This document shows positions 1 through 52,057 of a stretch of DNA of 52,057 nucleotides, piece by piece; within the stretch, counting starts at the first letter, position 1; each line of letters begins with the position of its first letter. This stretch comes from a virus. Taxonomy: Duplodnaviria; Heunggongvirae; Uroviricota; Caudoviricetes. The notes beneath the pieces were generated by a model. It did not search any database and was not told the origin of the DNA. It was given only the letters and a program-made list of their open reading frames with translations. A program made the translations under genes and the position numbers. The DNA lies in the IMG/VR virus record IMGVR_UViG_3300031951_000044; one strand, 5' to 3'.

Positions 1-324
1 AAACCATTCAACAATGGCGTTTATTGACCAAACAATTCCGGATGAATAAATTCCATCGAAAAACCATGAAATATATTTTGATATATCAAACAACTCATTT
101 GTTGGTGAATATACAAATACACCTAGAAAAAACCCACCCCAGACCGAGAAACACATCGGACATGATAGTATTCCGCTTATAAAATTAGCAAGTTCATTAA
201 GCGGTAATTTACTATTACCCCACGATTCTAAGTCATTTCTTAATCCGGAAAAGATTGAACCGTAAACCATTATATTCATTAAGCCGTAACTTAATATACT
301 CCATAAAATTAATTTTGTTATCAT
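1..324 (-). CDS. Small membrane protein, DUF1360-like (partial, runs off left edge)
   Basis: Not in ORF track; hand translation from ATG at 324: MITKLILWSILSYGLMNIMVYGSIFSGLR...GILSCPMCFSVWGGFFLG...; open to position 1; hydrophobic segments and CPxCxSVW motif. Confidence 0.6.
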   Translation of the reverse strand, partial: MITKLILWSILSYGLMNIMVYGSIFSGLRNDLESWGNSKLPLNELANFISGILSCPMCFSVWGGFFLGVFVYSPTNELFDISKYISWFFDGIYSSGIVWSINAIVEWF

Positions 325-333
325 ACTATTTTA

Positions 334-1257
334 TCAATTATTTGGTGGATATACAATTCTAAGTTGATTTCTTGGCTCATCCCGTACAACGTATTCCGCT
401 GTATTGTTTCTAAAATGATTTTCATCGTATACTTGAAGTTCATTACTCACATCTTTAACGTTATCCTCCATTAAAGAATTATAATTTAGAATTTCATTTT
501 GACTAAACAAAGAAAAATTAGAATTTTTACAATTATGAATTTCGTTTTTGATAATATCAAGAACATCTATAGATAATCCAGATTCAATTGAATCGATTCT
601 TCTATCTTCAGCATTCCAAAAAGAAATTTCATTATCAAGTTCTTTAAAGAACGCAACTTTTTTACCTGTTAATTTATTTAAACAATAAATTAGAATACCC
701 TGTTTAGAGTATCGGTAAAATTGATAATATTCGCCTCTAGCTGCTGTACACCATTTCGTACTATTACCATATTTTTTTGATGCTTCCCAGCTTAATGGTT
801 TTAAAACCAACCACTCATTTGTTTCATATAATTTAACAATTTCTTTTTCAAATTCTTTTGTATTTGATTTTAATTCGGCAATAGCAACCGCATTTCTAAC
901 ATCATCAAAAGATGAATATTTACTTAAATCGTTATTCTCAATTAATTTTCTTTCATTATATGACATAAAATCATAAAATATTTCGTAATTGTCTTTACCA
1001 ATAAATGTTTCTACGAAATAATTAATTATTATAAGTTCAATTGATGATTTATCTTTAGTTTTTTCTTCCGAAATATAAAAATTTTCTCTTAAATTATTTT
1101 TAATATAAGGTTTTTCCGAATCAAATTTTTTATCTTTCTTAGATAAGTTAACCATTAATTCAACATATTTTGGTTTTTCTAATAAAAGTTTAATAACATC
1201 AACAAAATCAATTATAAGATTGGGGTTTTGTTTTTTTAATTCTTCGATTTTAGACAT
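334..1257 (-). CDS. Uncharacterised phage protein with 'PLxxExSxxxGxxTKWC' (PcfJ-like) domain
   Basis: 307 aa ORF; motif LKPLSWEASKKYGNSTKWCTAA; paralogue at 2540..3406. Confidence 0.6.
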   Translation of the reverse strand: MSKIEELKKQNPNLIIDFVDVIKLLLEKPKYVELMVNLSKKDKKFDSEKPYIKNNLRENFYISEEKTKDKSSIELIIINYFVETFIGKDNYEIFYDFMSYNERKLIENNDLSKYSSFDDVRNAVAIAELKSNTKEFEKEIVKLYETNEWLVLKPLSWEASKKYGNSTKWCTAARGEYYQFYRYSKQGILIYCLNKLTGKKVAFFKELDNEISFWNAEDRRIDSIESGLSIDVLDIIKNEIHNCKNSNFSLFSQNEILNYNSLMEDNVKDVSNELQVYDENHFRNNTAEYVVRDEPRNQLRIVYPPNN

Positions 1258-1260
1258 AAT

Positions 1261-1761
1261 TTATTTTTTTATTGGATTGTTTAAGTTTGAGCCATTCAAA
1301 AAAATTGCCGGTTTACTGTAAACTGTATTAATTTCGTTTAACGTATTTTCTAGTTCACCAATTTTTTTGTTTTTCTCATTTAATTCGTTTCTAAGTTTTT
1401 GTATTGTTGCTTCCAGAGCTTTTTGTTTTTCTTTATTTTCAATAATAATTTCTTTTTCAACAATTACCTCTTTAATAACTTGATTTTCAACAGGAATTTC
1501 TTTTGTCACTTCTTTTATAACTTCAACCGGTTTTTCAATCTCAACATATTCAATTACAGGTACTTCTTTTATAACATCACGATAAACTATTTTTTCTATT
1601 TCTTTTTCAATAATTTTTGGTTCAACGTCATTCAAAAGACCATATTTTTCAATATCAAAACCGCTTTTAATTATTTTAATAAAAAAAGAATCAACATTTT
1701 CAATATTATTTAATTTACAATATTGATTAATTTCATCTTTTATGTTTTTTGGAATCGTCAT
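1261..1761 (-). CDS. Hypothetical protein with V/I-K-E-V repeats and C-terminal coiled coil
   Basis: 166 aa; repeats VIKEVPVIEYVEIEKPVEVIKEVTKEIPV...; heptad-like KQKALEATIQKLRNELNEKNKKIGELENTLNEI; ATGA overlap with upstream gene. Confidence 0.7.
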   Translation of the reverse strand: MTIPKNIKDEINQYCKLNNIENVDSFFIKIIKSGFDIEKYGLLNDVEPKIIEKEIEKIVYRDVIKEVPVIEYVEIEKPVEVIKEVTKEIPVENQVIKEVIVEKEIIIENKEKQKALEATIQKLRNELNEKNKKIGELENTLNEINTVYSKPAIFLNGSNLNNPIKK

Positions 1762-2537
1762 TCATTTACTAAAATTTCATTACCATTTTCAATATCATCG
1801 ATTGACGATATCTTAAATTTAAGAAATGGTCTCTTATTTGTCAAATCGTGAGTAGTATATTTATCTTGTTTTACATCATAAACCCCATAACCATGATTGG
1901 ATATTTTCTCACCAAAATTCTGCATAGCGCATGAGCCAATCATATATGCTTTTCTTCCATTTGGGATATCAAAAATTTGCCTCCTGTGTATATCCCCACA
2001 TAAAACGAGGTCGCACCCATCAAATCCATTCTTATCAAAACCCGAATCAAACTCATAACCAACATCAGTCTTTAATCCAACAATTGGTCCATGAAATAAT
2101 CCAATTTTTAGTCTATCATTTTTTTCAATTACCGGAGGTATATTATGTTCATACAATGAATATACAACCCAATCAATGTTATCATCTTCATAAACACCTC
2201 TTGTTTTGTAATAAACAATATTTGAATCATTTAGTGCGTCAAGAACAGGACTAATTGCATCAAGTCTCGACATATTGTTTTCAAGAAAATCATGGTTTCC
2301 CGGAATTAGAATTGTTTTACAAATACTTGAACATTCGGTCAAAACCCAACGAATCATTTCTACAAGTTCTGGTGTCATTTGATTCTTACTATGAACCAAA
2401 TCACCAGTAAAAACAATTCTATCTGGTTTTATATCTCTCCACTGTTTAAAAGCATCAGACATAATTTCACGATACAAATCGTGATCCTTAAATAACCTAA
2501 TGTGTAGGTCACTAAAATGAATAATTTTATTTATCAT
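1758..2537 (-). CDS. Calcineurin-like metallophosphoesterase (Mre11/SbcD/T4 gp47-like nuclease subunit)
   Basis: All five motifs present: SDLH, TGD, GNHD, FHG, GDIH. Confidence 0.85.
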   Translation of the reverse strand: MINKIIHFSDLHIRLFKDHDLYREIMSDAFKQWRDIKPDRIVFTGDLVHSKNQMTPELVEMIRWVLTECSSICKTILIPGNHDFLENNMSRLDAISPVLDALNDSNIVYYKTRGVYEDDNIDWVVYSLYEHNIPPVIEKNDRLKIGLFHGPIVGLKTDVGYEFDSGFDKNGFDGCDLVLCGDIHRRQIFDIPNGRKAYMIGSCAMQNFGEKISNHGYGVYDVKQDKYTTHDLTNKRPFLKFKISSIDDIENGNEILVNE

Positions 2538-2539
2538 AT

Positions 2540-3406
2540 TTAAATAATTTCCTTTAATTTATTTGTAATGAAATCAATGTTATTTTTAATTTCTAAAACA
2601 TAATCTCTATCTTCAACATTTGACTCACTAATGAGATGAATAGATTCCATTAATTTATCAATATCAATATTATTTAATGTATTGATTGTGTTTGACACAT
2701 TTTCTTTTGCTTTAAAAACGAACTCAAGATTAAACATATATGTTCTAATAATATTAAAAATTGTAATAATATCTTGTCTATTCCATCCCGAATTTAACAT
2801 ATGTTTATCATAAATTCTTGAATCAAGTTGATTATATACTTCAATATCATTCGTAAAAACAGAATGGTTATTCCAATTAATATAAAAAGCTATTTTATTA
2901 TATCCACTATTTCTTGATGCTTTTTTATCTATTAAATAGATGATAACGCCTCGTCTAAAATATTCTTTAAACCTGCTATTTTTACCGGTAGTACACCACT
3001 TGGTGTTTGCCCCCCATTTATCTGAACCCTCTTGGGTTAACGGTCTTACAATTAAAATATTTTCGGTCTCATAAATTTTTGTCCCATGTTTTTTGGGTTC
3101 AAATTCTTTTTCTAATTTGCGACTCATCGCATCATCAATCCTATCTTGAAGAATTTTAAGATTAGTGTATTCAGGAGAGTAAATATCTTTATTTGTAAGA
3201 TAACTTAAACAACTATCAAAATCATTAACAAGTTCAATTACTTTAGCCGACCTAGTTAGTTTGTTCTTATCTCTATTCGACCAAAGTTTACACATAAATT
3301 CCAAATATTTCTTAGTTTCTGTTTTATCAGCATGTAAGAAACTTTGGAAAATAGCTGCACTAACTTGTTTAGCGTATTTTGTTTGAAGTTCAGATACTTT
3401 TGACAT
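2540..3406 (-). CDS. Uncharacterised phage protein, paralogue of 334..1257 (TKWC domain)
   Basis: 288 aa; VRPLTQEGSDKWGANTKWCTTG...IYLIDKK...KIAF. Confidence 0.6.
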   Translation of the reverse strand: MSKVSELQTKYAKQVSAAIFQSFLHADKTETKKYLEFMCKLWSNRDKNKLTRSAKVIELVNDFDSCLSYLTNKDIYSPEYTNLKILQDRIDDAMSRKLEKEFEPKKHGTKIYETENILIVRPLTQEGSDKWGANTKWCTTGKNSRFKEYFRRGVIIYLIDKKASRNSGYNKIAFYINWNNHSVFTNDIEVYNQLDSRIYDKHMLNSGWNRQDIITIFNIIRTYMFNLEFVFKAKENVSNTINTLNNIDIDKLMESIHLISESNVEDRDYVLEIKNNIDFITNKLKEII

Positions 3407-3456
3407 AATTTATTTTTTGAACTACAAAGATATGAAAAAATCTCTAACAAAAAAAA

Positions 3457-4314
3457 CTATTTCAGGTATTTTTTTACGTCCATAGTTAATGCGGTATCCA
3501 TAGCACCTTTACCGACTCTAAATTCTTCAAAATCTGAATCGTCCTTAAGTAGTACTATTATACAGCCGTAGAGTTTTAAATTTTCGTATTTTGTACCCTC
3601 TAACATTTTTAGAAAAAGTTTACCGTATAGTGGTAATTGAACCGAGTAATGACCCAATGCTGTATCATCTAAAAAGATAAATGGAAATTTCATTTTTTTA
3701 GTAAAACTATTTGGTATAAAATTTTTTGGTTTATTACTCTTATAGTCAGAAACAATAACCCCAAACCCGTCTTTATTTTTATTTTCAATTAGCCAAATTT
3801 TGTCTGCTTGACCAACATATCCTAATTCAGCCGAACCTAAAACGACCTCGGTATCTAATAAAACAGCGCCTCGCTCTTTCATTAAATTAAGAAATTTAAT
3901 TCCGCCCTGAATCATAGCATCACTTTTTAATATTTGGTCAAAATCACAATCAAATGTTGGTTGTCTAACTTCTTTTTCAATGTTGAAAATTTTAAGCGAT
4001 TCTTTTTCTAGAAGATAGTGAACCCTAGAACCCATATTAACCGCTAATTCACCCGATTTACTCCATTCATCTAATAATGCTTGTTTAACTGCTAAATCAC
4101 CCTTACTTTTCTTATGAGCAATTGATTCTGCATCAAATTCATCATAAAAATATTTAAGAACTTTTGACACTGAAGGCCAATCATTTCTTAAATTACCGTC
4201 AATATCATTCATAAAATAAATGTGATTTTCCTCTAAAAAAGAAAGTTTTTGACTTTCATACTTATTTTTTAAAATATCTATTATTTCTTCTCTTACTGTA
4301 ATTAAATCAATCAT
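3457..4314 (-). CDS. PD-(D/E)XK superfamily nuclease (phage exonuclease-like)
   Basis: SVS helix, GSRVH, LDTE, YVGQAD, SDYKS, Y..QL..Y motifs. Confidence 0.8.
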   Translation of the reverse strand: MIDLITVREEIIDILKNKYESQKLSFLEENHIYFMNDIDGNLRNDWPSVSKVLKYFYDEFDAESIAHKKSKGDLAVKQALLDEWSKSGELAVNMGSRVHYLLEKESLKIFNIEKEVRQPTFDCDFDQILKSDAMIQGGIKFLNLMKERGAVLLDTEVVLGSAELGYVGQADKIWLIENKNKDGFGVIVSDYKSNKPKNFIPNSFTKKMKFPFIFLDDTALGHYSVQLPLYGKLFLKMLEGTKYENLKLYGCIIVLLKDDSDFEEFRVGKGAMDTALTMDVKKYLK

Positions 4315-5231
4315 TACTTTATAAAAATTTCAAATTCATTTATTTGTCCCCTTAAATCCGCAACATCTTTATCTTTTGGTAATTCTAATAATTTAACTCT
4401 ACCAAATAAAACACCCCCATTTAATTCATGAAATAACTTTTGTGCATTATTAAATGCGTCCCCGTCTAATGCGATAATAATATTTTTCTTAGCATCATTA
4501 TAAAGTTTTTCAAAAAGTAACGGACTAACATGTTTACCCAATAAAGGTATACTATTATCAACAAAAATAGAGTCGAAAGCACCCTCTAAAAGATAAATAT
4601 CTTTATTAAAATCAACCCTACTTTCATTAAAAATTATAGTTTCTTTAGGTATTGTAGGATTTTTATACTTCATTTTCGTCTTAACCCAAGACCTTGCAAT
4701 AAAATAATTTAAATTATTATTTGAATCATATGAAGGAATTATTATTCTATTTTTAAAGTCCCCATCTACTGTATACCCAATATCAAACTTCTCAATTATA
4801 TCATCTGTAACACCTCTCTTTTTTAGATAATTATATGCTTCTTTATGTGCTATAAGAATCGGATTGGAATCTTTAAATTTAATATAACCTTCAGGTAACC
4901 TAATTTTTTGAATTATTGGCTTTACTGTCTCATCATCTTTAGGTCTAATTAAATCAAAAATCTTTTTTTGTTTTTTATTACCCCATAAATCAATTAGTTT
5001 ACCTACTGGACCGTGTGTACCGTGACTATCACCACATGACCAACATTTATAAATAAGTCTTTCAGTGTTTATTTCAAGATTACCCTTTCCATCACCTTGT
5101 TCTAACCCCTTAATTTCATAACTACAAACAGGACAGTCAAAAGTAATTTGGTGTTTAAGATTATAATAATTCTTTTCTTTACCTAAAATAGTTCTTAGTA
5201 TCTCTAATAATACATCTTTTTCATTTTCCAT
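4314..5231 (-). CDS. dnaG: DNA primase (Zn ribbon + Toprim)
   Basis: CPVC...CWSC zinc ribbon; YLKKRG; RIIIP; Toprim EGAFD and ALDGD; KDKDVAD. Confidence 0.9.
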   Translation of the reverse strand: MENEKDVLLEILRTILGKEKNYYNLKHQITFDCPVCSYEIKGLEQGDGKGNLEINTERLIYKCWSCGDSHGTHGPVGKLIDLWGNKKQKKIFDLIRPKDDETVKPIIQKIRLPEGYIKFKDSNPILIAHKEAYNYLKKRGVTDDIIEKFDIGYTVDGDFKNRIIIPSYDSNNNLNYFIARSWVKTKMKYKNPTIPKETIIFNESRVDFNKDIYLLEGAFDSIFVDNSIPLLGKHVSPLLFEKLYNDAKKNIIIALDGDAFNNAQKLFHELNGGVLFGRVKLLELPKDKDVADLRGQINEFEIFIK

Positions 5232-5259
5232 AAATAAAATATAGAAAAGAAAGTCTAAA

Positions 5260-5859
5260 TTACCAAATCTTCAACTCATTCATTTTACCTAAAACGCAGG
5301 TATAAGCATCGCTCATATCATAACACTCTTTTTTTATTAGATTTTTTTTGTTGTATAACCAAGTAATTTGAGGTTCTCTTCTGGATACTAAATCCCAAAT
5401 TATTTGTTTTTTATCAATATCTTTAGGTAAGCCACCAAATAGAACAAACTTACCCTTATCATTTTGTTTAACTAATTCAGGAAATGCAAATTTCCTTGAG
5501 TCATATGTTGAAATGAATTCTGGGGTAATTCCAAGTTCATCATAAATTATTTTTGTAATAAAACTATTAAATCTTAGTAATATCCCAATGGTATAAATAT
5601 TATTACTATTTAATAGAGGTTCTTCAATTACTACTTTAGTAATTCCAATATTTTTATATTCAATTAATTTTGTTTTAAACACGTCCGCTTTAAGTAATAG
5701 CTCTCTAACTTTATCTTCAGTTTTTTCTTTAACTATTGGTGAAACATGTGTTAATTCTAAAAGCTCTTTATTTTTTATATCAAATAACGCCCATCCAATT
5801 GTCTTTGTTGATACATCTAAACCAAGAACTTTTGGGCTATTTTTTGTTGTTTTTGCCAT
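5260..5859 (-). CDS. ruvC: RuvC-like Holliday junction resolvase
   Basis: LGLDVSTKTIGWA, IEEP, DMSDA RNase H-fold catalytic motifs; likely start is MAKTT at 5859 because the longer ORF start (5874) overlaps the upstream gene. Confidence 0.8.
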   Translation of the reverse strand: MAKTTKNSPKVLGLDVSTKTIGWALFDIKNKELLELTHVSPIVKEKTEDKVRELLLKADVFKTKLIEYKNIGITKVVIEEPLLNSNNIYTIGILLRFNSFITKIIYDELGITPEFISTYDSRKFAFPELVKQNDKGKFVLFGGLPKDIDKKQIIWDLVSRREPQITWLYNKKNLIKKECYDMSDAYTCVLGKMNELKIW

Positions 5860-5863
5860 GAAA

Positions 5864-8215
5864 TTAAAAATCAAGTTTTATCAAAAACTGCTGCTCACCT
5901 TGTCTTAATTGTGGTGATTGTAGTTTTGTTAAAAGTATAAGATCTTTATTTTCATCGTAAAGCCCAATTTCTGAAATAAATGATTTTTTTTCATTACCCC
6001 AAGTTGGATTAGTACTTACAGTAAATTGTTGATTTGGTAAATTAACCGCATAACGCATCTCATAAATGGTTGCTTCAATATCTGTTTTTAGATTACCATA
6101 GAAATAATATTCATCACCAAAATTTAAACAGGATTCGCCATTATCATTTAATGATGGTAAGTTTACGTAATTGAGTTCATATGTGGTTCCTCCGGTATAT
6201 GAATCAATATCGACAACAAATGTTGTCGCAGTAAGTCCTGATTGTGTAATATAACCACCAATCATACTCGATGTTAATTGATTTGTTACATCAATTTCAA
6301 TCCAATTTTCAGAGTTTGGTCTAGTATCACCAGTAACTTTTTGAGCTAAAATACTCATGCTATCAGCAAAAAAACCATATGTACAACTACCGGTCGGTTG
6401 ATTTAAAAATGGAAATTCTAATCCAAACCTAATAGAAACATCTTGACTATTTATTGTACAACCGGTCTTTGGTCCTTGTATTGATGTATAATAATTACAG
6501 TGTAAAGATTCTGTAAACGCACTTGTTGTTTGATTACCTAAGCGATATGTAACCCAAAGATATTCATTATCATTTTCTAAAATACCTGTTGTTGTACCCA
6601 TATCACCATCACAAATATTTGAATTAATTAAGGATAGTTTAGGTGCCGGTAATGTCCAATTTCTATTTGCTTTGTATGACATAGCTGCAATAATTTCCTC
6701 ATCGTCAATAATTACCATCTTATAGTCGGGAAAAACTTTACCGACCCTATTCAAATTACCATTTGAATCTGGATTTATGTCCCAAAGATGATAATATCTT
6801 AAACCCGGATCATTCATATCATCATTTTTAGATGATACCATGTAATTTACACTTAATTTATTATAACCCGGTGGATCTACATAGAAGGTTTCACCTATTT
6901 TACCATCAGTTGATTTATGCCACAATAACCAAGGTATTTCTAATTTAAAATTTATTGCTTGACCTGTTGCGCCCTCGTCTGTTGGGTCAATAGGATTCAT
7001 CGCAAATTTTTCACCGTAGATTAAATCCACAGAATTATTCGTATAGTGAATTAGCGATATTGCTTTTTGGTCTTTGGGTTGGAGATAAACTTGCTCATCA
7101 AACGAATTATAGTAATACGTATCTGAACTAAATTTTTCATATGATGAGTTTAGGAATGTTTGTCCATTAGCCGATTGATATCCAAAATATTCTTTTGACC
7201 CTAAATAAGTTCTACTATTATATGTTGTATAATCCTGAGTTACCGATGAAAAAATACCCGCTGGTGATTCGCTCCAAGGAATATTCATATTCCATATTTT
7301 TATTACACCATCTGAAATATCACAAGGAATTTCATAGTTAATTAAATCTTGGTCAGTAATTTCATTTGGAATAAACGTACCATAAAAATCTGATATTTCA
7401 GATGGATAAATTAAGACTCTAGCATCACCCGTAAAACCTAAACTTGCGAAATCGGGTAAATCCCTATCTAAAGTTAGGGTTGTACCTAAATTATCTAAAC
7501 AACATATTTTATAGGTTAATATAGTATAACCATTTCTAATCTTTCCACAATCACCGCAGCAATCATAAATTATGGTAATAAAATCACCCACTTGCGGTAT
7601 TCCAACTCCCGGTGATGGTCCTGTTGTACAAAACGGTGTTGGTGTTGGCGTATCACAAATGGATGTTGGAGTTGGTGGAGGAGTTGGTGGAGGAGTTGGT
7701 GTTGGTGTGGGTGAACAACAATCATCTGATGTTGGTGGTATTAATGTATCACAAGTACCACTAATTAGCAATATTTGATTCGTTCCCCCAGTTAATGTTG
7801 TAATATCAATATAATAATTTGGTGTTACCAAATATCCATAATCAGTATTTGCTGACCAACTACCTTCTTCACCTTTAAAAAATCCTCTAGGTGCTGCACT
7901 ATTATATATTGGTGAAACGACAGAATCAAAATTACCAATACCAAAAGTATTTGTTGTTGTTGGACTTTGTTTAAAGGGATATTTAATATTTTGTTTATTA
8001 CTTTCCGGAACACCAACATTATTTTGTGAATTAAACGCTGGCTCAATTACATAATTATTTTTTGGATTTAAATTTTGAACACAATCATAACAAACTTCAC
8101 TATCACCAATTTGAAAATACTTAATTACAAAATTACCTTGCGATAACTTTCTTCTACCAACGTCAGTTAATCTTGTATTTAATAAACCTGAAGTATTTTT
8201 AATTATATATGCCAT
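5864..8215 (-). CDS. Virion structural protein, tail-collar/baseplate-like (DUF3751-like termini), paralogue 1
   Basis: N-term LTDVGRRKLSQG.F.IKYFQIGDSE and C-term EIGLYDENKDLILLTKL resemble the two halves of the phage tail-collar fibre domain; internal PTPTPTPPPTPPPTPT linker. Confidence 0.6.
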   Translation of the reverse strand: MAYIIKNTSGLLNTRLTDVGRRKLSQGNFVIKYFQIGDSEVCYDCVQNLNPKNNYVIEPAFNSQNNVGVPESNKQNIKYPFKQSPTTTNTFGIGNFDSVVSPIYNSAAPRGFFKGEEGSWSANTDYGYLVTPNYYIDITTLTGGTNQILLISGTCDTLIPPTSDDCCSPTPTPTPPPTPPPTPTSICDTPTPTPFCTTGPSPGVGIPQVGDFITIIYDCCGDCGKIRNGYTILTYKICCLDNLGTTLTLDRDLPDFASLGFTGDARVLIYPSEISDFYGTFIPNEITDQDLINYEIPCDISDGVIKIWNMNIPWSESPAGIFSSVTQDYTTYNSRTYLGSKEYFGYQSANGQTFLNSSYEKFSSDTYYYNSFDEQVYLQPKDQKAISLIHYTNNSVDLIYGEKFAMNPIDPTDEGATGQAINFKLEIPWLLWHKSTDGKIGETFYVDPPGYNKLSVNYMVSSKNDDMNDPGLRYYHLWDINPDSNGNLNRVGKVFPDYKMVIIDDEEIIAAMSYKANRNWTLPAPKLSLINSNICDGDMGTTTGILENDNEYLWVTYRLGNQTTSAFTESLHCNYYTSIQGPKTGCTINSQDVSIRFGLEFPFLNQPTGSCTYGFFADSMSILAQKVTGDTRPNSENWIEIDVTNQLTSSMIGGYITQSGLTATTFVVDIDSYTGGTTYELNYVNLPSLNDNGESCLNFGDEYYFYGNLKTDIEATIYEMRYAVNLPNQQFTVSTNPTWGNEKKSFISEIGLYDENKDLILLTKLQSPQLRQGEQQFLIKLDF

Positions 8216-8218
8216 ATC

Positions 8219-10558
8219 TTAAAATATATATGAAACTGCGAATTGTTGTATGCCTTCTCTTACTTGTGGCGACTGTAATTTAGAAATAACCACTAAATCT
8301 TTATCCTCATCATATAAACCAATTTCAGTAACATATGTTGAAGTATTTGCTGACCATGTTGGGTTACTACTAATTTTAAACTGATTATTTGTTAAATTAA
8401 CAACATATTTCATCTGATAAATGGTTGATTGTATATCTGTTTCAATATTACCATAGAAATAATATTCATCACCAAAATTTAAGCAATTACTGGTTTCATT
8501 AAGGTCGGGTAATGAAATGTATGAATCTAAATTATATGTTGCACCATTATCATATAACATCTTATCAATTATAAATGAAGTTGTAGTTAATGAATTAACT
8601 GTTAAATATCCAGATGATAAAGTTGAAGCGGAAACTTGATTAGTAACATCAATTTCTTTCCAGTTAGTTGGGGAAGGTCTCTGATTTCCAATAACTTTTT
8701 GAGCTAAAATTATTATTTTTTCAGCATAAAATCCGGTATTACATGTTGTACCAGTTCTTAAGAATGGAAATTCGTCACCAAATCTAACAACAATATTTTT
8801 TTGTGTTGGGTCACATTCTTGGTCTGGTCCTTGTATTACACTATAATAGTTACAATGCAATGAATTTGTAAAAGTACTATTATCAAAACGATATGTTAAC
8901 CACAAATATTCCTGATTATTAGTTAATAACCCCTCATTAATTGATGAATAGTTTTGACATAAATTTGGTGAAAGTAAACTAATATTCGGTGCTGGTAATG
9001 TCCAGTTTCTGTTTGCTTTATAAGACATTGCAGCAATAATTTCTTCATCATCAATGATTACCATTTTAGAATCCGGGTAAACCTTCCCAACCCTATTCAA
9101 ATTACCATTCGAATCTGGATTTAAATCCCAAAGATGGTAATACCTCATACCCTGAGAAACCATATCATACCTTTCAGTTACCATATAACAAACATTTAAT
9201 CCACTATAACCCGGAGGATCAATATAGAATGTTTCACCAATTGTGTTACCTGTTGTTTTGTGCCATAATAACCAAGGAATATCTAATTTAAAGTTTTGTG
9301 CTAATCCTGTTGTTCCAGATGTTTCAGCATTAAGTTCTTGTGTTGCAAATTTTTCACCATATTCAAAATCAATTCCTTGATTTGTATAATGAATTATTGC
9401 AATTGCTTTCTGGTCTTTTGGTTCAACATAAATTTGTTCATCAAAAGAATTGTAGTAAAAAGTATCCGTTGTGGTGGTAATTCCAGAAGAATTAATAAAT
9501 TTTTGACCAGAGTTTGTTTGATATCCAAAATATTCTTTTGAACCTAGATAATTTTTACTAGCAAAATAATTAACATCTTTTGTTTTTGAAGAAAAAATAC
9601 CTGCTGGCGATTCACTCCAAGGAATTGCCATATTCCAAATCTTAACATAATCATTAGAGATGTCACAACTACTTTCAAAATTTATAGTTTCAGGATTCCA
9701 ATATTGTTCGGGTGTTTCGTAATCATAAAATCCCGTAAACCCAGATGGATAAATTAATAATTGTGCTTGTCCAGTATAACCTAATGATGCTAAGTCAGGT
9801 ATTTCCCTATCCAATACAAAAACATCATTTAATATACAACATATTCTATATGTTAAGATTGGATAACTACCAAGTTCACCACAATCAGCGTTACAATCAA
9901 AAATAATCGTTACAAAATCACCAACGATGGGTACACCCTCTTCTCTTGTATTACCACTTATTACACAAGTAGTTGTTGCTGTTGTACCGGTTAAATCACA
10001 AGGACCAAGAGTGGTTGTTGACGTTGTTGTCGTTGTGGTTGTTGATGTTATTGGATCACAACAACCGGTAAAGACAATTGGTGTTGTTGTATTACAAAAC
10101 CCACTAATTACTGTTATTTTTGTTCCTCCGGTTACTGAGGATAAATCAATATAATAATTTGATGTTACTAAATATCCCGCTTGAGTTATTGCAGACCAAG
10201 ACCCACTAGAACCAGTAAAAAATCCTCTAGATGGGACATTTTCAAATACAGAATCAAAGTCTGAACTCATATAAGGTAAACCATAAGTATTATTTAGATT
10301 TTCATCTAAATAAAACGGATATTTAATATTTGCTTTATTACTTTCAGGTATACCTGTGTCATTTTGTGAATTAAATTGTGGTTGTAAAATAAAATTATCA
10401 CTTTGATTATATCCAGAAATGGCATTATAAAATATCTCGCTATCACCGACTTGGAAATATTTTATTTTAAATTTCCCTTGTGATAGTTTTCTTCTACCCA
10501 CATCTGTAATCTGGGTATTTACTATTTTATTTGTATTTTTTAAAATATATGACATCAA
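8219..10558 (-). CDS. Virion structural protein, tail-collar/baseplate-like, paralogue 2
   Basis: Colinear with 5864..8215 (e.g. shared IPWSESPAGIFSS and IIDDEEIIAAMSYKANRNWTLPAP); poly-Thr linker. Confidence 0.6.
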   Translation of the reverse strand: MMSYILKNTNKIVNTQITDVGRRKLSQGKFKIKYFQVGDSEIFYNAISGYNQSDNFILQPQFNSQNDTGIPESNKANIKYPFYLDENLNNTYGLPYMSSDFDSVFENVPSRGFFTGSSGSWSAITQAGYLVTSNYYIDLSSVTGGTKITVISGFCNTTTPIVFTGCCDPITSTTTTTTTSTTTLGPCDLTGTTATTTCVISGNTREEGVPIVGDFVTIIFDCNADCGELGSYPILTYRICCILNDVFVLDREIPDLASLGYTGQAQLLIYPSGFTGFYDYETPEQYWNPETINFESSCDISNDYVKIWNMAIPWSESPAGIFSSKTKDVNYFASKNYLGSKEYFGYQTNSGQKFINSSGITTTTDTFYYNSFDEQIYVEPKDQKAIAIIHYTNQGIDFEYGEKFATQELNAETSGTTGLAQNFKLDIPWLLWHKTTGNTIGETFYIDPPGYSGLNVCYMVTERYDMVSQGMRYYHLWDLNPDSNGNLNRVGKVYPDSKMVIIDDEEIIAAMSYKANRNWTLPAPNISLLSPNLCQNYSSINEGLLTNNQEYLWLTYRFDNSTFTNSLHCNYYSVIQGPDQECDPTQKNIVVRFGDEFPFLRTGTTCNTGFYAEKIIILAQKVIGNQRPSPTNWKEIDVTNQVSASTLSSGYLTVNSLTTTSFIIDKMLYDNGATYNLDSYISLPDLNETSNCLNFGDEYYFYGNIETDIQSTIYQMKYVVNLTNNQFKISSNPTWSANTSTYVTEIGLYDEDKDLVVISKLQSPQVREGIQQFAVSYIF

Positions 10559-10577
10559 TATCCTTTACTATAATTAT

Positions 10578-12479
10578 TTAGATTCTCGTTTGTTCCCATA
10601 AAAATTCAATAGAATTTGCATTTAATGGAATAACATATGAATATGTTGTTGAGCATGTACCTAAACCACCATTTAATGTCGTTAAAGTAGTATATGCGCC
10701 AGAATTTATAGAAACCTTTAATGTTCCAAATATTTTTGCACATGCACCACCACTTAAAAGCCCACCTAATTGTAACCATAAATTTATAATACCCCCTCTT
10801 GTTCCAGCTTGTACCGTTAATTGATTTGTGGTAACTCCGGTTAATGGTCCACCATTTACAGTATTTGCTAATGGGAAGCAACTAGTATTTTGTATTAAAC
10901 AACCTGTTGTAAAATTATATGATATTTTTGGTGTTGTACCCGGAGATGTTGGGTTATTTACATTTCCGCCATATGTAAATCCACTAAGTGCTGATTCGGT
11001 ATTTGTTAACCATTTGTTTGTAAATGATATATTTAATGGCGGTAAAATATAATTTAAATTGTTTGTGAATTGTGTATTTTTTACCAATCCGGAACTAATT
11101 GAGCGACATTTTTGTGGTGTGATTGTTAAATTTTTAGTTCCATATGACACAAGATTATTTGCTGACGATGTACAACCTAATACAGACGATGTTGCTGATA
11201 ATGATGTGTTTGAATATACACTACCACTTAATGTATCACCATATGTTAATGAAACAGAATTATATTGTGTTATAGACGTTACAGATGTTAGTGTATTTGC
11301 TGAACAAACGCCGGAACCAACGGTGGTATTAGTTATTGTAGACGTTAAACCTGTTAATAAATTACCGTTTTTATATAATAATAAGTTATTTGTAAATACA
11401 GCATTACCCGGAGACTGAAAACTAGTATTAGTTCTAAAGTCAAAATCAAAAGTTAAAGTTTCACCAACTTGTAATATTGGGTTTGGTGTGATTACAAATG
11501 GTATAATTTCTTTCGTTTGTGAGAATTGCTGAATTATATCATAAACATTAGTTGGTGGTGTATATACTGTTGTTGGACTTGTTGTTGAGAAGTTCAAACT
11601 AAAAGTTCTTGTATTTGTTGTGTTCGATACAACCACAACATCAGATTTTGTTAAATTTGTTACAGTATCTTTAATTACTATTGTATATGACCCAGAATCT
11701 AAATTACTAAAAACAGGAGATGATTGATAGGTTAATCCACCATTTTTTGAAAATAAATAAGAACCGGAACCACCATTAGGGGTTACAATTATTGATCCGT
11801 CTTTTGAAGATTGACAAGCTGAATTTGTTATCGACCTAGAAAATGTTGCTGTCTGAGAACCGCAATTTCCCACCACAGCATAAACCTCAGGTCTATAATT
11901 TGAACCTTCAACCAACCAAGATAATGGTGGATTAGCCGTTGGTGGGTCATTTGCATATGTAATACCAGCATTGTAGCCTAATGGTGCGGTATAACCATCA
12001 AAAATCCATCTATTAGTTATTATATCATAATAAACTGTTAATGTGCTTGATGTCCAAGAATTATATCCATTTATAATATTTCCGGCTTGGAATGTAAAAT
12101 TATCACAGATATTAGTTTTACATCTACTTAAACAAAAAGTAACACCTGAGGTATAAGGTATTGTTGTTGTCGTTGTTGTATATGTTGTTGTGGTTGTTGT
12201 TGGTTGTATTAAAACACAAGTGGTAACTGAGGTAAAATCACCGTAATAATCTGTAACGGTTGCGGTATATTCACCACCACCAAGACCATATAAAGTTTGA
12301 CTTGTTGCACCATTACTCCATTGTATATTATATGGTGCTGTTCCCCCTGTAATTATTAATGACGCGATACCGTCAAGTGCAAGTGATGTTGACGGATTTG
12401 TTGTATTACACTCAACACCCAGTGGAAAAATTGTTACCACTTTACATTCATTAGTTGTTCCGCTACCTATTAATCCCAT
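10578..12479 (-). CDS. SprB-repeat-containing fibre/adhesin-like protein
   Basis: ITGGTAPYNIQWSNGATSQTLYGLGGGEYTATVTD and NGGSGSYLFS...SNLDSGSYTIVIKD are SprB-type beta-sandwich repeats; poly-Thr linker. Confidence 0.7.
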   Translation of the reverse strand: MGLIGSGTTNECKVVTIFPLGVECNTTNPSTSLALDGIASLIITGGTAPYNIQWSNGATSQTLYGLGGGEYTATVTDYYGDFTSVTTCVLIQPTTTTTTYTTTTTTIPYTSGVTFCLSRCKTNICDNFTFQAGNIINGYNSWTSSTLTVYYDIITNRWIFDGYTAPLGYNAGITYANDPPTANPPLSWLVEGSNYRPEVYAVVGNCGSQTATFSRSITNSACQSSKDGSIIVTPNGGSGSYLFSKNGGLTYQSSPVFSNLDSGSYTIVIKDTVTNLTKSDVVVVSNTTNTRTFSLNFSTTSPTTVYTPPTNVYDIIQQFSQTKEIIPFVITPNPILQVGETLTFDFDFRTNTSFQSPGNAVFTNNLLLYKNGNLLTGLTSTITNTTVGSGVCSANTLTSVTSITQYNSVSLTYGDTLSGSVYSNTSLSATSSVLGCTSSANNLVSYGTKNLTITPQKCRSISSGLVKNTQFTNNLNYILPPLNISFTNKWLTNTESALSGFTYGGNVNNPTSPGTTPKISYNFTTGCLIQNTSCFPLANTVNGGPLTGVTTNQLTVQAGTRGGIINLWLQLGGLLSGGACAKIFGTLKVSINSGAYTTLTTLNGGLGTCSTTYSYVIPLNANSIEFLWEQTRI

Positions 12480-12480
12480 T

Positions 12481-12693
12481 TTATGGTGTTTGACAATTTA
12501 TTATTTCACATCCATTACCATCCACCGCTTTAATACAAAAAGTTTCCATAATATCATACGGTGGTGGTATAATAAAATCATATGGTAATGATGAAATTGT
12601 TGCTATCCAAAAACAGTTATCTTCATCAGAATCACAAACATAAATATCATATGGTGTCTGACCTGTTATATTATTTATTGTTACTTGTATCAT
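12481..12693 (-). CDS. Small Cys-containing virion protein (single beta-domain)
   Basis: 70 aa; similar to the N-terminus of 23202..23999; ATGA overlap with downstream gene. Confidence 0.65.
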   Translation of the reverse strand: MIQVTINNITGQTPYDIYVCDSDEDNCFWIATISSLPYDFIIPPPYDIMETFCIKAVDGNGCEIINCQTP

Positions 12694-15326
12694 GATTCAC
12701 AAGGGGTTTGATCTGTTGTTATATTAACAAAATTAGGATTGATATTTTCATCAATAACTATTGTATTTAAACAAGCACAAATTGTGACAGTTGTTGTCGA
12801 TGGACCAAGACCACCTCTACCTAATATTGAATTTATTAATGTGTTATTACAATCAATATAAGTAAACGGTACTTCAAGTGTAGAATAATTGCTTAAAGTA
12901 TATGTAACACATTCGCAATCAGGACATGGACATTCCGAATCTATTGAGTTAAAACACAACCCAATTGGATTAACATAGTCATTATCACAAACAGGACAAA
13001 TTGGGTTTTGTCCAACGCCTAACTGACCGTATGAATTGGTACCCCATGTAAATATTGTACCATTAATATCTTTTGCGAAAAAAACTAAGTTTTGAGTTCC
13101 AATGCCGCCTTGTTCCGCTTGACCACCAGCCCAGACATAACACCAATCATTTTTTGTTTCTAAATTAATTCTATCAATATTGTCTTGTAAAAGTGTTTTT
13201 ACATTTGATCCATATCCTTCACCCCAAGTCCAAATTCTGTCACCATTTAAATTCGGTGTCCAATTCACACCATTTGGTGCAGTAAATGGTGCAAAATTTA
13301 AAGTTATACCAGACGTAATGGCTAATGTCATATCACCAACAGCTATTACTGATGTATATCCTGAATTTGTATTAGCACCTTCAGATTGAGAACTTGGTGG
13401 ATTTACAGAAATTCCACCATCCATAGGAAACGGTCTTGAATTATCAACCGAACCACAATTAAAGCAATCTAACTGACCTTGGGTATTTTGTCCCCATCCC
13501 CATATTGATGTGTTATCAGCTAATGCAACGGAATGATAATTTCCTGCGGATATTTGATTAAACACAACACTATTTGAATATAATGGGTATGTTGGTATTG
13601 TAATTTGTGTTGGTATTTGAGCTTCTTGATTAGCTGGTCCCGCACCTAATCCTAATGGGTTTCTCTGAGGAATTGTTAAATTAGTTCCCCAAGAATAAAT
13701 AGTTCCATTATTTTTCAAACCAAGCGTATGAAATAATCCTCTAGCAATTTCTTCCCAATCTGTATCAGAACCAATCTGTGTAAATTGCATTTTATCTAAA
13801 TTATCACCTAAACCTAATTGATATTTTTCATTAAAACCTGTTCCCCAAATTGTACCATTACTTCTAAGAGCAATTGTTGCTGTATTTTTTGACCATATTT
13901 TTAACCACCCATTTGGGGTTGGTGAGGTGACTTGAGTTAATGTATCAATATTAGATATACCATCGTTTAATCCTAGTTGATCTCCACCATTATTTGAGGA
14001 AGAATTACCGCAAACAAATAAATCCCCATTTGAATTGATTGCAAATGTTGATTCTAAACCAGCTTCTACATAAACCCAAGGGTATGCACCACTTGTTGGG
14101 TCTATCATTTGTTGTGGTATATAGAAAGAACCGCCAGTATATCCTAAACCTAATTGACCAACTGAATTGCTTCCCCAAGAAAATAATGTATCACCACTAA
14201 TACCCACCGTATGTCTATCACCAACTGAAATCATTGTAAATCCACAATCAGAACAAGTTGGTTCTGGTGTTGGTGTTGGGGGAGGACCATCGGGAATTGG
14301 TATACAACTACTATCACAAGATGTTATTAAAACAATTCTAAATTGACCATTACCCGCACTCCAAGTATTATTACCCAATAGTGTTTTAGGAGTTATTATA
14401 GAACATGCACAAATTTGTATTGATTCACCAGCATTTAAATTTGTTATAATTTTTGGTTGATTATTACAATCATTATACACAAAATTATCATTTCCAAATA
14501 TTCTACCAATTTGGTATCTATCGCAACAATTACAGGTACAACCAGTATAAATTGTTGTTATACAAGTTGCAGTAAGCGTATTTGCGCTTAACATGTATCC
14601 TGACGGACATCCCGCCTTAACAAAAGGTCCAGTTTTTCCTGCTGTGGTTAATAAAGAATTTGTACTATAAATAATATCCAAATCATTATCATTAGTCGCA
14701 TTAATAATTTCAGAATATGTGCTATCATATATTACTAAACCAACCGCATTTTGAATAATACCTGACGAAGTAATTGTTAAATTAATATGATTATCACAAG
14801 ATAGTAAAGTAATTGGAATTATGTGCCAAAATCTATGATAGAGTTGTGAATTTGAACCAATTATAGACGCATCACCAGATAAAATAATATCATTATTTAT
14901 TGTTAAATTTATTTGTCCTGTTGGATAAATCCAAGCCCCAAAACCTAGATAATACTGATTTGTTGTTCCTGAATTATAAAAATAATAACTAAGAGTTAAT
15001 TCACCTGAAATTATTTCTGTTGACCCATTGCAATCTCCGTCATACCAAACAGCTTGTCTATTCATGGGACCAAAAATTGAATTTCCTGTTGATCCCCACT
15101 GAGTTGCTGGTGAAGTTAAATTCGCTTGAATACCCAAAAATCCGGGGTCAGATGGAAATTCAGCATAAATCGATTCATTAGTAAAATTTGTATTATAGAT
15201 TCTTGTACCATTAATACTATATTGAACATTATCTACTTTAGATAAACAACCAATAGTACTTGCTGTTACACTAGTAGTGTTTGAAGAAAAGCAATAAGAA
15301 CCACCACTACAATATTGATAAGACAT
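12690..15326 (-). CDS. RCC1-repeat (beta-propeller) fibre/receptor-binding-like protein
   Basis: SVGDRHTVGI..LFSWGSNSVGQLGLG; IARGLFHTLGLKNNGTIYSWG; ISAGNYHSVALADNTSIWGWGQNTQGQL; TWGTNSYGQLGVG. Confidence 0.8.
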   Translation of the reverse strand: MSYQYCSGGSYCFSSNTTSVTASTIGCLSKVDNVQYSINGTRIYNTNFTNESIYAEFPSDPGFLGIQANLTSPATQWGSTGNSIFGPMNRQAVWYDGDCNGSTEIISGELTLSYYFYNSGTTNQYYLGFGAWIYPTGQINLTINNDIILSGDASIIGSNSQLYHRFWHIIPITLLSCDNHINLTITSSGIIQNAVGLVIYDSTYSEIINATNDNDLDIIYSTNSLLTTAGKTGPFVKAGCPSGYMLSANTLTATCITTIYTGCTCNCCDRYQIGRIFGNDNFVYNDCNNQPKIITNLNAGESIQICACSIITPKTLLGNNTWSAGNGQFRIVLITSCDSSCIPIPDGPPPTPTPEPTCSDCGFTMISVGDRHTVGISGDTLFSWGSNSVGQLGLGYTGGSFYIPQQMIDPTSGAYPWVYVEAGLESTFAINSNGDLFVCGNSSSNNGGDQLGLNDGISNIDTLTQVTSPTPNGWLKIWSKNTATIALRSNGTIWGTGFNEKYQLGLGDNLDKMQFTQIGSDTDWEEIARGLFHTLGLKNNGTIYSWGTNLTIPQRNPLGLGAGPANQEAQIPTQITIPTYPLYSNSVVFNQISAGNYHSVALADNTSIWGWGQNTQGQLDCFNCGSVDNSRPFPMDGGISVNPPSSQSEGANTNSGYTSVIAVGDMTLAITSGITLNFAPFTAPNGVNWTPNLNGDRIWTWGEGYGSNVKTLLQDNIDRINLETKNDWCYVWAGGQAEQGGIGTQNLVFFAKDINGTIFTWGTNSYGQLGVGQNPICPVCDNDYVNPIGLCFNSIDSECPCPDCECVTYTLSNYSTLEVPFTYIDCNNTLINSILGRGGLGPSTTTVTICACLNTIVIDENINPNFVNITTDQTPCES

Positions 15327-15349
15327 TATATTTTAGTTTTTTTAACCAT

Positions 15350-17200
15350 TTATGGACAACAATCTGTTGTAGTTGATGTTGTTGTGGTTGTTGCCGGAAC
15401 GCAGTTATTACAATCGCAGAATACCGCATTAATTTCAGTCACAACAGTATTTGGTGAAATATTCATAACATCCTCAAGATAAGTTGCACAATCATATTCA
15501 CCATTAAATAATGCATTAATCGTTTCTCCAGTCTGAACGTATGTTGTTCCGGTAACTAAATTATCAACAGTATAATAAATTTGTCCTGTTGTACAACTTT
15601 GTAATTTTTTAACAACATCAGGACAAATAAATACGGTATTAACTAATTCAAATACACTACTACCGCTAAGTCCAACTGTTGGTACTGTTGTTGTTGATGT
15701 GGTTGTTGTCGTTGTAATTGATGTTATTGCTGTAATTGTTATATCAATACTTGTTGCTGAACATGGATTTGGTAATGGTGTCGATGTTGGTACCGGTGTT
15801 GGTGTGGGTGTAATGGCGTTATCGCATATTGTGTATGATAAACAATTACCACTACAAGATTGATAGACATAACCAGATGGACATGTGTAGCCTGAAGTTA
15901 AATAAGTAAACCCAGAATCAGCAACCAAATCAAAAATACCGCCAATTTGTGAAGATGTTGTATAAATAATATTTAAATCACTATAAACCGTTGCTGCGGT
16001 CAATTCAGATAATGTATTATCATAAATTTCGCAACCAAATGCCGCATCGGAACTAGTATTTAAACCAAATAATTCAATGACGTTTGTTCCCTGAGGAACA
16101 TCAATAGGATAAACATGCCAATATTTGAATGATGTTGTATCATTCCAAATAGATTGAACAACTGTTTGCCCGTTAAGTCTAAATGAGAACTTATTATCAG
16201 CACCTAGACCAACATAATAAGTTTTTGCCGATGTTGATTCAATGCAGAAAGAATAACCAATCCAAGTATCCTCTGGTAAATCTGTTCCACCTGTTAATGT
16301 TGTCCAAATACCCGATCTATTTAATGGACCATCTATTATAGTATTTCCTGAAGTATTTCCCGTATTTTCCCAAACTGTTGTTCCTGTTAAATATGAAACA
16401 GTGGTACCAGTACCGTCAATTGAATAACCCGAATCATAAATAAAAGTTCCAAATTCTGAATATTCAAAATAAGTTTGACTAATTGCACTGTAAGTGGTTG
16501 CTGAATTTGGTGTTGTTGCCGCCGTTGTCTGAATACAAACACATGATGTACCAGTATATGGTTGCCAATCACAAGAAGATGGTGAGCATATACAACATAT
16601 TTGACAAGGTGTTGGCGTTGGTGTGCAATCAAAAATCGCATCAAAATTAATTAGACACGTAGTTGTTGTGGTTGTCGTTGGGCATTGACCTGTAAAAAAT
16701 ATATCATCACATATATCTGGACATATTGATTGACAAGGTTCAGCACCAAATAAAATACATGAACCACCCAATGAACTAGACAAACACCATTTATTACCGT
16801 CATAATAAACAACTGCGGTTACTCCACTTGTTGTTGCAGTATAAAAATAATTACCATTATATGAACCAACCACTTGATAATCACCGTCATAACTTATTGT
16901 ATCTACAAAATTTGTATTTAAGCAATATTTTCCAATATCACAAAGAGTATTAGCACTTAAACACTCTTCACATGAAGTATATGTCGCTGTTACTGTAACA
17001 AAAGAACCCTCAAAGGTATATCCGGAGCCTGAAAAATTTACGACAGTAGAACAACCAGAGTATGGTTGCGCTCCATTCGATGTGTTTCCGGTATATTCAA
17101 TAAAATATGTTGACCCTGTTGATAGGGAGGTTAACGTATATGCACTTAAAATGAATAGATAATCATTATTTGCACAATCTCTAAGTTGATAATCAGCCAT
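15350..17200 (-). CDS. Cys/Thr-rich virion structural protein with mucin-like linkers
   Basis: 616 aa; several poly-Thr and PTPTP tracts, many Cys; internal domain shared with 12690..15326. Confidence 0.65.
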   Translation of the reverse strand: MADYQLRDCANNDYLFILSAYTLTSLSTGSTYFIEYTGNTSNGAQPYSGCSTVVNFSGSGYTFEGSFVTVTATYTSCEECLSANTLCDIGKYCLNTNFVDTISYDGDYQVVGSYNGNYFYTATTSGVTAVVYYDGNKWCLSSSLGGSCILFGAEPCQSICPDICDDIFFTGQCPTTTTTTTCLINFDAIFDCTPTPTPCQICCICSPSSCDWQPYTGTSCVCIQTTAATTPNSATTYSAISQTYFEYSEFGTFIYDSGYSIDGTGTTVSYLTGTTVWENTGNTSGNTIIDGPLNRSGIWTTLTGGTDLPEDTWIGYSFCIESTSAKTYYVGLGADNKFSFRLNGQTVVQSIWNDTTSFKYWHVYPIDVPQGTNVIELFGLNTSSDAAFGCEIYDNTLSELTAATVYSDLNIIYTTSSQIGGIFDLVADSGFTYLTSGYTCPSGYVYQSCSGNCLSYTICDNAITPTPTPVPTSTPLPNPCSATSIDITITAITSITTTTTTSTTTVPTVGLSGSSVFELVNTVFICPDVVKKLQSCTTGQIYYTVDNLVTGTTYVQTGETINALFNGEYDCATYLEDVMNISPNTVVTEINAVFCDCNNCVPATTTTTSTTTDCCP

Positions 17201-17224
17201 ATTCTATTCTTTAAACATAAATAA

Positions 17225-18205
17225 TCAGTAACCTTGTTTTTTAACAAGCAACCTCATATTTTCAACGTATTTATATGTTGCATTATTTTTATCAACATAA
17301 TCAAAAAAATCAATATTATTTCTTAATGAGTCTAACGGATTTTTATTAATAAAATCCGCCTTATAAAATCTTTCGTTTTTTTGTTGTTCGGTAATTCCAG
17401 CTAAATGAAAAATTGGGTTTGTTTCATATTTGTGAATGTCATCGGTTGCCCAAGAAAAATTTAATTCATTCACCACTTCGGTTTTATACCCCGCATACCA
17501 CATATTCCATAGAATGGACCACATTTCAGCGGTCCAAAATTGTATTTCACCGGGAGAAATTGGATATTTTTTATGAAAACTTAAAAGTTTATCATATAAT
17601 TCAGTTGAATCTTTATGGATTTTATCCCATAATTTCCATTCTTGTTTTTTAAAAACATATTGAGCACCGCCTGAATTTTTTTGATTTATCCTTATTGTTT
17701 CAGGATGTAATCCAATAACTTCCGACATTTCATCGATTAATTTATTTTCAGATAATATTGGATGTTTTTGTTCATATCTTTTAGAACATTCATTTAAGTA
17801 ACTATAACCTATATATCCAACAGTATCAGACATATAAATAATATCGTCATCTAAAAGTTTTGAAAAATTAGGAATTCTGGTTAATAGAATATCGGAATCA
17901 TGTAAAAAAAATAAATTACCTCTGCTTGGTTCTTCTTTTAACCACTTTGAAATTAAAAATGGTTTTATGCTTGGAATATAATGAGTTTTTTCTCTATCAT
18001 CTTTGTAAAAATGAACATTACCATATTTTAATTTTAGCGTCCTAGCACCCTTAGATGGTTTGTCCGCGCCATTATGAAGAGAAAAAATAACATGAATATT
18101 TTCTGGGGGTACTCCCTTTTCAATAAAATTATTTATATATACCTCTGCTTGCCAATGGAAGTAAGGTACATCATGTTGTGCCGATACAAATAATAATTCA
18201 CTCAA
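17225..18205 (-). CDS. GT-A fold glycosyltransferase, resembling plant GT95/GT96 protein O-glycosyltransferases
   Basis: DxD-type HDSD after a hydrophobic strand; YFHWQ, IKPFLISKWL and WTAEMW parallel the Y..WQ / N(R/K)P....WL / W..EMY blocks recalled for HPAT/SERGT enzymes. The GT call is fairly firm; the family call is tentative. Confidence 0.6.
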   Translation of the reverse strand: MSELLFVSAQHDVPYFHWQAEVYINNFIEKGVPPENIHVIFSLHNGADKPSKGARTLKLKYGNVHFYKDDREKTHYIPSIKPFLISKWLKEEPSRGNLFFLHDSDILLTRIPNFSKLLDDDIIYMSDTVGYIGYSYLNECSKRYEQKHPILSENKLIDEMSEVIGLHPETIRINQKNSGGAQYVFKKQEWKLWDKIHKDSTELYDKLLSFHKKYPISPGEIQFWTAEMWSILWNMWYAGYKTEVVNELNFSWATDDIHKYETNPIFHLAGITEQQKNERFYKADFINKNPLDSLRNNIDFFDYVDKNNATYKYVENMRLLVKKQGY

Positions 18206-19023
18206 AGGTTTCTATAAAAAATATCATAATACCATTTATAACGGTCTTGAATCCAATTACAAACACCCTCACCTAAGATTTCTTTTGCGTTACTTTTTGG
18301 TAATTCAAGTTTTGTTTTGATTGTGTGGTCGCCATATATTCCATATACAGAATCATCTTCTTTTGTTATTTGATCAATTCTATCAAAAGAGTGATAAAAA
18401 GTTGGTAATTCAAAATAATTATAAATCCTTTCAACTTCTCTTCTTGGGTTAGTTACCAAATCTTCGTATCTTATAAAAAGCATTTTTTGATTATTTCCTT
18501 CCCTAAAAATTTGATATAGTCTTTCAACTGCTAAACCAACTGGTTGACTATTTGCCCAAATATCAACTCTTTTCTCGGTTGTTGTGCCTAGCATTTTTGA
18601 GTGGTCTATTAAACCGGAATCCATATGCTGATTTTCCCTAAACTTTTTTTCAAGAGAACAAAATATGTCTCGTAAATCTCTAACCATACAAATTATTTTT
18701 GGATTTGGATAAAATCCATCTAAAAAATTGTAATGTATTCCCCACCCTCTACTTTTATCTAAAACATATTTTTTATCTGTAATTGCATTAAAAAAACCAA
18801 ACATACCGTCATGACAAAATTTATTAAAACCACTTTTCATTAATTCATATTCTTGTGCTTTAAATTCTGGTGAATTTGTATAATTATTTCTAGCAGCATA
18901 AACCAATTCAAGAACACCAGAAGTCGGTGTTACATAAAAATTTGGATTTTGTCCTATTATATTTTGTAATAAAGTTGACCCCGCTCTAGGTAATGAGGAT
19001 TGAAAAAATATTTGTTCTGGCAT
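18202..19023 (-). CDS. PAPS-dependent sulfotransferase (P-loop, Sulfotransfer_3-like)
   Basis: 5'-PSB SSLPRAGSTLL; 3'-PB MVRDLRDIFCS; RYEDLVTNP. Confidence 0.9.
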   Translation of the reverse strand: MPEQIFFQSSLPRAGSTLLQNIIGQNPNFYVTPTSGVLELVYAARNNYTNSPEFKAQEYELMKSGFNKFCHDGMFGFFNAITDKKYVLDKSRGWGIHYNFLDGFYPNPKIICMVRDLRDIFCSLEKKFRENQHMDSGLIDHSKMLGTTTEKRVDIWANSQPVGLAVERLYQIFREGNNQKMLFIRYEDLVTNPRREVERIYNYFELPTFYHSFDRIDQITKEDDSVYGIYGDHTIKTKLELPKSNAKEILGEGVCNWIQDRYKWYYDIFYRNL

Positions 19024-19901
19024 TATTGTAAAATTGTTTGAATTACGATTTCAGGATTAAAAATATTATCATCAATAAATGGGCATTCTTGTGTTGAACC
19101 ATTAAATGAATAATCGAATAAATAACTGTCTGGTAGTTTTATTTCGGGTAAATTAGATATGATATTTTTATGTAGTCCATAACCAAAAACTGTTGGACTA
19201 GTCCCGACCCAGAGAACCACTGAAGGTAAACCCATTGCCGCAGCAGCGTGTTGTAAACTAGAATCAATTAAAACTCTTTTTTCTGATGCCATTAATAGCG
19301 AAAAAAGCTCCATATTTGTCATGGGTTTAAATAAGGGTTCAGTTCCTTCAATTACATTATTTTCATTTCTACAAATCTGTATTATATGATAATCATTTTT
19401 AAAAGCATTTACAATTGCTTGTGATGTAGAAAATGGCATATCTCTTGTCCAAGAGTAATTATATGGTTGTTCATTTATTGGACCACCATTTGTCTGAAGT
19501 ATCATAATTGGTTTATTACGTCTCCAATCTCTAATTGCTAATTGTTTATGTCTTAAATTAAAAACTAATTCAGGTGTTTCATTATTATATGTTAAATTAT
19601 ATATATTACACCAATTTTCAATTAGATGTTTCCTCTTGTAAATATGGTCTGTTGTAAAGTATGGTTCATGTTTAAATATTAAAGTATCATTATTTAATAT
19701 GTAATCCTGATAGAAATATGGCGTAATTCCAATTCTAAAAACTCTATCAACAAAAGGTAATGTTAAAAATACCTCAGGATAACTCGCAACAACAATTAAT
19801 TTTCTATCTTGATAGTTATTCTTAATACATTTTGCAACTGCTGTTGCTGCAACATTCTTTCCAAGACCACCTTCTATGTGAAAAAGACAATATTTTTCCA
19901 T
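19023..19901 (-). CDS. GT-B fold glycosyltransferase, GT9 (heptosyltransferase)-like
   Basis: N-term EGGLGKNV...KLIVV; C-term IDSSLQHAAAAMGLPSVVLW matches the GT9 DSG..H.A.A...P.V.L motif. Confidence 0.75.
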   Translation of the reverse strand: MEKYCLFHIEGGLGKNVAATAVAKCIKNNYQDRKLIVVASYPEVFLTLPFVDRVFRIGITPYFYQDYILNNDTLIFKHEPYFTTDHIYKRKHLIENWCNIYNLTYNNETPELVFNLRHKQLAIRDWRRNKPIMILQTNGGPINEQPYNYSWTRDMPFSTSQAIVNAFKNDYHIIQICRNENNVIEGTEPLFKPMTNMELFSLLMASEKRVLIDSSLQHAAAAMGLPSVVLWVGTSPTVFGYGLHKNIISNLPEIKLPDSYLFDYSFNGSTQECPFIDDNIFNPEIVIQTILQ

Positions 19902-19948
19902 AATTTTTTTATAGAAAAAATCTTAATAAATTAATTTAAGTAAATAGA

Positions 19949-22900
19949 TTAAGGTACGTAATATAGTCGATTTGAATCGGTTGAGCAATAATATATTGAC
20001 CCTGACGGTAGCCCAATAGGTCCGTTTGGTAATCCAATTATTGATAAATTATTAACAAACGTAGCACAATTTCTATTTGGTATGATATTTGACCCAATAA
20101 TAAAGGTGTTTGTATTACCTGTTATAGTATTATTTACACCGCCTAAAATACCAGATGATGTGGTTGCTCCAGAAATTATATTACCGCAACCACCGCCAAT
20201 AAATGAATAAACACCGCTTTCGGAATTATTAAATCCTCCAGCAATTGTTGAGCGACAACCAGATGATATATTTAATTGTCCTCCACCAACAAATGAATAA
20301 TTTCCTTGCGATCTATTTTGAAATCCACCTGATACCACAGAGAAATCACCATTTGGAATCCCTATCGCATTAATTAATATTGCTTGTGCGTCACTTGTAC
20401 CTCCTGTTGTGTTAGCACCAATTCCTGCTGCAATAGAACCACACCCTGTTGCAAAATTATTAACGCCAGCATTTATTGTTGAGTAGTTACCGCTAGCACT
20501 ATTTCTAGCTCCACCGGTTATTGTTGATCTTGTTGTGGCGCTATTTGCCCTACCGCCACCGATTGTTGATACTAATCCATAAATATAATTTTCCCTCCCA
20601 CCGGCTATTGTTGAGTCGCATAAAATACAATTACCGCTTCCAGTTATAGTATTCCCTGAACCTCCGCCAATAACGCTATATTTTTGGGCATATATTGAAT
20701 TATTGTAACCACCACCGATAAATGAACCTTCGGCATTTTGAAGACCGACTATTGGTGAAATTAAATTAGAACGACCACCAACAATTGTAGAAAAGATTGT
20801 TGTAGCACTATTGCAACTTCCACCAACAATTAATGAACATAAACCTGTTGCGGTATTTAAAAATCCGCCACCAATAAATGAATAATTATTAGAAGATAAA
20901 TTATTTTGACCACCAACAACAGTTGCGTAAGTTGTTGTCGCACTATTAGAACAACCTCCACCGATAAATGAACCACTACCACTAGCAATATTTGATAATC
21001 CTCCAACAACTACAGAAATAGCTGATGTTACACAATTTGAACTACCTCCACCGATAAATGAACCATCGCAACTAACAATATTTGATAATCCTCCAACAAC
21101 TGATGAATAAAGAGTTGTTGCGCCAGAAATTATATTACAGCGACCACCGCCAATAAATGAATAAGTACCAATATTAACATTTAATGCACCTCCAACAACC
21201 ACAGAAGCGTCAGATGTTGCACAATTTGAACTACCTCCACCGATAAATGAACAAGGACCACAAGATAAATTATTTTCACCTGCAACAATAACTGAACAAC
21301 ACGTTGTTGCACTATTCGAACCACCACCTCCAACAAATGAATTGTTTCCAGATGATAAATTATTTTCACCTGCAACAATAACTGAACAACACGTTGTTGC
21401 ACTATTGTTAAAACCACCCCCTATAAATGAACCTGAAGATAATGCTTTATTTGAACTTCCACCTCCTATAAATGAACAGTTTCCGGATGATAAATTACAT
21501 TCACCAGCAACAATAGTCGAATATGTTGTTGTTGCACTATTAGAACAACCTCCACCGATAAATGAACCACTACCACTAGCAATATTTGATAATCCTCCAA
21601 CAACGCTTGAATAAAAATTTGTCGTTCTATTTAAATAACCACCGGTTATAACCGAACCAAAACCACTCGCAATATTTAAACATCCACCACCAATTGATGC
21701 ATTATTATTGCAAATTAAATTGTTACTACCTCCAATTATAGATGAAAATGAACCACATATTTTATTATTATAACCACCACTTATAGTAGAATAAAATGAA
21801 TTTCCACTAAAACAACTTAAATTAGTGATGGAACCCTGAAAATAAACATTAGAACCGGTATCAAAAACATCTAATTGTATTTCAGTATAAGGTGGATTAT
21901 ATGTACTATTAGTTATTGCCGCACTATATATCACATTATCAATCCCATTATAAAAAGACGCTAAATTACCAATTTGATATATTGAAGTCAAATCTCCGGG
22001 AACACACACGGTATTACCTACATTATAATACGCACTTTGCGTTGTATTATTCAAACCATACCAATTTAAAATACCCCCACCAATAAAGTTATTAAAACCG
22101 TTATTTAAAGCAGAATTACCTTGACCACCAGCAATAACGGTACCTATTTGGCATGTGTTATTTGAATGACCATACACCGTCGAGTAAGCGCCGGACGCAA
22201 CATTAAGATTGTCTCGCCTAACCGAACTACAACTTCCGCTTCCAGAAATAATTACTGGTTGTGTCCATCCAGTAACCTGTACAGTACCGGCATCGGTTCT
22301 AGTTAATGTTAATGTATTTGTATTATCATCATAAGTTCCACCAGTAACATAGAAATCAGTATATCCACTTGTAAATCCACTAACAACAAATGTTCCACCA
22401 GAATTATTAAAGTAGGTTACTTCACCATTTAATGGATTATATGTGCCACCAGTTACAAAAACATCACCATATCCGGGTAATGTTACCGTTAATAAAGTTC
22501 CATCATTTCTTGTTGCACCTAAAGTATATGATGCTCCGGTATATGTTAATCCCGTAACAAATATATCCGTAGATGTTAAACCACTGATATCAAATGTCCC
22601 ACCAGAATTGTTAGTAAAACTTAGAGTACCAGCAGAATATGTTCCACCCGTTACATATACATCAAATGATGAAGATCCACTTTGTGATAAAATTCTCCAA
22701 TTTGCTGTCGCATATGTTGCACCCGGAGTTATTCCTTCAATTGTTGATGCTGTCCAAGCATCAATAAATGCTTGACCTTCGGGAGTTGAGCTATCAACCG
22801 TAGTACCAAATTGTGTTATTGTGACTGCGGTTGTTCCTGTTGCCGCACTAAATAATGATGTATAATTCGGAATGTTATATTGATATGTTGTTTCATTTTC

Positions 22901-23200
22901 ATAAACATATGCTAACATTCCTAATCTTCTTCTACCAGAAGATATATTATCAGAATTTAAAGTTAATACATCAGGATTTGGTGTGTTTATATTTAAACGT
23001 ATTGGAATTGTATTTCCTGAAGTTTCAACAGGTCCAGAAGAACCCACCGGTATTGTATAAATTAAATCATTTACAGAATATACTTCAACATAACCACCAA
23101 TACCTAATATACTAAAATTAGTTCCATAAAATCGATTTGGATTTACCGATTCGGGCGCATTTAATTGCGTTGCTGTTTGTGGATTTTTATATAATGACAT
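19949..23200 (-). CDS. Long tail fibre/adhesin with 15-aa S-x-I-x-GG-x-x-N repeats
   Basis: 1083 aa; D.(Y/F)VTGGTY repeats in the N-terminal third, then dozens of SFIGGG..N repeats typical of trimeric beta-roll/beta-helix heads. Confidence 0.75.
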   Translation of the reverse strand: MSLYKNPQTATQLNAPESVNPNRFYGTNFSILGIGGYVEVYSVNDLIYTIPVGSSGPVETSGNTIPIRLNINTPNPDVLTLNSDNISSGRRRLGMLAYVYENETTYQYNIPNYTSLFSAATGTTAVTITQFGTTVDSSTPEGQAFIDAWTASTIEGITPGATYATANWRILSQSGSSSFDVYVTGGTYSAGTLSFTNNSGGTFDISGLTSTDIFVTGLTYTGASYTLGATRNDGTLLTVTLPGYGDVFVTGGTYNPLNGEVTYFNNSGGTFVVSGFTSGYTDFYVTGGTYDDNTNTLTLTRTDAGTVQVTGWTQPVIISGSGSCSSVRRDNLNVASGAYSTVYGHSNNTCQIGTVIAGGQGNSALNNGFNNFIGGGILNWYGLNNTTQSAYYNVGNTVCVPGDLTSIYQIGNLASFYNGIDNVIYSAAITNSTYNPPYTEIQLDVFDTGSNVYFQGSITNLSCFSGNSFYSTISGGYNNKICGSFSSIIGGSNNLICNNNASIGGGCLNIASGFGSVITGGYLNRTTNFYSSVVGGLSNIASGSGSFIGGGCSNSATTTYSTIVAGECNLSSGNCSFIGGGSSNKALSSGSFIGGGFNNSATTCCSVIVAGENNLSSGNNSFVGGGGSNSATTCCSVIVAGENNLSCGPCSFIGGGSSNCATSDASVVVGGALNVNIGTYSFIGGGRCNIISGATTLYSSVVGGLSNIVSCDGSFIGGGSSNCVTSAISVVVGGLSNIASGSGSFIGGGCSNSATTTYATVVGGQNNLSSNNYSFIGGGFLNTATGLCSLIVGGSCNSATTIFSTIVGGRSNLISPIVGLQNAEGSFIGGGYNNSIYAQKYSVIGGGSGNTITGSGNCILCDSTIAGGRENYIYGLVSTIGGGRANSATTRSTITGGARNSASGNYSTINAGVNNFATGCGSIAAGIGANTTGGTSDAQAILINAIGIPNGDFSVVSGGFQNRSQGNYSFVGGGQLNISSGCRSTIAGGFNNSESGVYSFIGGGCGNIISGATTSSGILGGVNNTITGNTNTFIIGSNIIPNRNCATFVNNLSIIGLPNGPIGLPSGSIYYCSTDSNRLYYVP
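20940..21604. repeat. Exact intragenic direct repeats in fibre gene (71 bp x2; 53 bp x2)
   Basis: 71-bp copies at 20940..21010 and 21534..21604; 53-bp copies at 21264..21316 and 21354..21406. Confidence 0.85.
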
Positions 23201-23201
23201 A

Positions 23202-23999
23202 TTATTGAACTGTTAAACCTCTAAAATAAATATCAACGTTTATGTTATTTAAATAAAATTCTGTACTTGGGAAAGTCGTATATGTTCGATAAAATGTATT
23301 TGCAAATGTTGACCCCGTGTAATTAAAAATATAGGAATCAATGTTAGTATTCATAATAGCACCATTTAATATAAATGGTGAATTTTGATTACCATATGAA
23401 ATTTCAGTTTGGAGTTGATTATTTGTTAAGCTATTTGGTATAACCCAAGTATACCAAGCATCCTCTATTGCTGTTCCAGCGGGAACTTGCGTTGTTGTAA
23501 AATTATATGTTATATTTGGATTTCCAAATGAATCATTACCTGACGTTGTTTGTGGTACACTTTGATAAAAAACGGGAGGAAGTCCTGTTACACCAGAAGT
23601 TGCATACATTTTCATATATTCAATAAATTCTGTACCATTTAATGGTGGTGTACCATAACCAAACCCAAAAAATGTGGTATTTCCTTGTGCTGATAAATAC
23701 GTATAAATTTCTGAACTTCTGCTTATTGGTTCTATAAATAATAAAGCAAATAAATTTGCTGTTGAGGGTGGACCGGGTGGTATAATTATTGTAGAATCCG
23801 TACACCCGCTAGCATCAACAATCTCAATTAAAATTGAAGGTGCTGAATTCAAATAAGGTGGTAAAGATAATGTTACAGGAAATGTTGCACCACTGGGAAT
23901 GGGTCCAATATTTACAGGTGGATAATACCCATTTACATCAGAAACAAACACATCAAATGGTGATGCGCCAGTAATACTATTGAAGGTTAATGTACACAT
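23202..23999 (-). CDS. Virion structural protein
   Basis: 265 aa, within the fibre operon; N-terminal domain like 12481..12693. Confidence 0.6.
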   Translation of the reverse strand: MCTLTFNSITGASPFDVFVSDVNGYYPPVNIGPIPSGATFPVTLSLPPYLNSAPSILIEIVDASGCTDSTIIIPPGPPSTANLFALLFIEPISRSSEIYTYLSAQGNTTFFGFGYGTPPLNGTEFIEYMKMYATSGVTGLPPVFYQSVPQTTSGNDSFGNPNITYNFTTTQVPAGTAIEDAWYTWVIPNSLTNNQLQTEISYGNQNSPFILNGAIMNTNIDSYIFNYTGSTFANTFYRTYTTFPSTEFYLNNINVDIYFRGLTVQ

Positions 24000-24002
24000 A
24001 TT

Positions 24003-26135
24003 TTATATATCGTCACATGTTATATCATAAATAATTATAAGTTCAATTTTTACTCCAATATCACTTAAATTATTATTTAATGTGCAATCGGAATTTATAA
24101 TTATTTGGTTATTTGTATAATCAATTGTAACATCACCAATACCACTTATAGATTCAAGTAAAGTTTCTATTGTTCCATAAAGTTGTTCATCTGTTGGTAC
24201 ATCAATTAATGAATAACTTGTATAAACCGAACCAGATGTTGTTATTGTATTTGCAGTGACGCTTGCAATAAATTGAGCATTGTTAAGAACACATGTAGTG
24301 TCGCCGGTTGTTATATCCTGAAAACCATAATTTAACATTTCAATTAACCCAAATTTATTACCATAACTTAACTCCATATTATCGGAACAAATATTGAATG
24401 TTCTATATCCAGTATAAAGTGCGCTACAAGTAATTTCTATTTCTTGCGTATCTGTACAACCATTACTATCGGTTATAGTTACTGAGTAGTTACCAGAAGT
24501 TAATCCTGTTGCATAAATACCGCTAGAAACGCTTGGGAACCAATTTATTGTAAACGGTGGTGCACCAGATGTTAATATTACAGTTATTGTTCCTTCACTA
24601 CCTAAACCACAATCTGTGCCAAATAATGTGAAGTTTAATGGTGGTTCTTCTTGTATATAAAAACTTGAACTGATTACGCAACCTTCTTGGCTAGTTACAT
24701 TTGCAACATAATTTCCTGTGGGTAAATTTGTAAATGTAAAATTATCATCAACAGACAATGAACTTAAATTAACGGGTCCACTTATTTCATATAAAAATGG
24801 TGATGTGCCGCCTGTTGTTTTTTGTATTAAAACAACGCCATTATTTTGTCCGCAAGTTGACCCGGTTGTTGAGGTAGAAACGTTAAATAAGGGTGTTGAT
24901 ATTATTGACAACGATTGTGTATAAACACAAGTTGTACTACTTGCTGAAATAATTAAAGTGTATGAGCCACCTGATAAATTAGTGAAAGTTTGTGTTAAAA
25001 AATTAGATATTAACGACTCAGTACCATTTGGTCCGTCTATTTGATAGAAATATGGTGCTGTTCCTCCATTTATTACAACACTAATTTGACCATCGGTTGC
25101 ACCACAAGTTGTATTAACGACATTTACAGAAACAATATCAAAGGTATTTGGTGTTTCTAATGAGGTTGTTAATTGCGTATTGCATAAACCAACATCAGTT
25201 ATTGATACGCTAAATGGTCCTGAAGAAAGTCCAGTAAACACATAATTTGTTGAATATGTAATTTCTGTTGTAGCATTAGAACCGGAATAAAAAAATGGGC
25301 CGGTACCTCCCGTTACTGTTATAGTTATTTCCCCATCAGAAGAAAAACAGCTTGGAGAAATTACACTAGTTACAAAAGCACCCAACGAATCTGTTTGAGG
25401 TAAGTTATAAGCCGTAGTCAAAGAGCAGTTATCTGCTGAAGTCACATTAACGGTATATAGACCACTTGTTAAACCACTGATTGTACTTCCAGTTTCGCTT
25501 AAAATAGGTCCATTAATATCGCTCCACTGATAAGTAAATGGTGGTGTTCCAGTTTCCCCTGTTATAATTATTTTTCCACCAGTGCCGACACAACTAGTTG
25601 CGGGTATAATAAATGCACCATATGTTAAATTAGTAGATTCGTGAATAATACATGTTTCAGTAACACCAGTACATCCACCAGCATCTTCAATAACCCCATA
25701 ATAGATTCCGGGAGATAATGAGATAAATGTATGACTTTCACTTGTTGCTGTATAGCTATCAACTAAAGATGTACCACTATATAAATAAAAAACATTTTCA
25801 AATGGAGAACTTGTATTACCTGATATTGTGATTTCACCATTATTTTGATTACAAGTTGTATCTACTACATTTATTATTGATGCGCAAGCACCCGAACTAA
25901 TTGTAACGTTTACTAAGCTAATATTATTTGGTGTACTTGAGTCGTTTACCTCCACAAAATATGTTCCAGCGGATAATCCAGTTTGTGTTTGTCCGGTACC
26001 TAAATATGGGTCATACCACAAATAACTAAAAGGAGATGTGGTATTAACATTAGGTACTGCGGTTAAAGTCGCAGCACCAAGATTACTATTTGTACAATCA
26101 CCGGTTAATATTATATTGACATCAAAAATATTCAT
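24003..26135 (-). CDS. Multi-SprB-repeat fibre/adhesin-like protein
   Basis: Repeated C...DG.I.V...GGT.P(F/Y).Y...........GL..G.Y.V.(V/I)TD..GC units. Confidence 0.8.
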   Translation of the reverse strand: MNIFDVNIILTGDCTNSNLGAATLTAVPNVNTTSPFSYLWYDPYLGTGQTQTGLSAGTYFVEVNDSSTPNNISLVNVTISSGACASIINVVDTTCNQNNGEITISGNTSSPFENVFYLYSGTSLVDSYTATSESHTFISLSPGIYYGVIEDAGGCTGVTETCIIHESTNLTYGAFIIPATSCVGTGGKIIITGETGTPPFTYQWSDINGPILSETGSTISGLTSGLYTVNVTSADNCSLTTAYNLPQTDSLGAFVTSVISPSCFSSDGEITITVTGGTGPFFYSGSNATTEITYSTNYVFTGLSSGPFSVSITDVGLCNTQLTTSLETPNTFDIVSVNVVNTTCGATDGQISVVINGGTAPYFYQIDGPNGTESLISNFLTQTFTNLSGGSYTLIISASSTTCVYTQSLSIISTPLFNVSTSTTGSTCGQNNGVVLIQKTTGGTSPFLYEISGPVNLSSLSVDDNFTFTNLPTGNYVANVTSQEGCVISSSFYIQEEPPLNFTLFGTDCGLGSEGTITVILTSGAPPFTINWFPSVSSGIYATGLTSGNYSVTITDSNGCTDTQEIEITCSALYTGYRTFNICSDNMELSYGNKFGLIEMLNYGFQDITTGDTTCVLNNAQFIASVTANTITTSGSVYTSYSLIDVPTDEQLYGTIETLLESISGIGDVTIDYTNNQIIINSDCTLNNNLSDIGVKIELIIIYDITCDDI

Positions 26136-29104
26136 TAATTACAATTAATCGATAAATTTATTCCCACATTTAATTCTAGTGGATTATTTGAAATAGAAAA
26201 TACACAACCTAAAGTTCTTACATATAGAGTATTACCATCTAAATACCCATAATATCCATTATCATTCAATTCACCAAGATTTGCAATAATTGCATTTGTC
26301 CACTGTAATTGTGTGGGAACTTGATTTATTCCATATCCTGTAAAAAATGGTTCTTGTACGATAGAATTACCGTCAATTCTAATATCAACGTACCATTCAG
26401 AAACAAGTGAACTTAAAATACATTCATTTATTGTTAGTCCCTGACTTATTAAATAAGAAATTAATGTTTGATAAAGAACCGTATTAAATGATGTTGTTTG
26501 TAGTGTTTGTAATCCACCACCAACTCTTGGTAAAATGGAACAAGAATATAATCCATAATTACAATCATACGTAAATAAATTGTCTTGTGCAATACATGGT
26601 TTACATGGGACTGGAATAATCTGACAACCTCTTTGTCTTCTATAAACAAATTTTTGTCGATGAAAGATTGAATTTTCATATTTAATACCCGTATCCCATA
26701 TCGTTGTTGCGGGAACCATTTGTTCAATTAATTGAATCCAATAATCACCTATTTGTTCCACGTAATCAATTAATTTTTGATACGTAAAATCATCAAATGG
26801 AATGCAAACAGCTTGATTAGTTTGTATGTATTTCCAAAATACAGATGCTAATGTTGGATATCCACCAGTTTTTCCATCCGTTATATACATTCGATTACGA
26901 ACATTAATCATATTTGTCCAAAATGTTTGAGCAAATTCAAAAAATGTTCTTCTTTTTGGTTGTGGATTAATTATTGTCCAATCAATACCTCCGGGTACTG
27001 GATATGGTGAAGTTAGTCCAGAATCTGGAATTGGATAATTATATTTTTGAGATGATGACCAAACATCGTAAACCAATCCTTGTGCTGGATTTAAGAAAAT
27101 TTCAGTATTTTTAACATTTAAAACTAATTTTTCATCATAAGCATAATAATATGCGTTATAATTACCATCAAAATTTTCTCTTAATCCAACTTCTGTTGAG
27201 GGCCAAGATTTTTTATTATCTAATACTCTTTGTAATTTAAAACCTTCCCTCATATATGGGAATTTTCTAAATCTTTCAAGGTATTTTTGACCGTAAGTAA
27301 ATGGTTCTAATTGCGTTTGAATTGATGGATTATTTCCCGTGAAAACTGAATTTGTTAAATTAACTTCCTCAGGACTTCTATGTTGAGGTGTTGACTGATA
27401 CCAACCAGCACCTTGTTGGAAAAAGAACGATTCATTATCTTCTGGTGGTTTTGGGAAACCAAACTCATCAACTGGATAGTTTTCAAGTAAGACATTTACT
27501 TGCTCAAAAGATGTTACAGATGTAAATGCTGTATATTGTATACCAAGTAAATTAAATGTATTTCCGGGAATAAGTTCCGGATTTATTTGTGTAAACGTCC
27601 CAGCAGAAATTTGTGCAAATTTGGTCTCAAATTGAAACATATTAATTCTTTGATCCGCCATGTAAATATTCTCATTAAATTCAATAAGAGCATCCGGAGC
27701 ACCAATCATCCTTAATAAAAATTCAATTGAACGTCTGGTTCCTTTTGACTTAAATAAGTAAGCGGAATTAAGTATTAAGTTTCTATAAAATTGATAGTTT
27801 AATTCATCAGGCGTTTTGTTTACGCTAAATCCTTGATATTGAGATTCACCTCCAGTTGAGAATATAGCATTTAAAAATTCGTCTTCAGATATTGGTGAAA
27901 CATTAATTTTCCAACCCAAAGTCATCGAAAGATTTTTAAGTAACTGAGATGGAATATCATTAGATGGGTTATAATGAACCGAATTCATATAAGCCAATCC
28001 ATCAATAAATTTTTTAACTTCATCAAAACTTCTACCATAAATTTGTAAAACTTTTTCAATTTTTTGGTCAGAAGTATCAAATTCTTTAATAGCCTCAGTT
28101 GTTAAAAATCTAGAAATTAGATTCGTTTTAACAATATCAAATGATGCTCCAATTTCTGATAGATTTTCCAAATATGATGAAAACTTTGTTGATTCAATAT
28201 CTAAATTCCATATAAATCTTTTAGGCCAAGTTAATGATACATTATTTATATAAAATTTACCATCATCAGTTTGTTTTGGTACTTTAAATACTGCGGTATA
28301 TTCAGGAACAATTAATCTATTTAAGAGAAATTTTTCGACTTCATCAAAATCTTGATTAAATGAAAGTTCGGTGTAATAAGAATTTGGTTTAATGTAAAAA
28401 TCTTCAAGTATATATGAAAGACCACTAAATGGATTACCTCTAACAATAAATGTTAATGTCCCAGAATCTAATGTTTCAGATGGAGTAAAATCAATGATTT
28501 CATATTCATTATTGTTATAAAATAATGAATATTTCTCAAATTCTGTTTTAAGGTTTCTTAATCCAGAAACTTTAATTTCTCTTGTTTCTAAATTTCTGGT
28601 TGCATTAACAGAATAATCAATTAAGAATGGATTTCTTAATTGATAAATATTAATTGTGAACTCAGTTTCATCTTCAATTGAATTGTATGCTGAATTATAA
28701 GCAGTTACCCCTGTTGAATAGTCGGAATTTAAGTTTAAAACTTCAATTGCCGCAGGAAAATAATTTATTATTTTTTGTATAGAAACTTCTAATCGTTTTG
28801 ATAGTGAACCATAAAGAGTAAAATTAGTTACGTCACTTAAGTCTAAATTAGGGAATACACCATAATTTTTTGCAAATAAAATTCTGGACTCTAGTGTTGA
28901 GTCTAATTCAAGATTTTCAAGAGATATTGGTTCGGAAAACGAACCAATACTAAAAGTCCTGTTTACTTTTTCACTTGCTGATGTCGTAAACTCAAAATTT
29001 GCTTGTGTCAAGCCACCACCATCAACTAATTGGAAGCCAACTATGTTGTCAAATGGCGTTTGAGAGCCGCTAGCATATTGTGGAGGACATTTAAATTTTG
29101 CCAT
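26135..29104 (-). CDS. Baseplate wedge protein with P2 gpI/T4 gp7-like tail domain
   Basis: DIPSQLLKNLSMTLGW ... YLFKSKGTRRSIEFLLRMIG resembles the phage tail protein I 'KGT..gi..ll' block. Confidence 0.6.
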   Translation of the reverse strand: MAKFKCPPQYASGSQTPFDNIVGFQLVDGGGLTQANFEFTTSASEKVNRTFSIGSFSEPISLENLELDSTLESRILFAKNYGVFPNLDLSDVTNFTLYGSLSKRLEVSIQKIINYFPAAIEVLNLNSDYSTGVTAYNSAYNSIEDETEFTINIYQLRNPFLIDYSVNATRNLETREIKVSGLRNLKTEFEKYSLFYNNNEYEIIDFTPSETLDSGTLTFIVRGNPFSGLSYILEDFYIKPNSYYTELSFNQDFDEVEKFLLNRLIVPEYTAVFKVPKQTDDGKFYINNVSLTWPKRFIWNLDIESTKFSSYLENLSEIGASFDIVKTNLISRFLTTEAIKEFDTSDQKIEKVLQIYGRSFDEVKKFIDGLAYMNSVHYNPSNDIPSQLLKNLSMTLGWKINVSPISEDEFLNAIFSTGGESQYQGFSVNKTPDELNYQFYRNLILNSAYLFKSKGTRRSIEFLLRMIGAPDALIEFNENIYMADQRINMFQFETKFAQISAGTFTQINPELIPGNTFNLLGIQYTAFTSVTSFEQVNVLLENYPVDEFGFPKPPEDNESFFFQQGAGWYQSTPQHRSPEEVNLTNSVFTGNNPSIQTQLEPFTYGQKYLERFRKFPYMREGFKLQRVLDNKKSWPSTEVGLRENFDGNYNAYYYAYDEKLVLNVKNTEIFLNPAQGLVYDVWSSSQKYNYPIPDSGLTSPYPVPGGIDWTIINPQPKRRTFFEFAQTFWTNMINVRNRMYITDGKTGGYPTLASVFWKYIQTNQAVCIPFDDFTYQKLIDYVEQIGDYWIQLIEQMVPATTIWDTGIKYENSIFHRQKFVYRRQRGCQIIPVPCKPCIAQDNLFTYDCNYGLYSCSILPRVGGGLQTLQTTSFNTVLYQTLISYLISQGLTINECILSSLVSEWYVDIRIDGNSIVQEPFFTGYGINQVPTQLQWTNAIIANLGELNDNGYYGYLDGNTLYVRTLGCVFSISNNPLELNVGINLSINCN

Positions 29105-30009
29105 TATGATGTTATATTGACAAAGTTTTTACTGAAATCAATATTATTTTCACGATCTTCTCTAACTTCATAGAGTAGATTATTAAACTCATCTTTGATT
29201 TCATATAGGTTATATTGTCTGTAAATGTTATTTTCACCATCGTAAATTGTGTAAATACCATCTTCAATCGACTTAGTTTGATTACCATAGATTGCATAAG
29301 AAAGTGTTTGAATGTCGTGTTCAACAATTTCAATATCTAAAGTAATTGGATTAAAATACGTATTATTTAATAATATAGTTTGTGCTGGTTGTCCAATAAA
29401 CGGTGTTGCATTTGGTTTGTTTGTTGGTGCAGAAGATGGTGATAGTGTGCAGAACATTAAATTAGTTGTTCCATCAACATATCGATATCTAATTGCTTTT
29501 TGAACCGTATTTGTTAAGTTTTGAACAACAGGTTCACAGAAAAAATTAGATGTTATAACTCTAAAAAAATTTGGTATTTTTGTGCCGTCTGCATTTAAAT
29601 ATTCAACTCTATAACCAACAAGTCCTTGTGCGATAAATTTATTTAAATCTTGTGCGGGTACATTATTTAAATCAATAACAATACCTTTAACGTTTGGTAA
29701 TGACGAAAGTACTCCACAATCAGTAATTGTTGTTCTAATTTGTTTTGGTCTAATGTATAAAGTATAAATTCCTAATTTATTAAACTGATCAGCAGGTAAT
29801 CTAAGATTATACAATCCACCTAAAATCTCTAAATTAGTACCTCCTACTGTTGAGTTGCTAAAATACGGTCTTAAAATTGACGGGGCATCTAATTTTGTTA
29901 AAACAAAATCATTTGTAACATCTCTTGATGGTGTATAATTTAAAATTATTTCCACATCTTCCGGACTAACGTCCGCAGGTCTTATTGTTCCATATGCTCC
30001 TAAAGCCAT
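29104..30009 (-). CDS. Hypothetical virion (baseplate region) protein
   Basis: 301 aa ORF; TAATG overlap with the next gene; located in the structural operon. Confidence 0.6.
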   Translation of the reverse strand: MALGAYGTIRPADVSPEDVEIILNYTPSRDVTNDFVLTKLDAPSILRPYFSNSTVGGTNLEILGGLYNLRLPADQFNKLGIYTLYIRPKQIRTTITDCGVLSSLPNVKGIVIDLNNVPAQDLNKFIAQGLVGYRVEYLNADGTKIPNFFRVITSNFFCEPVVQNLTNTVQKAIRYRYVDGTTNLMFCTLSPSSAPTNKPNATPFIGQPAQTILLNNTYFNPITLDIEIVEHDIQTLSYAIYGNQTKSIEDGIYTIYDGENNIYRQYNLYEIKDEFNNLLYEVREDRENNIDFSKNFVNITS

Positions 30010-30022
30010 TTTAAATCATTAT

Positions 30023-31144
30023 TTAGTTTATTTTTACCACATTAAAAAATCCATAACCATATTTTTCTAAATCACCAAGATTATCAACTTCACCTATTCT
30101 TTGTATTCTTTCATACGCAGAATTTTTTCCTCTCTCAATAAATATATTAGATTGTACTTCTGGTTGCATAGAAATCTTAAGAAGGTGTTCTTCTTTTACA
30201 ATTGGTTCCTCAAGCAACCATTCAGCAATTAACCCACTGCTTAATCCGCTATAAATTGTTGATCCATCGGGTAAATCAAAAAATTGTACTGACTGAGTTA
30301 CACCTGTTCCAATTGTGTATCCAGTACTCCCATCAAGACACGGATTACAATCAATACTACCAATTTGTTCACCACCTAAAAATACAGGTCCGGGCGCGAA
30401 TGGATTTGAACCATAACGAGCTAAATCATTAATTCTAGAATAAGTATAACCAGTTATTGCAAATGGTGATGAAATATAATTTGGGATTGAGATTTGTTCT
30501 GCAACAGAATTATTTGCATCATAATCATAAATAAAATCATAAGACGCTGGTGTTGCTGTCCAAGAACCTGTCGTAACATCAAATAATACCGTTCCGGATG
30601 GGTTTGAACTAATTGGAGATTGATTTAAAGGTATTACTATATTTCTAGTTGTTTCAATAACCCCAAAAATATTTAAAGAAGTTAATGTTATTTGATAATT
30701 TCCACTTGATGCATAAAAATGACAACTACTTAAGGGTGAAAAAATATTAATCGGTTGTGTTGGTGTCCCATCGCCCCAATTAATTGTATATGTTGTATTT
30801 TGATTTACTAAAAAAGTGTTGAACTGAACATCCGATGTATTGTATACACAAATTGTATTAAATGTTGTATCCGCTGAATCAGCAGAATATATGAAGTTAT
30901 TTAAAATTTCTTTCTGTATTATATCACCATCCCATGTGCTATAATAACCAATATCTTCAAAATTTTGATTTAAATAAACGGGTAAAGTCATATCGGTATA
31001 TAAAGAACTACCATTTGTTCCACCACTCAACATTTGGGTCATGGAAGAAAAAACTTGAGCGGTACCCCCACTATAAGTAACAGTTGTGTCGTTTGTTAAT
31101 AAAACCTCAGGAGAAATTTTTATATATATCGTATTTTCTTCCAT
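30023..31144 (-). CDS. Structural protein with PKD-like domain
   Basis: YTINWGDGT...HFYASSGNYQITLT is the PKD WDFGDG...H.Y...G.Y.V.L pattern. Confidence 0.65.
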   Translation of the reverse strand: MEENTIYIKISPEVLLTNDTTVTYSGGTAQVFSSMTQMLSGGTNGSSLYTDMTLPVYLNQNFEDIGYYSTWDGDIIQKEILNNFIYSADSADTTFNTICVYNTSDVQFNTFLVNQNTTYTINWGDGTPTQPINIFSPLSSCHFYASSGNYQITLTSLNIFGVIETTRNIVIPLNQSPISSNPSGTVLFDVTTGSWTATPASYDFIYDYDANNSVAEQISIPNYISSPFAITGYTYSRINDLARYGSNPFAPGPVFLGGEQIGSIDCNPCLDGSTGYTIGTGVTQSVQFFDLPDGSTIYSGLSSGLIAEWLLEEPIVKEEHLLKISMQPEVQSNIFIERGKNSAYERIQRIGEVDNLGDLEKYGYGFFNVVKIN

Positions 31145-31923
31145 TATGGATTAATATATTCAAACCATTTTATGGGTGTTAAGGAATCTCCAACTCTATT
31201 TTGAGTCCAATAATCATATACTCTATATGTTTGTGTTGGATAATCTAACTTCACCTTATAATAAAAATACTCATCAGGATTAAAATTTGTAATATTTGTT
31301 AATTGTTTATTTATGAGTCTAACAAATCTTCCATTTTTAGCGTCAAAAAACTTTGCTGACATATAAAATGTATCAATATTAAGATAATCTCTATTTTTTA
31401 ACCAATAAATAAAAAACCCTTCTTTGTCACCAATAAAATCTAATGGAAAGACTGGTTTTTTTATATTAACGGAATTATTACCAATAAGTGCTGATTGTGT
31501 TAGTCCTTGTTGTGTTGGTAAAATTATTGTAATGTAGTTTTTTTGTTCTGTTGATGCGCTAAAATCATAAAAATCCAGTTTAAAAAATGATTTACTAAAT
31601 GAATTTGAATTATAATAACATTCTTGTGGTGTAAATAAATTGGATTGGACATAACTACTGTAGTATGTACTATTTATTTGATTATAAAAATTAAATTCAT
31701 AATTAATTTCTGTTTTTTGTTCTCCATCTTCCAAATAAAAATCATTTGAAAATCTACTAACTTCAAAATCAACTGGTGGGTTTATTGAACGTTCAATAGC
31801 GCCAGCTTCATAAACTGAATAACCATCATCTAATCCATTATATTCCCAATCAGAATTAAACCGAAGATTAATTTCTTGGTCTCTACTATCAAATGCTATT
31901 TTAAATTTATTCACACTCATCAA
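31144..31923 (-). CDS. Hypothetical virion (baseplate region) protein
   Basis: 259 aa aromatic-rich ORF, coupled to neighbours. Confidence 0.55.
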   Translation of the reverse strand: MMSVNKFKIAFDSRDQEINLRFNSDWEYNGLDDGYSVYEAGAIERSINPPVDFEVSRFSNDFYLEDGEQKTEINYEFNFYNQINSTYYSSYVQSNLFTPQECYYNSNSFSKSFFKLDFYDFSASTEQKNYITIILPTQQGLTQSALIGNNSVNIKKPVFPLDFIGDKEGFFIYWLKNRDYLNIDTFYMSAKFFDAKNGRFVRLINKQLTNITNFNPDEYFYYKVKLDYPTQTYRVYDYWTQNRVGDSLTPIKWFEYINP

Positions 31924-33688
31924 TTACTGGGTCTATAATTACATTTGAATATCCTAAATAATTTGCTTGGTCAGGTATTAATCTGAAGAATATTGAATTA
32001 TATGGATAATGTGTTTTATTTAAAAATGGAAAATCTACACCAACTTCATCAGCATCAATATAACCATAAGTATATACATCTCTCCATCTCCATTCTTGCA
32101 TGAATGTTGAGTAGAAACTATATGGTGGTATATCAACAGCGGTGTATCCAGAGTAATTAGTTGTTGACTCAAAAAATGTGCTAGAATTATTTGTTCCTGT
32201 TTCAATATAAGGTGAAAAAGCTCTTATTTTACATGGAAAATGCGCTTGATAATAATAACCGGGTAAATTGTTTTGGTTTATTTGATTACCTAAAGAAACA
32301 TCAAATAAATTTGGATTGTATTTTATTTTATGATAATGTTCTGAAATAATATTTTCTTTTTGTTCGAAATCATTGTATTCACAAAAATCACCGTCAATAA
32401 TATCACCTATATTTAATGTTTTATTATAGAAAAAATAATAAGCATTTGTACTATCTGAATACCACTCAGTTGGAATATTTGTATCCGACAACGTATTTGT
32501 ATTTTCCCACCAGCTATTAATGGTATTATTTGTTATGTTAAAATACCAACCTTTTTTTAATGCTGAGGGGGTTGTTTGTGTTTGTGGTGGTAAAGCTATA
32601 TTTGGATAGTTAAACCAACCCATATAACCTTTATGAATAAACGTTAAAAAGATTTCACTTACAGGTTTACCATTATTATCAGTTAATCCTGAAATATTTA
32701 AATCATTCGCGTTCGTTACGTTGTATGTTCTATTTGTATTTCTAATACTGATTCTACTTTCCAAATTTGGAGTTAACGCACTAAACTCATATTTTTTAAC
32801 ATCTTTAAATGAGTTATTTTGATAACCATTATATGTTAACGTTAAATCATCTAAATTGGTTAATATTTTATTTTTTCTTATGTAATATTTTGAAGTTGTT
32901 TCATTTATATTATTTGGGTCCAATACACGCTTAAATAAAGCGGTTTGCGTATTAAACAACGATAATGAATACCCAACATCAATAACATTAAATATTTTTT
33001 CATCTGATGCAAACTCACCGTTTCCTAATGAATAAACTTCATAGATATTCGTTCCATTAAAAACAAACTCATTTTGATTCTGTAAACCATTTAACATAAC
33101 AAACTCACCAGCGGTTAAATTATGGTTAACAAATGTTCTAAACTGGATAACATTAGTTCCGTTAATTTCGCTTCTTGCGATAAAAACAGGAATACCATCA
33201 CCAGCGGTCCAAGTTATTGTGTTTGTGGAATCAACATATTGTAAAGTTGTTGATTGGTCGTTACTATAACCATAACTTAAAAAATAATTCCAATTATATG
33301 TTGACGCACTTTTACTAATAAAGTTAATATGCGCATTATTGATATCATTTCTAATTAAATCAAATTCAATATTCTGGGGATAACCGCTCCATGCTGATTG
33401 ATATGTATTATTAACATAATATAAATTATTTAAAAATGGGTCATAATCAGTTCTACCAATTAAGTCGTTCTCGTATAAAAACTTAACATTAAATGTAAAT
33501 CTAAAATTTGTTGATTGTTGTCTTTCATTATCAAAAATTTGATTTAAACTAATTGCTGAATTTCTATTTGTTTCTAATAATTCTTTCTGTTTTTGTTCAA
33601 ATGGCGGAATTAATGATATATCTGTATCAATTGCTGATTTATATCGCAATGAACCTAAAACCACGGTTGTGTTGTTTCTACTTTCCAT
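31907..33688 (-). CDS. Hypothetical virion (baseplate region) protein
   Basis: 593 aa Asn/Tyr-rich ORF, coupled to neighbours. Confidence 0.55.
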   Translation of the reverse strand: MESRNNTTVVLGSLRYKSAIDTDISLIPPFEQKQKELLETNRNSAISLNQIFDNERQQSTNFRFTFNVKFLYENDLIGRTDYDPFLNNLYYVNNTYQSAWSGYPQNIEFDLIRNDINNAHINFISKSASTYNWNYFLSYGYSNDQSTTLQYVDSTNTITWTAGDGIPVFIARSEINGTNVIQFRTFVNHNLTAGEFVMLNGLQNQNEFVFNGTNIYEVYSLGNGEFASDEKIFNVIDVGYSLSLFNTQTALFKRVLDPNNINETTSKYYIRKNKILTNLDDLTLTYNGYQNNSFKDVKKYEFSALTPNLESRISIRNTNRTYNVTNANDLNISGLTDNNGKPVSEIFLTFIHKGYMGWFNYPNIALPPQTQTTPSALKKGWYFNITNNTINSWWENTNTLSDTNIPTEWYSDSTNAYYFFYNKTLNIGDIIDGDFCEYNDFEQKENIISEHYHKIKYNPNLFDVSLGNQINQNNLPGYYYQAHFPCKIRAFSPYIETGTNNSSTFFESTTNYSGYTAVDIPPYSFYSTFMQEWRWRDVYTYGYIDADEVGVDFPFLNKTHYPYNSIFFRLIPDQANYLGYSNVIIDPVIDECE

Positions 33689-36600
33689 TATTCAACATAT
33701 TTTAAGTAGAATTTATCGATTGCTGTTGCCGCATTCTTTAAACCAAAATAAAAATACCAAGGACCGCCAATTATTGTTGGGTTTGGTCCGCTACTACCAA
33801 GTAACGAAATATTAGTTCCAGATGGATTAACATTTGTTATAAAACCTCTATATGATTCTTCCGCACTATTAGCGTTACCTCTAAAAAAGTCTGAAGATAT
33901 TCTATCCAATAATTGATATGGATGTGAACCTATAGACATAGACCAATCATTATTTTGATTACCAAAAATCAATGATGTGTTTGGTTCTATGTACCATTTG
34001 TAATATGGAACTTTTTGAGTAAAAATGGGTATTTGTTGACCTACTAATGGGGATTCACTAAAAATGAGTCTTCTCGGTGAGATTAAATCTCTATTTTGGT
34101 TATCACCATCAAAGAAAATACCTAATAACCCACCATCGGCATTTCCGCCAAAGTAAATATCCGAATTATTGTATTGGTCTGGAGAAAACTCAAATACACC
34201 AAATTGGCTATTAATTTGAATTGACTGTGCATAATCACCATCAATTCTTTTTTTACTATCACCTCTTTGATTTTTAAATAATGCAGCAACGCCAGAATTT
34301 TGTCCAACACCCAAAGCTAATGCTAATGAATTAGCGTTAGTTAATCTACTTAAGAAAAATAATTGTAATATTTCTGTAACATCTTGATATGATGTTGGTT
34401 TTAATTTATTTGCGACATAACCTTCATATTCGGGACCATAAATAAGTTCATTTGTGTATGAATTTAATGGTCCTAAATCCATAATTGTTGTGGGATATAA
34501 TAAATTTTTATCTTGTACTGAATTAATTGTAGATTTACCAATAAATTGATTAAAAGTCGTATTATAAGGTGATGAGCGATAATAATAGTTATTTGTGTTT
34601 GGGTCTAAAATAACCACATCTGAGCAATATAATGAATATGGTTGATTATTTTGGTTATCAAAAAATCTATTATTTTTAATTGCAAAATGATATAATACAC
34701 CATTTACCCATGAATTAACGAATGTATGAGAGATAACGCCTAAACACGCACCTAAATTTAGTCTTAATCTACCAACCCACTCACCTAATTGTGCAAAATC
34801 ATTGTTTTCTTGGAGAGGATTTAAATCAAGTATTGCTCTTTTTACTAAAATATAACAACCATTGTCTACTGCAATATTTGGTCCGGTCCTATTACAATTA
34901 TCTGTTGATGCTGTTTCCGAAAGAGTTGCTGGTGTTCCATTCTGATAACAACTTAAATCAACCAATGATTCACAACTTAATGAATTAATTATACCACTAA
35001 TATTTGGACCACCCGAATTATTATCATAATCATCTTGAGTGTCAGATATAGTATTACCATCAACATCACTTGTAACTTCAACATCCACAGCACTATCTAA
35101 CCAAGGTTGACCAATTCCTTCACCTGTTGAATCCTCACCATAAAGATAAATAAAGAAGTTATTATTTTGCTGTCCCGGAGCAGAATTATTTTGATTACCG
35201 AATAAGCCAAAATAAACAAAATCCTGATCTAGATTAGTTGATGTTGGCAATCTATCGGACCTAAATACCAATCTAGTTGATGCTGATACAGTTAGTGTGT
35301 TACCGGAATCATATTTTGGTGCAAAATAAATAAAGGTTTCCTCGTTATTATCGCAATTATTCGCATTGGGGGATGAGGGTGTTGATACACAATTTTGATC
35401 ATAGACAAAATAACCTTCAGGTCTTTGGTAAGTATAAGAACCACCCTCAATATATTCACCAATATCACTACCGCCGAATGTTGTTTCAAAATAACCACCA
35501 CAACCAATAAAAGCTGAACTGATTGGACCACCGGTTCTTAGCTCTAATTGGCTACCAGCAGCAACAGTAATATGTCCAACAGTTAATTGCGTCCAAGGAT
35601 AATTATTATTAACTGTGAAATTTGATGTTACCGATGATAAATCTAATGAAGAATAATATGTGTGTAAATTTGTTGTATAAGAACTAAAGGAGGTATTAAA
35701 ATCTGTATTGTATGATGGATAATATATAAATCTATTAAAATAATCCCCATCATTTGCATTATTTGATAGATTATTATGATTTGCTAATCGATAATTTGGT
35801 TGTATTGGAACATTAAGTTTATAGTTTCCGTTTACAATATTATTGTCTGTATACGTGGTATAACCGAAAATTCTACTTAAATCATAGCTAATATTAACCC
35901 TTTCAGTGTTAACATCAACACCTCTATTTAAAATAATAACACCAAAATTTTGGTAATTATTGAATGCTGTTATTGCACTTAAAGAACAAACATCCGTTAT
36001 TGTATTATCACAAATTGATAAATTTCCGTATGGTTGAATTGGGGGGCAAGACGAATCAACTGGTAATAAAGTCGTAAAATTATATGGCGGGAAACCGAGT
36101 TGTGTTAGAGGTGTAAATAACTTACGAGAACGCTTAATGTTAACTATGTAATTAAGATATCTTGATGCTAAATCATTAACTCCACTTGGATTAACTTTTG
36201 ACATAAATTCGGTATATGTCATTCCGGTTATTACTTGGAAATACTCAATATCTGTTGGGTATTTATATTCTGGACTTCCTTCGGTAAAATTAACATTATA
36301 TGTTGTTGATAAAGGTGTTGGATTTAAAACGAGAGGTGTGTCTTGCGGATTAGCATAAGTTACATTAATTTGTGTTAATCCAGTATTTCCAGAACCAATA
36401 ATCGAATTACCTGAATTTCCTGTTACATTAAAATCGTTTGATAGTAAAAAGTCTTGAAAAGAAACTAATCTACCCTGCGTATAATTTTCTAAAGTTTCTG
36501 GATCAACAATTAAAATATATGTATTATCTAAGTGGTAAGTTGTTGCACTATTATTTAAATTAGGTTCAACATAAACTTTAATTTGGTTTGCACCACCAAT

Positions 36601-38802
36601 ACCACCGTTAACAAATGAACCGCCAAAATCACCATCAAAATATTTTGCTTTAGTATTAAATAAATTAATTTTTTCAGCAAATGGTAACTCACATGCAAAA
36701 TACCTATCTTCCCCAAGATAAGAACCTAAGCCAATTACGGTGTCAATTCGATTTATGTACATAGATGTATGTCTCCAAGGACTATTAAAAGAATCTTGTG
36801 CATTTCCAGTTATTGAATTAGTTGGTTGCCCAAAATATCTACCGGCTTGTAAAACCAATGCAACATTTTGATCAACAACATCGCCTTGGGTGAGGCATGG
36901 TGTGTTTAAATTAACCGATGTAACATCTATTGGTGCCAACAACAGCCCCGTATTGCCCACATCTTCAATTCCGGGGACTTCATCATTTACCGCTGAATTA
37001 CTATCTGTTACATCCGATTTACAATCTTCACATAATGAACAATCTGGATATGTTAACATCGGTAATCTAAGGGTTAAAATATCTTTACACTCGATTGGTT
37101 CTGGACATGGTTTTCTTCTTAAACCTAAACTTCTTAATAATCTACATGCTGGTATGATTATTGAATTATAAATTCTACAAAATAATCGTGAAATGAATGC
37201 TATTAAATGAATCGGTATTAATAAACCAAAAATTAAAAAATAAATAATCAATAAAAATATTGATGATATCGTATAAAATAAATTAGTATTTCTTACACCA
37301 TCTGTGGTTGGAAACTTATTATTTTCGCTTTCACATCTCGTATCAGTAATTTCTTTTATTCCAATAAATCTTTGTTTACCAGTACCATTATGGTATTGGT
37401 CAATTAATTGTGATACTGTATATAATTTTTTGTATTTAAACACATAAAACTTATCAACACAATTAATTGCATCAAAAATCATTTGATTTCCAATTGTCGT
37501 CCCAGTATTACCATAGTCATTCCAATCTAAACTAAAAGCATATGATGCTAAAACATCAAAAGGAATTGTTGATGGTGGTTGATTTGTATCTTGTGCTGTT
37601 GGTACTGGGTCATCATCTGATGATGTCCAACCATATTCTCGTATATTTGGAACCAAGTAATAACCTCTTTTTGTTCCCTCAGATAAATCAGAAGATTGTT
37701 GCCATTTAACTTTAAATCGATATTTTGCTGAGGTTGGAATACCGATTGATGGATTAGCACTTAATATCGTTTCACCAAATTCATTTGTTGTTACAAAGTC
37801 CAAATTCATTGGTAAATCAACAACCCAAGTACCGTCTTCATCGATTACTCTACCACCGTTTTCTAATCTGAACTCTTCTAAAACTGGTCGATTATTATCA
37901 TCTAAAAAAATTGTTTGTCTTATTGCCAATATTTCTCCCGGACCAGCAACCAAATTACATAAATCACCACCTTCAGATGCTGGTTTACATCTTCTTTTTA
38001 TCTTATATTTATCAGCATCTGAAATCATGGAACCGATAAAAACAGATGTCGGTTCAATCTCAATACCCAATTTTCTTAAATCGAAATCCAAACGATGAAT
38101 TTTGGTTTGACATAAATCTTCTTGTCCCCAAAATGGTTCAACTGATATTTCAATTACTTCACTTACAATTTGTGGTAATGAATCAAGATTTTCTGATGCT
38201 TTAAAAAGAGTACCATCAATTTGTGTTTGTGTTGCACGACCCATTCTTATCAAATCTTGTGGCGATAATGAAAATGGTCCCATATCCGATAAATCTAAAT
38301 CCATAAAAACCGTTTGATTACCAAGTGGTACTCCAAATATCATATAATCACCACTTTCGTTTGTTTTAACCGTGAATTTATAATATTTGTCATATATTTC
38401 AATAACTGTATTATCAACCAAAACATCATTTATGGATGGAAATGTTCCTGTTGGTGTATGACCAGCATGTTGTTTTATATATGGTAAAAGATTATAACGA
38501 TATCCGTCTTCGTTAACATCAGAAACTTTTCTATAAGGATATAAAGTTGATATTACAGGATTTAAAGCGTCTTCATCGGATATTGGTACAAATACGCTAA
38601 TTTTAGCATTTGGAATACCGTAACCACCATTTGCTATTACCCTACCAGTGATTACTCCAAAATCAGCGCAAGATCTTGGATATATTTCTTCGGGTCTAAA
38701 TTTTAAAGAAAGAATTTCAAGAAAATCATAATCCTGTTCTAAATTAACCTGTATTTGTTTGTTAATTCCAAGCTCAGTCCTTATCCTATACGATTTTCCC
38801 AT
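33688..38802 (-). CDS. Large baseplate/tail-associated protein with N-terminal carboxypeptidase-regulatory-like beta domain and an internal hydrophobic segment
   Basis: 1704 aa; ITGRVIANGGYGIPNAKISVF...TVKTNESGDYMIFGVPLG; hydrophobic run LFYTISSIFLLIIYFLIFGLLIPIHLIAFI. Confidence 0.6.
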   Translation of the reverse strand: MGKSYRIRTELGINKQIQVNLEQDYDFLEILSLKFRPEEIYPRSCADFGVITGRVIANGGYGIPNAKISVFVPISDEDALNPVISTLYPYRKVSDVNEDGYRYNLLPYIKQHAGHTPTGTFPSINDVLVDNTVIEIYDKYYKFTVKTNESGDYMIFGVPLGNQTVFMDLDLSDMGPFSLSPQDLIRMGRATQTQIDGTLFKASENLDSLPQIVSEVIEISVEPFWGQEDLCQTKIHRLDFDLRKLGIEIEPTSVFIGSMISDADKYKIKRRCKPASEGGDLCNLVAGPGEILAIRQTIFLDDNNRPVLEEFRLENGGRVIDEDGTWVVDLPMNLDFVTTNEFGETILSANPSIGIPTSAKYRFKVKWQQSSDLSEGTKRGYYLVPNIREYGWTSSDDDPVPTAQDTNQPPSTIPFDVLASYAFSLDWNDYGNTGTTIGNQMIFDAINCVDKFYVFKYKKLYTVSQLIDQYHNGTGKQRFIGIKEITDTRCESENNKFPTTDGVRNTNLFYTISSIFLLIIYFLIFGLLIPIHLIAFISRLFCRIYNSIIIPACRLLRSLGLRRKPCPEPIECKDILTLRLPMLTYPDCSLCEDCKSDVTDSNSAVNDEVPGIEDVGNTGLLLAPIDVTSVNLNTPCLTQGDVVDQNVALVLQAGRYFGQPTNSITGNAQDSFNSPWRHTSMYINRIDTVIGLGSYLGEDRYFACELPFAEKINLFNTKAKYFDGDFGGSFVNGGIGGANQIKVYVEPNLNNSATTYHLDNTYILIVDPETLENYTQGRLVSFQDFLLSNDFNVTGNSGNSIIGSGNTGLTQINVTYANPQDTPLVLNPTPLSTTYNVNFTEGSPEYKYPTDIEYFQVITGMTYTEFMSKVNPSGVNDLASRYLNYIVNIKRSRKLFTPLTQLGFPPYNFTTLLPVDSSCPPIQPYGNLSICDNTITDVCSLSAITAFNNYQNFGVIILNRGVDVNTERVNISYDLSRIFGYTTYTDNNIVNGNYKLNVPIQPNYRLANHNNLSNNANDGDYFNRFIYYPSYNTDFNTSFSSYTTNLHTYYSSLDLSSVTSNFTVNNNYPWTQLTVGHITVAAGSQLELRTGGPISSAFIGCGGYFETTFGGSDIGEYIEGGSYTYQRPEGYFVYDQNCVSTPSSPNANNCDNNEETFIYFAPKYDSGNTLTVSASTRLVFRSDRLPTSTNLDQDFVYFGLFGNQNNSAPGQQNNNFFIYLYGEDSTGEGIGQPWLDSAVDVEVTSDVDGNTISDTQDDYDNNSGGPNISGIINSLSCESLVDLSCYQNGTPATLSETASTDNCNRTGPNIAVDNGCYILVKRAILDLNPLQENNDFAQLGEWVGRLRLNLGACLGVISHTFVNSWVNGVLYHFAIKNNRFFDNQNNQPYSLYCSDVVILDPNTNNYYYRSSPYNTTFNQFIGKSTINSVQDKNLLYPTTIMDLGPLNSYTNELIYGPEYEGYVANKLKPTSYQDVTEILQLFFLSRLTNANSLALALGVGQNSGVAALFKNQRGDSKKRIDGDYAQSIQINSQFGVFEFSPDQYNNSDIYFGGNADGGLLGIFFDGDNQNRDLISPRRLIFSESPLVGQQIPIFTQKVPYYKWYIEPNTSLIFGNQNNDWSMSIGSHPYQLLDRISSDFFRGNANSAEESYRGFITNVNPSGTNISLLGSSGPNPTIIGGPWYFYFGLKNAATAIDKFYLKYVE

Positions 38803-39068
38803 TTCTTCTTTAACGATAAATAGTTGATGATGTTTTTTTAGAAAACATACAACAATTTATATTAAATTAAATATAAATTAATTGAATTTTATGGTGATTA
38901 TTGACATTGTAACCCAATTAAATTTAGTAATACATATTATCATACAAAAAAAGAAAATGGATAATGAAATTTGGAAAGGTGATAAAAGTACAAGGTGTTT
39001 GGTTAAAAAAATATCATTTAACTGTAAAAAATAATCACAAATGATTACAACTGGATTTGGAAAATAAC

Positions 39069-39827
39069 TCATTTTAAATTATGAACCACCTTCATTTTAT
39101 AAATTTTCTTTTTAAAGTTGTTTATTTCACCTTTGATTCGTTTTTCGCTATAAGATGCAAAATCTTCCTTTGATTTAAATTTTTTAATAAATGGAATATT
39201 AGAACTCTTTATTTCGTTCCATTTTTTTTCTGATAAATTTTTATTAAAATCAAAGTTATTTATTTCATTTAAATCTTTAATAAATGAATTTAGTGTTTCA
39301 CTGTCATCATACATATTTTCTAAATAAGCGTCTTGTTCAACTTTTGAAGTAATGTAATAATAATATAAAATTAATTCTAGTGTATTATCTGAACCACCAA
39401 AAACATTTATTACAAATTTTTCAAAATCTGGTGTATATAAATCTTTAATAAAATTACTTTCTTTAAATGGTTTTGATTTATTTAAATAACGCATTAAGTC
39501 TTGATATGCGTGTTTAAATTCATGTTGGATAAAAGAAACGCTACTATTAATTGTTATATAAACGGTATATAAACCTGTTTTTTTATCATAACCTGATTTT
39601 TGTTCATCATAATGTGGTATTCCATTTAAAGTAACAACCATTTTATCAATTGGAAAATCTTTATATTGTTCTGGGTAATCTTTACCCAAAATTATAATCT
39701 TATCTTCCTCAGTATCTAAAAATTTCATAACAATAGGTGTCCATACTCTAGATTTTGACGTAATGCCACCACTTTCAGTTAAATTATATAAATATTTAAG
39801 TTGACTTTCTGTTATTATAATTTTCAT
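39069..39827 (-). CDS. Putative zincin metallopeptidase with 'IITESQL' leader
   Basis: IQHEFKHAYQD (HExxH) with downstream EQDAY; N-term MKIIITESQLKYL. Confidence 0.55.
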   Translation of the reverse strand: MKIIITESQLKYLYNLTESGGITSKSRVWTPIVMKFLDTEEDKIIILGKDYPEQYKDFPIDKMVVTLNGIPHYDEQKSGYDKKTGLYTVYITINSSVSFIQHEFKHAYQDLMRYLNKSKPFKESNFIKDLYTPDFEKFVINVFGGSDNTLELILYYYYITSKVEQDAYLENMYDDSETLNSFIKDLNEINNFDFNKNLSEKKWNEIKSSNIPFIKKFKSKEDFASYSEKRIKGEINNFKKKIYKMKVVHNLK

Positions 39828-39829
39828 TT

Positions 39830-40180
39830 TTAGTTATAATTTTCATCAATATATTTTACTAATTTTTCTAAGGATGCCATTTTAATTCTTTTATCGTTTT
39901 TAGAATTACGGGGTTCAAAATCTTTATTTACAAATGTAAATATACCAAATGTCATTTGTATTCTACCAATAAACTGATTGTTTTTAGTAACATCCCATAA
40001 TGGAAAAAATCCATTAATCTGGTTTGCAACTGTGGAACCAATCTCTAAATATTCTTGGAACGAATCCTCAGTAGAGGATTCCGGACCCGGTTTAATACCA
40101 ATAAGTTCATTAATATTTTTTTTATTTTGGTACATTTCCAAAATAGCTTGTTTTTCGGTTTTAGAAATTTTAAAATTCAT
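39830..40180 (-). CDS. Hypothetical protein with leader-like N-terminus
   Basis: 116 aa; MNFKISKTEKQAILEMY. Confidence 0.6.
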   Translation of the reverse strand: MNFKISKTEKQAILEMYQNKKNINELIGIKPGPESSTEDSFQEYLEIGSTVANQINGFFPLWDVTKNNQFIGRIQMTFGIFTFVNKDFEPRNSKNDKRIKMASLEKLVKYIDENYN

Positions 40181-40324
40181 ATTTTAATTGTATTAATTGT
40201 TTATTTATCAAAAATAAGTAATATGACTGATATTTGCAAAATTACCTATTTGATAAATATATCCAAAAAAAAAAGATTGATTTTTTTTAAAAAATTTTAT
40301 TTTATTTTTAATTCAACATATAAA

Positions 40325-42163
40325 TTATGAAAAGCTAACACCTTTAAAATTCTTAACCCTTACCGTAATATCTTTTTGAGGATATCTAATTTGATAAATT
40401 TGTTTTGGTTCTGCAAAAAGTGTATCATCAATCGGTTGAATTTGTTTGGTGTTGTTATCCAAATAGGGTTGAGATGTTTCTGCTGATGAATATTGTCCGC
40501 CTACCTTATTAAAGAAATCCAATGATGTTATTGTAATAACGCCATTTAATGATTGAATCAATCTTCTTATTTCGGATATATAAGCATTTTCACCAAGTTG
40601 TCTTGTTAAAGGATTAAAATAAGTTGTTATTGTATTAATAATATCAGAAACAACCGCACCTTGATTTTGTGTTGCATCTAAAACAACTGAAACATCAACA
40701 GTTAAATCAATAACTTCAGCGGTTTCAATTGAAACATAATCATTTATCATTCTATAGTTCGATAAATAATTAGCTAAATTATTTTTTAATGTATTTGAAA
40801 CTATTTGTGTTAATTTACCCGAAGAATCAAATGATAATATTTTAACCTTAATTTTATTATCTTCCTCAACAATTGCAACTTTTGCTGGTGCGCCAAATTG
40901 TCCCGGCATTTTTCTAATTAATGCTTCATAATCGCTTATTGTTACCGCTCTATTTTGTGCGGAAAAATTAAATGAAACATAATTCCTAACCTCTTCTAAT
41001 GTTGGTGCATTTGCTCCACCAATAGCTGCGGTAACGTTTGAACATCTTAATGAATTTATAACTGAGGTATTAACACTTTGTGATGGACCGTTAACCGCAA
41101 AATTTGCTGTATTAACTTGTGTGATTACGTTAACACCTAAATTCGTTGATAAACCGCCACCAACTCGATATTGAACAAATAATGTTGTGTTAGGTTTTAG
41201 TGCGGAACCTAACGCCATATTATTTTGATATTTTTGTATATTAAGCGGAGTTCCTAATCTGGTAAACTCCCTAAGTTGCTCTTCAGCACTTACATTACCA
41301 CCACCAAATGTCATTTTCAAAAATCCTTGAGGGGTAAATTCTGTTATAAATCGTTGATTTGTTGTTATGTATTTTCCAACCTTAATTCCGGGTTGGTCTG
41401 ATGGTTTTGTTGGGTCTTCGATAAAAATTCTATCTTCAACAAGAGCATCAACTTCATACCATCTTCCTGAAGTACCAAGAAATTCTTGTACTGAAGGAAC
41501 ATTAGCATATGATACACCATCTTTTTGAATAACCGATGTAACACCCAAAACATTCTTTTCTGGTAAAAATAAGTCAAGAAATGGTCTAACATCAGCATTT
41601 GTTATAACTTTTTTGAACACCTTTGTGATACCATTAACAACAACATCTCTTTTAACTATGGTATAATTTATAAGAATATTGTTTGCATCAAAATTTGGAA
41701 TTTTTAATCTGTTTGGGAACCCTTCATTATTAAAAGGTGACGCAAAATCAATATCGTGAACGGTTTCAAAAATTTGTCCCGCACCCGATACCTGACTTCC
41801 CCTTCTTAATATTCCCAAATATCTTTCATCTTCTTTATCACCAAAAACTGGAACCGTAATTGAAAAATCAACGAGCGCAACAGAAGGTCTTTGACCCGGT
41901 ATTTTTAATCCGTAAGTTCTTGCGATATTAAAAACTGATGATTTTTGTTGCGCATACTGTAATACCGTTTCTTGTATGCTTCTATCAATATGAAAATGTA
42001 AGTTATCTGTGACAGCAGCATTTAAATCCATTAAAACAGAAAATACCGAAGCATCATTAAAATTGCTAATTAAGTCGGGATAATACGTATTAACATAATT
42101 AATTAAATCTTGTCTTATTGCAACAAAATCTCTATCGGTATAATTTATTCTTCTTTCTGCCAT
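40325..42163 (-). CDS. Baseplate wedge subunit (T4 gp6 / baseplate J-like)
   Basis: NYTDRDF..IRQDL N-terminus; VQYRVGGG..TN; GGANAPTLEEVR...QNRAVTISDYEAL; directly downstream of the gp25-like gene. Confidence 0.85.
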   Translation of the reverse strand: MAERRINYTDRDFVAIRQDLINYVNTYYPDLISNFNDASVFSVLMDLNAAVTDNLHFHIDRSIQETVLQYAQQKSSVFNIARTYGLKIPGQRPSVALVDFSITVPVFGDKEDERYLGILRRGSQVSGAGQIFETVHDIDFASPFNNEGFPNRLKIPNFDANNILINYTIVKRDVVVNGITKVFKKVITNADVRPFLDLFLPEKNVLGVTSVIQKDGVSYANVPSVQEFLGTSGRWYEVDALVEDRIFIEDPTKPSDQPGIKVGKYITTNQRFITEFTPQGFLKMTFGGGNVSAEEQLREFTRLGTPLNIQKYQNNMALGSALKPNTTLFVQYRVGGGLSTNLGVNVITQVNTANFAVNGPSQSVNTSVINSLRCSNVTAAIGGANAPTLEEVRNYVSFNFSAQNRAVTISDYEALIRKMPGQFGAPAKVAIVEEDNKIKVKILSFDSSGKLTQIVSNTLKNNLANYLSNYRMINDYVSIETAEVIDLTVDVSVVLDATQNQGAVVSDIINTITTYFNPLTRQLGENAYISEIRRLIQSLNGVITITSLDFFNKVGGQYSSAETSQPYLDNNTKQIQPIDDTLFAEPKQIYQIRYPQKDITVRVKNFKGVSFS

Positions 42164-42171
42164 TTTAATAA

Positions 42172-42633
42172 TTAAATATTAAGAATAATAAAATCTGTGG
42201 AACCAAAAGCACTACTTGTATCAACATAATCGATTCTTACTTTTGCTGTATATTCATATGTTTGTTTTGCCGGTTCTCCAACAGTTCTATTAATCACATT
42301 ACCCGCAGTTGTAACAAAGGATGAATCTTCTTCGCTACTTGCTGCTGTTACGGTAATATTTTTTATTTGTAGTTGAGGTATAAATTTTTCAACCGCTTCT
42401 CTAATATCAGATTCAATACTACCAAAAGTGGGACCATCCAATGGTTCAAAGATATATTCATAAAGTCTGGTACCAAAGTCGGGAAGATAATATCTGGTTC
42501 CTTTTTTTGTAAGTAATAAATGAATCAAATTTGAACGCAATTCATCATTTGTGTAGTTGGATAACTCCAAATATTTCCCCTCTGAGGATTCTCTAAAGGG
42601 AAATATTATACCGTATGTTTTTCCTTCCGCCAT
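42172..42633 (-). CDS. Baseplate wedge/sheath-initiator protein (T4 gp25-like)
   Basis: SNLIHLLLTKKGTRYYLPDFGTRLYEYIFEP...IREAVEKFIP, the GPW_gp25 signature. Confidence 0.9.
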   Translation of the reverse strand: MAEGKTYGIIFPFRESSEGKYLELSNYTNDELRSNLIHLLLTKKGTRYYLPDFGTRLYEYIFEPLDGPTFGSIESDIREAVEKFIPQLQIKNITVTAASSEEDSSFVTTAGNVINRTVGEPAKQTYEYTAKVRIDYVDTSSAFGSTDFIILNI

Positions 42634-42655
42634 TTAAAATAGTGATTCGTTAACA

Positions 42656-42701
42656 ATAAATATAGTAGAATAACAATTTTTAGAAATGGTATAATATTTA
42701 T
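42656..42701. promoter_or_regulatory. Divergent candidate promoters: ATATTTAT on minus (42656..42663) and plus (42694..42701) strands
   Basis: The same 8-mer faces outward toward both flanking genes; the same arrangement occurs at 51855..51862 and 51907..51914. Confidence 0.45.
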
Positions 42702-42746
42702 GGTTATGAAAAAGATTAAATTAACAGAATCAGATTTATATAGGAT
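42694..42746 (+). repeat. 53-bp dispersed exact repeat, copy 1 (promoter motif + start of leader)
   Basis: atatttatggttatgaaaaagattaaattaacagaatcagatttatataggat, identical to 51907..51959. Confidence 0.9.
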
Positions 42747-43599
42747 TGTTAGAAAGGTTCTTCTTGAGCAAGAGGAAGAAAATAACAGAAGAATCTTCAA
42801 TAAGAATCCAGAATATTTTAAAACGATTCTTGAAAATGTATTTAGAAATGATTCTGAGAAATTAACAAGAGTTTTTAATAAACAATATGATAAGGTTATT
42901 ATTAATGGGGATTTGGATTTAAGAGATACACAAATTCAATCATTACCGGATAATCTTCATGTTGGGGGAAGTTTGTATTTACAAGGAACACCAATTCAAT
43001 CCTTACCGGATAATCTTCATGTTGGGGGAAGTTTGTATTTAAGAGGAACACCAATTCAATCCTTACCGGATAATCTTCGTGTTGGGGGAAGTTTGAGTTT
43101 AGTAGGAACACCAATTCAATCCTTACCGGATAATCTTCATGTTGGGGGAAATTTGAGTTTAGTAGGAACACCAATTCAATCCTTACCGGATAATCTTCAT
43201 GTTGGGGGAGATTTGAGTTTAGTAGGAACACCAATTCAATCCTTACCGGATAATCTTCATGTTGGGGGAGATTTGTGGTTAAATGAAACACCAATTAAAT
43301 CCTTACCGGATAATCTTCATGTTAAGAAAAATTTGGAGTTATATGATACACCAATCCAATCCTTGCCGGATAATCTTCATGTTGGGGGAAATTTGAATTT
43401 ATATGGATGCAAAAATCTTAAATCCTTACCGGATAATCTTCATGTTGGGGGAGATTTGAGTTTAGTAGGAACACCAATTCAATCCTTACCGGATAATCTT
43501 AAGGTTGTAGGTGTTATTTCAATCGGTGGAACTCCGTTAAATAATGATATTGATTTGATTTTGAAATATCAGGTAAAGGGTTATAGGTTTTATGTATAA
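42706..43599 (+). CDS. Leucine-rich-repeat protein (10 x 20-aa repeats) with MKKIKLTESDL leader
   Basis: Repeats GTPIQSLPDNLHVGGxLxLx; start placed at 42706 by identity with the paralogue start at 51919. Confidence 0.9.
   Translation: MKKIKLTESDLYRIVRKVLLEQEEENNRRIFNKNPEYFKTILENVFRNDSEKLTRVFNKQYDKVIINGDLDLRDTQIQSLPDNLHVGGSLYLQGTPIQSLPDNLHVGGSLYLRGTPIQSLPDNLRVGGSLSLVGTPIQSLPDNLHVGGNLSLVGTPIQSLPDNLHVGGDLSLVGTPIQSLPDNLHVGGDLWLNETPIKSLPDNLHVKKNLELYDTPIQSLPDNLHVGGNLNLYGCKNLKSLPDNLHVGGDLSLVGTPIQSLPDNLKVVGVISIGGTPLNNDIDLILKYQVKGYRFYV
42906..43520 (+). repeat. 60-bp coding tandem repeat, 10 units
   Basis: Units aligned on consecutive 60-nt lines (core ccaattcaatccttaccggataatcttcatgttggggga); one unit has a 3-nt insertion. 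Confidence 0.95.
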
Positions 43600-43604
43600 A
43601 ATTA

Positions 43605-43637
43605 AAAAAATCCCCAACTTATGATTGGGGATTTTTT
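43605..43637. terminator. Bidirectional intrinsic terminator between convergent genes
   Basis: 13-bp perfect stem aaaaaatccccaa / ttggggatttttt with 7-nt loop; A- and T-tracts on both sides. Confidence 0.85.
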
Positions 43638-43828
43638 AATTTTGTATTTCCTTTTTGCGCTCTTGGTTCATAAGGACAATGTAAACAACCGGAACCACAA
43701 CAATAACCTCGTTTTTTATGAAAATTTTCGGTCATAACTTTTTTACCATCCGAATTGACATAAAAATCAGAATCTTTATTTTGCAATGTTTCTTTAATGT
43801 ATTGTTCTGTTATCCAATCGTTTTTCAT
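43619..43828 (-). CDS. DUF5522-like small Cys-rich protein
   Basis: FHKKRGYCCGSGCLHCPY motif. Confidence 0.8.
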   Translation of the reverse strand: MKNDWITEQYIKETLQNKDSDFYVNSDGKKVMTENFHKKRGYCCGSGCLHCPYEPRAQKGNTKLKNPQS

Positions 43829-43886
43829 TTCTATTTTTCATTATTTTTTTTTAATGTTATCATTTAAAATAATTAAAAAAATTTAA

Positions 43887-46838
43887 TTATTTTATTGGAC
43901 AAGCACCGGTATCACAATCCATAATTGTAAACTCATCTTCTTTAACCTCAATAGATGTTATTTGTTTAATATTTTTTATCATATCATCATATTGTTCTTT
44001 TGTTATTGTTTCATATGGTGCTTGATCAAAACCATGTCCATAATATAGAAGGAATGATACAGTTTTTATTTCATGTTTAAAATGTTCACGTAAGTAATTT
44101 TTAATATCATCAATATCTTCTTTTTTATAATAAACAGTGCAGCTAACCGAATTATCCGACCATTCAGCTTGCATTCTTCTTACCATATCTAATTGTTCTT
44201 TCCAAGTATAATTTGATGCTACAGGTGTTTCATCCGGAAGTTTACATGGGAAAGATATTACCATTGTGGTTTTGTCCTCAGTACCATCATAATTTCTTTG
44301 GTATTCTATTGGAAATCCATGTTTCCTACATACATCAATTAATGTAGATTGTGATGAAATTCTAATTCTTCTAATATAATACGGTCCAGCAGGATTTGGA
44401 TGTACTCCCGGTGTTACTCCTGCTAAAAGCGAAAGTGTACCGGATGGCTTAATAGTGGTAAGTTTTATACTATTTGGAAAACCATGTTTTTTTGAATATT
44501 CCACATCATATTTTCTTAACCATTCATATGCAGAACTTAACCAAGACCTTTGTTCTTCGGTTGCCTGTAAAACACCGGTCATTCCAATACCCATTCTCAT
44601 ATTTCGATTAACAATTTCTTCAGTTTCTTTTAAAGAACATTTTAATGCCAATGAGTGTTTATTCATTCTATAAGCATATGTTAAGGCTTCCAATAATTGA
44701 TCATATGTTTCAATGTTTGGTAGATAAACTTCAGCTAGACAACAGGTCTCAAAATTAGCTAATGATTGTTCTGCACAATTATGTGTTACAACCCCAGTAT
44801 CATAAAATGCGTGTGTTTCATCATTGACAGTTATATCATAAACATCCTCTACCGAATATTCTGGTTCGATATCGATTACTGTAACATAATCTTTGTATCT
44901 ATAAATCGGTTTAATTTCATGTTTTTCTAATAACTCATTTTTAAATTTAGATAAAAACCCAATCTGTTTAAATTGACCAGCATATACATTAATTTTAAAA
45001 CATGTGGAATTATTTCTCATTTTTCCATCTTTTCCAACATAAACTCGACCATTATTATGTGTTGTTATTGTATTATGAATACCAAATTCGTTTAAAATTG
45101 TCGAAACAACTTCCAAAATATTTCTATTAACAGAATAAAGTTCAACATTATTCATTTTTCTAACTGAGCCGTCAGCGGTGAAAATAGCTCGAATAAAACC
45201 AAGTTTAAATGATTTAGATTTTCCATACAACCATTTTAAGTCCATTTTATTAGTTGGCATTCCAATATCAGATAATGATTTTGATAAATCATTTCTATGC
45301 GATGAAAAATATAAACATGTGTTTGGTTTTTGTTCATGAGGTTTTGTCTTTACATTTAACATTTGTTCAAAATAAGAAACGACATCCATTTCATTAATAC
45401 CAAAACACATACCGACCGTATAACCAACATTATCTAATCGTTTACTATACCATCCATCACCCTGAACCCATCCCGCGAAAGTACCTAATTTATAATCTTC
45501 TTCATTATCTATATCAAAAGACGTATATATTGGTTTATTTTCCCACTTTAATTGATTACCAATTTCTAATTTATCCATTCTAACCCAATTACCATCTCTA
45601 TCCATATGAAGATGATTATCGGTACCATATAGATAAGAACCATTAGACAATAAAATTCTATTCACAACCCTATTTTCCCCTGTTTTAAATGGTTTTGTTG
45701 CTTTTTTCCACTGACCATCAATTCCTAAAACGGTAAGCTCATCCTCATTAAGTGCTTGTTCAAACGTAATATATCCCTTATTTGTTAAAATAAGCGAATT
45801 TAAGGGTTTGCAAGGATTAAATCCTTCAACTTCAGGGTCCGGATATTGATTTTCTCCAGTTCTACCAACACTTCTAGCTAATTCTAAATTAATCAATCCA
45901 TATGGTTCGCCTTGGTTATAAGTATCCCAAAATTCTTTAGGTAAATCATCAATATTTTCTGGCGCAACGATTGAATTATTACTCATCGCTCTCCAGTTTG
46001 GAATTTTATATAAATCCCATCTTTTTGCTTTTAAAAATTCAATATCATCAAAATCACCAATTGCGATTTGTGCCGATCTTCGGACGTTTCCGGCGACCAC
46101 AATATTACCGATAATATTCATAATATCAAGACAATCAATAGGTCTTAATTTTTTATTTGAGCGTGAATTTAATATTTTGTTAATTTCACTTATACCCCAA
46201 CATAAATCTTCGGGTCCAGATGCGGTTCCCCCGAACCCTTTTATTACCGCACCTTTAGACCTAATACAAACAGTAGAATATGTAAAACCCTCACCACCAT
46301 AAAAATGTGCTTTAAGTACTTTACCCAAAAGTTTAACCCACCCTTCTCTGCTATCCGGAACAATAAAATCCGCATCATTTGTGTCTTTTCTTTCAATTTT
46401 AATTTTATTTTTCAACTTTGGTAATTGATACACATTATGTTTTTGAATATTGTAACCAACACCGCTACCTAACATTAACATTTCAAAACACCAAGTAAAT
46501 GGTCTTATTGGTGAATTAACAACGGTAAAAGCACAGTTTTGTAAAGATGGTAAACCTAATCTATCAACCGTTTTAGTCCCCAATTGCCACATAAATCTAC
46601 CAGCAGTTGAAAACTTAAGGTTCATGCGTAATTCCGCATATCTTTTTTTCTCGTCTTCTGTAAACCCAACATTTAATTGTTTTTCTGATGCCTCTAATTC
46701 TCTTTCAATTACTTGCCAAAACTCTTCAGTTTTTGACAAAGGGTCATCTTCTTTTAATCTTCTAGCGTATGTTCTCTTAAATGTTATATAACCAATTTCA
46801 CCCCAAGGCGGGGTAATTTCTTTAAATTTACTGTCCAT
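43887..46838 (-). CDS. nrdJ: Class II (adenosylcobalamin-dependent, RTPR-type) ribonucleotide reductase containing an intein
   Basis: LQNCAF, VVAGNVRRSAQI, GEPYGL, NP[intein]CAEQSL..FETCCLAE, TTIKPSGTLSLL, C-terminal CDTGACPIK cysteine pair. Confidence 0.92.
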   Translation of the reverse strand: MDSKFKEITPPWGEIGYITFKRTYARRLKEDDPLSKTEEFWQVIERELEASEKQLNVGFTEDEKKRYAELRMNLKFSTAGRFMWQLGTKTVDRLGLPSLQNCAFTVVNSPIRPFTWCFEMLMLGSGVGYNIQKHNVYQLPKLKNKIKIERKDTNDADFIVPDSREGWVKLLGKVLKAHFYGGEGFTYSTVCIRSKGAVIKGFGGTASGPEDLCWGISEINKILNSRSNKKLRPIDCLDIMNIIGNIVVAGNVRRSAQIAIGDFDDIEFLKAKRWDLYKIPNWRAMSNNSIVAPENIDDLPKEFWDTYNQGEPYGLINLELARSVGRTGENQYPDPEVEGFNPCKPLNSLILTNKGYITFEQALNEDELTVLGIDGQWKKATKPFKTGENRVVNRILLSNGSYLYGTDNHLHMDRDGNWVRMDKLEIGNQLKWENKPIYTSFDIDNEEDYKLGTFAGWVQGDGWYSKRLDNVGYTVGMCFGINEMDVVSYFEQMLNVKTKPHEQKPNTCLYFSSHRNDLSKSLSDIGMPTNKMDLKWLYGKSKSFKLGFIRAIFTADGSVRKMNNVELYSVNRNILEVVSTILNEFGIHNTITTHNNGRVYVGKDGKMRNNSTCFKINVYAGQFKQIGFLSKFKNELLEKHEIKPIYRYKDYVTVIDIEPEYSVEDVYDITVNDETHAFYDTGVVTHNCAEQSLANFETCCLAEVYLPNIETYDQLLEALTYAYRMNKHSLALKCSLKETEEIVNRNMRMGIGMTGVLQATEEQRSWLSSAYEWLRKYDVEYSKKHGFPNSIKLTTIKPSGTLSLLAGVTPGVHPNPAGPYYIRRIRISSQSTLIDVCRKHGFPIEYQRNYDGTEDKTTMVISFPCKLPDETPVASNYTWKEQLDMVRRMQAEWSDNSVSCTVYYKKEDIDDIKNYLREHFKHEIKTVSFLLYYGHGFDQAPYETITKEQYDDMIKNIKQITSIEVKEDEFTIMDCDTGACPIK
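44778..45812 (-). mobile_element. Intein with LAGLIDADG homing endonuclease in RNR (345 aa)
   Basis: Starts CKPLNSLILT, ends VVTHN before +1 Cys; LAGLIDADG motifs FAGWVQGDGW and FIRAIFTADGSV. Confidence 0.92.
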
Positions 46839-46856
46839 TTTATTATATATTTTTTA

Positions 46857-49307
46857 TTAATTTATTGTTGTTCTTTTTTTATTAGATTGTAATTCACCTA
46901 ATCGTTTTTTTGCATTCATTTCATTAATTTCTTCAACCTCTTTTTCATGACCTAATAATGTTTTTGATTCCTCTGTATCAATAATAAGCATTTCATTGTC
47001 AAATTTGCAGTTTGCAAACACCACACCATCAGAACCAATTCTTGATTTTGTAATTGCAATTGTCGCAAGTTTTTGGTCTTTTTGTTCAAGAGATTTAGCA
47101 ATTGATATGATAACGTGACCAACTTGTGCTTTTTTAATGCTACCACCCATTTGGTCAGTTGTTACAACATCTGCTGAAATACTGGATCGATTACCTTGGG
47201 TCGCGGTCCATCCAACAATATCCAATTCATGACACATTGCTTCAAATGCTCTGATAACCGAACCCTCACCCTTCCATTCATCACCATTGAATTTTTCTGG
47301 TAATACACAATCGATATAATCCAAGCAAATTAAATCAATCTTAACGCCCTCAGAAATTATTTTTCTTACCTGATTTTTAATGTTTGACATGGTTAATGAT
47401 TCTGAAGGTAACTTCTTTAGAATCAATTTATTGGGTAAGGTACTTCTCAACTCTTTAACCGTTTCCAAAACTTCTTCCTTATTTGCGGTCAAATCATCGG
47501 GTTTAATTCCGGTCCACATCGTAAAATGCTTGCGCTGAATGATTTTTGGATTGTCTTCAAAGAAGATTTGAAGGACATTGAAACCCAAATTATATGCGTG
47601 ATTTGCAATTTTTGTCATTACGGTTGTATTATGTGTTAACACATAATCTCTAGTAACATATAATTCATCAGGATTTGATACTTTTATGCAAACAGCTTCT
47701 TCATCGTGAGAATAGTTTATTGATTTAATATATTTTTGTTCAATATATTTTTTTCTTTTTACGAACCTATTTACTTTTCTTAACAACTTAAACGGAACAA
47801 TATTATTTGCAAACGATATTGTTACAGTATAAGCCATTTTACCATCCTTTACCTCACCTTTATACTTATATTTAGGTATTTTTGTTTTAATTTTAGCTGT
47901 ACCACCTAAAGAAAGAACAATTTCTCTAACATCTTTTGCTAATTGTTCTGAAACAGTTGTAAATTGACAACAACCTCTTTTATCCGCATAACCATCAGTA
48001 TCCATTAATCCTCTCAATAATTCAAGTCTATTATTTACTGAATTAAAAATATAATCTTTCGGTATAAACTTTTGGTCAGATTTCATACCAAGTAAACCAT
48101 AATGAGTTAAATGAGGTTTAATAACATTTTTAATGCGAACAACTTTAATTGTTTTAGTGTCCCTATGGTATTCAGAAAATGATGTGTGTAGATTTAAATT
48201 AGAAATATTATCAAATATTTCATCATCTTTAGTACTTAAAGTAATACTATCTTTTGCAGATAAATAACCATCCCCCAATAAAATACCCAATAAATAAGGA
48301 TTAATTAATATATCTTTTTCGTTAAAATTAATAGGATTAACAATAGGTAGTCTATAATTATATCTACCTCGTTTTTTTATATCAACTAACATATCGCTAG
48401 TTTTAATCACTTTATACCCATAATTCGGAGCATAGTTATTCACATTTTTTATGCGTGTTTTTCTTGTACGCATGTTTAATGTATTAACATACCATAAATG
48501 TTCTGCATCACAAAAAGTATGTGTATCATCAGTAAATTCAATTTTATAAATTGGACGTTGACCTTGCGGATAAACGCCAATCACATATTGTTCATTACCA
48601 TCGGAACCAATTATTTTATCACCAAGTTTAATATTTCCTATTTCGGTCCAACCTGTTGGTGTTAAAATTGGTTCACTAACATTTTGGGCTTTGCCCACCC
48701 CTGTCGGGGCGAGAATAACACCAATTTCACCCCTCGCTAAACCACCCTTTAAGAGCTTATCAATACCCTTAATACCCATCGCAATCGGATGTCTGAAATC
48801 CTCACTTAAAACGCCCTCAGTATCGTCAAAAACATCTATCTGACCCTTATCCAATTCACCAACCTGAAGTGCGTTCCTAACCAAAGATTCAACTTGGTCA
48901 TAATTTTCAAATTCACCACCATCGATAATTTTTTGTGCTTTAGTCATTACTTTTTTCAGTTCTTGTTGTTTACAAAACTTTAAAGCTTTTTCTTGTACAA
49001 ACTCAGCACCGTCAGTTGACACATTTTTTATTGATTCCAAGGTATCAATTGCAACCTTTACAAGAAAATCCTGTGCTAACTCAGATTTAATAATTTGTTT
49101 TAAAGTTGTAAATGAAGGAATTTCATTATATTTTCCATAATGTTCCTTAATAAATTGAACAACAATTTTAAAATACTTATTCTCGAAATAAGAGACTTCC
49201 ATAACGTCAATAATTGATGAGCCGAATATTTTGTCAATGATAATTTGGTTAATCAATTGAAGCTGAAATGTTTGTCCGAGATACTCGAAATTTTTATCTT
49301 TACCCAT
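46857..49307 (-). CDS. dnaB: Replicative SF4 (DnaB/T4 gp41-type) helicase containing an intein
   Basis: Walker A ILAPTGVGK[intein]TT; IFFED; Walker B LICLDYID; WTATQGNR. Confidence 0.9.
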   Translation of the reverse strand: MGKDKNFEYLGQTFQLQLINQIIIDKIFGSSIIDVMEVSYFENKYFKIVVQFIKEHYGKYNEIPSFTTLKQIIKSELAQDFLVKVAIDTLESIKNVSTDGAEFVQEKALKFCKQQELKKVMTKAQKIIDGGEFENYDQVESLVRNALQVGELDKGQIDVFDDTEGVLSEDFRHPIAMGIKGIDKLLKGGLARGEIGVILAPTGVGKAQNVSEPILTPTGWTEIGNIKLGDKIIGSDGNEQYVIGVYPQGQRPIYKIEFTDDTHTFCDAEHLWYVNTLNMRTRKTRIKNVNNYAPNYGYKVIKTSDMLVDIKKRGRYNYRLPIVNPINFNEKDILINPYLLGILLGDGYLSAKDSITLSTKDDEIFDNISNLNLHTSFSEYHRDTKTIKVVRIKNVIKPHLTHYGLLGMKSDQKFIPKDYIFNSVNNRLELLRGLMDTDGYADKRGCCQFTTVSEQLAKDVREIVLSLGGTAKIKTKIPKYKYKGEVKDGKMAYTVTISFANNIVPFKLLRKVNRFVKRKKYIEQKYIKSINYSHDEEAVCIKVSNPDELYVTRDYVLTHNTTVMTKIANHAYNLGFNVLQIFFEDNPKIIQRKHFTMWTGIKPDDLTANKEEVLETVKELRSTLPNKLILKKLPSESLTMSNIKNQVRKIISEGVKIDLICLDYIDCVLPEKFNGDEWKGEGSVIRAFEAMCHELDIVGWTATQGNRSSISADVVTTDQMGGSIKKAQVGHVIISIAKSLEQKDQKLATIAITKSRIGSDGVVFANCKFDNEMLIIDTEESKTLLGHEKEVEEINEMNAKKRLGELQSNKKRTTIN
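47628..48689 (-). mobile_element. Class 3 (Ala1, WCT-triplet) intein with LAGLIDADG endonuclease in the helicase P-loop (354 aa)
   Basis: Starts AQNV; block B DAEHLW, block F AVCIKV, block G VLTHN; LAGLIDADG motifs LLGILLGDGY and LLRGLMDTDG. Confidence 0.88.
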
Positions 49308-49343
49308 GTGTGTTTGTTAGTTTGTATCTTCTAAATACTATGA

Positions 49344-49790
49344 TTATAGGATAATTCCAAGGTACTCGTTATTAAAATTTTTCTCAGAAAAAATGTCAGT
49401 TAAATTTCTTAAGACGTTTTTTGCTTCTGGTCGTACATCCATCGTATATCTAACCTTCGGAGGATATACTTTAGCATCAAATACTCTGTGACAAATTGTC
49501 TCATCATTTATCTTAACATAGATGTTAAATGTTTCGGGACCATCGGTATTTGAAGTTTCCATAATTTGAGGGTTCTCCTCAATCTCATAATAATTATCCA
49601 ACATATATGTTACCGTCTTAATTTTTAACTTCCTCTGAAGCAGTTCTGCGACATCTTTAATATATTCATATAATTCCATAGAACGTCTTGCTTGGGGATT
49701 ATAATCTTTAACATTAAAATATCTCTGAATTACAACGTTGTTATTAAGTTTAATTAAAAACTCCATTTTTGTTAAATCTTGCTCTTTCAT
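49344..49790 (-). CDS. Hypothetical protein
   Basis: 148 aa ORF between helicase and exonuclease. Confidence 0.65.
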   Translation of the reverse strand: MKEQDLTKMEFLIKLNNNVVIQRYFNVKDYNPQARRSMELYEYIKDVAELLQRKLKIKTVTYMLDNYYEIEENPQIMETSNTDGPETFNIYVKINDETICHRVFDAKVYPPKVRYTMDVRPEAKNVLRNLTDIFSEKNFNNEYLGIIL

Positions 49791-49805
49791 TTTTTTATAT
49801 TGTTT

Positions 49806-50801
49806 TTAGTTATTAAAATTTCGTTTTTCTTTTCTGGTTAGCTTTAAAAATGGTCGAATAAAATCAACCCAATCATTATTATATTTTGGTAAGAATTTGA
49901 AGAAACCGTCCTCATTCATCATTTTAATGAATCCCTTATAACCCCTACCATCAGGGTCTAAAGATTCATGACAATAAAGTTCAACAATTTTTTTTGCTTC
50001 CTCTGATATGAGGGGGTTTGTGAGATTAATAATCTTGTCATTTCTTTCGAAGAACTCATCTCCGTGCTCACCATCTTTCGTCTTCCCACTTAAAATATTT
50101 TTTAAAACGTTACTATTACTTTCCTTAACCAAGTCTTTTGACTTATTCAAAATATCGGAATAACTTACCGGTTTATCAAGTATCTCAGGAAAAAAAGTTA
50201 TAAGATTCTTCTCACCCAATCGATAAATTCCGTCAATGTTATCTGACTTATCACCAATTAGAATTTTATATGTTGTTAAATTATAATGAGGAATTATACA
50301 ATCTTTTAATTTGATTTTGTCACCAAATTTATATGTTGTTTTTGTATTTGGTGAATAAACTGAAACATCTTTATTTATTAATTGAATTAAATCTCTATCC
50401 GCTGAAAATATTATTTTATTTTCATCTGGTGAGATTTGACAATAATACGCAATTAAATCATCGGATTCGGTTTCAGGAAATTCAATTTGTCGAACGAATA
50501 TTTCTTCAAGATATTGTTTGATTCTAATTCTTTGATATAGATAAGATTCTAGTTCATAATCCTCCATTGGAGTTTTTCTGGTTTCCTTATATTTTGAATA
50601 AATTCTTTTTCTGGTAATTGAATTATTTTCACCATCCCAAAACACAACAACCTTATCGTAATTTTCTGACTCCAATAATTTTTTTATTGTATTAATGAAA
50701 TGAAAAATTGCTCCAACATGTTTTCCTTTATGTAAGTAATTTATTGCATGATAACCAATCTTAAAGAGATTATCACCATCAATTAATAAAGTTTTTGTCA
50801 T
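49806..50801 (-). CDS. 5'-3' exonuclease / flap endonuclease (T4 RNase H, PolI N-terminal-like)
   Basis: LLIDGDN, VVFWDG, ESDDLIA, SADRDLIQL, LIGDKSDNIDGI..LGEK. Confidence 0.9.
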   Translation of the reverse strand: MTKTLLIDGDNLFKIGYHAINYLHKGKHVGAIFHFINTIKKLLESENYDKVVVFWDGENNSITRKRIYSKYKETRKTPMEDYELESYLYQRIRIKQYLEEIFVRQIEFPETESDDLIAYYCQISPDENKIIFSADRDLIQLINKDVSVYSPNTKTTYKFGDKIKLKDCIIPHYNLTTYKILIGDKSDNIDGIYRLGEKNLITFFPEILDKPVSYSDILNKSKDLVKESNSNVLKNILSGKTKDGEHGDEFFERNDKIINLTNPLISEEAKKIVELYCHESLDPDGRGYKGFIKMMNEDGFFKFLPKYNNDWVDFIRPFLKLTRKEKRNFNN

Positions 50802-50809
50802 TAATAAAA

Positions 50810-51253
50810 TTAATTAAATTCAACAAATTCACCTTCTTCATTTACACTAAACTTATAATGAATATCTGGTTGCTTTTCTTTAGTTAAATTTATTTGAATT
50901 TCAGACATTTCATTTGTTGGTGTATTTAAATCAACGGGGACGCTTTTTAAAATTTCATACTTCATATTATTCCCAAAATAAATAAATTCAACATCACAAT
51001 CCGGATGTGAGGGTTTTTTTAGTGTAAGAAGTTTTGTATTCGGTTTCGAATTAAAAATTTTATCTAGAAGATTGATTTTTTCATTTTCATCATTAAAAAA
51101 TCCCCAACCAAACCATTTTTTATTTGGTTTTTCCAACTCTTTTTCATAAAACTTAATTGCTTTATTTTTAATAATAATTAAATGAGGTGGTTCAAAATTA
51201 TCTTTAAATAACTTATTATATTGAACCATAATAGATGTTCCGAAAGTATTCAT
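50810..51253 (-). CDS. Hypothetical protein
   Basis: 147 aa ORF tiling between neighbours. Confidence 0.55.
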   Translation of the reverse strand: MNTFGTSIMVQYNKLFKDNFEPPHLIIIKNKAIKFYEKELEKPNKKWFGWGFFNDENEKINLLDKIFNSKPNTKLLTLKKPSHPDCDVEFIYFGNNMKYEILKSVPVDLNTPTNEMSEIQINLTKEKQPDIHYKFSVNEEGEFVEFN

Positions 51254-51282
51254 TGTTTTATATTTTTGCTAAAATATAACAA

Positions 51283-51831
51283 TCAAAACTCATCAAGTCC
51301 AAATCTATCTTTAAATTCTTTTCTTTCTCTTTCAACTCTTTGTTGATATTTAACAAATTCATCGTCGATTTTTTCATAAGACAAAGGATAGACATTAGCT
51401 AGAGGTATAACTCTGCTTTCATAATTACCACCACCAAGTGCTTTATCGCTTGGTTCAAAACGTTTAAATTTAACACTAACATAGGGAATGTCATCAAAAT
51501 ACTGTATAGAGGGAAGTAAATACCCCTCTTCACCCGCAAACTCTTCTGAAAATTTACTTTTAACCGCTTGTTCCTTTAAATCCTTTATCTTAACCTTTAT
51601 TTCAAGCATTCCAAATGTATTACCCTTTTCTTCATAAATTCTTGATAACATTAATCGTTTTAGCTTTTGTGTGTCACCACTTCTTCCAAGCAACGTTAAT
51701 TTATCAATTTCACGTAATCTATTAAAATCACCAATTTTTGATAAATTATCAAGCGCAATGTCTTGATATTCATCTTTTTGCTCATTGGTATATTCCAATA
51801 ATATTTTTTTTATTAGTCGTCTTTGATTCAT
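51283..51831 (-). CDS. Hypothetical protein with leader-like N-terminus
   Basis: 182 aa; MNQRRLIKKILLEY; ATATTTAT motif 24 nt upstream. Confidence 0.6.
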   Translation of the reverse strand: MNQRRLIKKILLEYTNEQKDEYQDIALDNLSKIGDFNRLREIDKLTLLGRSGDTQKLKRLMLSRIYEEKGNTFGMLEIKVKIKDLKEQAVKSKFSEEFAGEEGYLLPSIQYFDDIPYVSVKFKRFEPSDKALGGGNYESRVIPLANVYPLSYEKIDDEFVKYQQRVERERKEFKDRFGLDEF

Positions 51832-51906
51832 GACTTGGGGTGTCTATTTAAACCATAAATATCATATGAATCTTGTTTATTAAAGACGTGCTTTTTACTT
51901 TTAATG

Positions 51907-51959
51907 ATATTTATGGTTATGAAAAAGATTAAATTAACAGAATCAGATTTATATAGGAT
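51907..51959 (+). repeat. 53-bp dispersed exact repeat, copy 2
   Basis: Identical to 42694..42746. Confidence 0.9.
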
Positions 51960-52057
51960 AATTAAACAAGTTCTTTTTGAACAGGAGGAAGAAAAGAGAA
52001 GTTTTACATTTTCTCCGGGAGCATTTGCATCTTTTATAACATCATCATCAGGTGAAA
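51919..52057 (+). CDS. Paralogue of the LRR-gene leader (partial, runs off right edge)
   Basis: Hand translation: MKKIKLTESDLYRIIKQVLFEQEEEKRSFTFSPGAFASFITSSSGE... Confidence 0.75.
   Translation, partial: MKKIKLTESDLYRIIKQVLFEQEEEKRSFTFSPGAFASFITSSSGE

Follow-up and report, generated by a model that had tools for sequence, protein, structure and literature searches.

Why would a tailed phage carry two glycosyltransferases and a sulfotransferase in the midst of its tail-fibre genes, and what do these enzymes decorate? The question is raised by an uncultured aquatic tailed phage, of which a stretch of 52,057 nucleotides was analyzed (referred to here as the window). Three enzyme genes form a cassette among its tail-fibre genes. 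An initial annotation of this DNA regarded the cassette as a system that builds a sulfated glycan on the fibres, an interpretation that is supported in part and revised in part by the analysis described here. One of the enzymes is a GT-A glycosyltransferase, and comparison of its gene with the threonine tracts that accompany it suggests that the enzymes act on fibre proteins of the phage itself, adding sugars and possibly also sulfate. A DNA similarity search of the phage collection gave a sole match, of 84 bp, to Marine virus AG-345-L05, and hence the phage has no close cultured relative there.

The three genes lie on the minus strand and overlap each other. The first (19023-19901, 292 aa, P0001) encodes a GT9-fold GT-B glycosyltransferase, as judged from an AlphaFold model and Foldseek; the second (18202-19023, 273 aa, P0002) a PAPS-dependent sulfotransferase, recognized by Pfam and by PAPS-binding motifs; and the third (17225-18205, 326 aa from a TTG start, P0003) a GT-A glycosyltransferase of the phrog_4417 family, recognized by its fold and DxD motif. 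The three enzyme classes named in the initial annotation are thus all real. The GT9-like and sulfotransferase genes share the TAATG stop/start overlap reported earlier at 19023 (19021-19025, minus strand). An ATGA overlap had been claimed for the next junction (18202-18205, minus strand), but the sequence reads TTGA, with the TTG start of the GT-A gene over the TGA stop of the sulfotransferase gene; the TTG start is consistent with the 326-aa length of homologues. Co-transcription of the cassette is read from gene packing only, since a consensus scan of the window for promoters and terminators was uninformative, giving sites no more numerous than in shuffled sequence.

The cassette is part of a one-directional string of fibre-like genes located downstream of the baseplate wedge genes (40325-42633). 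After the wedge genes come co-directional large genes without a family match, some of them with SprB, RCC1, or PKD repeats. Upstream of the cassette is the gene of a Gly/Ser/Asn-rich repeat fibre protein (19949-23200, minus strand, 1083 aa), the translation of which shows repeats of about 15 residues with GGG. If a tract is defined as a run of six or more Ser, Thr, or Pro residues, tracts occur in all five of the large genes just downstream of the cassette (5864-17200), and once only elsewhere among the window genes tested (gene 33688-38802). The five genes, all on the minus strand, encode a fibre-like protein of 616 aa (15350-17200) with five poly-Thr/Pro-Thr tracts starting at residues 174, 193, 464, 496, and 604; an RCC1-repeat fibre-like protein of 878 aa (12690-15326; Pfam RCC1/WD40_RLD) with a Pro-Thr tract from residue 348; a SprB-repeat protein of 633 aa (10578-12479; Pfam SprB) with poly-Thr tracts from residues 93, 101, and 298; and two large fibre-like proteins, one of 779 aa (8219-10558) with a 13-residue Thr/Ser tract from residue 171, and one of 783 aa (5864-8215) with Pro-Thr tracts from residues 168 and 189. 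The 616-aa protein is a candidate O-glycosylation acceptor. The place of the cassette beside fibre genes is not random: it is conserved among relatives, and those of 75% identity retain the whole three-gene cassette together with the fibre synteny. Thr/Pro-Thr linkers are frequent in modular fibre proteins, glycosylated or not, which is a general point against reading them as acceptors.

Which of the enzymes could modify such tracts? P0003 matches phrog_4417 at 2e-66, a family that carries the label 'unknown function' in PHROGs and is the only one that the GT-A family matched in Pfam, PHROG, and NCBIfam scans. Pfam gave no match for ten members of the P0003 family even at E 10 (the Pfam copy used may not include PF23452, the HPAT family), and a profile of the family found nothing useful among PDB sequences. 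In the AlphaFold model (pLDDT 94), P0003 has a GT-A fold with a conserved DxD: the best 50 of 296 Foldseek matches in the PDB (E <= 0.001) are all GT-A enzymes, such as WbbM, UGGT, glycogenin, and LgtC, and D103 and D105 of the DxD motif, along with H267 and K282, are invariant in 14 family sequences down to 31% identity. The best structural match in Swiss-Prot is SGT1 (GT96; TM 0.64, E 2e-9), and the next are HPAT/RDN proteins (GT95; TM 0.54-0.60), all above generic GT8 enzymes (TM 0.40-0.46). SGT1 is a plant and algal peptidyl-serine alpha-galactosyltransferase, HPAT/RDN enzymes are hydroxyproline O-arabinosyltransferases, and both glycosylate extensins. A language-model feature search also finds HPAT-bearing clusters near the P0003 family, with PF23452 present in 10% of the members of one neighbouring Atlas cluster. 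P0003 has no membrane anchor. An initiating protein O-glycosyltransferase had been proposed within the cassette; by its modelled fold and its association with Thr tracts it is the GT-A enzyme, and not the GT9-like one, that is the best candidate for it, with poly-Thr as the putative acceptor. The target is likely to be Thr rather than hydroxyproline, since many of the acceptors are pure poly-Thr without Pro. Pfam and PHROG scans of most window genes (all except a few small ORFs) detected no prolyl hydroxylase or 2OG dioxygenase.

Hundreds of other phages were compared, and the association of the GT-A gene with Thr tracts recurs among them. In IMG/VR aquatic phage contigs and other loci, the first and second genes downstream of a GT-A homologue carry Thr/Pro-Thr tracts in 73% and 80% of cases, respectively, against a background of 3-6% at six or more genes away, percentages that overstate the number of independent events because the compared loci are related by descent. 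Of 21 loci from a genome collection, 20 belong to Bacillota prophages and one to a Woesearchaeota-labelled MAG contig. Here the tract is on the other side: the gene directly upstream carries it in 18 of 21, in the prophages as a C-terminal poly-Thr tail, and no tract was found at gene positions -2 to -4, +1, +3, and +4. All seven cultured carriers examined (phiFL1A, R3.3, phiCTP1, 1706, LpeD, vB-SscS-F1, and Chryseobacterium MA9V-3) have poly-Thr in proteins encoded beside the enzyme gene (major tail, capsid, or others), and in the six Gram-positive carriers it takes the form of C-terminal tails. Homologous tail-tube proteins of the enzyme-free phages Javan47, 315.6, phiJL-1, and ATCC8014 (50-60% identity) have no Thr tail. 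Virion O-glycosylation by the GT-A family is, by this comparison, well supported.

The GT9-like enzyme and the sulfotransferase appear to have a separate history. The AlphaFold model of P0001 (pLDDT 95.5) has the two Rossmann domains of a GT-B enzyme of GT9-like fold, and GT9 structures match it at TM 0.65-0.68; its top Foldseek matches in the PDB are 3tov (TM 0.67), 1psw (WaaF), 6dfe, and 2h1f, which together span TM 0.58-0.68, and the protein heptosyltransferase TibC (TM 0.54-0.61) and WaaC are also among its structural matches. Sequence searches say less: the Pfam heptosyltransferase family PF01075 reaches 16.5 bits, below the cut-off of 22, and covers residues 198-247 only, although a fused family member, P0234, reaches 22.9 bits; NCBIfam gave no match at E 0.01, so that the TibC/Aah model TIGR04414 is not matched; and a family profile found nothing useful among PDB sequences. 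An N-terminal G11-G12-x-G14-K15 loop is nearly invariant in the family. In LPS heptosyltransferases, the N-terminal catalytic Asp is Asp13 of WaaC. The P0001 family has 746 representatives, and in some of them the enzyme is joined with GT25 or with an FkbM methyltransferase, fusions that point to the building of oligosaccharides.

Genes for the GT9-like enzyme and the sulfotransferase form an abundant pair: in 58 of 78 distinct related loci they are neighbours or have a single gene between them, and they are neighbours too in a locus of 40% identity whose GT9-like gene is fused to GT25. In almost all other phages the pair and the GT-A gene are found apart, and outside the lineage of this phage they were never seen together. 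The three enzymes, taken at first for a single pathway, are thus two modules by descent. In 36 of 59 related loci, a homologue of the repeat fibre lies upstream of the GT9-like gene at a distance of four genes or fewer, which makes the fibre (19949-23200) a candidate acceptor for the pair. The idea of the fibre as an obligatory partner was rejected, since its homologues are present in loci with the GT-A gene only as well. In these loci they lie directly upstream of the GT-A gene, so the pair looks inserted between the fibre gene and the GT-A gene. The check for cysC recommended in the initial annotation found APS kinase genes in related loci, within about 10 kb of the sulfotransferase gene in 32 of 81 and directly after it in 26 of 81, and none in the window; Marine virus AG-345-L05 also has no APS kinase. 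Besides APS kinase, the cassettes of relatives hold GT8, HtrL/YibB, and Pro-Thr repeat proteins, as well as a Skp1-type GlcNAc transferase (PF11397 at 1e-69). In relative L092, a gene for a TibC/Aah-like protein O-heptosyltransferase (TIGR04414, 2e-32, 112.6 bits against a cut-off of 200) adjoins the GT9-like gene.

The folds, motifs, gene order, and co-variation with Thr tracts are observed, and it is somewhat probable that the cassette combines two modules for virion decoration within a single late string of structural genes. Which protein serves as acceptor, how the steps follow one another, which sugars are used, and the arrival of sulfate on the virion are inferred. In the first module, the GT-A enzyme (17225-18205) would be a soluble protein O-glycosyltransferase that probably places the first sugar on Thr in the poly-Thr/Pro-Thr linkers of the five downstream fibre-like proteins; for members of this family in Gram-positive phages, the target appears to be the C-terminal poly-Thr tail of capsid and tail-tube proteins. 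The second module, the coupled GT9-like enzyme and PAPS sulfotransferase, would be a pair of mobile genes whose products attach a sugar and then sulfate it. In this phage it may either extend the glycan begun by the first module or act on the upstream Gly-rich repeat fibre, with PAPS presumably taken from the host; many relatives carry an APS kinase of their own. Sulfation of a virion glycan is plausible as a hypothesis. The broader proposition, that sulfated O-glycans cover the tail fibres of widespread aquatic phages in the manner of a proteoglycan, laid down by means of an O-glycosyltransferase, a GT9-like extender, and a sulfotransferase (plus APS kinase in many relatives), is put forward tentatively, as falling somewhat short of probable.

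A virion target does not follow from gene position. P22-like phages carry genes that modify the O-antigen of the host beside the tailspike gene, and for this reason fibre adjacency alone is no proof. GT9, GT8, and GT25 are classic enzymes of the LPS/LOS core, which is another point against the virion. It could be reasoned that only the GT-A enzyme acts on the virion, and that the GT9-like enzyme and the sulfotransferase remodel an envelope glycan of the host (LPS/LOS core, capsule, or exopolysaccharide) during infection, so as to mask the receptor against superinfection or to keep progeny off debris. The closest solved folds of the GT9-like enzyme are indeed those of the LPS heptosyltransferases WaaC and WaaF; the GT25 fusions and the GT8 and HtrL/YibB genes of relatives all belong to LPS-core-type families; the pair occurs independently of the GT-A enzyme, often in loci with no Thr-tract protein nearby; and such genes in cyanophages have been interpreted as agents of host surface modification (PMC12801897). 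However, the pair is consistently found inside fibre clusters and is translationally coupled to structural neighbours, protein-type glycosyltransferases (TibC/Aah-like and PF11397) and Pro-Thr repeat proteins share the cassette of relatives, and the pair in the window is coupled to the very GT-A gene that is associated with Thr tracts. An envelope target for the pair is thus considered unlikely, though it deserves to be kept in mind.

What the sulfotransferase modifies is a related question. P0002 belongs to the PAPS-dependent sulfotransferases by Pfam (PF13469, Sulfotransfer_3, 2e-19, 71.2 bits with a cut-off of 27; PF00685, Sulfotransfer_1, 6e-14, 52.6 bits with a cut-off of 22) and by its motifs, as 28 family sequences show no variation in the named residues of the 5'-PSB motif (P12 R13 x G15 S16) or the 3'-PB motif (R115 D116 ... 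S123). Among PDB sequences, its family profile finds the protein tyrosine-directed TPST1 (2e-12, residues 5-211) and TPST2 (5e-9) far ahead of carbohydrate sulfotransferases (heparan sulfate 3-OST, 0.01). This ranking would fit an enzyme that sulfates the fibre proteins directly, on Tyr or another side-chain hydroxyl, and not a sugar. Operons of a hydroxylase, a sulfotransferase, and a PAPS synthetase have likewise been predicted to act on tail-collar or collagen-like proteins (Iyer et al. 2010, PMC2938197). When the family is aligned to TPST1 and TPST2 with HMMER, however, the Thr of a conserved TPTSG motif stands where the TPSTs have their catalytic Glu, and P0002 was rejected as a true TPST. 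This Glu is E99 of TPST2, in the GEET motif. Moreover, NCBIfam ranks the carbohydrate sulfotransferase NoeE first for P0002 (NF052394; 2e-7, 30.2 bits against an equivalog cut-off of 500), the sulfotransferase gene almost always has a glycosyltransferase gene as its partner, and no hydroxylase was found in the scans of most window genes. Direct sulfation of protein is accordingly regarded as quite improbable. Review literature classically ties phage glycosyltransferases to DNA glucosylation, but that these enzymes glycosylate bases of phage DNA, or produce some small molecule with no bearing on virion or host surface, is very hard to credit, as the genes lie in a structural and not a nucleotide-metabolism module with no adjacent base-modification genes, their nearest folds are protein- and LPS-acting enzymes, and the co-variation with poly-Thr would be left without explanation.

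If the GT-A family does glycosylate virion proteins, as preferred here, virion glycosylation would extend to phages of lactic acid bacteria, enterococci, staphylococci, clostridia, and Bacteroidota, and to abundant aquatic myophages, and its acceptor would be recognizable from sequence alone, as poly-Thr tags. Glycosylated capsids, tails, and fibres would affect stability, adsorption, and immune recognition in phage therapy, as well as dairy phage biology. Sulfation would give the surface a charged chemistry that matters for binding to marine polysaccharides and particles. To our knowledge, no phage particle bearing sulfate has been described. The role of phage sulfotransferases has been termed unclear (PMC10580990), and a sulfated fibre coat would give them a first function. 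Since several carriers of the GT-A gene are cultured phages, the idea is directly testable. In the literature searched, experimental documentation of phage virion glycosylation comes from mycobacteriophages only, and nothing was found on a sulfotransferase with a tail fibre, poly-threonine with phage glycosylation, a Thr-rich major tail protein, or HPAT in phage.

Several known systems resemble parts of the cassette. As in Nod-factor sulfation, where NodH or NoeE works with PAPS synthesis by NodPQ, relatives encode a sulfotransferase together with an APS kinase; the window has no APS kinase, however, the acceptor would not be a lipo-chitooligosaccharide, and the NoeE score is far under the cut-off. 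TPST1 and TPST2 are the closest solved sequences to P0002 and have the PAPS-binding motifs in common with it, whereas the phage enzyme has Thr at the catalytic Glu position and almost always comes with glycosyltransferases. The TibC/Aah enzymes and their repeat adhesins TibA and AIDA-I offer a parallel to a GT9-fold gene beside a repeat-rich, adhesin-like fibre, although WaaF/WaaC-type GT9 structures fit P0001 better and TIGR04414 is unmatched. SGT1 and HPAT enzymes are the best structural matches of P0003 (TM 0.54-0.64, E 2e-9 to 1e-6) and share with it acceptors that are Pro/Ser-rich, extended, and mucin-like, putative ones in the case of the phage; the phage enzyme differs in having no membrane anchor, and no match to them at sequence level came from the Pfam copy used. 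The nearest precedent is virion O-glycosylation in mycobacteriophages of the Che8, Corndog, and Myrna type (Freeman et al. 2023, Cell Host Microbe), in which phage glycosyltransferases are reported to be encoded with structural genes and to modify tails carried by capsid and tail-tube subunits. Set against that account, the present system differs in its SGT1/HPAT-like GT-A family, in its predicted acceptors, which in the window are internal fibre linkers, in the added sulfotransferase, and in being known from sequence alone. The layout is nevertheless the same as the one described there: GT-A family loci place a glycosyltransferase gene in the structural module beside virion proteins with Ser/Thr-rich tails, and in Gram-positive phages the phrog_4417 gene lies beside poly-Thr tails at the C-terminus.

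The window covers a section of a large tailed phage genome. Both ends of the window carry ribonucleotide reductase, helicase/primase, and nuclease genes. From the baseplate genes, which include gp25-like and gp6-like wedge genes (40325-42633), down to about position 5864 runs a dense minus-strand string of genes for large proteins, most without a family match and some with SprB, RCC1, or PKD repeats. Three enzyme-sized open reading frames lie in the middle of this string: P0001 (19023-19901), P0002 (18202-19023), and P0003 (17225-18205). The initial annotation described them as a three-enzyme cassette among fibre genes, and that observation holds save for one junction detail. The TAATG junction between the P0001 and P0002 genes is present as described, but the P0002/P0003 junction reads TTGA rather than ATGA, a TTG start overlapping the stop; this start is supported because P0003 homologues are likewise 326 aa long. 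Fibre-like proteins with an RCC1 beta-propeller, SprB repeats, or a PKD domain are encoded at 12690-15326, 10578-12479, 24003-26135, and 30023-31144. A Cys-rich 70-aa reading frame sits between fibre genes (12481-12693); distant relatives keep a counterpart (37% identity at L092:14415-14633, a related phage locus), and in some relatives it bears a Thr tract. A Bacteroidota host is plausible, as hinted by the SprB repeats and by the nearest cultured relatives, all of them distant, which are Flavobacterium myophages for the baseplate protein (27% identity) and a Chryseobacterium phage for P0003 (37%).

P0003 has no match in Pfam or NCBIfam, and its family, phrog_4417, is labelled 'unknown function' in PHROG. 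Its structure model (pLDDT 94) has a GT-A glycosyltransferase fold. The best match among Swiss-Prot models is the plant peptidyl-serine alpha-galactosyltransferase SGT1 (TM 0.64, E 2e-9), followed by hydroxyproline O-arabinosyltransferases (TM 0.54-0.60), whereas generic GT8 enzymes trail both (TM 0.40-0.46). The SGT1 and hydroxyproline O-arabinosyltransferase families initiate O-glycosylation on extensin-like proteins. Residues D103 and D105 of the DxD motif, H267, and K282 are invariant in the P0003 family down to 31% identity.

The proteins encoded next to P0003 homologues are rich in candidate acceptor tracts. Each of the five large genes immediately downstream of P0003 in the window contains S/T/P runs, as does one other gene among those tested. 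Around P0003 homologues, poly-S/T or Pro-Thr tracts are found in 73% of first and 80% of second downstream genes, in 15-28% of upstream genes, and in 3-6% of genes at least six away. The family is also found in Gram-positive phages, where it is encoded immediately after the major tail protein (phiFL1A, phiCTP1, 1706, LpeD, and vB-SscS-F1) or the capsid protein (R3.3), and these very tail and capsid proteins end in poly-Thr tails. Tail-tube proteins of the enzyme-free Javan47, 315.6, phiJL-1, and ATCC8014, 50-60% identical to that of phiFL1A, end before the Thr tail, and their capsid proteins likewise lack one. A genome-collection set of 21 loci (20 prophages from a wide range of Bacillota genera plus one MAG contig labelled Woesearchaeota) has a poly-Thr or Pro-Thr tract in the gene directly upstream of the P0003 homologue in 18 cases and none at positions -2 to -4, +1, +3, or +4; in the Bacillota prophages it takes the form of a C-terminal poly-Thr tail. 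Chryseobacterium phage MA9V-3 encodes two proteins with long internal Thr/Ser tracts immediately upstream of its P0003-family gene. This co-variation of enzyme and tract, in samples related by descent, is the strongest argument that the GT-A enzyme may act on Thr tracts, and from such comparison it is well supported that P0003-type enzymes probably O-glycosylate virion proteins.

LpeD orf68 (L097:11584-11988, from a Lactobacillus phage) is a 134-aa protein made mostly of six Thr/Ser-rich repeats; the public record calls it 'major tail protein' and adds a note on herpesvirus glycoprotein gp2, an annotation that probably stems from composition only. In Staphylococcus phage vB-SscS-F1 (L098:9773-11925), the major tail protein is annotated as two pieces with a 295-aa gene between them, and long poly-Thr runs lie at the end of or inside both the second piece and the next small protein.

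P0003 is separable from its two neighbours. Neither a GT9-like gene nor a sulfotransferase gene occurs within 10 kb of the P0003 homologue at any of 80 IMG/VR loci (51-58% identity), and a P0003 homologue is absent from all 81 sulfotransferase loci (62-74% identity). Only the 75%-identity relatives L005 and L006 have the complete three-gene cassette with flanking fibre synteny. At several P0003-only loci, a homologue of the repeat fibre gene (19949-23200) directly precedes the P0003 gene, and thus the P0001-P0002 pair looks like an insertion between the two. What is unusual in the window is that two otherwise separate modules are joined as one translationally coupled cassette. The fibre itself has 1083 aa in Gly/Ser/Asn-rich repeats of about 15 residues and no Pfam match.

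P0001 matches GT9 in Pfam below threshold. Its model, built with 72 diverse homologues (pLDDT 95.5), is closest to the GT9 structures 3tov, WaaF, and WaaC (TM 0.58-0.68); TibC, a heptosyltransferase that acts on protein, scores 0.54-0.61. The family is large (746 representatives at 50% clustering), and the fusion of some members with GT25 glycosyltransferases or with FkbM methyltransferases points to assembly of a decorated oligosaccharide. P0002 is a PAPS sulfotransferase (Pfam matches at 2e-19 and 6e-14) whose PAPS-binding motifs are invariant in 28 homologues; its best NCBIfam match, the fucose sulfotransferase NoeE (2e-7), is far below cut-off. Sulfotransferase homologues are highly abundant (about 3000 clusters). 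A GT9-like gene lies directly upstream at 41 of 78 distinct loci and one gene away at 17, and a sulfotransferase gene also follows, with overlap, a GT9L-GT25 fusion (40% identity). Within four genes upstream of the GT9-like gene, 36 of 59 related loci encode a homologue of the window's repeat fibre. Pelagibacter phage HTVC112P has a 25%-identity homologue immediately after its tail-fibre gene. HTVC112P gp48, also located before a GT9-like gene, has a comparable Asn/Gly/Thr-rich repeat with no detectable sequence similarity to the window fibre. Marine virus AG-345-L05 (L088:8702-10888) encodes a sulfotransferase (27% identity) and a GT9-like enzyme (52%) in reversed order, with one small gene between.

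Related cassettes carry additional genes. An APS kinase (cysC; PF01583 at 6e-21), which the initial annotation proposed to look for, is absent from the window but lies near the sulfotransferase gene at 32 of 81 related loci; such a phage-borne kinase speaks for sulfation as a genuine and costly process. Others encode a small NMNAT-like nucleotidyltransferase, DUF2061, GT8, HtrL/YibB, Pro-Thr repeat proteins, a TibC/Aah-like protein O-heptosyltransferase (TIGR04414 at 2e-32, below cut-off), and a Skp1-type GlcNAc transferase (PF11397 at 1e-69). At L092:10822-11934, for example, the sulfotransferase gene is followed by genes for an APS kinase (155 aa), the nucleotidyltransferase (152 aa, motif GRFQPxHxGH), and a DUF2061 membrane protein (67 aa), as also at 31-34 of 81 sulfotransferase loci; as a guess, a phage PAPS pathway could be completed by this nucleotidyltransferase, acting as a minimal sulfate adenylyltransferase. 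In the fibre cluster at L092:14650-17531, a PF11397 'GlcNAc' protein of the Skp1 hydroxyproline GlcNAc-transferase family and HtrL/YibB stand beside Pro-Thr repeat proteins, and the glycosyltransferase set of such clusters differs from phage to phage.

The sulfated glycan on fibres that was originally proposed is thus borne out in part: comparison gives good support to the view that the GT-A enzyme O-glycosylates virion proteins, but a sulfated virion glycan built by the P0001-P0002 pair is only plausible, with the odds slightly against it. The protein-type glycosyltransferases of relatives argue for a protein acceptor. Modification of the host envelope by the pair is a rival reading, rather unlikely, and direct protein sulfation is another, improbable one. 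Of the solved structures, protein-tyrosine sulfotransferases match the family profile best (TPST1 at 2e-12), but the TPST catalytic glutamate aligns with the Thr of the TPTSG motif conserved in the phage family, and by that criterion P0002 is not a TPST.

The function of phage sulfotransferases was still unclear as of 2023 (PMC10580990). Iyer et al. (2010; PMC2938197) predicted that bacterial operons combining genes for a hydroxylase, a sulfotransferase, and a PAPS synthetase target tail-collar or collagen-like proteins. A literature search found no paper on co-variation of the P0003 family with Thr tracts; for this reading the nearest documented case is the glycosylation of mycobacteriophage virions.

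Follow-up and report, generated by a model that had tools for sequence, protein, structure and literature searches.

Phage proteins that diversify to meet the host are known mainly as DGR targets and tail-fiber cassettes. In lampreys and hagfish, the LRR-based VLRs arise by somatic assembly of cassettes into an incomplete germline gene. LRR proteins of other kinds have been described in bacteria. Vibrio FlrP is bound to the polar flagellar rod (8Z5U, chain 0; bioRxiv 10.64898/2025.12.04.692373); it carries a Sec signal (M1-A19) and serves as a periplasmic structural spacer (bioRxiv 10.64898/2025.12.04.692373). A "novel" LRR class is defined by the conserved segments VxGxLxLxxNxL and VxGxLxLxxNxxL (PMC8181103). 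The LRR loci of Flavobacterium psychrophilum comprise many paralogues of 2-14 repeats with hypervariable positions on one face (PMC10392669). In T4, the internal proteins have just a capsid targeting sequence in common (PMC3012670), and Alt is processed at ITE-6 and LTE-619 (PMC5694885).

Here we describe an LRR protein gene in a 52,057-nucleotide stretch of viral DNA (IMG/VR record IMGVR_UViG_3300031951_000044, hereafter the window). The gene belongs to an uncultured giant T4-like lake phage; judged by the CheckV completeness of related fragments, its genome would be ~300 kb long, and many LRR paralogues are dispersed in it. SprB-repeat fiber proteins suggest, as no more than a guess, a host among the Bacteroidota. 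We consider it likely that the gene belongs to a dispersed family of small LRR proteins without signal peptides, diversified by homologous recombination in this T4-like phage; delivery of its product is judged separately below. The ORF extends over 42700..43599 (+), and a start at 42700 would prepend MV to the protein. We place the true start at the ATG at 42706, because MKKIKL is kept across paralogues and the upstream ATG is missing in some of them. The features of the locus are as follows.

42172..42633, minus strand: left flank "a", a baseplate gp25-like gene (PF04965), divergent from the LRR gene
42706..43599, plus strand: LRR protein gene, 297 aa plus stop, with the start set by paralogue comparison
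42706..42780, plus strand: N-terminal leader of 25 residues, MKKIKLTESDLYRIVRKVLLEQEEE, with LTE at residues 6-8 and LLE at 19-21
42781..42939, plus strand: N-terminal cap domain of one strand, two helices and a first half-repeat, DLDLRDTQIQ (AF2 secondary structure)
42940..43482, plus strand: nine LRR units, eight of 60 bp and one of 63 bp, consensus SLPDNLHVGGxLxLxGTPIQ
43079..43169, plus strand: crossover interval; the sequence before it is identical to the gp25-side paralogue of L001, and the sequence after it to the DUF5522-side paralogue of L003
43483..43596, plus strand: degenerate tenth unit and C-terminal cap helix, the cap type being linked to the downstream flank
43605..43637, no strand assigned: hairpin resembling a bidirectional terminator, where the LRR and DUF5522 genes converge
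43619..43828, minus strand: right flank "x", a DUF5522 gene; next comes a class II RNR bearing an intein
51283..51831, minus strand: flank "c", a 182-aa gene upstream of the second paralogue
51919..52057, plus strand: 5' end of the second paralogue, which leaves the window edge (full length 231 aa, P0003)

The window protein is a true LRR protein of the VxGxLxLxx(N/T)xL class. Its coil core, V-x-G-x-L-x-L-x-x-T-x-I, spans 20 residues, and the nine units of 20-21 residues have V8, G10, L12, L14, T17 and I19. When the family profile was compared with the PDB, it matched FlrP (8Z5U, chain 0; E = 3.6e-43), a designed LRR (3.2e-12), SlrP (4e-7) and VLR-B (4.6e-6), and the alignment set the phage LdL..T.I..LP opposite LnL..N.I..LP of the designed LRR. 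The AF2 model (pLDDT 88.8, pTM 0.79) has two short strands per unit and helical N and C caps. Its cap-domain elements (E30-33, H35-45, H50-60 and E63-66) exceed a pLDDT of 90, and the leader region reaches just 62-75. The top Foldseek matches were all LRR proteins, the best being FlrP, Leptospira LRRs, IpaH and SspH1. The phage-encoded LRR solenoid that had been proposed from the letters alone is thus borne out by profile match, model and fold search. No Pfam LRR model scored above threshold on the window protein, Pfam and PHROGs scans of it returned sub-threshold noise alone, and a few homologues have PF23598, PF12799 or PF00560.

The likeness to FlrP is close: both are small single-domain beta-solenoids built on the same 20-residue repeat, LP-x-x-L-x-V-x-G-x-L-x-L-x-x-T (Foldseek TM 0.84 on target, 32% identity). 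However, the phage protein has a charged leader that lacks a hydrophobic core, and so no Sec signal of the FlrP kind; it also differs in its N-cap, its many recombining paralogues and its variable face. With the "novel" class it shares the unit V-G-G-x-L-x-L-x-G-T-P-I and, in its 21-residue unit, V-G-G-x-L-x-L-x-G-C-K-N-L, which correspond to the two published forms, but Thr mostly takes the place of Asn/Cys at the ladder position and the class was built on cellular, not phage, proteins. A single-protein genome scan returned three bacterial relatives only, the best from a Rhizobiales isolate (56% identity); an array-only alignment was too variable for such a scan. Among cultured phages, gp47 of Edwardsiella phage Edno5 (NC_054464.1) has seven units of the same type, with 60% identity over 145 residues. 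In contrast to the family described here, it is a single-copy gene of a temperate lambdoid phage, has no leader and ends in another C-terminal domain; it lies in an early operon beside cIII, exo and RecT. A tblastn match in Vibrio phage 367.14 was not counted as a homologue: it is a different, acidic 21-residue repeat in a region of 59% GC, termed LRR-like by its authors with an HHpred probability of 10%.

TRF places a 60-bp array at 42928-43507, with 9.6 copies and 87% matches. The sequence-only reading had counted 10 near-identical 60-bp units. The 60-bp array stands, but in codon register it consists of eight canonical 60-bp units, one 63-bp unit in which CKNLK replaces TPIQ, and, in tenth place, a degenerate cap unit; the count was thus slightly generous. 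The variable-codon sets listed at that time were exact on re-reading of the units, and the claim of a fixed scaffold with variation at three strand codons (11, 13 and 15) holds. Against an expected share of 15%, these codons carry 54% of the pairwise nucleotide differences among units 1-9 and 63% among the eight canonical units. Eight of their nine nucleotide columns vary, compared with 10 of 51 elsewhere (Fisher P = 1.3e-4). A minimum spanning tree of the units puts 17 changes in these codons, every one changing an amino acid, and 12 elsewhere. Smaller variation occurs at codons 16, 9-10 (GG to KK), 7 and 20.

The spread is also uneven in a larger sample of 435 units from 115 homologues. There, variability within proteins peaks at positions 15, 11, 13, 16 and 18; these make up 25% of the positions and account for 55% of the variation, and L2, L6, V8, L12, L14 and I19 are near-fixed. 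A strand is predicted at L12-x13, and register alignment to solved LRRs agrees with a concave placement. Sequence register and modeled secondary structure support the predicted placement of the variable residues at the exposed x positions of the concave xLxLx strand, as first proposed. The exposed residues show a bias toward Y, D, S, N, W and R, and such diversity would be expected of a predicted ligand-binding face. Over 45 distinct units, pN/pS, a crude measure on recombining repeats, was 1.63 at codons 11, 13 and 15 versus 0.76 elsewhere. Populations are not monomorphic at the window locus, where alleles differ. In five samples the unit map of P0003 is unchanged, indicating that not every copy is variable.

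Reshuffling by recombination between repeats and gene copies, likewise suggested beforehand, is strongly supported by mosaic alleles, moved identical units and exchanged flanks. The window is identical to L001 over 32706-43078 and to L003 over 43170-52057, and every difference lies inside the LRR gene. The flanks are 100% identical over 10.4 kb on the L001 side and 8.9 kb on the L003 side (~19 kb together). Identical 60-nt units recur in different paralogues and at different array positions. Over 16,714 bases, L006 and L007 show 2 differences, both within one unit, and the differing unit of L007 is identical to a unit of paralogue L004; L093 is a unit-number variant. Diversity thus arises by unit duplication and deletion, short gene conversion, and crossovers between paralogues on identical scaffolds of 40-80 nt. 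The two N-cap types (A and B) are swapped between paralogues, and a C-cap ending in GYRFYV is found solely beside DUF5522. Six flank combinations were seen around LRR genes.

gp25-DUF5522: the window
gp25-102aa: L001 and L002
EndoVII-DUF5522: L003 and L025
EndoVII-102aa: JGI 3300059473 and the divergent L015
182aa-159aa: L003
182aa-102aa: L079 and probably L081

A search for a predicted gp25-159aa junction gave no match, as the contigs end within the upstream gene. The exchanges map to long homologous stretches, and no recombinase domain was found among the window ORFs scanned by Pfam. The invertible G segment of Mu and C segment of P1 have a dedicated invertase and short crossover sites.

This mode of diversification can be set beside those of other LRR repertoires. 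Like the F. psychrophilum loci, the phage family has a conserved N-terminal peptide, strain differences within conserved flanks and signatures of recombination. However, the F. psychrophilum proteins are T9SS-secreted surface proteins with repeats of ~22 residues, encoded at one tandem locus with gene fragments joined by microhomology, whereas the phage genes are intact, dispersed and phage-encoded, their products cytoplasmic or virion-bound, and their crossovers fall in long homology. The VLRs share the LRR scaffold and the concave-strand variation, and their profile match is weak (E = 4.6e-6 for VLR-B). In contrast to VLRs, the phage copies are complete inherited ORFs and nothing points to programmed assembly: every LRR copy that is not truncated by the end of its contig is intact from leader through caps to stop codon, and no fragment cassettes were seen in the window.

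The leader is common to the LRR paralogues and at least seven unrelated cargo families. Residues 6-8 read (L/I)(T/S)E in the LRR paralogues and most other cargo, and LNE in one family; L/I-x-E occurs near residues 19-21 in most leader-bearing proteins. A gp21-type protease (PF03420, 1.3e-23) is present in a relative, G001. Three of the non-LRR cargo proteins with the leader were scanned with Pfam and seven with PHROGs, in neither case with a match, and tblastn of the leader alone against cultured phages gave no match. The arrangement resembles that of T4 IPI-III and Alt: small proteins that are otherwise unrelated and evolve fast carry a short conserved tag at the N terminus, L/I-T-E motifs occur, and the lineage has a gp21-type protease. 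It differs in that the tag is ~25 rather than ~10 residues long, with no detectable sequence homology, and in that T4 cargo is not LRR. A leader on unrelated proteins together with L/I-T-E motifs like T4 head-processing sites makes in-capsid delivery plausible. By this analogy, the leader may be a capsid-targeting and processing signal like that of the T4 internal proteins, a tentative reading to which we give somewhat less than an even chance. On this view, the head would take up the binders, the gp21-type protease would trim them, leaving new N-termini at Ser9 or Gln22, and they would be injected along with the DNA and bind host proteins.

Two alternatives concern how the variation came about or whether it is real. 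DGR mutagenesis of adenine-templated codons, of which the sequence-only reading had been reminded, is suggested by codon 11, which is always NNT (AGT/AAT/GAT), by the many variants one or two steps from AAN, and by an A in one allele at each of the two L006/L007 differences. Nevertheless, neither a reverse transcriptase nor a template repeat was found. The search covered part of the ~300-kb genome: five related IMG/VR records had no PF00078, most window ORFs of at least 120 aa had no RT domain by Pfam, and the window holds no second array copy to serve as template. Twelve adenine columns of the scaffold are invariant, and the variation shows no adenine specificity. Codons 13 and 15 vary at all three bases, which would need an AAA template, and adenine mutagenesis of such templates would yield stop codons. 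The L007 variant matches a unit of another paralogue exactly. Bordetella phage Mtd and other DGR proteins are likewise phage-encoded, with variation focused on a ligand-binding surface (predicted here), but the fold here is LRR, whereas one account of DGR targets describes the C-type lectin fold (PMC5006420). A DGR for the LRR array is not supported by the part of the genome covered, and we regard it as extremely improbable; neither a DGR nor programmed assembly appears to be involved in diversifying these genes. As the comparison DNA is short-read metagenome assembly throughout, the mosaics and swapped flanks could also be mainly de Bruijn chimeras of a real genome with one fixed arrangement. 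Most contigs terminate inside arrays or the common N-terminal domain, and paralogues share identical blocks of several hundred bases. Because such blocks exceed 141 nt and contigs end in arrays, some mosaics or junctions could be chimeric. In addition, IMG/VR 3300042691_036017 and L003 overlap head-to-tail at both ends, implying a circular graph path of ~52.15 kb. Against this, the junctions repeat across samples and assemblers (L001/L002; L003/L025; L031/L032/L033; L040), and the longest exact repeat within the window array is 80 nt, shorter than k = 141. EndoVII-LRR-102aa is the native order in the L015 lineage, which is merely 80-86% identical, and cap type is strictly tied to downstream flank. 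The window allele is also tiled at 0 differences by JGI contig L040 (window 40028-43420) and by L031, L032 and L033 (from 43144, 43145 and 43166, respectively, to 47828), with L040 and L031 overlapping by 277 nt, so the allele is not an assembly oddity. An exact-pattern search for it in viral and metagenome contig collections gave no match; these independent contigs were reached through protein look-ups of the flanking genes. Wholesale chimerism is accordingly quite improbable, though less so than a DGR.

Two further alternatives concern what the variation means. In one, there is no adaptive diversification: purifying selection and concerted evolution hold the scaffold, exposed sites drift, and the protein serves one fixed partner as a structural spacer or adaptor. 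In any solenoid the exposed positions can vary through relaxed constraint alone; FlrP, the closest solved relative, is such a spacer in the Vibrio flagellar motor; P0003 is invariant in five samples; and a pN/pS of 1.6 is modest, with few synonymous sites. However, near-identical units without synonymous change differ at exposed codons, including two-base changes in one codon; the sole two differences in 16.7 kb between L006 and L007 sit in one unit; and locus alleles differ while ~19 kb of flanks are identical. The bias of the exposed residues and the many paralogues per genome also speak against drift, which we consider unlikely. About as unlikely, or marginally less so, is that the LRR proteins work on the virion surface, as adhesins or as accessories in receptor binding, with a leader that docks to baseplate or fibers and with variation that tracks changes of the host surface. 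The LRR gene abuts the baseplate genes gp25 and gp6, the L001 LRR gene lies near a 663-aa M23 peptidase/lysozyme protein, and the tail-associated fibers of Goslar share an N-terminal module followed by LRR or carbohydrate-binding domains (PMC13742148). Yet the gene is transcribed away from the baseplate operon, with a terminator of its own, replication genes surround other paralogues, and the Edno5 homologue is an early-operon gene. For the 25 residues of the leader itself, the model gives a helix of low confidence and no folded docking domain, and the leader has protease-type L/I-T-E motifs.

In the preferred reading, a recombining family of LRR binders, the buried L/V/I/T residues and the SLPDNL turn stay constant, the exposed positions 11, 13, 15, 16 and 18 of the LxL strand and the following loop vary from coil to coil, and point changes are kept mainly at exposed codons. 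Crossovers would also swap the flanks of paralogues; inversion between copies in opposite orientation is the simplest form of this and would produce genome isomers and new hybrid binders together. It is conceivable, but in our judgment rather doubtful, that in giant T4-like phages these elements form one system: an inherited, leader-tagged LRR repertoire packed in the head and injected to neutralize variable host proteins, with opposed paralogues acting as homology-driven flip sites, each crossover giving a new hybrid face and the inversion of a large genome segment, and the population existing as structural isomers.

The scaffold here differs from those of DGR targets and tail-fiber cassettes: it is a short LRR, diversified by plain recombination among many paralogues of a giant phage. 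Assemblies break or may misjoin at such arrays, so gene order near them in published giant-phage bins needs caution. The tag of the LRR proteins, common to other small proteins, resembles a T4 head-loading signal. If these proteins are delivered binders, they would constitute a large unexplored class of phage factors for counter-defense or takeover, and would also amount to a natural library of compact scaffolds for binding.

The open reading frame of the LRR gene and the parts of its product are as follows:

42700..43599, +, open frame of 299 codons
first 25 residues, charged leader
about 50 residues after the leader, cap domain
nine repeat units, eight of 20 residues and one of 21 (CKNLK replaces TPIQ)
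C-terminal end, degenerate tenth unit and C-terminal helix
43605-43637, terminator-like hairpin between the LRR gene and the convergent DUF5522 gene

The ATG at 42706 is the true start, giving 297 amino acids, because all paralogues open with MKKIKL, some without an upstream ATG. Tandem Repeats Finder placed the 60-bp array at 42928-43507 (9.6 copies). Similarity upstream of this gene and its paralogue (42685-42705 versus 51898-51918) starts only ~10-12 nt 5' of the ATG (ATATTTAT-GGTT-ATG), and neither segment contains a Shine-Dalgarno sequence. The reverse complement of this element, ATAAATAT, resembles the T4 late-promoter core.

Pfam returned no above-threshold LRR match for the window protein. 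A 40-member family profile searched against the PDB matched Vibrio FlrP (8Z5U chain 0; E = 3.6e-43), as well as a designed consensus LRR, SlrP, SspH1, and VLR-B. According to its authors, FlrP is a typical LRR beta-solenoid that sits on the polar flagellar rod (bioRxiv 10.64898/2025.12.04.692373). The AF2 model of the window protein (pLDDT 88.8, pTM 0.79) is confident except for the leader and a single kink at the KK-bearing unit, and its best Foldseek matches are all LRR proteins. The unit pattern is V8-x-G10-x-L12-x-L14-x-x-T17-x-I19; the 20-residue unit fits VxGxLxLxxNxL and the 21-residue unit fits VxGxLxLxxNxxL, both published as conserved segments of a "novel" LRR class (PMC8181103). The profile, model, structural matches, and conserved segment together bear out the proposal that the phage encodes an LRR protein, one that belongs to the LRR superfamily and is related to FlrP. 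In an HMM alignment with the designed LRR, L12-x-L14 lies over the concave-strand LxL and T17 over the Asn ladder, so positions 11, 13, 15, 16, and 18 are predicted to be x3, x5, x7, x8, and x10 of the classical segment. This concave-face placement is based on register and secondary structure rather than on model coordinates.

Differences between units are concentrated in the strand codons, whose variable sets the sequence-only reading had named exactly. Codons 11, 13, and 15 of 20 carry 54-63% of pairwise nucleotide differences (15% expected), and 8 of their 9 nucleotide columns vary, versus 10 of 51 elsewhere (Fisher P = 1.3e-4). When the units are joined in a minimum spanning tree, these codons account for 17 changes, every one altering an amino acid, and the other codons for 12. 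Units 3, 4, 5, and 9 have no synonymous differences among them, and their variation is confined to codon 11 (S, N, or D) and codon 7, which encodes R in unit 3 and H in the rest; units 5 and 9 are identical. Nor is variation evenly spread across the 435 units of 115 homologues, where within-protein variability is highest at positions 15, 11, 13, 16, and 18 and scaffold positions are almost invariant. The variable residues are mostly D, S, Y, N, W, and R.

The reminiscence of diversity-generating retroelement (DGR) mutagenesis did not hold up. No reverse transcriptase domain was found in Pfam scans of most window ORFs of at least 120 amino acids (a partial genome), five related IMG/VR records (all partial genomes) gave no PF00078 match, and the window has no second array copy usable as a template. 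Twelve scaffold adenine columns are invariant across units, which counts against a DGR because array-wide adenine-directed mutagenesis would strike them. Codons 13 and 15 vary at each of their three bases, which also counts against it because an AAA template would be needed and adenine mutagenesis would turn it into stops. On this evidence, DGR mutagenesis of the array is very unlikely.

Reshuffling between units and paralogues, as had been proposed, is visible in the window allele itself, which is a mosaic whose units recur elsewhere. Window 32706-43078 is identical to the metagenome contig L001, whose gene beside gp25 is a paralogue of 176 aa and four units, and 43170-52057 is identical to the contig L003, in which the gene on the DUF5522 side differs in its N-cap and first units. 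The window type is confined to 91 nt (43079-43169), and all differences from L001 and L003 lie within the LRR gene. In the unit maps, units turn up again in other genes and at other positions, and 14 different 60-nt units have exact copies in two or more places. Between contigs L006 and L007, which come from different samples, 2 of 16,714 bases differ; both differences alter amino acids and fall within a single unit, 19 nt from each other. The L007 version of that unit exactly copies a unit in the paralogue L004, which points to a short gene conversion. Contig L038 carries one substitution, D to N, at codon 11 of unit 5. The 231-aa paralogue P0003 has one unit map in five samples (L087-L091); contig L093, which lacks three units flanked by two near-identical ones that share their variable residues (SMYLNR), is a unit-number variant such as unequal crossing over would produce.

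Whole flanks also appear to be exchanged. Left flanks are gp25 (a), EndoVII (b), or a 182-aa gene (c); right flanks are DUF5522/RNR (x), 102aa/202aa/KTSC/M23 peptidase (y), or 159-aa LRR/thioredoxin (z). Pairs joined through an LRR gene are:

a-x, window
a-y, L001 and L002
b-x, L003 and L025
b-y, a 17-kb JGI contig and the lineage L015
c-z, L003
c-y, L079 and probably L081 (upstream flank cut, gave no match)

Within the population, flanks are 100% identical wherever DNA is comparable, and the C-cap type always travels with the downstream flank. The simplest viable model would be inversion between oppositely oriented paralogues; deletion between direct copies would cost the phage its terminase and portal genes.

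The DNA used for comparison consists entirely of short-read assemblies, in which most contigs stop within arrays or the shared N-cap. Because identical blocks hundreds of bases long are shared between paralogues, some junctions may be chimeric. That the mosaics and exchanged flanks are wholesale an assembly artefact is nevertheless improbable: the same junctions appear repeatedly across samples and assemblers, the longest exact repeat within the window array is 80 nt, and b-y is the native order in the divergent L015 (80-86% identical, colinear with both sides). The window allele is also tiled with zero mismatches by L040 (40028-43420) and L031/L032/L033 (from 43144). Separately, the 42,874-bp contig IMGVR_UViG_3300042691_036017 (L017/L020) starts at L003:10489, in P0003, and runs to L003:1209, in the paralogue on the DUF5522 side; identity is 100% at each end, so the two contigs close a circular graph path of ~52.15 kb. 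A third paralogue (233 aa) lies reversed inside L017/L020. A real isomer, a tangle, and a misjoin could each account for the circle.

The neighbourhood of the LRR gene is phage. The gp25 baseplate gene lies beside it, preceded by a 612-aa gene whose cultured-phage relatives are annotated as baseplate wedge, the closest being from a Flavobacterium phage at only 27% identity. Downstream come a class II RNR with an intein, a helicase-like gene that contains a homing endonuclease, and a 5'-3' exonuclease. Terminase_6N, Portal_T4, and a prohead protease of the gp21 type are encoded on related contigs. By CheckV, related 24-73 kb fragments are 8-24% complete, which implies a genome near 300 kb. GC content is 30.5%. 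LAGLIDADG homing-endonuclease domains occur in the RNR (43887-46838, -) and the helicase-like gene (46857-49307, -), with an intein-splicing match on the RNR only; the insert is absent from the 619-aa RNR of relatives L026, L027, and L028. SprB repeats in large proteins upstream of the baseplate genes, one of them with RCC1 repeats, hint at a Bacteroidota host, and a sulfotransferase gene lies among them:

10578-12479, 24003-26135, 12690-15326, and 18202-19023, all -, SprB/RCC1-repeat and sulfotransferase genes region

All LRR paralogues have the leader in common, at the protein and DNA levels. It also begins unrelated orphan proteins, at least seven in number and 133-445 aa long, that are encoded on large IMG/VR phage contigs (up to 258 kb); those scanned had no Pfam or PHROG match. 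Non-LRR proteins with the leader (MKKI..L[TSN]ESDLY..I..) are:

L048, L052-L054, L056, L057, L060, L061, L064, L066, L071, and L073
L009:14617-15090, -

Residues 6-8 are (L/I)(T/S)E in the LRR paralogues and most other cargo and LNE in one cargo family, and most leader-bearing proteins have another L/I-x-E around residues 19-21. In T4, internal head proteins all reach the scaffolding core via a capsid targeting sequence, the only part common to these diverse proteins (PMC3012670), and gp21 cuts after Glu, for example in Alt at ITE-6 and LTE-619 (PMC5694885). With a gp21-family protease found in a relative, the leader is suggestive of a parallel to T4 capsid targeting and processing signals, a likeness known here from sequence alone. 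The literature searched held nothing linking LRR proteins with the capsid targeting sequence. Two leader-bearing paralogues, L014/L069 (233 aa) and L015:424-1299 (-; 291 aa), have in place of the usual C cap a common basic tail (…KRGPAN…KQKWS…KRGKANTIDQK.KWST.LTRGKANTLL).

Homologues without the leader also exist. That of the cultured temperate phage Edno5 sits in an early operon beside cIII, exo, and RecT, which favours an intracellular role for the type of LRR repeat that Edno5 and the window share. Other metagenomic proteins fuse the same kind of 20-residue LRR array, leaderless, to a conserved ~150-residue C-terminal domain with no Pfam match:

P0004, P0005, P0006, P0009, P0014, P0016, and P0043
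L076, with only two LRR units ahead of the domain

A few homologues carry PcfJ-like (PF14284) or DUF6745 (PF20530) domains.

Although related to FlrP, the window protein is no equivalent of it, because it lacks a signal peptide and is phage-encoded. In its evolutionary behaviour, the window gene resembles the hypervariable LRR loci of Flavobacterium psychrophilum (PMC10392669) more closely than lamprey VLRs.
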